A stretch of DNA of 63,944 nt, filler included, from Reclinomonas americana ATCC 50394 (lineage: Eukaryota), in assembly GCA_048213135.1 (NCBI GenBank). It is 16 parts of 16 records of this genome, joined end to end, with 100 filler letters (N's around TTAATTAATTAA, not from the genome) between each part and the next. Parts side by side here need not be neighbours in the genome. Positions count along the whole stretch, not along the records: positions 1 to 8,626 come from AFZH01022974.1; 15 more parts are not named here. One strand, given 5' to 3'. The notes under the pieces are model-generated. The model saw only the letters and a program-made list of their open reading frames with translations, made no database searches and was not told where the DNA came from. A program made the position numbers and the translations under genes. Each line of letters opens with the position of its first letter. The stretch's first letter is position 1. This document shows, piece after piece, positions 1 through 63,944 of the stretch.

Positions 1-3000
1 ATCGACGGGGAGCACAGCGTGCCGGATCGCTGGACACGACAGACTGGAGTTGCCGTTTCGTTGCCGCTGGTGGAGCGCGCTACCTGATTGATGCGCTGCT
101 GGGTGGCACTGTGGGACTGCAGGCGTCGAGTGTCTCTCGCCATTGCATGTCGGTGCTGTTGCGAGTGGTGGACCACTGCATGAGAAGTGCGTCTTCATGA
201 TTTGTCAGCAAAGCAGATTTTGGCAAACACACACACACACACACTCACGACCATTGCAGTGTGCGCCACTGTTCCGGGCCTTCCCACCCTGTGCTCGGCT
301 GCGGAGCTCGACCGACTCATGGTGCTGTGCATGGACATTGTGGCGGACACCGCCGCACCGGCGCCCGATTCCACCGCCGACGAAGCTGCTCAGCGACTGT
401 TTCGTAGCGCGAAGTCAACCATGATGCATGTGCAGCGCGACCAACTTTACGTGTGCGTGCGTGCAAATGCAGATTCTGCGACCTCGGTGGTCAAGTGGTC
501 CGCCAGGCATTGTCGCTGTTGGCGGCGTGCGTGCATTTGCGTGGCGGCAGCGCGCCTGTGGTGTCGTACGCACGGCGCCAGTCGAACTTGAGTGACTGGC
601 TCCGGCAAGCGCTGCTGAAGGCTCCCAGTTGCGTGCGAATCCTTCGTGGCTTTGTGTCATGGAGAGGTGTGCGTGTGCTCACGTTACACACACTCGCATC
701 ATGCAGCGTCACCGGTGCGTCACGGCGCCGCCGACGGGCTGACCATGTTGTTGCGGCCGGATGTGGCCGAGACGCGTGCAGTGGCGGCCGCAGCCATTCC
801 CAGCTTGCTTTCGTTCTTGCAAGCGGTGCGTGAGTTTCGGTGTGTCGGAGAATGGCGCTGTTGTGTTCTTACACTCGAAGCAGGAGGAACAAGAGATGGA
901 GGGCGATGTGGAGCCGTACTTTGCACTCGTGTCGCGCATTCTGATGTTCCCGCGCGTCAACGAGGTTGTGACCGAGGTGCAGACGCTGCTCGACATGGTG
1001 ATTCGCAAGATGTGCCGACGCCGAGTGATGGAGGTGAGGCGCAGTGGCGGTCTTACGCACAGGCTGTGAGAAGTGTGAGTGCTCACACACACACATACAC
1101 GTACAGACATCGTTTGGCGGTCCCACTTCCTCCGAAGACAAGGTGTTGGTGGGCCTCTTGATTCTCGCCTCCACCCTGCTACGCATGTCGCCACACCTGC
1201 GCATTCGCATCGAGCCAGGCGATTCGACGTTGCGTTGATCCTCCGTCGGGTGGTGAGCGGTGTGTGGTTTCTGATTTTCGGGGCCGTGTGCAGTGCATTC
1301 GATTTGCTGGAGGAGGTCTTTTTCAACTGCCTCTTCGGTGTGTCGCCACTTGAGGACGCCATTCGGTTGGCTGAGGTTCCAGAGTGCGATGTGCCCGCTG
1401 GCAAGAGCGTGAATCCGCGGACGCTACCCAAGTGCAAGATGCCAGTCTCACGCAATGCCGCCATGTCGTTGTTGCAGCAGCTGGCGGCCGACGACAAGGA
1501 TCACTTCCTTCGTCTGTGTGCCGCACTGCGCAGCGAAGTCAAGACACGTTGCGTGCGCACCGAGTCGTGCCCGCTCTATTTTTGCGTTGCTGTGTTTTGA
1601 TGAACTGTTTGCGCAGTGCAACCGCCGAACGAGTACATGGTTGGCTTCGTGCAGAACCAGCGCTCGCCGCTCGGATTCGTGGGCCTGCGCAATCTGGGTG
1701 CCACGTGCTACATGAACTCGATGCTCCAGCAAATCTACATGACGCCGACCATTCGTAGTGCGCTGTTGAGCCTGGACTTGCCGCAGATGCGGCCGGAGCA
1801 ACCCGACGACAACTACACACTGCTCATGCAGCTGCAGTCGTTGTTTGCGTGCGTCACTTACTTTTTGTGATATTTCCGGTGGGCAGTCACTGATCAGTTA
1901 CCGCGCAGGAGCCTGTTCCTGAGCAACAAAAAGTTCTACGATCCCGTGCCATTCACGTCGGTCTACAAGGACATGGACGGCAACCCCATCAATCCGCGTG
2001 AGCAGCAGGACACGAACGAATTCTTCAATGTGCTGCTCGACCGCGTGGAGGCCGCTCTGAAGCACACACCGCAGGTACATTGACAGACATGCCTATGTTT
2101 GTGGGTGCATGCATCGCTTACGTTTTTGTGTTTCAGCCATTCATCTTCCGCGACATTTTCGGTGGCAAGATCAGCAACCAGATCATTTGCAAGGATGTGG
2201 ACTTTGTATCGTCGAACGATGAGCCGTTTTACTCGGTCAGCTTGGAGGTGAAGAATCAGAACTCGATTCTGCAGGTGCGTGCATCATCGAACGGCAGATC
2301 CGCAAGTATGGTGCCTTACTTGTATGATCTGAGCAGAGTCTGGCGTTCTTTGTTCAAGGCGACATGCTCGAGGGCGACAACAAGTTCTACTGTGAGGAGT
2401 TTGATCAGCGCGTCGATGCACTGCGCCGACAGTGCTTCAAAGTTGCGACTGCGTTGCACTGAGCGCGCGCGTGTTGTTCTTGGTTGGCACTAAACTGTTC
2501 CTCCATATCGCAGGAGCTGCCGCCGATGATGGCGCTGCACTTGAAACGCTTCGAGTTCGACTACGAGCGCATGGTCCACGTCAAGATCAATGATCGGCTT
2601 GAGTTCCCGCTCGAGCTGGACATGTTCCCGTACACGGTGAAAGGCCTCGCCCAAAAGGGTCATCCCCTGGCCGGTGGTGCGTCGGCGTTGATGGCATGAA
2701 GCTCTCGTCTTGTGCTTCTGTCTCTCTCCTCACGGCTGTGTGCACACGCTTTCAGGCCTCTCCCGCTCAATGTTCAAACTGGCCAACACGCGCGACGAGG
2801 ACCCCGAATACTACCTCTACGATCTGGTCGGTGTGCTGGTGCACTCGGGTTCGGCCAACTCCGGCCACTACTACTCGTTCATCAAGGAGCGTGAGGATGG
2901 TGGCACGGACGACTCGGGCGGCTGGTACGAATTCAACGACACCACCATTCGCCCGTTCAGGCTGGATGTTGCGTCTGCATGTTAACTGTGGCGTGTGGTG

Positions 3001-6000
3001 GGCGTTTTCTCTGACCCGCCGTCACAGATGCTCGAGCGGGAGGCATTCGGCGGCACCGAGTCGTACACGATGCAAGATGGCACGAAGCGCGACGTTGTGC
3101 GTGCCCAGAACGCCTACATGCTGTTCTACAGACAGCGGCTGTACGCGAGGAAGGCACGCGAGCTGTTGCATCCGTCGTTGACGACGGAGGAGGACGGCGA
3201 AGTGGCTGCCGGCAGTGCATCGGCATCAACAGTGCCTGCTGTTGTTGGTGCTGGCGATGTGGCCGCCGACGCACAGCCTCCACCGCGCCGGCAGCGTCCT
3301 GTCTCTGCCGTGCCCGGTCGACGTGTGGTCATGGCCGACGACGACAAGTTGGTCAGACGGCCGAGTATGGAGGCGCCCGAGTCGCTCGTGACGACCAATA
3401 CGAGTGCCGATGCATTTGACGGCATCGATGAGGAGCGGTCGACCGTGGTGGACGAGGAGGGCGACGAGGGAGGTGCTTCGTCGTCGTCGGCTGGCAAGCG
3501 GCGCTCGGGATCGTTGGTTCTCACGGCTGTTGACCGTGCGCCGCCTGCTGGTATGTTTTTTTCTTGTCGCTTCGTTTTTCGGCGATTCCTCTATCTCATG
3601 GATTACTGACTGGGCGGCTTTGCAGAGGGAGCTGGCTCGTCGTCGTCTGCTGGCGCTCCAGTGCCATTGCGTGGTTCGTTTCCCTGCTGCAGCTTGCATG
3701 TCTCAATGACGTCTCACTTTATTTGTGCGCACGACAGACATGAAGACATTTGTGCTGTCGTATCTGGCGCCGGGCGGTGTGCGGCTACCGCGTGCCATTT
3801 CAGCGCCAGTGTGGACCGAGAATCAGGTGTTGCTGCGTCAGTGGTCCGTCTATGACCCTCAACTGGCGTCGTCGCTCGCCGATATCATGAATGAGCAAAT
3901 CACCCGACGTGAGCGTGCGCGCGGAGGAGCATCGGATCGTTGAGTGCTGATGTGTTCGTGTAGTTGGCGGTATGATCTGCTGCCACTCACTCTATTCGCA
4001 CGGCAGTGTCGGATTCGGATGTGCTGCTCGTGACGGATTTGCTGCTGCACTACACGGCGAATGTGGTTGCTCGAAGTGGCGAGAGCAGTCAGTTTTCGTA
4101 CTGGACGCAGCTTTTGTGCCGGTGGGCGGAGTTGTTCCCGTTGGTTTGTGTTCCATCGTGCACGAGTGTTTTTCCCTGCTTGTGACGCTGGAGTTGTGAC
4201 TCTTTTTTGTGGATAGGCGGCGACGTACGTTGCCGACCAGCTCAGCAACCAGCCCGACTGGCGCAAGAGCTTGCTGTTTGACCATCCGGCCGGCGACGTG
4301 CGGCGTGCATTTGGCGAGCTGCTGTCGCGCTGTGTGTGCCTGCTGTCGCGTGAGGAGAACTTGGAGTTGTATAATGGTGCGCGTGACATTCGATCACCAT
4401 CTTGTGTTTTCTACTTTTGCTGACCGTCGGCGCAGAGTTCGACCCATCGCAATTCGTCTCGGGTCTCACAGCAGAGCAGAGCGACGCTCTCGGTCACACA
4501 CTGTCGGAGCAGCGCTCGATTTTGTATCACGGCTCGTCGTTCACCGTGTCGAAGACGGCGTTGCCGGCACTAGTCAGTGTGCTGATTGACGCGGTGCGTA
4601 CGTTTGTGTGCTTGTGTGTGTCGAGTGCTCGCACGCTGCTGCTGACTCTCTTTGCGTTGTGCAGATTGACGATGCCGGTCTCGCCGGTCGTCGGGCGCTC
4701 GAATACTTCCGCCTGATGGGCACCATTGCGGAGCAATGTGATGTGGAGGTGAGAGACAGCAGAGCATGAAAAAATCAGCAGTATGTCGCCCGCCCTCACG
4801 CTTTCTGGAATCACGCAGCGCGAATGGATGGTGGCACGCGGACTCGTCAGCAAGGTGGTGGCTGTGCTGGAGTCCGAATCCGCTGCAGTGCGACAACAGA
4901 ACGAGCAGCGCACGAGCCTGTCATCGTCGTCGGGTGGGCGCAATCCGTATTCCAGCTCCACTGGTAGCCACTTTTCGACGGCAGCCACGGCGGCCATGGC
5001 CGGCATGGATAATCAGCGCGTGGCGCTTCCAGGCACGGCTGCGGCCTCGGCGGCTCCCGCGTACGGTCCGCAGCCGGCGCCGCGGAGCACGTACCGGTAC
5101 ACTGGCATTGGCAGCAGCAGCTACCGACCGCAGACGCTGTGCGATCGCATCGGCGGTGAAACCCTGCAGCGCGCCATGCGCCTGCTACGCGTGCTGGTCA
5201 CCTCGTGTGGCACCGTGCAGTCGGCCATTCACGGTCCCCCGCCGACACTGTACCTGTCACCACGCAACCAGCAGGCCGACTCGCCGACACAGGGCACCGG
5301 CAGCTCACTGCCGCCCGACATTCGCATGCCTGCACTGTCGCAGGAGGATGTCAAGGCTCTCTTCAGCAAGGTGTGTGTGCGTGTGTGTGCCGCCCCCCCG
5401 GCACGATGTTTGATGGGGAGTTTCGCTTACGTTTAATGGGGGGCTGGCAGTATTTCATTGCGCACGTCATGGAGGAGGACGTGGCCAATGTCGAGTTGTT
5501 CGAGATCCTCGTGCACTGGTGCTGGGAGAGCATCGACATTTCGCGCAACATGGTATGCATGGTGATCGAGAACCTGGATCACTTGCCGTACACCATGTAT
5601 CCGTCGTACCTTGCGCTGCTCGATCGCTTGCTGAATATTCACGACTCGGTCTCGGCCGCACGGTGCGTTCGCTTTTCTCGTGTGCTGTCGCACTGTTGGG
5701 GAGCTGATCACGTATGTATGTGTATGCACACTCAACAGTGTCAAGTACGCCATGGGTCGCGTGCTGTCACTGGTGCGCCAAAACGTGCACAACCGCAACG
5801 CCGCGCACACATGCATGCGCTTTTTGATGGAATGGGAGAGGCCTTCGGAGGAGGCACAGGCGTTGCGTGCCGGTCGGACTCGCCCCCTGCTGCGATCGGA
5901 TAACCTCACTCACTCTTCTGTGTAATCCGCAGGTGGGTACACAACAACATGGCGACGTTGCGCGACATGTGCCAGCAAGTCGGACTGGTCATCAAGGAGA

Positions 6001-6035
6001 AGCGTCCAGAATCGGCATCGGCAGAGCGGCGTTGA
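1..6035 (+). CDS. Large ubiquitin C-terminal hydrolase, USP9/USP24/USP34-like (5'-partial, multi-exon), haplotype A
   Basis: Spliced exons give Cys box [40 protein letters not shown], His box [29 protein letters not shown] and NAYMLFY. The last exon ends ...SASAERR TGA at 6033-6035. All checked introns are GT-AG. Confidence 0.92.
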
Positions 6036-6238
6036 AAAAAAGCAAAGGCGAACTGAGTTCAGAAGCAGCCGAACGAGAGAGAGAATGGAAGAGAGTACAG
6101 CGTGTTCCCATATTTATAACGCGATCGGAAGTCGAGACGGAGTGACTCCGAGGGCCCTCACCAATCATGCATTAAATCCGAACACAAGCGGGCAGACAAC
6201 TTCATTCTTCTTGTGTGTGTGTGAGAGAGAGAGAGAGG

Positions 6239-7232
6239 ATGAGTCGCACAGTGTTGCCTGCAGTGGCTGGCGCGTCGTCTGACCCCAACCTGGAGATCAT
6301 GTACTTTGCGATGGGATGATTTTGGTGCGAGACGGCTTTCGGGTGCGTTGTCTCCCTCTCACTCTCTCGTGACTGTTGCATCACCCGTGGCTCAACTCCA
6401 CCGCGTGCAGAGTCCTTCCGGGAGTCGTCCGCACCAGTGTCGGGTATCAGGTGTGTGATCAGCAGCAACACAGACAGGTGCAATTGATCGGGTCATTGAC
6501 TCGTGCGACTGCAGGGTGGCAAGACCAAGAACCCGACGTATAGAGACATGAAGGACCACACCGAGTCCATGCGTGTCGAGTTCGACCCTCGCCTGGTCTC
6601 CGTCAGCGAGCTCCTCGCGGTCAGTCTTGCGCAGTTGTCGTTGTGATCTTTCCCTTGTCTCATGGTGGGGGCGCGCGCAGGTGTTTTGGAGCCAGGTCGA
6701 TCCGACGCACATGTCCTCGGTGCAGTACAAGTCGGCTGTGTTTTACACGTCGGACGAGCAGGCGGCGATCGTGCGCGACTCGATTCCCAAGCTGCGTGCG
6801 GGTGAGAAGCTCGCCACGACGATCGAGGCCTTCCGTGAGCCGTGGTATCCAGCTGAAGGTCGGTTCTCGTGCGCGACTTGCTGGTGCGCCCCTGTTGGCT
6901 TATCGTGCGTGCGCGAACCAGGGTATCATCAAAAGTACTATCTGCGCCACCGCTCGGATCTTCTTCGAGTGCTCGAGGAGTCGGGTGTTGACATGGCCGA
7001 CGATGTGGCAGTGACGGATTCGCCATTGGTTCGTCCAGCAGTCAATGGTGGCTGGTGTTGCCGAGTTGTCTTACCGCGTGTGTGCTTCTTGCAGGCCACC
7101 AAACTCAACGCCTACGCCAATGGGCTCGGCACGGCAGCGTCGGTGGAGCGCGACGCAGCGGCGTTTGGACTCGGTCCCGAGGCCGTCGATGTGCTGCGCA
7201 AGTACATCCGCGGTGCCGGTGGTCGACGCTAA
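6239..7232 (+). CDS. msrA: Selenoprotein peptide-methionine (S)-S-oxide reductase MsrA, Sec27 (TGA 6317-6319), haplotype A
   Basis: Exons 6239-6342, 6411-6450, 6515-6619, 6681-6858, 6922-7028 and 7095-7232 total 672 nt (223 aa). Motifs: FAMG[U]FW, TSVGYQGG, NPTY, DHTE, QYKSAVF, AEGYHQKYY and C-terminal ATKLNAY. The TGA sits exactly at the catalytic Cys of GCFW. Confidence 0.93.
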
Positions 7233-7313
7233 CAGGAGGGCGAGGGGTGGGTGGCGGCGCCGACAACTGGCGCGTGATGACGGAGGACGTGATGGAGTTC
7301 TGTGTGCCAACGG

Positions 7314-7375
7314 ATGACGTTGTCAGCAACAAGGAAGAGACGGTAGTTCGTTCATTCTTCCTGCTGACGACTGAT
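7314..7375 (+). promoter_or_regulatory. Eukaryotic SECIS element (type II-like) in msrA 3' UTR
   Basis: ATGAC (7314-7318) and TGAT (7372-7375) form the non-Watson-Crick core. Stem GTTGTCAGCA/TGCTGACGAC, unpaired ACAA (7329-7332) and apical minihelix GGAAGA/TCTTCC. Lies ~80 nt after the stop and is identical in haplotype B. Confidence 0.88.
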
Positions 7376-7519
7376 GCGGATCGCGCCGACTTTTTTTTTC
7401 TTGCTGTCGGCGCCCCACACATGGCACAACTCTGTCGCGGCCATCCATCGTCACGCGATTCTTCGTGTGCTGTCGCAAACAATGAACCGAGGCATATTCA
7501 GCTGCTGTCATCTTCCTCC

Positions 7520-8432
7520 TCACGGAGACTTGGCGCCCGACTTCTCCCACGGCTTGCGTCGCACACTACTGCTCTTGCTGCGTGTCACCGCGGAGAGACT
7601 GGCCGTGCGCGCCAGTGGCGACCCACCGTCGTCACTGCTCGCCATCGAGGCCGGCGGTCGTCCGGCTGACGGCAACGGCGCCGGCATCGATGGCAGACCG
7701 ATGGCATCCGCCGGCACCACAAACGACGCCGCAAACGGCACGCCACGCACGGCCTCCAACTGCACAGCCGAGCTCGCCAGCTGCGATCGCGACTCGACAA
7801 ACATGCGGAACTCGGTCTCCAGCATCGCCACCAGCTCACCATCCACGCTCTCCAACAGCGTGGCAGGCTTGCGTGTCGCCAGGCTGAACGCACAAACACG
7901 ATGAGCGATCGCCGGAAGCATCACCACAAACGAGCCAAAAAACAACAATGCAACTCGTGTCGCACGCCACTGCTGTTGATCGCTTCCTCGTGCTGCGGCT
8001 GCCTGCTTTCGCCTTCCTCCTCCTCCTCGCCGTGAGTCTGCGTGCCTTGTGTGCGCATCACTCGCTTCTCTTCTTGCTCCACTCGTTGTGGTCGCGCGCG
8101 TCGACGAGTCAGCCACAACAGCATCGAGGCCAGCTGCGCGCGGAACAAGCGACGACGATGCACTGCACGCGGGATGCATCAGCACACGCTCACACACAAC
8201 AAGAGAGAGAGAGAGAGAGATCGACCTTTGTTGATACGCTGCAGGTGCTCATGGACAGCCTCGTCGACTTGACGCTGCACCGAGTCGCGTCGCCACCATC
8301 TGCATACAGCATGCACAATGATTGAAAGACAGCGAGGAGCAAGTCGAAAGTGCCACGCAACTCGCTTGCTGCATAGGAGACCAGTGCGCCCACAAGAGCG
8401 CTCAGTGCAAACGACCACCATTGGTCGCGCAT
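7520..8432 (-). CDS. Hypothetical membrane protein (probably one intron), haplotype A
   Basis: ATG 8432 MRDQWWSFALSALVGALVSY..., hydrophobic segments and a long open frame to 7520. The frame is open in both haplotypes, with indels concentrated in a GA-rich putative intron (~8180-8225). Confidence 0.5.
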
Positions 8433-8726
8433 GCACAGTCGCGAAAAAAAGCGGAGAAGAAAGTGTGAGAAATTTTCGCTCGGAGTTCAGCGCGCGTTCA
8501 CTTTTGTTTGCCAGCGTGTTTGTGTGAGAAAAGAGCTCGACACCAACATGGCAGGTGTGTGCACCGCGCACTGTCTCCTCCCTGTCTGCCTGTCTGCGTG
8601 TGTGCTTTTTTTCGTGTGTGTGTTTGNNNNNNNNNNNNNNNNNNNNNNNNNNNNNNNNNNNNNNNNNNNNTTAATTAATTAANNNNNNNNNNNNNNNNNN
8701 NNNNNNNNNNNNNNNNNNNNNNNNNN

Positions 8727-11700
8727 TTCTGTTCAACGACTCGCGGGTCGTGAATCCAGAAGAGGTGGGGAGCGAGCGCGTGGTCAGGCGGCCTGCAAGA
8801 TAGGCCGTCACCAGGGCAGCCACATCGAGGTTGACCTGGACGTGGTCGCCAGAGGTGGTCGACACTGCGCGTGACAAATGAGCACGACTTGCACATTGCA
8901 ATGAGCAGCCACATCGTCGTTGACGCAACCGTCCAGCACAAAGGAGAGGGAGAGGCTCTTGTAGCCCGACGGCACATTAAATGACGGCGTGACATCGGTG
9001 GCTTTCTCGCTACTGGCGTCCGAGGACAACACCGACCGGTATGATACTGAACATGGAGACAAGGCGAAGGGTCAGCAACAATCCGGCTGCAGGCACAACA
9101 ACGCGGATGGTGTTTTTCTGGAACGAACCGTTTGCCGAGGTTCCGGTCGGTGCTAAAATTTTGATTTGCACAGGCCCCGCAGCCGTGCTCTGACTGACGG
9201 TGAGAGGGGCGACTGCGGATGTGATCTGCGTCGAGACGACCACCAGCTGGCACCGGCGACCGTCGTAACCCGAGTTGCACACACACGGTTGTACGGCGTC
9301 GGGATTCTCGGTTGAGCACTTGCCGTGTCCGTAGCAAATGACGGACGAATCGCACACTGCGCGCCGCGAGGTGAACACACCACTCCGACACAGAAGAAAA
9401 TGTGCACCATCGATCCGCAAGCCACTCAACTGTTCGGCGTGGGTGTGGGCTCGTCTGGCGGCGGTGCTGGCGTCGGATTCGTCGTGTTTGTGTTGTTGAC
9501 AAACACAAAATCCGTGCACTTGGGCAGTAGGAACGGAGCCGTACAATTGGTGCAATACTGTCCCTCCCAGTGGCCGTACCAGTCGGTCTTGTAGCATACG
9601 CACACGCCGCTGAGATCGCACACGCCGTGCTTGTTGCAGGTGTAGCGCCCCTGGCACACTGCGAATTCCAAAGAACGCGCACTCGTGTCAGCCATCCACT
9701 GAAACTCACACACCAGCACACACACACGCACCAGACGACAACCAGCCACCGACACGAGTGAACGAGGGCTGACCGGGTGGCCGCAGACAAAACGTATAGT
9801 TGCCGACATCGATGCCAGCAAAGCTGTACGACAGCTGCGACCCGTCGTCATTGACAAGTGTGTCATTGGGCCTGTTGCATCCTACGTCTGCGCAAGCTCC
9901 TTGACAGACTCGTGCCTCGTAGCCGAGTTTAAGGCCAATGCCGATAATGTACAGGCGGAATGAGCGACGTGCGATGACGGACGTGGGATAGTACGAGTCG
10001 ATGGTGGGTCCCGAGGCTGCAGTAACAACAGCATTGGGTATGGAAAAAAAAGATGTTGCCACAAACCGGTGCAGTGCGCGCGCACCTTCGTACACCGAGG
10101 AGCCGACACGGACAGCAGACATGGCGCCGGCGTACTTGATGCACACGTACCATGACGAGAGTGGGAGAGTGCCGTTGAAGGACACAATGAGCTGCGTGGC
10201 GGAATTCGAGACACTCATCACCATCGGAATGAACTTGTTGGGTCCGAAGACGGTGCAGTTGCCGCTGGTGGAATTGACCAGCGTGATCACATCACCAATC
10301 GTCAGTGACGTACCCTGCAGCGGCGCGCGCGTGAGAGAGAGGGAGAGAGAAAGAGACAAGAAGGGAGCAGCACTACACATATCACACACCTGCACACTGA
10401 TAGTGTGTTCCGTGTCGTTGGCCAGCGTGCGCGTCGGCGTGAAAAAGTTCACCGTCGGTGTGACTGCGTTGCGTGATGGGTGAGTCCCCTTGACAGCAAC
10501 AATGAACCGGCGATAGCGACGCACCAACGCGCGGGTCAAAGGCACCGTGCAGCGAGTGCTCGTCGAGGAGCGAGGCACCTGAGCGCTGCAACACATTGTT
10601 CTCAAAGTAGTTTTGCACATTCTGCGACACGAAAAAGCCCTCCACCGCCTGTGCGCGAACGGATCGTGTCAGCCTTCATGCCGTCTTGCAAGCACTCACA
10701 CAAGCAAATGACGTAACCGTCGGCGAAGTTGCAGCCTGGTGCATGTCGGTGAGAATATTGTCGACGAACAGCGAGTGGCGCACCAGGCTACCGGCGGACA
10801 GTGCCCTCCCACACTGCGCACGGCATGTGAGGAAGACTTGCGGACAGATGCAACACAACGTGAAGAAACCCGAGAACGCACCCGCTGGAACAACGACGCG
10901 GTCACTTCGCTATTGTCGGCATCGTCGGCATGGATGGCCGCACCGCCAATGTCGGTGAAGCGCGAGTGGTGCACCGACAATTGCGAAATGCTCGACACGG
11001 CCTGAATGCCGGCCGTCGACTGTCCACACACCCCATGGCGGTGAGCACACCCGCAGCAACAAGCAATCAAAGAGTAGAAGAGAGAACACGGATACGAAAC
11101 ATGACGATCCAGGTGCACGTTGCGAATGGTGACACGCGAGACGCCGCTGGCTATTCTGATGCCCACCGGCGAGACGCCCACTCGGATCGACAGTGGCGCA
11201 ACCCCCGACACAGTTCTCACATACACTGTGCCACGCACGGACACGCACACGCAGTAGTCGGTCACTGGTGCACTTTACACACACGCAAAGCATCGTCACC
11301 CCCCCGCACGCAACAGATACTGTCGACATCATCAAAGAAGTAGACATTGCGACCCTCCGCCGCCGACTCTGACAGCTCCTGCACAGAGCTGCACGAGCAC
11401 GACTTCGTCAACATCATGCAGCTCACGGAACAAGATCCTCCCTCCCTCACCTTGTCGCCGAAAACGCATGGGTATCGAGATCGAGCACAACGCCGAGTGA
11501 GCCACGAAAGTGCGGCACCGAGGCCGCCAAGTCGACCTTGTACACCCCATTCTCCACTACTTGCCACGCCGTATCATCCACCAGCGCAAGCGCCGACAAC
11601 AGCGGCAGCGCCGTGCTGCCCACAGTATCCGGACGCGACGCATAAAAGCCCTGCACCTGCTCCGGATCCTCGATGTACGCGTCGACAATCGTGTCGGGCA

Positions 11701-12096
11701 GCGCCACCTCGAGCGTGCCTGTGCGGAAGGCTGCTGAGCACACTGTGCCACTCACCTCCAGAGTGTGAGTGCGTCTGTGCACGCACCTGGAAACACATCA
11801 CCACGACGCAGACGAATGACAGTCGGCCGACCGGCCACTGCCGCCTCCTCGAGGGCCTTGCGTCGTCGCCGCAGCACTCCATTCAGCTCAGAGAGCGAGC
11901 CAAACGGGTTCCACACACTACCTCGCGTTCTCCACGGCGCTGCCGACGATAATGACGCCGAAGTCGACACATGATACACAATGGCATTATCCTCCACGTC
12001 GTTGTCATACTCCACATGCGCTGTGCCTCGTACCGCGACGCACACAAGCAGCGCCGCCACGGCTAATAGCACGACGACAAGAGGCACTCCTCTCAT
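8727..12096 (-). CDS. Large secreted/surface protein: signal peptide, pectin-lyase-like beta-helix, Ig/IPT-like and EGF-like modules (3'-partial), haplotype A
   Basis: Signal-like N-terminus MRGVPLVVVLLAVAALLVCVAVRG; IRLRRGDVFPG; GIRIASGVSRVTIRNVHLD; EGF-like CNKHGVCDLSGVCVCYKTDWYGHWEGQYC and CYGHGKC...CVCNSGYDGRRC. Confidence 0.7.
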
Positions 12097-12160
12097 CACG
12101 AAGTAACCCTATTCTTGCAACCGTCTGAATATTCGCCCGCCGCACGGTGACCCTTTGGTA

Positions 12161-12525
12161 ACCCAAGATGATCGCGACGGGGCGAACGGGGAAGGGTCTG
12201 GGGCCAAAGATCGGTCACAAAAAAGAATGGATCTTGGTCCCTGAAAAGAATGGATCTCTCAGCCGGAGCTGTGAAAGCAGACAATTGCCGCGAAATTGCA
12301 GCCGGGAAATTGGCACATTTCCGAAAGTGGACGCTTGCAGCATGCAGCTGACTATCTTACGTTAACCAAAGCAGTCTAGAGGAGCACGCAGAACACTAGC
12401 CTCCGTGCTATCGCTGTTTTGGCACGTTACCAAGAGGTTTTGTTAGTCAATTCCACTCGATCAACTGATTCGGGTCACAGGTCTCGCACAGCCCCACCCA
12501 AGATGATCGCGACGGGGCGAACGGG
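12161..12525. mobile_element. Haplotype-specific 305-bp insertion (12191-12495) flanked by a 30-bp direct repeat
   Basis: ACCCAAGATGATCGCGACGGGGCGAACGGG occurs at 12161-12190 and 12496-12525. The other haplotype has a single copy (37443-37472) and no insert. Confidence 0.8.
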
Positions 12526-13908
12526 CACACAAGCGTATCTGCAGGCCCTCGAGATCCGACTCGGCATCATCCAGCTGCAGGATGTTGCGTGCGCGGGGTG
12601 CTTTTCACAGACAATCATTGTTTTTCGCGCGCTCTGACGACGGTTGTCTCTCTCACTCTCACACGCTCTTCCAACGCACAGCTGCTCCAGACGTTCTCTG
12701 ATGATGTTGCGCAGTCGCACTTGTCTGCCTACGTGCCTGTCCTTTCTTCCATGCACGTGCTCATCGCTTGCCCACTTGTCTCTCGGCAGCCTGGCGAGGC
12801 ATCGATGCGTGGCGAGATCGAGCAGCTGCAGACGGCGCTGAAGCACTCGCCGTATGAGGAGCGATTGCGTCACATGCCGCGCACAGAGGTGGAAGCGGAG
12901 ATTCGGCGGCACTCGTTGCGTCGCTCTGTGTGTGTGTGCAAAATCGTTACAACGACTGATGTCGATCGCTGGCAGCCTTCAACAACCACGAGGCGAGGGC
13001 GTGGCAAGTGGGCAGCGATCGCCACTGGTGCCCACTGATGTGCGCAACTTGCCGCGGGCGGTGCTGGGCAGTCCGGAGTCGATGGGCACGCTGGAGAGTC
13101 ATGAACACGAGCGTGACGATGACGACGATGATGATGGTGATGATGAGGGCGAGGGTGACGATGGGCACGGCAGCATGTCAGGGTCGCCATCGCACGATGT
13201 GCGGCAGTTGGAGAAGCTGCACGTGCGCGCTGAGGAGCTGGTGAGTGACACGTGTGTTATTCTCTCGCTCTGCGCGGTCTGACTGGTGTGGCAATGGGGC
13301 AGGAGAACCTGCTTGCACAATGTGCAGCGTGGCTACGTACGCACAAGTTCCAGGAGATTGTCGAAGCCGTGGCGCCGTTTGACCCAGAGGAGAACGCACG
13401 CAAGAATGTGAGTGAGTGTGCCTCGTGAAGCGTGCACGATGCTGACAACAAATGACGGTCCCTTTCTCAGCGTCAATTCCGCGTGGGCGATCGCGTCGCT
13501 GTCGGCGACTTGCTGCTGCTTGGCATCGTGCGATATTTTGGCAGAGCCAACGTTGGAGACGGCGACTGGGTCGGCGTCGAGTTGGATACTGATGGTGTGT
13601 GTGTGGCGGCAGAAGTTTTGCTTCGATAGCTCATGCGTGCATGCTGTGCAGACGGAAAGCACGACGGCACGGTGAACGGACATCGATACTTCCAATGCGC
13701 CGCCACGCGTGGCGTGTTTGCCAAGCCCGAGCATGTGATGCACTACTGGAAGGAGGTGTGTAGTGCGCCCAATAGCAGGCTCGATCGAGTGACTCAATCT
13801 TCTCTGCGTGATGGCAGTCGACGGCCACGGATGCCACCTCGCCATCCAATGTTTGGTGACGCAGCACACCGTGCACTCATCCTCTTGCTCTTTGTTTCAC
13901 ACGAAATC
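12503..13908 (+). CDS. CAP-Gly domain protein (multi-exon, 3' end uncertain), haplotype A
   Basis: FRVGDRVAV...GIVRYFGRANVGDGDWVGVELD / GKHDGTVNGHRYFQCAATRGVFAKP matches the CAP-Gly GKNDG motif. Confidence 0.85.
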
Positions 13909-14008
13909 NNNNNNNNNNNNNNNNNNNNNNNNNNNNNNNNNNNNNNNNNNNNTTAATTAATTAANNNNNNNNNNNNNNNNNNNNNNNNNNNNNNNNNNNN
14001 NNNNNNNN

Positions 14009-16035
14009 AAAAAAAAACAGACATCATAGGACAACGCACCTCCGATTTGAATGCTGGCCAGACGAGCGTACGAGTTGTAGGGCGGCGGAGCACCGGCCAA
14101 GTCAGTGGCCGACGGCCCATGCCAGCGGACGCACACTGTGCACCACAATTAAGTAACTAATCGCGGTGCGAGACAAGAAAATTGCTTCCTCACGCACCGT
14201 CGTACAGTCCCGGCTGCGCGTAGATGGTTGGCGTGTTCGGATCGTCGACAGTGTTGACAGTCAGCGTGTACGTGCCAATGGCGGCAGTGCCAGTGAAGGA
14301 ACTGGCCGTGACCCACGTGCCCGACGCGGGCGCTGCAATCAGGCAGGTACCGCCAGCCGACGGCTGCACCAAGACGAATGCCAAGGCGTCGCCGCTGACG
14401 TTGCCCGGATTCATCTCCACGTTGAGGCGCAAAGTCTCGCCGATACGAGCAGTGCGGATGGGCAGACTCGGTGAGTTGTACAGATTGGCTGCGCACATTA
14501 CACAACTTTGTTGTCAGTTGCAACACCTCCTGACACACTAGGCGGCGCGTTGAACGTACCAACACGCAGGCGGACAATGGGAATGTAGGTCGGCGTGTTG
14601 CTGGTCGTGTCGAGCGAGAAGCACAGCATGTCGGGACCATCGGGCATGGCGTTGTTGGCGACGGTGAACGTCAGATCGATCTCGGTGATGGCACCGGCTC
14701 CTGACGATGGGAACGTCTGCATGACTTGCACGGTGTCCTCCGACGAGCCGCTGCAGTCGGCGGTCTCGAACACGGCCCAGCCAGTGGTCGGATAGGTCGG
14801 ATCCTGCGGTCCGACAAGGCCAGAGCCGAGAATACGAATCGCGTGCGGGTTCGAGGCACCGGTAAAGGTGATGCGAGACGGAGTGGAGATGGTTGCTGTG
14901 TTGCAAAAAATATAATGTTAGGAAGATGGTGGTGTGGGAACAAACGAAAAAGGAGAAGGATCGCAGAGAATATATAAAAAAAAAATACGCAACGGCGAAT
15001 GTCGATCTGTCCAATGGAGGCGTAGTCACCAGTGGTGTGCCAGCGAGCGCACAGACGGTACGAGCCGGCCAGCGCAGTCGTCGAGCCAATGATGGTGCTC
15101 ACTTGCAACTGCATGCGTCCGCCCGGCGAGGCGCCGGTGAGCGACAGGAACTCCACCGAAGTGCCGTCGATGGGCGAGAATGCCGTCAGTTGGCACGTGT
15201 GCGAGATGTAGAACGCCGAGAAGTCGCCCAGCGTGCTGCCCATGTCGTGTCCGTCCAGCGTCACTTGCACGCCCGTCACACCCGACGGAAGCACACCCGG
15301 AGTGGTCGGCTGCAGGAAGCTGACTTCCGGCGTCAAGTTGGCCACACGAGCTGTCGCACACGAGTAAGAACACGAAAGTACAAACAAGGCTACGCAGAAC
15401 AAAACGAAAAACCAAGGGTGACACACCAACTTGCAGCGTACGCAGCGGACGCCAAATGTTGCGCGACGGAGCCGTGGGAATGTTGGCATTCTTCTGGCAC
15501 AGGAAGAACAGTGGCCCACTGGCGCTGGTGGCGGCCGACACGAAGAAGTTGAAGGTGGCCGAAGTGTCCGCGGGCGACGTCACCGTGATGACGGGAGTGA
15601 TGTCGGACTGCTCCGTGCAGTTCTCGTTGGCAAACACAAAGAAGGTCTGTGTCGGGTCGCTGGAGCGGAAGCCGGCGCCAATCACCGTCAGTGCTTGGGT
15701 CGGCAGAGGCGGGAACTCGGCATGAGTGCCGTGGTGCAGACGGAGCGGCGATGCCGCCGGCTGCGTCACGAGCGCCGTCACGTCAAAGTAGGCCAGCGCA
15801 GCGTGCGGCTGCAGACCAGCGTCACCAATCCAGGAAACGCACAGGTAGTACGTGCCACCAGCGGCTGGCGCTGGAGCCTCGTTAAGACTGATGGTCAGCA
15901 CCAGCGACAGTCCGGAGGCTGTGCCGGTGATCAGACTGCCAGACAGCTGATTGCCCGGCGAGCACGAGATGCTGTCGGCGAGGAAGACTTGGTTCGGGCC
16001 GAGGGACAGGAAGACGGGGTAGGCACTCGGCACAC
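14009..16035 (-). CDS. Internal fragment of a repetitive beta-sandwich surface protein, haplotype A
   Basis: S/T-rich exons with recurrent Y/F-x-L-C motifs (GTYYLCVSW, LFFLCQK, GSYRLCARW, DMLCFS) separated by GT-AG introns. Similar in style to the 8727-12096 gene and may be part of it. Confidence 0.6.
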
Positions 16036-16135
16036 NNNNNNNNNNNNNNNNNNNNNNNNNNNNNNNNNNNNNNNNNNNNTTAATTAATTAANNNNNNNNN
16101 NNNNNNNNNNNNNNNNNNNNNNNNNNNNNNNNNNN

Positions 16136-19100
16136 CGTCTTTTCGCACATCAAGAGTCACTCGGACACGCAGATGCGCAACCTGGACCGCAAGATTGTTG
16201 CGTCGACACTGTCACACAGTGCGCAGCTTCCCCTCGCACCTCCGCCTCTCTTACAATGGGTGGGGGCACAGGCCGATTCGGTGATCCGGCAGCTGCAGAA
16301 AATGGCCGATGCCATGCGCAACGATGCTCTCTCGCGCGAGTGCGACGACTTCCGCCTGGATCTCATCTACCGGTGAACGCACGTGGGGAACGCCTGCGAG
16401 AAATGTCATGCTGGCTGCCTGGCTGATCGTGTGTGTGTGTGTGTGTGTGTGCGACGCAGGTACTTTTCGTCGGAGGCGTTGGATGTGCGTCTCGGCGGTC
16501 TGCAGCAGATCCAGGACTTGCTGATTCACGTGTGTGCGCCGCCGAATCGACGCTCACCCAACCTCGGCTTCTCGTGGATGCAAAAAACCGAGTTGCGCAG
16601 TGTTGCCGCCAGCCACCGTGCGCTCTTCTGTGCCCGTCTCATTTATCTTTGGTGGTGCCGCGCACAGCTTCCTCGTGCAGTGGATCAAGAGCAAGGACAT
16701 TCTCGATCGCATTTTTGACAGTGGCAATGCCGAGCTGGTGCGCCAAAGTGAACTCATTTGGCACTTCCTGGCCCGCGAGAAGGCCCTCACCCCCGAAGAG
16801 TACCGCACACTGTGGTCGGCGTGCATTGTTGCGTTTTGTGAAGTGAGAGGGAGGAGCAGCGCGCAAGAGCATGCTGACCGTGTGTGCCGCACCGCAGGAG
16901 AAACACCCGAGTGTGCAGCGCATCGCCTGCCGCCACGTCATTGGCATGATGAAGTTCCTGGGTGTGCCAGATGTGGAGCAATTCTTCGAGACCCGAGTGC
17001 GCGGCTTGCTGCAGGATCGTGTGCAGCTGGCCAAGCTCGACGCTTTCCATGTGGACTTTATGGTCGACTACACCAGGGCGGCCCTCGAGAAGTCCTCCAA
17101 TGTTACGACTGCACAAGGGGGGAAAGCACGTCTCGTGTGTGTGTGCGCGCGTGTGCTTAGTGGTGCACGCAGATTCGTGATCGCGACCGCCAGCATTGGT
17201 ACGCCTACGACTTGCTGTGGGATTTGGTGCAGGACGGCACGTGCGAGCCTATTGCTCCGAAAGTGTGCCGCTACGCCTTTGATGCGCTGCGCGGTCTGCT
17301 GGTCGACCCGGCGGGCGAGTATCGCCGAGTCACCATTCTCGAAAAGTGCATGGTCAATCTGCAACAGAAGCGTACCATGACGCGGTCGATGAAGATGACG
17401 ACGGCCATCATTGGTGCATTTTTCCTCTCTCTCTCCATCCTTTTGCCTCTCTGCGTGCTCACTTCTCTAACACAGAGACATATCCGGCCAGCAAGCGTCG
17501 GAGACGCGGTACTGCCGTGACGGTGGTGGAGCAGTTGCAGTTGAAGTACAATGTGTTGAACGAGTTCTTTGCGGACCTGGAGGCGTTCGGGGCCCGTCTC
17601 GCCCGCCAGAGGCTCGAGCCGGATCAGGAAGCCGATGGGGTTTGTCACAGTTGATTGCGCACGCTCGCCGTACTCGGGTGTGCTCACTGCCCGCCGCAGG
17701 AGTTCACTGCGGAGGAGGAGATTGAGATCCGCCTCGTGTTCCTCGAGAATCTCGTGATGAGCTCCGGCCTCATCCTCACGTACGACAAGCTGCGCGACAT
17801 TTGGCGCAGCCTGTACGTACACGCCGTTTCGCCGCGTGCACGTGAGATCACGGTCTTGTGGATCCTCAAGTGCCGCGCAGCGGCCAAGGACGGCGTGTTG
17901 GCCTTCCCGGAAGATGCGCTGGTTCGCTTCTTTGAGGAGGAGTTGTGCAGCGACGACTACGCCAGTACCGTGGAGTCGCTGGCTGCGCTGGAGCTGTTCG
18001 AGTCTCTGTTCGTCGACTTGAATGTGAAGAATAAGTCGGTGACGCAGGAGAAGATGGGCGACGTGGAGGACACGTCGCTGCTCCCCGACGACATGGATCC
18101 TGGTGAGCTGGCGCATGCGCGCGCTCGCCTGGTTGTTGAGTTGCTGAATGATGATGATGTGTGTGCCAGATGAATTGGTCATTGTCGTGCACCGTGGCGG
18201 CGACATTCGCGGCGTGGATGCGCTGTGGAAGGTGGTGCTGCGGTCGCCGTCGGATCAGGTGGCGGCCAAGGCCATGGATCTGCTGCATGCCACTCGCTTC
18301 CATGTTCGTGACGCTGTGCCCTCTTTTCCCTTGCCATTGCTTGCTTGCTCACTGTAGTGACGGATGCAGTTTGCTCCGGGCATGGAGCGCCACGCGGCTT
18401 CAATGCGCGAAGAGTTTGTCGACATGTGTATTGAGCGGCTGCACCGTTGCGTGCATTCGTCCGCGGAGGACGGTGATGTGCCGATGCGACGGTGCTCGAT
18501 TGTGCTGCGAGTTGCGTGCCTCCATCATGTGCTTATCGTCGAAGGCCGAGGTATTCACTCTCTGCTTTTGTTGCGCGTCTGCAGCGCTTCATCGCCAAGT
18601 TTGGCGAGTATCCGGCCCGCCACGGTGCCACCATGTCCGGTGCGGTGACGCGTGCCGTATTCCGCCTCGCAGTCTTGTTCATTTGCGTCTCTCTATTGAC
18701 GTTGGGGTGGTGTGCAGGAGTCGGCATTGTGCTGCGTGCCGTCATTGTGTCCGAGGCCGAAACTTCGCACGTGGAAAAGTCTGTCGAGTACCGCGTCGTG
18801 GCTAAGCCGCAGAGCACTGTCGGCGGTACGTCATTTTACGTGCACGAGTTGTTGGACTTCATTTTGACAGCAACAACAAACAGATTTGCGCCGGAGCATT
18901 GGTTCGCGCATTCAGCGACCTGCACAGAATCTGCGTCTCATTAGCCATGGTGAGGAGCTGAAGGACGACGGCGTGCTGCTGTCCACGGCGCAGTTGCAGG
19001 ACCGACAGATTCTGTGGGTGTCCGTGCGAGAGATCAAGGTTTGGCACCGTGCTCGCCTTCTCCTCTGTGTTGTTGTTGAGCACTGACGCACTCGCGCTCG

Positions 19101-22100
19101 CAGGACGCCGTCCTTGACACACTCCAATTCCACCTGCGCGCATTCGGTCTGGAGAAATTTGCCAGCATGGCGCGGGAGCGCACTATGCGTTTCCGACCAG
19201 AGGCCTCTCTCGGAGCGGAGCCTTCGGTGGAGGCGCGCTTTGCGTTGGACACGGTGGCGGTGCGTTTCGTGTCAGTGTCTTCTAATATTGCACCGTGCGC
19301 GACAGCTCATGTCTTTGTGTGTGTTTTTGTCGCGACAGGTCGATGAACAACAGCGACGCAGCGATCAAGTGTTTGCGCGGCCANNNNNNNNNNNNNNNNN
19401 NNNNNNNNNNNNNNNNNNNNNNNNNNNTTAATTAATTAANNNNNNNNNNNNNNNNNNNNNNNNNNNNNNNNNNNNNNNNNNNNGTCGACGGGGAGCACAG
19501 CGTGCCGGATCGCTGGACACGACAGACTGGAGTTGCCGTTTCGTTGCCGCTGGTGGAGCGCGCTACCTGATTGATGCGCTGCTGGGCGGCACTGTGGGAC
19601 TGCAGGCGTCGAGTGTCTCTCGGCATTGCATGTCGGTGCTGTTGCGAGTGGTGGACCACTGCATGAGAAGTGCGTCTTCATGATTTGTCAGCAAAGCAGA
19701 TTTTGGCAAACACACATACTCACGACCATTGCAGTGTGCGCCACTGTTCCGGGCCTTCCCACCCTGTGCTCGGCTGCGGAGCTCGACCGACTCATGGTGC
19801 TGTGCATGGACATTGTGGCGGACACCGCCGCACCGGCGCCCGATTCCGCCGCCGACGAAGCTGCTCAGCGACTGTTGCGTAGCGCGAAGTCAACCATGAT
19901 GCATGTGCAGCGCGACCAACTTTACGTGTGCGTGCAAATGCAGATTCTGCGACCTCGGTGGTCAAGTGGTCCGCCAGGCATTGTCGCTGTTGGCGGCGTG
20001 CGTTCACTTGCGTGGCGGCAGCGCGCCTGTGGTGTCGTACTCACGGCGCCAGTCGAACTTGAGTGACTGGCTCCGGCAAGCGCTGCTGAAGGCTCCCAGT
20101 TGCGTGTGAATCCTTCGTGGCTTTGTGTCATGGAGAAGTGTGCGTGTGCTCACGTTACACACACTCGCATCATGCAGCGTCACCGGTGCGTCACGGCGCC
20201 GCCGACGGGCTGACCATGTTGTTGCGGCCGGATGTGGCCGAGACGCGTGCAGTGGCGGCCGCAGCCATTCCCAGCTTGCTTTCGTTCTTGCAAGCGGTGC
20301 GTGAGTTTCGGTGTGTCGGAGAATGGCGCTGTTGTGTTCTTACACTCGAAGCAGGAGGAACAAGAGATGGAGGGCGACGTGGAGCCGTACTTTGCACTCG
20401 TGTCGCGCATTCTGATGTTCCCGCGCGTCAACGAGGTTGTGACCGAGGTGCAGACGCTGCTCGACATGGTGATTCGCAAGATGTGCCGACGCCGAGTGAT
20501 GGAGGTGAGGCGCAGTGGCGGTCTTACGCACAGGCTGTGAGAAGTGTGAGTGCTCACACACACACACACACACGTACAGACATCGTTTGGCGGTCCCACC
20601 TCCTCCGAAGACAAGGTGTTGGTGGGCCTCTTGATTCTCGCCTCCACCCTGCTGCGCATGTCGCCACACCTGCGCATTCGCATCGAGCCAGGCGATTCGA
20701 CGTTGCGTTGATCCTCCGTCGGGTGGTGAGCGGTGTGTGGTTTCTGATTTTCGGGGCCGTGTGCAGTGCATTCGATTTGCTGGAGGAGGTCTTTTTCAAC
20801 TGCCTCTTCGGTGTGTCACCACTTGAGGACGCCATTCGGTTGGCTGAGGTTTCAGAGTGCGATGTACCCGCTGGCAAGAGCGTGAATCCGCGGACGCTAC
20901 CCAAGTGCAAGATGCCAGTCTCACGCAATGCCGCCATGTCGTTGTTGCAGCAGCTGGCGGCCGACGACAAGGATCACTTCCTTCGTCTGTGTGCCGCACT
21001 GCGCAGCGAAGTCAAGACACGTTGCGTGCGCACCGAGTCGTGCCCGTTCTTTTCAGCGTCACTGTGTTTTGATGAACTGTTTGCGCAGTGCAACCGCCGA
21101 ACGAGTACATGGTTGGCTTCGTGCAGAACCAGCGCTCGCCGCTCGGATTCGTGGGCCTGCGCAATCTGGGTGCCACCTGCTACATGAACTCGATGCTCCA
21201 ACAAATCTACATGACGCCGACCATTCGTAGTGCGCTGTTGAGCCTGGACTTGCCGCAGATGCGGCCGGAGCAACCCGACGACAACTACACACTGCTCATG
21301 CAGCTGCAGTCGTTGTTCGCGTGCGTCACTTACTCCGTGATATTTCCGGTGGGCAGTCACTGATCAGTTACCGCGCAGGAGCCTGTTCCTGAGCAACAAA
21401 AAGTTCTACGATCCCGTGCCATTCACGTCGGTCTACAAGGACATGGACGGCAACCCCATCAATCCGCGTGAGCAGCAGGACACGAACGAATTCTTCAATG
21501 TGCTGCTCGACCGCGTGGAGGCCGCTCTGAAGCACACACCGCAGGTACGTTGACAGACATGCCTGTGTTTGTGGGTGCATGCATCACTTACGTTTTTGTG
21601 TTTCAGCCATTCATCTTCCGCGACATTTTCGGTGGCAAGATCAGCAACCAGATCATTTGCAAGGACGTGGACTTTGTATCGTCGAACGATGAGCCGTTTT
21701 ACTCGGTCAGCTTGGAGGTGAAGAATCAGAACTCGATTCTGCAGGTGCGTGCATCATCGACCGGCAAATCCGCAACCATGTTTCCTTACTTGTATGACTC
21801 TGAGCAGAGTCTGGCGTTCTTTGTTCAAGGCGACATGCTCGAGGGCGACAACAAGTTCTACTGTGAGGAGTTTGATCAGCGCGTCGATGCGCTGCGCCGA
21901 CAGTGTTTCAAAGTTGCGACTGCGTTGCACTGAGCGCGCGCGTGTTGTTCTTGGTTGGCACTAAACTGTTCCTCCATATCGCAGGAGCTGCCGCCGATGA
22001 TGGCGCTGCACTTGAAACGCTTCGAGTTCGACTACGAGCGCATGGTCCACGTCAAGATCAATGATCGGCTTGAGTTCCCGCTCGAGCTGGACATGTTCCC

Positions 22101-25100
22101 GTACACGGTGAAAGGCCTCGCCCAAAAGGGTCATCCCCTGGCCGGTGGTGCGTCGCCGTTGATGGCATGAAGTTCTCGCCCTGTGCTTCTCCCTCTCTCC
22201 TCACGATTGTGTGCGCACACGCGCTCAGGCCTCTCCCGCTCAATGTTCAAACTGGCCAACACGCGCGACGAGGACCCCGAATACTACCTCTACGATCTGG
22301 TCGGTGTGCTGGTGCACTCGGGTTCGGCCAACTCTGGCCACTACTACTCGTTCATCAAGGAGCGTGAGGACGGTGGCACGGACGACTCGGGTGGCTGGTA
22401 CGAATTCAACGACACCACCATTCGCCCGTTCAGGCTGGATGTTGCGTCTGCATGTTCACTGTGGCGTGTGTTGGGCGTTTTCTCTGACCCGCCGTCACAG
22501 ATGCTCGAGCGGGAGGCGTTCGGCGGCACCGAGTCGTACACGATGCAAGATGGCACGAAGCGCGACGTTGTGCGTGCCCAGAACGCCTACATGCTGTTCT
22601 ACAGACAGCGGCTGTACGCGAGGAAGGCACGCGAGCTGTTGCATCCGTCGTTGACGACGGAGGAGGACGGCGAAGTGGCTGCCGGCAGTGCATCGGCATC
22701 AACAGTGCCTGCTGTTGTTGGCGCTGGCGATGTGGCCGCCGAAGCACAGCCTCCACCGCGACGACAGCGTCCTGTCTCTGCCGTGCCCGGTCGACGTGTG
22801 GTCATGGCCGACGACGACAAGTTGGTCAGACGGCCGAGTATGGAGGCACCCGAGTCGCTCGTGACGACCAATACGAGTGCCGATGCATTTGACGGCATCG
22901 ATGAGGAGCGGTCGACCGTGGTGGACGAGGAGGGTGACGAAGGAGGCGCTTCGTCGTCGTCGGCAGGCAAGCGGCGCTCGGGATCGCTGGTTCTCACGGC
23001 CGTTGACCGTGCGCCGCCTGCTGGTATTTGTTTTTTCTTGTCGCTTCGTTTTTCGGCGATTCCTCTATCACATGGATTACTGACTGGGCGGATTTGCAGA
23101 GGGAGCTGGGTCGTCGTCGTCTGCTGGCGCTCCAGTGCCATTGCGTGGTTCGTTTCCGTGCTGCAGCTTGCATGTCTCAGTGACGTCTCACTTTATCTGT
23201 GTGCGCGACAGACATGAAAACATTTGTGCTGTCGTATCTGGCGCCGGGTGGTGTGCGGCTACCGCGTGCCATTTCAGCGCCAGTGTGGACCGAGAATCAG
23301 GTGTTGCTGCGTCAGTGGTCCGTCTATGACCCTCAACTGGCGTCGTCGCTTGCCGATATCATGAATGAGCAAATCACTCGACGTGAGCGTGCGCGCGGAG
23401 GAGCATCGGATCGTTGAGTGCTGATGTGTTCGTGTAGTTGGCGGTATGATCTGCTGCCACTCACTCTATTCGCACGGCAGTGTCGGATTCGGATGTGCTG
23501 CTCGTGACGGATTTGCTGCTGCACTACACGGCGAATGTGGTTGCTCGAAGTGGCGAGAGCAGTCAGTTTTCGTACTGGACGCAGCTTTTGTGCCGATGGG
23601 CGGAGTTGTTCCCGTTGGTTTGTGTTCCATCGTGCACGAGTGTTTTTCCCTGCTTGTGACGCTGGAGTTGTGACTCTTTTTTGTGGATAGGCGGCGACGT
23701 ACGTTGCCGACCAGCTCAGCAACCAGCCCGACTGGCGCAAGAGCTTGCTGTTTGATCATCCGGCCGGCGACGTGCGGCGTGCATTTGGCGAGCTGCTGTC
23801 GCGCTGTGTATGCCTGCTGTCGCGTGAGGAGAACTTGGAGTTGTATAATGGTGCGCGTGACATTCGATCGCCGTCTTGTGTTTTCTACTTTTGCTGACCG
23901 TCGGCGCAGAGTTCGACCCATCGCAATTCGTCTCGGGTCTCACAACAGAGCAGAGTGACGCACTCGGTCACACGCTGTCGGAGCAGCGCTCGATATTGTA
24001 TCACGGCTCATCGTTCACTGTCTCGAAGACGGCATTGCCGGCGCTTGTCAGTGTGCTGATTGACGCGGTGCGTACGTGTGTGCTCTTGTGTTTGTCGAGT
24101 GCTCGCACGCTGCTGCTGACTCTCTTTGCGTTGTGCAGATTGACGATGCCGGTCTCGCCGGTCGTCGGGCGCTCGAATACTTCCGCCTGATGGGCACCAT
24201 TGCGGAGCAGTGTGATGTGGAGGTGAGAGACGAAATTGTATGAGCAAGAAAACTTTGCCCACCTCACGCATTCTGAAAAATCACACAGCGCGAGTGGATG
24301 GTGGCACGCGGACTCGTCAGCAAGGTGGTGGCTGTGCTGGAGTCCGAATCCGCCGCAGTGCGACAACAGAACGAGCAGCGCACGAGCCTGTCATCGTCGT
24401 CTGGTGGACGCAATCCGTATTCCAGCTCCACTGGTAGCCACTTTTCGACGGCAGCCACGGCGGCCATGGCCGGCATGGATAATCAGCGCGTGGCGCTTCC
24501 AGGCACGGCTGCGGCCTCGGCGGCTCCCGCGTACGGTCCGCAGCCGGCGCCGAGGAACACGTACCGGTACACTGGCATTGGCAGCAGCAGCTACCGACCG
24601 CAGACGCTGTGCGACCGCATCGGCGGTGAAACCCTGCAGCGCGCCATGCGCCTGCTGCGCGTGCTGGTCACCTCGTGTGGCACCGTGCAGTCGGCCATTC
24701 ACGGTCCGCCGCCGACACTGTACCTGTCACCACGCAACCAGCAGGCCGACTCGCCGGCACAAGGCACCGGCAGCTCACTGCCGCCCGACATTCGCATGCC
24801 TGCGCTGTCGCAGGAGGATGTCAAGGCTCTCTTCAGCAAGGTGTGTGTGTGTGTGTGTGCCGCCCCCCCGGCACGATGTTTGATGGGGAGTTTCGCTTAC
24901 GTTTAATGGGGGGCTGGCAGTATTTCATTGCGCACGTCATGGAGGAGGACGTGGCCAATGTCGAGTTGTTCGAGATCCTCGTGCACTGGTGCTGGGAGAG
25001 CATCGACATTTCGCGCAACATGGTATGCATGGTGATCGAGAACTTGGATCACTTGCCGTACACCATGTATCCGTCGTACCTCGCGCTGCTCGATCGCTTG

Positions 25101-25502
25101 CTGAATATTCACGACACGGTCTCGGCCGCACGGTGCGTTCGATTTTCTCGTGTGCTGTCGCACTGTTGGGGAGCTGATCACGTATGTATGTGTGCACACT
25201 CAACAGTGTCAAGTACGCCATGGGTCGCGTGCTGTCACTGGTGCGCCAAAACGTGCACAACCGCAACGCCGCGCACACATGCATGCGCTTTTTGATGGAA
25301 TGGGAGAGGCCTTCGGAGGAGGCACAGGCGTTGCGTGCCGGTCGGACTCGCCCCTGCTGCGATCGGATAACCTCACTCACTCTTCTGTGTAATCCACAGG
25401 TGGGTACACAACAACATGGCGACGTTGCGCGACATGTGCCAGCAAGTCGGACTGGTCATCAAGGAGAAGCGTCCAGAATCGGCATCGGCAGAGCGGCGTT
25501 GA
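16136..25502 (+). CDS. USP9/24/34-like deubiquitinase, haplotype B, including N-terminal ARM-like and ubiquitin-like regions (spans gap 19384-19483)
   Basis: 16136-19383 encodes [23 protein letters not shown]...[13 protein letters not shown]...[10 protein letters not shown] and a Ubl-like segment [32 protein letters not shown]. 19484-25502 is a near-identical copy of 1-6035. Joining across the gap is inferred. Confidence 0.8.
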
Positions 25503-25697
25503 AAAAAAAGCAAAAGGCGAACTGAGTGCAGAAGCAGCCGAACGAAAGAGAGAATGGAAGAGAGTACAGCGTGTTCCCATATTTATAACGCAATCGGAAG
25601 TCGAGACGGAGTGACTCCGAGGGCCCTCATCAATCATGCATTTAATCCGAACACAAGTGGACACACAACTTCATTTTTTGTGAGAGTGAGAGAGAGG

Positions 25698-26699
25698 ATG
25701 AGTCGCACAGTGTTGCCTTCAGTGGCTGGCGCGTCGTCTGACCCCAACCTGGAGACCATGTACTTTGCGATGGGATGATTTTGGTGCGAGACGGCTTTCG
25801 GGTGCGTTGTCTCCCTCTCACTCTCTCGTGACTGTTGCATCACCCTTGGCTCAACTCCACCGCGTGCAGAGTCCATCCGGGGGTCGTCCGCACCAGTGTC
25901 GGGTATCAGGTGTGTGATCAGAAGCAACACAGAGAGCTGCAAGTGATCGGGTCATTGACTCGTGCGACTGCAGGGTGGCAAGACCAAGAACCCGACTTAC
26001 AGAGATATGAAGGACCACACCGAGTCCATGCGTGTCGAGTTCGACCCTCGCCTGGTCTCCGTCAGCGAGCTCCTCGCGGTCAGTCTTGCGCAGTTGTCGT
26101 TGTGATCTTTCCCTTGTCTCATGGCCATGGTGGGGGCGCGCGCAGGTGTTCTGGAGCCAGGTCGATCCGACGCACATGTCCTCGGTGCAGTACAAGTCGG
26201 CTGTGTTTTACACGTCGGACGAGCAGGCGGCGATCGTGCGCGACTCGATTCCCAAGCTGCGTGCGGGTGAGAAGCTCGCCACGACGATCGAGGCCTTTCG
26301 TGAGCCGTGGTATCCAGCTGAAGGTCGGTTCTCGTGCGCGACTTGCTGGTGCGCCCCTGTTGGTTGACCGTGCGTGCGCGAACCAGGGTATCATCAAAAG
26401 TACTATCTGCGCCACCGCTCGGATCTTCTTCGAGTGCTCGAGGAGTCGGGTGTTGACATGGCCGACGATGTGGCAGTGACGGATTCGCCATTGGTTCGTC
26501 AACACTTACATGTAGACTCTGCTGTTGCCGAGTTGTCTTACCGCGTGCGTGCTTCTTGCAGGCCACCAAACTCAACGCCTACGCCAATGGGCTCGGCACG
26601 GCAGCGTCGGTGGAGCGCGACGCAGCGGCGTTTGGACTCGGTCCCGAGGCCGTCGATGTGCTGCGCAAGTACATCCGCGGTGCCGGTGGTCGGCGCTAA
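25698..26699 (+). CDS. msrA: Selenoprotein MsrA, haplotype B (TGA 25776-25778)
   Basis: Same six-exon structure as haplotype A. The TGA is retained while nearby codons differ (I/T, L/H). Confidence 0.92.
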
Positions 26700-26780
26700 C
26701 AGTTGAGCGAGGGGTGGGTGGCGGCGCCGACAACTGGCGCGTGACGACGGAGGGCGTGATGGAGTTCTGTGTGCCAACGG

Positions 26781-26842
26781 ATGACGTTGTCAGCAACAAG
26801 GAAGAGACGGTAGTTCGTTCATTCTTCCTGCTGACGACTGAT
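26781..26842 (+). promoter_or_regulatory. SECIS element, haplotype B
   Basis: Identical to 7314-7375. Confidence 0.88.
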
Positions 26843-26982
26843 GCGGAGCGCGTCGACTTTTTTCCTTGCTGTCGGCGCCCCACACATGGCACAACTCTGT
26901 CGCGGCCATCCATCGTCACGCGTGCACTGTCGCAAAAATGAACCGAGGCATGTTCAGCTGCTTTCTTGCGTCATCCTCCTCC

Positions 26983-52627: not shown

Positions 52628-55499
52628 TTAGTAGCGGTACCGCCCGCCGGTGCTGGAATTGTACGGCGATGCGCCGTATCGAGACGAGTACTCGTTAGTT
52701 GAGGTCAAGTTCGTCGTCGTGGTGGTGGAGCTGACAACTCCGGCGTGTCGACGCGTGCCGCCGACACCGTACTCGACAGTGGCCAGCGGTGGTGTGCCGA
52801 CCGGCAACACGCCATACGTTGACGGTGGTGGTGCCGACGACGCAGCGGCGGCGGCAGCCACGGCCGCAAGTCTCGTGTCCAGTGCATTGCGCAGCTCGGT
52901 CTCGGCCGCCGACCGCATCTGCAGCACGTCGAGGCGCGCCCGAGCCCACTGCACCAACACACGCGCTCACTCAGCAAACCCAGTTGTCGCTTCTCCGACT
53001 ACCACCACCACCACCAACCTCATTTCGCTCGCGCGCCTCCTCTGCCTCGCGCATGCGCAGCTCCTCGACCTCGCGCTGCAAGGTCACCAAATCCGCATGC
53101 TTCTCCGACAAGCGGCGCTCCAGATCATCGGAGCGCGCTCGCTCACGTTGCAGCTGGTCACTGAGGCTGCGCACGGAATCCTGCGCGTCGGAGGCGTCGG
53201 CCTCGTGCAAACGCGCCTCGGCCACCAAACGCTGCGCACGATCGGCCTCGCTCGCTGCCACTGCCAGCTGATCGGCCAGCCGTCTCTCCAGTGAGCTCAC
53301 CAGCTCACGCTGCTCCTTCAACTCCAGCTCCATGGCACGAATGTGTGACTGCGCGAAGCAAAAGGTCAGTCAATCAGACGACAACACTGCATCACTCACA
53401 CACACACACACATTGCTCTTCCTCGCACCTGCAAGCTCTTGTTCTCCGAATTCGTGTTCGCCAGCATATCCTGCAGCTCTACGACACGGTTCTGTCCCAA
53501 ACGCTTCTCATCCTCCAACCCAGCCACCTCCTGTGCGCGCTTGCGGAGATACGTGTTTGTGCTGGCCAGCTCGTCCAGCTTGTCGTTCAAATCACGCTGG
53601 AGGTTGTCGCGCTCGGCCATCGTCTGCCTCTGCATGTCGCCCAGCATCTGAATCTCTCTTCGCGCGTCACTGAGCAGATTGATGCGGTGGTCCAGCTCGC
53701 GCTTCGTGGCCTCCAGTTCGTCCTTCACATTCGTGTACTTGGCGCCGAGCTCCGTGTAGTCCAATTTCAGCGCCTCGTGTCGGTCGGGGTGTACCAAGCG
53801 TGCCGTCTCCGCATGAGCACTCTGCGGCGAGACAATGAGAAAATCAGTGAATGCTCTTTCCCCTTTGCCATCCCTCTCCCAAAGAAAAAGCACACCTCCA
53901 ACTTTCGCTCCAGAATGTGCACGAGTTCCTGCGTGCCGCTGAGCGCATCGGCCAAATCAACATTCTTCTTGTTGATCCGACTGACTTCCTCCTGCAGCTC
54001 CAGGCACTCGCGCTGCAACAGGGAACGCTCTCGTTCAGCCTCCCGCAGCCGTCGTGTCATATTGACCGTGGTCTTGCGAATGAACGCAAGCCCCTTGCTG
54101 GCCGTGTTGATCTGATTGCTCATCGAGTGAGACGACACGCCGCGCAGCTGGCGACGGCGGTCAAACTCGCGCTCGCCACGCGCCAACGCCGCCACCAAAG
54201 CCTGTGAGTGCTCGGCGGAAACATTGACATCGCTCGCTGCACCGAGGCCAAGCGACGAGACCGGAGTGCCGTCCATGTGAGCCACCAGTCGCACAAACAT
54301 CTCCACCTCGGCGGCCGGCCCGTACGAATCGGTGGAGAGCGGCAAATCTGCAACACGACAACAGAAACAGTGAGCACACTTGTGACTTGTCTTGTGTGCA
54401 CCACCACCACACACGTACCGAGGTCGCGCACTGGATGAGTGGGTGGGGCCAAGAAGACACGATCGGTGCCGATGCGACCCGAGTACGCAAACTCAGGCTG
54501 CCGACTGGCTAGTCTTATCAGACGGCGCGCGGCAATGACGGCAATGGCTGCACCGCGGAACGACGTGCGCGGCCGCGTGCGACGAAGACGCTCCTCCTCA
54601 ATCTCGGCAATGCGGAACTCACCCGTCATGGCCTACGCCGCAGCACCATCAGTACCCGAGGCCGCAAGCATTGTCAACAAGCATCCACACACACGCGCTC
54701 ACCAGCACCAACTCCATAATGTTCTGCCGGGTCTTCTCCGACTGTTGCAACTCGCGAGTGAGGATGATCTTTTGCTCCCTCAGCTCCACCACGCGCATGC
54801 GCAGCGGTCGCAGGCCGCGGATCAACAGCTTCAGTCCTCTGCGCCACCAAGAATCAGCGCACAGACACTCCACACGCAATGCAAGGAGAAGGAGACGCAA
54901 CGCGACGAGCTGGCGTTGCCGCTCCGCCGAGTCATTCAGCTGTTGTGTGATCAACTCGTTCGACACGTTGACCTTGCGGTTGGTGACGTTGAGGGCAGAG
55001 TTCTCTTGCTGCACGCGACTGAGTACATCCTCCGTGTCCTGCGTAGCGTGACGAAACAGTGAGCCTCACGCTCAGTAAAACTGAAAGAAGCGAAGAAAAT
55101 AAATGTTTCGCATCCTCTCTCACACTTTCTCTCCCTCTTTTCTCTCTGTCTGCTTGCCTGTCTCTTTTCTTCTGTGTGTCTCTCTTTCTCACACACACAC
55201 ACTATCTGCCTACCTTTTCTCTCTCTCCCTCTCCCTCTGTCTCCCGTCTCCTTCTTCCTCTCCCCCCTCTCTCTCTTTGTCTCTCTGTCAATCTATCTCT
55301 CTTCATCTCCCTCTCGCACTCAACTTTCTGTCTGTTTTGCCTGACGGTTTTCCTCCCGCATCTTTCTGTCTCTCTCTCTCCCTCTCTCTCNNNNNNNNNN
55401 NNNNNNNNNNNNNNNNNNNNNNNNNNNNNNNNNNTTAATTAATTAANNNNNNNNNNNNNNNNNNNNNNNNNNNNNNNNNNNNNNNNNNNNTCTCTCTCT

Positions 55500-55559
<60 letters not shown>

Positions 55560-57531
55560 CTCTCTCTCTCTCTCCCTCTTGCACTCATCTTTCTGTCTGT
55601 TTTGCCTGACGGTTTTCCTCCCGCGTCTATCTGTCTCTCTCCTTCCCTCGCCCTCTGTCTCACCTCTCCATCCGCTCCTCTCCCTCTCCCTCTCCTTCTC
55701 CCTCTCCCTCTCCCTCTCCTCTGTCTCCCCTCTCCGCCCCACAACTCACCCGCAGGCGGTGATGAAGCTCGCTAACAATCTCGCTGTGAATGCGCTCCAG
55801 ATCCTGCCTCTGCTCCTCCAGCGCCAGAGTCTTGGATCGCTCCAGTTCGGCTTGTACTCGTTGAGCCTGCTCCCAGAACATAATCAGCACACCGCACACA
55901 GGAGTGAGAGAGGGCGAATTGCGCGATTCACGCAACATTCTCCCACGACTCCTGCAACGACTGCTGCGTCTGCACCAACTTCTTGTCGAGTTCGTTGCGC
56001 ACAGACTGCTCCAGTCGCAGTTCCTGTAACAACACGCACAACGCGCACAGCGTGAGAACGAGAGAAAAGGAAGAGTGAGGGCAGTCACACCAACCTTGCG
56101 CAAGCTCTCGCGCGTGATAATCGCGTTCGTGACTTCCTCCGTGATGGAGGCCTTGACACTCGCCCAGGAGGCGTCGTCGGGTACCATGCGACTGCAGAGA
56201 TGAAGCAATAGGATCAGCTGATTGCACTCCCCATGTGCAAGCAATGCTTCGACGAAACGATCGACCAGGCGACATGGCATCCATGCGGTTGGAGTCCTGC
56301 AACTGGCGCACCATCGATGCTACAAAATCGGTGCGCTCGTGCAAATGGTCTTCCAGCTGACGGATACGGCCACGATTCTCGGTGCACTGGTTCTCCAGCT
56401 GTGCGCGCTCGTCGCTAAGGAGGCGCACCTTGACCTGAATGTCGACCAGCTCACGCTTGACCTGCACACACGTCCCTTCACATCAGCGACGATTTCTAAT
56501 TTCCCTCTTTCTCTCCTCCTTCTCCTCCTCTTCTTCTTCTTCTTCTCTCTCTCCCTCCCTCTCCCTCATGCACTCCTACGCAACATCCAAAATCTCCTTG
56601 TGGAGCTCAGCACGCTCGCGCTCCTTGTTTGCCGCATACTGCTTCGTGCTCTCCAGCTCCTGATGCAGCGCGCGTGTGCGATCGCGCAACAATCGAACCT
56701 ATACACGCATCAATACAGAGACGCAGTGAGTCTCCCTTTGACTCTCCCTCTCTCTCTATCTCTCTCCACACAAACCTCATGCAGCGAATCGCGAATGCGA
56801 TCCTTCACTCCAATCACCGTGTTGCGCATCGACTCCATGTGCAGGAAGCGCGACGGACTGGTCTCCACCAAAATCGACGGGTCACCACCCGAGCCCGACA
56901 ACTCCGCCTCCACTTGTCGCGAGATCAGACCCAGCTCGCTGTTCAGCTGCGCCACGGCCTCATCGTGCCGACGACGAATTTCATGCTCGTCTTGTTGCAC
57001 CTGTGACGCACACGTGTGTGTCAGTCGCCTCTCCCGCAACACACCGCCACCTCCCACTATTCTCCACCACACCTGATGCAGCTCGTCGCGAAGTCTTTGC
57101 ACGGCACCACGGTACTCCTCCACCTCCGCACTGAGGAACTCGACCTGACGACGCTTGTCGACGAGCTCCGACGACGGGCTGCGAATACCAGCATAGCGGT
57201 TGGTGAGTTCCTGAATGTGGNNNNNNNNNNNNNNNNNNNNNNNNNNNNNNNNNNNNNNNNNNNNTTAATTAATTAANNNNNNNNNNNNNNNNNNNNNNNN
57301 NNNNNNNNNNNNNNNNNNNNTGAGCGGAAATCGATCGTGCGAATGATGATGATGACAAAGCCGAACCTCATAGGTGGCCACACGTGATGGACCAGTCGGC
57401 GTCGAGAGGGACGCTGGAGGCGGGTTGTACAATGGACGCGATCGACCGGGCGATCCATACGCGCCTCCTGCTGTTGCAGATGACGACGATCGCACTGGCG
57501 ATGCCGAGTGCAAGTGGCGTCGATGATCCAT
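52628..57531 (-). CDS. Long coiled-coil protein, CCDC171-like (spans two gaps)
   Basis: Heptad-rich exons. LLIRGLRPLRMRVVELREQKIIL...SFRGAAIAVIAARRL resembles the CCDC171/PACT-type FRxxxIAVxAxxRL motif. The start at 57531 is tentative. Confidence 0.6.
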
Positions 57532-57948
57532 TCTGCTTCTCAGTCACCAGCAGAACAACAACAGGGGAAAAGAGAACGAAAAGAGTGAGTGAAACGGTCA
57601 TGGCGGGAACATCCCCGCACACACACACACACAACCCGCGCTTTTCGCGTTGATCGCAAACGCGGTGGATGAGCGACTCTCTTGGTATGTCATGCGACCA
57701 GGAACACAGCACGTGCATCACACGCACAATCACACACCAACACGACACGGCCATTTCGCGCGCGCGTGTGCAACAGAAAGCAAGAGAGAGAGAAACCGCA
57801 CACGCACAGCATGCACACACGCTCTCGCTCTACGCCCACATGCACACACGACAATGCATCATGCACACTCACCGACCAAAAGCGCGCGATGAACTGTGAC
57901 AAATAGAAACGAGACAATACCGCTCGCCACTCACAATCTGTCCAAGCC

Positions 57949-59393
57949 ATGCTTTCCTTGCGACGACACTCTCTTCTCCTCCCCCTCTCCTCCCTCTCTC
58001 GTCGCCTTCTCAGCTCCGTCCGCAATGCGCCTGGAGATGCCACCTTTACTCCACACCCCGAGACCATCGCATTGGCCGATCGCATCATTGAGAGAGGACT
58101 GGACGATCGGCGAGCAATCGCACAAGCGCTCTCACTGAGTTTCGCGCGCAAGCCACTTCTCCTCCGTTATGTAGTGCATGGCTTTACGGTGCAAATAATG
58201 CAGTGGAGAATCAGCGCGCGGATCAGCAAGTGCAAGCCGACTTTCTGTTGAGTCGACTGTACGCGCACACGTTGCCGCCGGCGGTGAGCGAGGAGCAAGT
58301 ACGACGGTTTCGCACGTTTCGCGTCGGCATCAGTGGGACACCCGGTGAGTCGAAGGGACGCACTCCCGGCCATGAGCAGTTGTCCTTGTATGCTTTGCTG
58401 AGGAGGCAAAACTGCGCATTGCAGGCGCCGGCAAGTCGACGTTCATCGAGGCGCTTGGCTTGCATCTGACGGCGACGGGACATCGCGTGGGCGTGCTGGC
58501 CGTGGATCCTTCATCGGTCCGCACCGGTGGATCGATCATGGGCGACAAGACGCGCATGGTGCACTTGTCCAACGACCCTAATGCGTTTGTACGACCGTCG
58601 CCGACGCGGGGCACGCTGGGAGGCATCACGGAGCACACGACAGAGATGATTATGGTGCTGGAGGCGGCGGGTTTTGATGTGATTCTGGTGGAGACGGTGG
58701 GCGTCGGGCAGAGTGAGCTGGTGGTCGACACGGTGTGCGACATGACGGCGTTGCTGGTGAATCCGGGCTCCGGCGACGACTTGCAGGGCATGAAGAAGGG
58801 CATTATGGAGATTGCCGACGCGGTCATCATCAACAAGGCGGATGGGACGTTGTTGCCGGCGGCGCGGCAGTCGTTTGTGCAGTACTCGTCGGCGGTGCGG
58901 CTGATGCGGCCCAAGATTCCGCAGTGGACGACGCCCGTGATGCTGTGCTCGAGTTTTGACCGCGAGTTGGTGGCCAAGGTGTGGGTCGAGTTTGCCAAGT
59001 TCAAGGATACGTGTGAGGTGAGGAGGTGGAGGAGGGGGAAGAGGATGCAGGACGACGAGTGAGACTGAGGAAGGAGGAGGAAAGGGAGAGTTCTCAACAC
59101 TATATTGCAGTCGACGGGCGTATTTGCCAAGAAGCGAACGCAGCAGCGACACGATTGGATCGTGCAGCAGGTGGAGCGCGAGCTGCGATACACGTTGCGT
59201 GGCCTCCGCCGTTCCCCGCCCCTCCCACTCTCCCTCTGTCTCACTCCTTCCTCCACACAGTCTGTTCCGCGATGACCAAATTCGCGCGTTTGTGAAGCAA
59301 GCGCAGGAGAATGCGGTGGCCGGACTCATCACGGCACACGACGCCGCGCAGCAGATTGTCAACTTCATTCGACGGTCGCCGGCACCGTCATGA
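57949..59393 (+). CDS. MMAA: Methylmalonyl-CoA mutase-associated GTPase MMAA/MeaB, mitochondrial-type
   Basis: Arg/Ser/Leu-rich presequence; [68 protein letters not shown]. Confidence 0.95.
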
Positions 59394-59433
59394 GACGACA
59401 ATAATAACAAGGCAGTATTTTCACTTTTCATTT

Positions 59434-62425
59434 TCAATGTGGTGCATTAGGTGGGGCCAGGTGGGAAGCGCAGCGACATTTCTGTGAGGAAGGGAAGGTG
59501 GTCAGCATCGTGTACGGATATCTGTCTTGCGGGCGGCAAAGCACGCAACGCTTGACAATCTTCGGTCGCGCAAATGTTCCCTGCGTCTCTCCGCGCAGTA
59601 GTCGACTGCGCATTGACGCGGCACTACGTCCGGCACCGCTACTCACACACACACGAGAGAAAGAAAGGAATGAGAACAAGATTAGAGAAGGGCGGAGGAG
59701 GAAAAAACTCACCGTCCCTCGCCACCGGCACCGGGTGGGCGACCGGCTCGCAGGGGGAGCGCGCGCACGGATTCAGTGGCCGGCGCAGCAAAGCGGGCAC
59801 GTGGCCGGCTGGCCTCCACTTTCTCGCCCTGCCCCTCTCCTCCCTGCGCCTCCTCGTCCGTGTCCTCACCAGCGTCGTCCTCGTCGACACTGCTCTCCGA
59901 CATGTCGTCTGCGTCGCCGCCACCCCCGCCAGCGTCTGTCGCCGCAGCGCCACCGACAGAGAGGGGCTCGGAGGTCGGCACCGGCACCAACGTCATGCTG
60001 GGCAACGGCGGGAAGGCAAGGTGTGGCGGCTCGCCTCCCCACGCCGACTTGGGCGTAAAGTCGCCAGCCGAGTCGATGGTTACCATGATACCGGGCGCCT
60101 CACTTGCCGCCAGCGGGCTGCTCGGCGACAGACCCATCGGGTCACGCAGGACGGCCAACTCCTCGTCGGCACTGCTCGGCGACGTCCGGTCTCGTGAGCC
60201 TACACAGAGAGAGAGGAAGAGGTGACAAGGTTTTTTTGAGAAAAATATCCACGATGGCAAATAAAAGACACGGAAACGCACTTGTGCTGTCGCCACTGCC
60301 TGTCGTGTCGCGACCACGAGCCGCTAGGCGCTGGTGCAACTTGAGCAGGTTGTCGTGTAATGACTCGTTGTCGGCGCGCAGCAGCCGCAGTTCCACGGCC
60401 TGGCTGGTGAGGGCACGCAATTGCCACGCCGAGTCGTCCAAGTCGGACTTCAAGTGCTCAAACGTCTCGCGAGGCTCGCTGGTCAACGCGCCACGCGCCA
60501 CATCAATGCACTGATCCACACCCTCGGCCACCGAGGTCTCCCACTTTTGCCGCGCCACCGCCACCTCCCGAATCACCCGCGCCTTCTGCGCTCGCGCAGG
60601 AAGAAGGGTGAGCAAGTGGAAATCGCGCGCAGGGGGGGAAGGGCCACCACTCAACTTCACGCTCCAGTGAGTCGGCGGCGGCCACATCAATGCGACGCAA
60701 TGCAGCTGCACGCACGAAAGCGATTAAGCGGGGTGTGGGTTGACAAAAATACGACTCTCACAGGCACTCACCTTCGTATTTGGAGACCAAATCCAGCAGC
60801 TGCGTTTCCGCATGCAGCAGCGCCTCACTGGTCGACAGCTTCACGCGCTCGTCCAGATCGCGCAGCGCTTGCTGCACTGGCGCCGCCTCGTCTGCGGCTG
60901 TTGCGGAACCACCGCCGCCAGCAGCCGCCGTCGGCGGTCGTCCTGCAGAATACGACCGGGGATTAGAGCTAGAGAGAGGGCGTGTGGAAGCACAGCAGGC
61001 AAGACTCACCACTCTGGTTCTTGGCTCTCCTCAGTTGCCCTGCACCGAGCGAGCGTTCAGTCAGCAAACCACAAAAACAACAACCAATCGACCCCATCAC
61101 GCAACGTCTCAATGATTGATTCCGCGTTCGCAATTGAATCATATCGGTGGTGGAGTTGTCCTTGGTTTGCTGCATGGCGGCCAGGTGAGCGCGCATGGCA
61201 GTCATGCGACTCTGTGGCACAGCGTGAGGGGCGCGAAAACAAAGCTAACATGCAAACGCGAAAGGCCACCTTGAGAATATTTAGGTCGCCGGCCTGCTGC
61301 TCATTCATCAATCGTTCGGAGGCGAGCTGACTTTGTGTGATGCGCAGTTCCTTGGTGAGCTCAATCACCACCAAGTTCTACACGCACGCGCACACACGAG
61401 TGAGCGCACACACACGAGCGTGCAAGAGAACACACACACACACACAGAGGCACACACACCATCTTATCGCAGTTCTCGCAATAGTCATAGTCACGCGCCC
61501 CTCCAAACGACTCCACCGATGGCGGCGGCCCCCCACGCAACGAGGCCAGCGAGCGCAACGAATCACCTCGCGACATTCCACTCCCATACGCCATCGATCC
61601 TTCTGCGTGCCCTCCAAGATCCCAGTTCGCATTCGCCTGCGACAGACATTAGACAGAGAGCGTGCGATGAGCAGGGCGACACACCACTCGCTTGATGCGA
61701 TGAGGGAGTGCGTGTGTGAGAGAGAGAGAGAGTGAGGAAGAGGAGGATCGCACCAGTGCCGCTCGCAAATCGCTGAGATCGCTGGCCTGCAGCTCATCCG
61801 GCTGCGAGCTATTACTGCGCGGGCGACTCATGTGCAAGCCCACAGCTGCTGCTGAGGCATACGACATGGCATTGGCGGCAGTCGATCGCCGACCAGAGCC
61901 CCGACCACCCTTGCAACGAGACAAGTAAGACAAGCACACAGGCAGAGACATAAAGAGAGAAGGAGCGCTCACAGGTGAGGACACAGGCGAGGCCCGCGGA
62001 GACACGCGCGAGTTGACAGTGAGCGAGGCCGGTAAAGTCGCGGCCATTGAGCGATTGCTAAACACAAGACTCAGTCTATCAGATTGATTGTGTAAACACA
62101 CAATGCACACACAATGCACAATGCACGCAACATGAGTGCAGAGACGGGCATTGAGCTGCGACGCGCAGCTGAAGTCGGCGACACCGACTCGTCCTCAGTC
62201 AGCACCACATGTCGCGCCAAGTGATACAGACTGGAGGGGCGACCGAGAGGAGAGCTCGCCCCCTCTCCTCCTCCTCCTCCTCCTGTTGTTGCTGGAGGAG
62301 GAGGAGGCACAGCAGCAGAAGGAGGAGGAGAGATTGTGGGCGCAGAGGCAGTGACACCTGCTCGTTGATGATGATGCTGATGATGCGCTCGGCGTGCGGC
62401 GGCGACTGCTGCAGCTGCGGCCTCG
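59434..62425 (-). CDS. Hypothetical coiled-coil/low-complexity protein (5'-partial, multi-exon)
   Basis: Open exons (e.g. VVIELTKELRITQSQLASERLMNEQQ; LRDLDERVKLSTSEALLHAE) bounded by GT-AG introns; no family recognised. Confidence 0.55.
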
Positions 62426-62525
62426 NNNNNNNNNNNNNNNNNNNNNNNNNNNNNNNNNNNNNNNNNNNNTTAATTAATTAANNNNNNNNNNNNNNNNNNN
62501 NNNNNNNNNNNNNNNNNNNNNNNNN

Positions 62526-63944
62526 CCCCGATGCGCTCTGCTTTTTCTTCTTCTCATCATCATCATCATCATTGATGTTGATGGAGGGAGAGGAGAAGGA
62601 ATGCATCATCATCGTCGTCGTCACATGCTGCTTGCTGTCGATAAGCATCATGTCTGCTTTCTCGTCGTCGTCGCACGGCGAAGAAGCAGACATTGGCAGA
62701 GAAGGAGCTGTTGTTGTTACTGTTGAGTGAGGGCGTGGTGGAGGAGGACGGCGTCGAGCGGCCATTTGCGTGTCTCTGTTGTTCTTGTCTCGCACACGCA
62801 CACGCACTGCGTGATGCAAGAAACGAAGAGAGAGATAAGAAAGCGACGAAGATTCGTCGATCCGAACAGCAAGATGAAAAGGTGACAAGTCGTGATGTGA
62901 AGGGAGGAGGAGGAAGAGTGTAGGGAAAAGGGGAAGGAGGAACTGGGCAACGTTGGGTGCATCGTCAACTGCGATAGTTCTCCATGATCAGCTTTGTCTT
63001 TCTTTGTTTTGAATCTCTCTCGTACGCGTGGATCAGGTGACAACAACAACAACTTCACTAATTCAAACAGCAACACAGCTGCATGATGATCACCATCTTG
63101 AGTGAGCACCAGAAACTCAGACATCACGGAAAAAACGAGAAAAAAAGTCGTAATGCTGGCGTTTCTGCAAGAGATAATGATGGACAACAACTCCACACGG
63201 AGTACAACAGAGCACATGAGTAGCTGCATCAGGTCAGCATCCTCTCGATGGAAACAGAGGAAGAGCTGCCTACAGACACACTTAAAAGGTCACGAACTCG
63301 GCGATCCACGAAAACCAACAACCCTGATCGCCATCGAGACTGCATACCAACCGCGCCCGGTGAAGATTATGTTGACTACAGTTGCAGGAGAATCCGCACA
63401 CAGCAGAGTTGCACTTTCTTCTGCTCATCCGCATCGATCCGCATGGGTAATCCCCCAGCTGCTGTCTCGACAGAGAAACAGCGTATAGGCAATCGAGCAA
63501 CAGCTCTCGCGTGGCATGCAACACTTCAGACTGCCGTACCCTCGGCCAGATAGCACACATATTGATTTTTCACTCATATTCTTGTCTCTGCAAAGAAAGG
63601 AACCATTTCAGGACACACGCCAACAACGCAAATGCGCTCTCAAAGTTGTGCTGACGTACCTTGTCGTGCTGCTGTTGCCGTCGTCGTTGTTGTTGTCGTG
63701 GCCACGGTCGGAACGGCTGAGGGCATGGCGTCGGCCCGAGTGTGCGCCGCCAGCATCACCGACGCAGCCTGCGGAGGAGGCAGTGGCACGTGAGCAGCAG
63801 GCATCCTCTCTCTCTCTCTTCCCCTTCCTCTCTCTCCCTCTCTCACTCTCTCTCTCCCCTCTTCTACCCTCCACATCACCCACCGACGACGACAACGCAG
63901 TCGGCAGAGGCGGCGGCGCCGGCGGTCGAATATCACCGTATTGC
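62526..63944 (-). CDS. Hypothetical protein fragment
   Basis: Plausible exons (QLFLCFHREDADLMQLLMCSV; EFLVLTQDGDHHAAVLLFELVKLLL) between pyrimidine-rich introns. Confidence 0.35.

Follow-up and report, generated by a model that had tools for sequence, protein, structure and literature searches.

A predicted selenocysteine-containing MsrA of the Clostridium oremlandii type in a genome assembly of Reclinomonas americana

In the genome assembly of Reclinomonas americana ATCC 50394 (GCA_048213135.1) we identified a functional nuclear protist gene that very probably encodes a selenoprotein MsrA. Its predicted 223-aa product is of the Clostridium oremlandii type, in which a catalytic domain is combined with a C-terminal helical domain. 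This reading is supported by the structure of the gene, the TGA at its catalytic codon, a SECIS-shaped hairpin behind it, the selenocysteine (Sec) machinery found in the assembly and the selection acting on the frame. Enzymes of this kind have been found before in algae, marine invertebrates, a fungus and many bacteria, and the gene described here adds a member.

Results

A six-exon gene with TGA at the catalytic codon

All coordinates refer to the window, i.e. the whole stretch of DNA that was analysed (63,944 nucleotides, filler included). It is made up of short contigs; positions 1-8626 are contig C7507 of the 108-Mb, 16,441-contig assembly.

The MsrA gene occupies the plus strand within 6239-7232 and consists of six exons separated by five GT-AG introns of 61-68 nt. 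Spliced, it measures 672 nt, or 223 codons and a TAA; the TGA at codon 27 is the sole internal stop. The same holds for a second copy of the gene in the window, and there is no frameshift in either copy: the intact 223-aa spliced frame claimed in the first-pass annotation of this DNA is borne out by the six-exon model.

Exon 1 (6239-6342) carries the start ATG and the catalytic motif G-U-F-W-C-E and aligns with motif-bearing homologues; with the TGA read as U, it gives a weak PF01625 match at model positions 2-13 (E 0.2). Exon 2 (6411-6450) is placed by the splice model and the homologue alignment. Exon 3 (6515-6619), with Tyr57 and the acid catalyst Glu65, and exon 4 (6681-6858), with Gln98-Tyr99 and the core of the MsrA domain, each exceed the curated PF01625 cut-off of 23.7 bits separately (27.3 and 28.2 bits, respectively), and exon 4 finds its best PDB matches in 7c13, 4u66 and 4lwj-m. 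Homologue and PDB alignments place His145 and Tyr148 (HQKY) and the start of the helical domain in exon 5 (6922-7028). Exon 6 (7095-7232) holds the helical-domain motif, by alignment with PF20939-bearing homologues, and the TAA stop (7230-7232). PF20939 itself has no direct Pfam match on exons 5-6; in the alignment of this region with homologues, several of them bearing that domain, there are no long gaps. On the intron-containing 3' part, TIGR00401 reaches only 21.3 of 108 bits. The spliced alignment crosses all five junctions with 14 of 16 homologues, the first two junctions being covered by few rows.

The catalytic site reads ATG GGA TGA TTT TGG (6311-6325). As had been claimed, an in-frame TGA lies at the MsrA GCFW site: at 6317-6319 on the plus strand, within G26-U27-F28-W29, it takes the position of the catalytic Cys and is predicted to encode selenocysteine. 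The best solved relatives of the protein are the C. oremlandii MsrA (CoMsrA) structures (PDB 4lwj-4lwm, 4u66, 7c13 and 4w8c). Mapping on the active-site residues described for CoMsrA (PMC4479559), we find that Tyr57, Glu65, Gln98-Tyr99, His145 and Tyr148 match CoMsrA Tyr47, Glu55, Gln89-Tyr90, His137 and Tyr140.

Next to the motif stands Cys30 (6326-6328, plus strand), which forms a U-x-x-C with the predicted Sec. No other cysteine occurs in the protein, at the C-terminus or elsewhere. The presence of Cys30 sets the protein apart from the strict 1-Sec type, which has no Cys besides Sec. A one-residue deletion relative to most relatives follows: from Trp29 to GYxGG, 64 of the 65 prokaryotic loci that could be measured (11 could not) have one residue more in the catalytic helix. 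The deletion need not be decay, because the Cys-type database protein P0017 has the same Trp-to-GYxGG spacing.

TGA is the normal catalytic codon of the helical clade

With the relative P0114 we found 80 prokaryotic loci, 76 of which show the catalytic motif; their catalytic codon is TGA in 27 cases and a Cys codon in 49. Where the helical-domain motif is present, the proportion of TGA rises to 24 of 27. In a midpoint-rooted tree of 51 of 87 rows, from which non-helical Cys rows had been thinned, the query falls inside the helical, TGA-bearing, Sec-rich clade with support 100/95. The residue at Sec+3 is never Cys in the TGA-bearing prokaryotic loci (0/27; 26 Gly, 1 Thr), many of which have one or two Cys at other positions; in the Cys-type loci, Cys occupies +3 in 35 of 49, as counted by eye from the alignment rows.

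The best database identities to the query protein are 42-44%, and no close relative turned up. The motif is kept in only five of 132 database homologues (four Cys, one Trp), a set biased by a profile that covered the N-terminus poorly; the remaining 127 begin after it. Such annotations are expected, because gene callers stop at UGA, and we consider them artefacts since genomic relatives show the TGA in frame. Two database records of the clade have W at the catalytic site and are probably code-4 translations. One match, P0002, proved to be a spurious repeat match to intron 4 and was dropped. A search with exon 4 alone returned no homologue and one with the 3' part of the gene a single weak match; no homologue was present among 596 candidate metagenome contigs.

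A Luapelamoeba hula protein (EP01087_P006630, P0003) is a helical-clade MsrA whose annotated start is placed past the catalytic motif, as one would expect of a hidden Sec form. It appears in the tree as a weak sister of the query (82/86, below the support threshold), shares 38% identity with it and ends in a Cys-containing tail. In the accessible literature we found no description of Sec-MsrA in Amoebozoa, and PMC8038987, in its available part, concerns a different MsrA.

The occurrence of Sec-MsrA, which the first-pass annotation had called patchy, is instead widespread. According to the accessible parts of the respective papers, it ranks with the most widely distributed selenoproteins of algae (PMC7539508), is found in five of six marine invertebrates examined (PMC3473315) and occurs in Ostreococcus and Thalassiosira (PMC2375036) and in Gonapodya (10.1101/314781; 10.1101/2021.02.26.433065); to these add the 27 of 80 prokaryotic loci with TGA at the same position.

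A type II SECIS element behind the gene

A SECIS hairpin had been reported about 80 nt past the stop, and we confirm it: its AUGA begins 81 nt downstream. We assign it to type II, at 7314-7375 on the plus strand, with AUGA at 7314-7317, a 10-bp helix (7319-7328/7362-7371), an unpaired ACAA (7329-7332), an apical stem of 11 bp with a 3-nt bulge (7333-7361) and UGAU at 7372-7375. The quartet is UGAC/UGAU, and the A-rich bulge is one-sided. The core fold has a z of -4.0 to -5.1 against 200 shuffles. The available part of PMC2647825 lists an unpaired A, UGAN/KGAW, a helix 2 of 11-16 bp, unpaired adenines, and G and Y adjoining the quartet, and gives the SECIS elements of MsrA genes as type II; the present element conforms in all of these, with A-UGAC/UGAU, 4+10 bp, the ACAA bulge, and G and C at positions 1/1'.

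Rfam SECIS_1 gave no SECIS match on 7200-7500 (one miRNA match, E 0.22) and no element in the whole assembly, where 121 of 578 candidates were scored. It is an insensitive test here, because the textbook-shaped element of TrxR from the same assembly was missed as well. A pattern-plus-fold scan of both strands over 452 kb, i.e. the window (125 kb, two matches) and 48 loci that partly overlap or are paired (326 kb, four matches), yielded six matches, all behind the TGA-bearing genes MsrA, MsrB and TrxR; its thresholds were chosen after the three elements had been seen. An earlier, stricter scanner had produced three false matches in the window and two in the loci.

Patterns of lower stringency are useless alone, with about 262,000 places for the loose pattern and 363 for the medium one. 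The tight MsrA/MsrB pattern matches nine times, four of these being the MsrA and MsrB copies; of the other five matches, the three loci that were read, one of them standing for a haplotype pair, look unrelated. Reversed, the tight pattern matches once, which is not a fair null given the 363:28 forward/reversed bias of the medium pattern. Among the 100 medium-pattern matches listed, related 75-nt units recur on C14, C44, C45, C46, C102, C110, C120 and C147; they are possibly coding repeats.

The MsrA and MsrB elements are alike: they have the same bases around the quartet, a 4-nt bulge, a long apex and 11 shared pairs. Their alignment score, which ignores structure, exceeds that of 5000 out of 5000 shuffles. 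Three compensatory changes are seen, a level reached by 27 of 500 shuffles with only three distinct rows. A covariance model built from both elements re-finds MsrA and gives the TrxR element only 9.4 bits; its weak match at 58842-58910 lies inside the coding frame of a MeaB/MMAA gene and is probably due to chance. Inside the quartet, the apical part measures 53 nt in the MsrA element versus 40 nt in that of TrxR from the same genome. The accessible part of PMC2375036 reports long apical stems or mini-stems from Ostreococcus and Chlamydomonas and from the deiodinase of Dictyostelium. The likeness of the two elements may be ordinary, since the same source reports for Dictyostelium that SECIS elements of one species converge in sequence.

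Two copies of the gene and selection behind the TGA

A DNA search with the MsrA contig matches exactly two places in the assembly. The second, at 19484-28073 of the window, is 96.4% identical over 8.6 kb. It carries the MsrA copy of the other haplotype or strain at 25698-26699 (plus strand), with the same six exons, and a SECIS at 26781-26842 (plus strand) identical in sequence to the first; the TGA of this copy is at 25776, and both elements are present where the first-pass annotation had put them. Two further contig pairs in the window are 95-97% identical (9704-13898 with 34962-38846, and 14012-16033 with 38947-40973); both haplotypes, or two strains, are therefore present throughout the assembly.

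Constancy of the TGA between the copies had been taken as support for recoding. It has no weight, as an unchanged codon is expected by chance with P=0.96. The SECIS is indeed unchanged, as also claimed, but its evidential weight is modest: 67 nt without a change against 34 differences in 682 non-coding bases (P=0.03). Such invariance is not even required, because two positions distinguish the copies of the TrxR SECIS.

Overall, the two MsrA copies differ by seven synonymous and three non-synonymous changes. Behind the TGA there are seven synonymous changes and one non-synonymous, where a share of 0.28 would be expected to be synonymous (P=0.0009, taking the measured transition bias into account). 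The codons downstream of the TGA are under purifying selection, and the frame behind it is therefore translated.

The expressed product could be a shorter protein begun at Met60 or Met67, where in-frame ATGs are available, or one whose TGA is skipped by splicing; either would lack the catalytic residue. Most database homologues are annotated in just this way, but these truncations are artefacts, as the in-frame TGA of the genomic relatives indicates. From the TGA to the next in-frame ATG, at codon 60, the copies show four synonymous changes versus one non-synonymous (P=0.02), which argues against such a start, and no acceptor AG past the TGA gives a frame-keeping intron of 61-68 nt. We regard a product of this kind as very unlikely.

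Slightly less probable still is a recent pseudogene, in which a Cys codon would have turned into TGA before the copies split and the hairpin would be there by chance. A single change turns TGY into TGA, the loss of a residue next to the active site might be a sign of decay, and a Cys-type gene is among the further MsrA genes of the organism. The purifying selection behind the TGA speaks against decay, as do the lack of a frameshift or other stop, a SECIS in the expected place by a scan with no false match in 452 kb, and the fact that TGA is the catalytic codon to be expected in the helical clade.

A genome-wide reassignment of UGA to Trp or Cys, which would make SECIS-dependent recoding unnecessary, hardly comes into consideration. 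It would agree with the W at the catalytic site of two database records of the clade, but TGA is still a stop codon here, because the dihydrolipoamide dehydrogenase (DLD) and SPS genes end in it. Further, the three Trp codons of the MsrA gene are all TGG, the internal TGAs sit at known Sec sites, and the only tRNA with a UCA anticodon, in a search aimed at tRNA-Sec, is the Sec tRNA.

Selenocysteine machinery and other selenoprotein genes

The Sec machinery predicted by the first-pass annotation was found in large part: tRNA-Sec with anticodon UCA (72.3 bits; C170 and C194), SepSecS (261.9 bits versus a cut-off of 224.85; C8170 and C8065), eEFSec (C208 and C742) and SBP2 (E 3e-14 to 7zjw_B; C202 and C215). 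The prediction holds less well for the other two components. SPS (L024/L025, on C1146 and C1079), an intron-containing gene, is of the Cys type, reading G-C-G-C-K with Cys where SPS2 has Sec; it is the only eukaryotic selenophosphate synthetase found in the assembly. For PSTK there is a kinase (C4992 and C2431) that matches TIGR03575 in pieces with E 5.6e-5, far below the cut-off, and whose Pfam match, KTI12, covers a paralogue too. Its P-loop and DN-F-Y-Y motif look to us like those of PSTK.

Three other genes have TGA at a known Sec site, namely GPx, MsrB and TrxR, with a readable SECIS in two. In the MsrB gene (L063/L064, on C19/C111), a CAP-Gly domain is fused to MsrB and the TGA stands in R-F-U; its SECIS, 43 nt past the stop, has a long apex like the MsrA element. 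TrxR (L082/L083, on C496/C384) is of the large form; its last intron measures 81 nt and is followed by the terminal C-S-T-U-G, and its compact SECIS is found 179 nt past the stop. Among the GPx genes (L044 on C760, L038 on C22 and L041 on C352), TGA is read at the Sec site on C760, and the C352 gene has Cys; the TGA-bearing gene is interrupted by an intron of unusual length (about 0.8 kb), and no SECIS was found in its available 3' sequence, which runs into a contig end or N.

Other members of these families were seen as well. Further large TrxR-like genes (L085 and L091; C54 and C5/C7) have the tail G-G-C-P-S-C, a Cys-x-x-Cys with the spacing of the Sec form. MsrA genes besides the query are L015/L016 and L017/L018: one is a Cys form with G-C-Y-W, and the 5' part of the other reads N at the catalytic codon, with no SECIS found behind it. 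Sep15/SelM profiles matched nothing, nor did their controls, and the single weak match of the Rdx profile is not a convincing gene.

The eukaryotic part of the assembly has a GC content of about 58% and numerous short introns; C1, C2 and some small contigs are bacterial. Tetranucleotide correlation (r) to the MsrA contig is 0.78-0.95 for the machinery and other selenoprotein loci, 0.59-0.68 for four other GC-rich loci and 0.16-0.25 for the bacterial C1 and C2. The attribution of all eukaryotic contigs to a single source organism is based only on composition and paired copies. That the machinery stems from another eukaryote in this mixed assembly, leaving the owner of MsrA unable to insert Sec, is extremely improbable, as each machinery gene, like MsrA, was found as a pair of nearly identical copies whose GC content and tetranucleotide profile are similar to those of MsrA.

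Neighbouring genes in the window

Upstream of MsrA, both copies (1-6035 and 19484-25502, plus strand) hold the 3' part of a large gene for a ubiquitin-specific protease (PF00443). The TGA predicted as its stop (6033-6035) precedes the MsrA ATG by 203 nt, and a TATA-like stretch is located near 6110. Downstream, a 242-aa open frame without a Pfam match runs convergent to MsrA (7520-8248, minus strand); its 3' UTR may overlap the SECIS region.

Elsewhere in the window, all on the plus strand, are an intron-containing helicase with DEAD and helix-hairpin-helix matches (28379-29482), an adaptor medium-subunit family gene (PF00928; 32590-34139), which we take to be delta-COP, and a MeaB/MMAA GTPase (PF03308; 58376-59062), which points to a B12-dependent methylmalonyl-CoA mutase. 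Around its P-loop, the helicase presumably resembles bacterial RecG/Mfd. Helicases of that kind are unusual in eukaryotes outside plants.

Discussion

The gene thus most probably yields a selenoprotein by the known eukaryotic pathway. After splicing, SBP2 would bind the GA/AG quartet of the SECIS in the 3' UTR, and eEFSec would deliver Sec-tRNA(UCA) to codon 27. By analogy with MsrA chemistry as in CoMsrA, the Sec27 selenolate would then attack methionine-S-sulfoxide held by Tyr57, Glu65 and Tyr99, and methionine would be released.

With CoMsrA, from Clostridium (Alkaliphilus) oremlandii, the protein has in common the Sec predicted in G-U-F-W, the Tyr/Glu/Gln-Tyr/His/Tyr set, a probable C-terminal helical extension and the lack of a C-terminal resolving Cys. 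It differs in that its gene is eukaryotic, has five introns and carries a SECIS in the 3' UTR, in being one residue shorter after the motif and in having Cys30 at Sec+3, whereas CoMsrA is described as being without any Cys in the accessible part of PMC4333827. As reported in the available parts of PMC4333827 and PMC4479559, the Sec form of CoMsrA has 20 times the activity of the Cys form and depends on glutaredoxin, not thioredoxin, for its recycling. Since the protein has no C-terminal Cys, recycling through glutaredoxin/glutathione as in CoMsrA, with no resolving Cys, would be the most likely route, if by a limited preference. Alternatively, and with a clearly smaller chance, Cys30 might form an Se-S bond with Sec27 that thioredoxin would reduce.

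The Sec-MsrAs of Chlamydomonas, Ostreococcus, Thalassiosira, marine invertebrates and Gonapodya prolifera belong to the same family and use the same recoding system; here they are compared by description only, from the accessible parts of PMC2375036, PMC7539508, PMC3473315, 10.1101/314781 and 10.1101/2021.02.26.433065. According to the last two, the Gonapodya proteins also have one extra Cys outside the usual resolving position. The U-F-W-C form was not found in the literature available to us; the supplementary alignments of PMC3473315, PMC7539508 and 10.1101/2021.02.26.433065 may already show one.

A second Cys at +3, as in the query, is a feature of the GCFWC-type Cys MsrAs of Bacillus subtilis, Deinococcus and Bacteroidota. 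The sampled GCFWC loci fall outside the helical clade and use Cys, whereas the query falls inside it and has TGA. In the B. subtilis enzyme, the +3 Cys is the recycling residue. Our literature search found no paper supporting this role of a +3 Cys in MsrA. The accessible part of PMC8945050 describes the second Cys at +3 in both B. subtilis and Deinococcus MsrA and, for the latter, presumes a C-terminal Cys to be the recycling residue instead.

A bolder proposal joins the active site to the SECIS elements. Sec27 and Cys30, helped by the deletion, would make a built-in U-x-x-C pair, and recycling would proceed by a short Se-S bond and not by way of glutaredoxin as in CoMsrA; in addition, the Sec-MsrA and Sec-MsrB mRNAs would have in common a long-apex subtype of SECIS that differs from the compact TrxR element, either by copying of the element between these two unrelated repair genes or by selection for joint control under selenium limitation. 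Taken as a whole, we hold this to be improbable.

The present work sets right a gene model on which ordinary gene callers fail. It shows an apparently complete eukaryotic selenocysteine system in this protist, with at least four predicted selenoprotein genes (MsrA, MsrB, GPx and TrxR), and for specialists it adds one more data point to the known distribution of Sec-MsrA. The MsrA/MsrB pair of SECIS elements is a natural example of elements missed by Rfam, and through its U-F-W-C site the protein lends itself to an inexpensive test of the recycling of Sec-MsrAs that have no C-terminal cysteine.

What the first reader, a model, noticed from the sequence alone, without database searches (positions are those of the whole stretch)
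12161..12525. Polymorphic 305-bp element with 30-bp target duplication over a start codon, possibly spliced out in frame (introner-like)
Seen: present in haplotype A and cleanly absent in B. The 30-bp duplication includes the CAP-Gly gene ATG. The insert is lower in GC, lacks clear TIRs or a poly(A) tail, and has an internal AAAAGAATGGATCT repeat. It carries GT five bases inside its left end (12196), a branch-like CTGAT (12465) and CAG four bases inside its right end (12491). Splicing 12196-12491 gives in-frame MIATGRTGKAPPK-MIATGRTGTQAY. Known: most TSDs are much shorter than 30 bp, and introners create introns by carrying splice sites. Caveats: in-frame by chance is 1 in 3, and the nearer CAG at 12480 would be out of frame. 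If unspliced, the first ATG becomes a 65-codon decoy uORF.
Basis: partly seen in the sequence, partly recalled or inferred. Interest (0 to 1): 0.7.

Follow-up and report, generated by a model that had tools for sequence, protein, structure and literature searches.

The report
One-off insertion duplicating a start codon
One of two near-identical copies of a protist gene region carries 305 bases of foreign DNA flanked by a perfect 30-base duplication that includes the gene's start codon; the insertion looks real, but nothing shows that it is a self-copying, intron-making element.

Summary
Copy A has a perfect 30-bp direct repeat (12161-12190, 12496-12525) around 305 bp of unique, lower-GC DNA. 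Copy B (37443-37472) has one repeat and no insert. It is the only indel over 18 bp in about 14.5 kb of aligned A/B sequence.

The repeat spans -7 to +23 of the start codon of a real, spliced CAP-Gly gene, whose 828-nt reading frame is intact in both copies. That start lies only about 72 bp from the start of a divergent neighbour gene.

The introner-like reading is not supported, but it could not be tested directly, because no genome and no sequencing run were available. Four points count against it:
- The proposed donor GTCTGG resembles none of the gene's 7 donors.
- The proposed intron (296 nt) is 3-5 times longer than the gene's six introns (57-98 nt).
- The first AG after the branch-like motif is out of frame.
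- 19 of 120 GT..AG pairs are equally in frame.

The repeat contains no GT, so the indel cannot be an exact intron gain or loss.

Best reading: a single insertion at two nicks 30 bp apart. It is most likely retroposon-type, or else DNA captured during break repair. The left ATG becomes a 65-codon decoy. Interest is low to moderate.

The parts
12161..12190 (+). Left copy of the 30-bp target duplication. It contains the decoy ATG at 12168-12170.
   Evidence: Perfect match to 12496-12525 and to the single copy in B.
12191..12495 (.). 305-bp inserted sequence. It is unique in the window, has GC 0.505, and has no TIR, no poly(A)/(T) and no recognisable RNA gene or coding potential.
   Evidence: Absent from copy B.
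12496..12525 (+). Right copy of the 30-bp duplication. It contains the ATG (12503-12505) that continues into the CAP-Gly reading frame.
37443..37472 (+). Empty (uninserted) site in copy B, with the ATG at 37450-37452.
12168..12365 (+). 65-codon decoy ORF opened by the duplicated ATG, out of frame with the main ORF. Further upstream ATGs lie at 12227 (5 codons), 12250 (33) and 12342 (7).
12213..12257 (.). Internal 23-bp tandem duplication (two copies, 86% matching), each copy carrying AAAAGAATGGATCT.
12465..12491 (+). 3' splice-site-like stretch at the right end of the insert. CTGAT (branch-like A at 12468) is followed by CACAG ending at 12480 and CACAG ending at 12491.
   Evidence: Chance frequency of such a motif is 1.3-1.6% of positions. 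Usage is untested.
12503..12583 (+). Exon 1 of the CAP-Gly gene (27 codons), followed by a GTTGCGT intron at 12584-12681.
   Evidence: The seven-exon model 12503-13755 gives 828 nt with 0 stops in both A and B. Exons differ at 11/828 nt and introns at 28/416. CAP_GLY Pfam halves.
11787..12096 (-). First exon of the divergent neighbour gene (ATG at 12096-12094, signal-peptide-like N-terminus). Its start lies 71 bp from the left ATG in A, and 72 bp from the gene's ATG in B.
   Evidence: ORF. GTGCGT donor at 11786 seen. Spacing read.

Best explanation
A single, fairly recent insertion happened in copy A at the 5' end of a CAP-Gly gene, inside a head-to-head promoter of about 72 bp.

Mechanism (inferred). 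The target DNA was opened by two nicks on opposite strands 30 bp apart. A pre-existing 305-bp piece of non-coding DNA or cDNA from elsewhere was joined in. Fill-in of the 30-nt single-stranded flanks then produced the perfect duplication. The most likely agent is the target-primed reverse-transcription machinery of a non-LTR retrotransposon acting on a short non-autonomous or 5'-truncated template, because that is the known process that routinely gives long target duplications without inverted ends.

Consequence (partly inferred). The right-hand copy keeps the genuine start codon and an intact gene. The left-hand copy stays next to the old promoter. A transcript starting there would carry about 335 extra leader bases with four upstream ATGs, including a 65-codon decoy ORF, and this would be expected to lower translation of the copy-A gene.

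Shown: the structure, the empty site, the intact gene in both copies, and the decoy ORF. Inferred: the direction (insertion in A), the nick-and-fill mechanism, retroposon involvement, and the effect on expression.
For: - Exact 30-bp repeat with sharp boundaries and a clean empty site in B.
- It is the only indel over 18 bp in about 14.5 kb of aligned A/B sequence, and the only isolated long perfect direct repeat around unique DNA in the window.
- The junctions lie 3.4 kb and 1.4 kb from the contig ends, not at an edge.
- The insert is foreign to the locus. Its similarity to either flank on either strand is no better than shuffles: 20 to 300 of 300 shuffles scored at least as high.
- GC is 0.505 against 0.60 in the flanks.
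- Age: the flanking repeat differs at 0 of 30 positions, while the internal 23-bp repeat differs at 3 of 22. This suggests the insert arrived as an already old sequence. With A/B intron divergence of 6.7%, an insertion as old as the A/B split would keep 30 of 30 identical only about 12% of the time (my calculation).
- Long duplications are documented for non-LTR elements: 22 bp for an EhSINE1 site (PMC1635306, figure legend read) and 20 bp for reptile Utopia (PMC4640811, passage read).
- The gene is intact and constrained in both copies: 828 nt, 0 stops, 3 of 276 residues differ, and exons diverge 1.3% against 6.7% for introns.
- The ATG is preceded by an in-frame TAA two codons upstream, and the neighbour's ATG is about 72 bp away.
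Against: - No second copy of the 305 bp is known, so nothing shows it belongs to a repeat family. The whole assembly could not be searched.
- There is no poly(A), poly(T) or simple-repeat tail at either end.
- There is no tRNA-, 7SL- or 5S-like head: ARAGORN found 0 and Rfam found 0 at E up to 10.
- No reverse-transcriptase gene was noticed in the window. The one earlier scan note on a reverse transcriptase in this assembly describes a bacterial-type gene (unchecked).
- The direction of the event rests on parsimony, because there is no outgroup.
- Whether A and B are alleles is unverified.
- The expression effect is untested.
Confidence: 0.42

Rival explanations
1. Break-repair capture. A double-strand break with 30-nt staggered ends in the open promoter region was repaired by end joining that filled in the overhangs and ligated in a stray 305-bp fragment of genomic, organellar or cDNA origin. 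No mobile element is involved.
For: - The insert has no transposon hallmarks: no TIR, no tail, no RNA-gene head.
- Only a single copy is known.
- It carries internal direct repeats, like 55 of 90 Daphnia neo-introns ascribed to staggered-break repair (PMC4202315, abstract and passages read).
Against: - The direct repeats left by such repair in Daphnia are 4-12 bp (PMC4202315, passage read), not 30.
- A 30-nt overhang needs two independent nicks.
- The insert is not templated from nearby DNA.
- Its internal repeat is already diverged (3 of 22), so it was not synthesised at the time of repair.
Confidence: 0.27
2. Introner-like element. The insert carries a donor 5 nt inside its left end and a branch site plus acceptor 4 nt inside its right end. 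It is spliced out of the copy-A transcript and always adds 39 nt (13 codons), so the protein gains a short N-terminal extension.
For: - Joining 12195 to 12492 is in frame and free of stops.
- CTGAT + 23 nt + CAG resembles the 3' ends of this gene's introns, which have CTGAT or CTGAC 16-25 nt before the CAG.
- Such a motif occurs within 15 nt of only 1.3-1.6% of positions.
- Introner families that add codons are known (Aureococcus, +12 nt; PMC9860276, legend read).
- Non-LTR-derived introners are known, about 5% of classified families (PMC12130899, passage read).
Against: - Donor GTCTGG matches 0 of the gene's 7 donors (3 GTTGCG, 2 GTGAGT, 2 GTGTGT).
- Its length of 296 nt compares with 57-98 nt for the gene's introns.
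- The first AG after the branch motif (12480) is out of frame.
- 19 of 120 GT..AG pairs are equally in frame.
- The TSD is 30 bp against the 3-9 bp described for introners (PMC9860276, passage read).
- No TIR, and no second copy found.
- No GT lies in the repeat, so the mRNA cannot be restored exactly.
Confidence: 0.06
3. Copy A is the older state, and copy B lost 335 bp by recombination or slippage between the two 30-bp repeats.
For: Deletion between direct repeats gives exactly this pattern: one repeat kept and clean flanks. No outgroup is available to set the direction.
Against: It only pushes the same insertion further back in time. With neutral A/B divergence of 6.7%, two old repeats would stay 30 of 30 identical about 12% of the time. 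An old decoy ATG with four upstream ATGs in front of a constrained gene would probably have been selected against.
Confidence: 0.1
4. Assembly or cloning artefact in the 5.2-kb contig that carries copy A.
For: The assembly is highly fragmented: 16 contigs in 64 kb, with both copies breaking at the same places. No reads could be inspected.
Against: Chimeric joins do not create a perfect duplication with collinear flanks on both sides. The junctions are far from the contig ends. The insert matches no E. coli, plasmid or phage sequence.
Confidence: 0.07

Closest known systems
Introners (intron-generating transposons; Gozashti et al. 2022, PMC9860276; 2025, PMC12130899)
   Same: A presence/absence insertion in a gene region of an intron-rich aquatic-type protist, flanked by a target duplication, with GT and AG a few bases inside its ends. 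A constant, frame-neutral addition (+39 nt) would parallel the Aureococcus family that adds 12 nt.
   Different: Introners are defined as families of many similar copies that sit as spliced introns. Here only one copy is known and splicing is untested. The TSDs described are 3-9 bp, against 30 bp here. The donor does not fit the host's donors. The site is the start codon and promoter, not the interior of a coding exon.
Non-LTR retroposon insertions made by target-primed reverse transcription (for example EhSINE1 of Entamoeba, PMC1635306; Utopia, PMC4640811)
   Same: A long target duplication of the order of 20-30 bp, no inverted ends, a size of a few hundred bases, and non-coding content.
   Different: No 3' tail or simple repeat, no polymerase-III-type head, and no partner element or sister copies identified.
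Neo-introns and filler insertions from staggered double-strand-break repair in Daphnia pulex (Li et al. 2014, PMC4202315)
   Same: A unique, non-repetitive insert bounded by a direct repeat of the target, polymorphic between alleles, and carrying internal direct repeats.
   Different: The flanking repeats there are 4-12 bp and the inserts lie within coding exons and are spliced. Here the repeat is 30 bp, the insert sits on the start codon, and splicing is unknown.
Templated sequence insertion polymorphisms of humans
   Same: Short stretches copied from distant loci, inserted once, some with target duplications made by LINE machinery.
   Different: The source locus is unknown here, and the LINE-mediated human class carries poly(A) tails.

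Membership tests
Introner | Many near-identical copies in one genome, most of them lying as introns in genes | tested here: inconclusive
   1 copy in the 63.9-kb window. No other long-TSD structure around unique DNA in the window. The whole assembly is not held. The metagenome scan returned only unrelated tandem repeats.
Introner | Removed from the transcript by the spliceosome | not testable with these tools
   No sequencing run was listed for the locus.
Introner | Functional splice sites supplied by the element ends and/or the TSD | tested here: inconclusive
   GT lies 5 nt inside the left end, but as GTCTGG, unlike 7 of 7 donors of the same gene. CTGAT...CAG lies 4 nt inside the right end and is host-like. 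There is no GT in the TSD.
Introner | Short TSD (3-9 bp) and/or TIRs in the DNA-transposon-type families (not universal) | tested here: not met
   The TSD is 30 bp. No terminal inverted repeat. Range taken from PMC9860276 (passage read).
Non-LTR retroposon / SINE insertion (TPRT) | Target duplication of variable, often long, length and no inverted ends | tested here: met
   30-bp perfect duplication and no TIR. 20-22 bp examples are in print (PMC4640811, PMC1635306).
Non-LTR retroposon / SINE insertion (TPRT) | 3' poly(A), simple-repeat tail or LINE-matching 3' end | tested here: not met
   Neither end of the insert, on either strand, carries an A/T run or a microsatellite. A LINE-matching 3' end cannot be checked without the genome.
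Non-LTR retroposon / SINE insertion (TPRT) | tRNA-, 7SL- or 5S-derived head (for SINEs) | tested here: not met
   ARAGORN found 0 genes in the window. Rfam found 0 matches at E up to 10 in 11900-12800.
Non-LTR retroposon / SINE insertion (TPRT) | Dispersed family of copies | not testable with these tools
   No genome held.
Staggered-break repair insertion (Daphnia-type neo-intron) | Unique insert bounded by a direct repeat of the adjacent target sequence | tested here: met
   However, the repeat is 30 bp against the 4-12 bp reported (PMC4202315).
Staggered-break repair insertion (Daphnia-type neo-intron) | Insert lies in the transcribed region and is spliced | not testable with these tools
   No RNA data.

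The most novel reading that the evidence does not exclude
The insert is a young member of an undescribed introner class. The class would move by a nick-and-fill (retroposon-like) route, make a 30-bp target duplication, carry both splice signals a few bases inside its ends, and therefore always add exactly 39 nt (13 codons) wherever it lands. Here it would be caught as a presence/absence difference on a start codon. Nothing I could run excludes this. The host-like branch-plus-acceptor at the right end (1.3-1.6% chance) and the multiple-of-three addition are its only support.
Probability: 0.06. Interest if true: 0.7.

Novelty: new member of a known kind. Interest (0 to 1): 0.27.

Why it matters
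If it is what it most likely is, this is one more insertion polymorphism. It is a tidy natural example of a start codon being duplicated so that the original ATG becomes a decoy in front of an intact gene, inside a promoter of about 72 bp shared with a divergent neighbour gene. It could be used to ask how this protist chooses transcription and translation starts. It would matter more only if the assembly holds further copies with about 30-bp duplications, or if RNA shows the insert being spliced out. In that case it would show intron creation by an element with an unusually long, frame-neutral footprint.

Tried and rejected
1. Whole-genome copy count: no genome is held for this window.
2. Sequencing runs: none was listed, and no RNA holder was listed. 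Read support and splice junctions therefore could not be examined, and read laying was not used.
3. Metagenome scan with the twice-occurring 12-mer and a variable gap: 6 loci, all unrelated low-GC or other contigs where the 12-mer is a tandem repeat.
4. Protein search with exon 4 of the CAP-Gly gene, longer lengths: 576 candidates, none at E <= 0.001. No annotated or transcript-derived N-terminus was obtained.
5. Rfam and ARAGORN: nothing.
6. RNA folding of the insert: z = -1.3 on the plus strand and -1.9 on the minus strand, unremarkable.
7. Templated-insertion idea (insert copied from its own flanks): rejected. Local alignment scores were no better than shuffles. The best hit, 20 of 25 bases to exon 3, was matched or beaten by 20 of 300 shuffles.
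8. Imperfect extension of the duplication beyond 30 bp: none.
9. Cloning-host or vector origin: no match in E. coli genomes, plasmids or phages.
10. An unbiased splice-site model from the window: five attempts were too noisy or drifted onto coding sequence, and are not used. They were ORF-constrained pairs, a coding-score filter with expectation-maximisation, and acceptor-anchored enrichment. The donor comparison therefore rests on the 7 hand-checked donors of this one gene, plus earlier scan notes.
11. The AAAAGAATGG motif as a general start context: one similar site at 50891-50911 in front of a likely first exon, but the two gene starts at this locus do not share it. Left open.
12. Earlier notes of this scan: none for this place. 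The look-up by sequence gave only a chance match in another genome.

Full report
**What the window is**

The 63,944 bases are not one stretch of chromosome. Fifteen identical artificial linkers (44 N, TTAATTAATTAA, 44 N) join 16 small contigs. Contigs 1-3 (2-16033, 'A') are collinear with contigs 5, 8 and 9 (19485-40973, 'B'). Identity in the three aligned blocks is 97.4%, 96.1% and 98.1% (8341/8561, 3808/3961 and 1979/2018 aligned bases). Both sets break into contigs at the same homologous points. They may be alleles, haplotigs laid side by side, or a young duplication. I keep the labels A and B without deciding. No whole genome is held and no public sequencing run was listed for the locus.

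**The observation**

A perfect 30-bp direct repeat lies at 12161-12190 and 12496-12525. The same 30 bases occur once in B, at 37443-37472, and shuffled windows give none. The repeat cannot be extended on either side. B runs straight from the left flank through one repeat into the right flank.

In the A/B alignment, this 335-bp gap is the only real indel longer than 18 bp in about 14.5 kb. The large 'gaps' at 8727-9703 are simply the unaligned start of a B contig. It is also the only isolated long perfect repeat around unique DNA in the window. The other long repeats all lie in tandem arrays at 42.1-42.5, 45.6-47.1 and 55.2-55.65 kb.

The 305-bp insert has these properties:
- GC is 0.505, against 0.60 and 0.59 in the flanks.
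- It has no second copy in the window.
- It has no inverted ends and no A or T tail.
- It holds no tRNA and has no Rfam match even at E = 10.
- It has no unusual fold (z = -1.3 and -1.9) and no ORF of note.
- It contains a 23-bp tandem duplication (12213-12257, 86% matching) and two weaker internal repeats.

**The gene**

Starting at ATG 12503, seven exons (12503-12583, 12682-12705, 12790-12914, 12976-13240, 13303-13407, 13471-13594, 13652-13755) give 828 nt without a stop in A. The corresponding B exons (37450-38706) also give 828 nt without a stop.

Exons differ at 11 of 828 bases (3 of 276 residues), and the introns at 28 of 416. This fivefold contrast supports the model and shows that both copies have been under constraint. 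The last two exons carry the two halves of a CAP-Gly domain: PF01302 positions 1-35 and 37-65, at 29.6 and 41.6 bits against a cut-off of 26.5.

The ATG is preceded by an in-frame TAA two codons upstream. A divergent gene with a signal-peptide-like start begins only about 72 bp away on the other strand (ATG at 12096-12094 in A and 37377-37375 in B). The duplicated 30 bases therefore run from -7 to +23 of a well-supported start codon, in the middle of a very short shared promoter region.

**Would the insert be spliced?**

This could not be tested with RNA, so only the sequence signals can be weighed.

- Length: the six introns of this gene are 98, 84, 61, 62, 63 and 57 nt. The proposed intron is 296 nt.
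- Donor: the seven donors are GTTGCGT (twice), GTTGCGC, GTGAGTG (twice), GTGTGTG and GTGTGTA, identical in A and B. This agrees with earlier notes of this scan that the organism uses GTGCGT-type and GTTGCG-type donors (AI notes, tested here only on this gene). The proposed donor is GTCTGGG.
- Acceptor: on the 3' side the insert does look host-like. CTGAT sits 23 nt before the CAG at 12491, and this gene's introns have CTGAT or CTGAC 16-25 nt before their CAG. Such a motif within 15 nt of a given position is found at only 1.3-1.6% of window positions. However, an earlier CAG at 12480, 12 nt after the branch-like A, is out of frame.
- Frame: the in-frame result is confirmed but is weak evidence. 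Of 120 GT..AG pairs at least 40 nt apart between the two ATGs, 19 give an in-frame, stop-free fusion.
- Exactness: the 30-bp repeat has no GT. No canonical intron can therefore coincide with the indel, and a spliced A mRNA could never equal the B mRNA.

My attempts to build an unbiased splice-site model from the window failed, and I do not use them.

**Where the insert came from**

It is not copied from the neighbouring DNA. Its local alignments to the flanks, on either strand and with 100 to 400 bp of flank, are no better than those of dinucleotide shuffles. It matches nothing in E. coli genomes, plasmids or phages, so a cloning-host artefact is unlikely.

The flanking repeat is 30 of 30 identical, whereas the internal 23-bp repeat has 3 differences in 22. 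This suggests that an already old sequence was inserted recently. With 6.7% neutral divergence between A and B, an insertion as old as their split would keep the repeat perfect only about one time in eight (my calculation).

**Mechanism**

A 30-bp duplication means two nicks 30 bp apart, followed by fill-in.

- Cut-and-paste transposons and the introners described so far give 3-9 bp (PMC9860276, passages read).
- Break-repair neo-introns of Daphnia give 4-12 bp (PMC4202315, abstract and passages read).
- Non-LTR elements are the known source of long, variable duplications: 22 bp at an EhSINE1 site (PMC1635306, figure legend read) and 20 bp for reptile Utopia (PMC4640811, passage read).

I therefore favour a retroposon-type, target-primed insertion of a short non-autonomous or truncated template (0.42). 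The expected 3' tail, a SINE head and sister copies were either not found or could not be looked for. Capture of a stray fragment at a staggered break comes second (0.27). The remaining readings are deletion in B (0.10), an artefact (0.07) and a working introner-like element (0.06).

**Consequence**

If transcription still starts at the old promoter, the copy-A mRNA has about 335 extra leader bases with four upstream ATGs, at 12168 (65 codons), 12227 (5), 12250 (33) and 12342 (7). This should depress translation from the true ATG at 12503. This step is inferred, not shown.

**Verdict**

The introner-like interpretation is not supported by the signals that can be read, but it is not excluded. 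It is most likely a single insertion of a known general kind, of modest interest. That would change only if a search of the full assembly or RNA data shows otherwise.

Noticed in passing
window 8627-8726 and 14 further sites: Fifteen identical artificial linkers (44 N + TTAATTAATTAA + 44 N) join 16 small contigs. Features that appear to span them are not contiguous DNA.
   Followed up: yes
window 2-16033 versus 19485-40973: Two collinear, 96-98% identical sets of contigs break at the same homologous points. B has two extra contigs (28176-34742) where A has a gap. They could be alleles, haplotigs or a segmental duplication; this is not resolved.
   Followed up: partly
window 12682-12705: A 24-nt micro-exon lies between two GTTGCG-type introns (98 and 84 nt). 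Skipping it, as one 206-nt intron, would also keep the frame, so its use is uncertain.
   Followed up: partly
window 12584, 12706, 12915 (and 37531, 37650, 37859 in B): Three of the seven donors of the CAP-Gly gene are GTTGCG(T/C). This fits the second donor class reported by earlier notes of this scan for the same genome.
   Followed up: partly
window 12097-12167 and 37378-37449: The start codons of the CAP-Gly gene and of a divergent signal-peptide/EGF-like gene are only about 72 bp apart. This implies very short 5' leaders and a tiny bidirectional promoter.
   Followed up: no
window 45592-47086: A tandem array of units of about 435 bp, 83-87% identical, lies in a lower-GC stretch (0.48-0.50). 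Smaller repeat clusters lie at 42136-42545 and 55218-55649.
   Followed up: no
window 50891-50911: GCAAAAAAGAATGGAGCTC resembles the motif repeated in the insert. Here it sits directly on the ATG of what looks like a first exon, with an open frame running into a GTG-type donor. It is possibly a start-codon context shared by some genes.
   Followed up: partly
window 47280-47301: A contig ends in GGGTCAA heptamer repeats, possibly a satellite or a chromosome-end repeat.
   Followed up: no
window 12863-12886 versus 12467-12491: The right end of the insert resembles a stretch of exon 3 of the same gene (20 of 25 bases). In one search, 20 of 300 shuffles scored as high, so this is probably chance.
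   Followed up: yes
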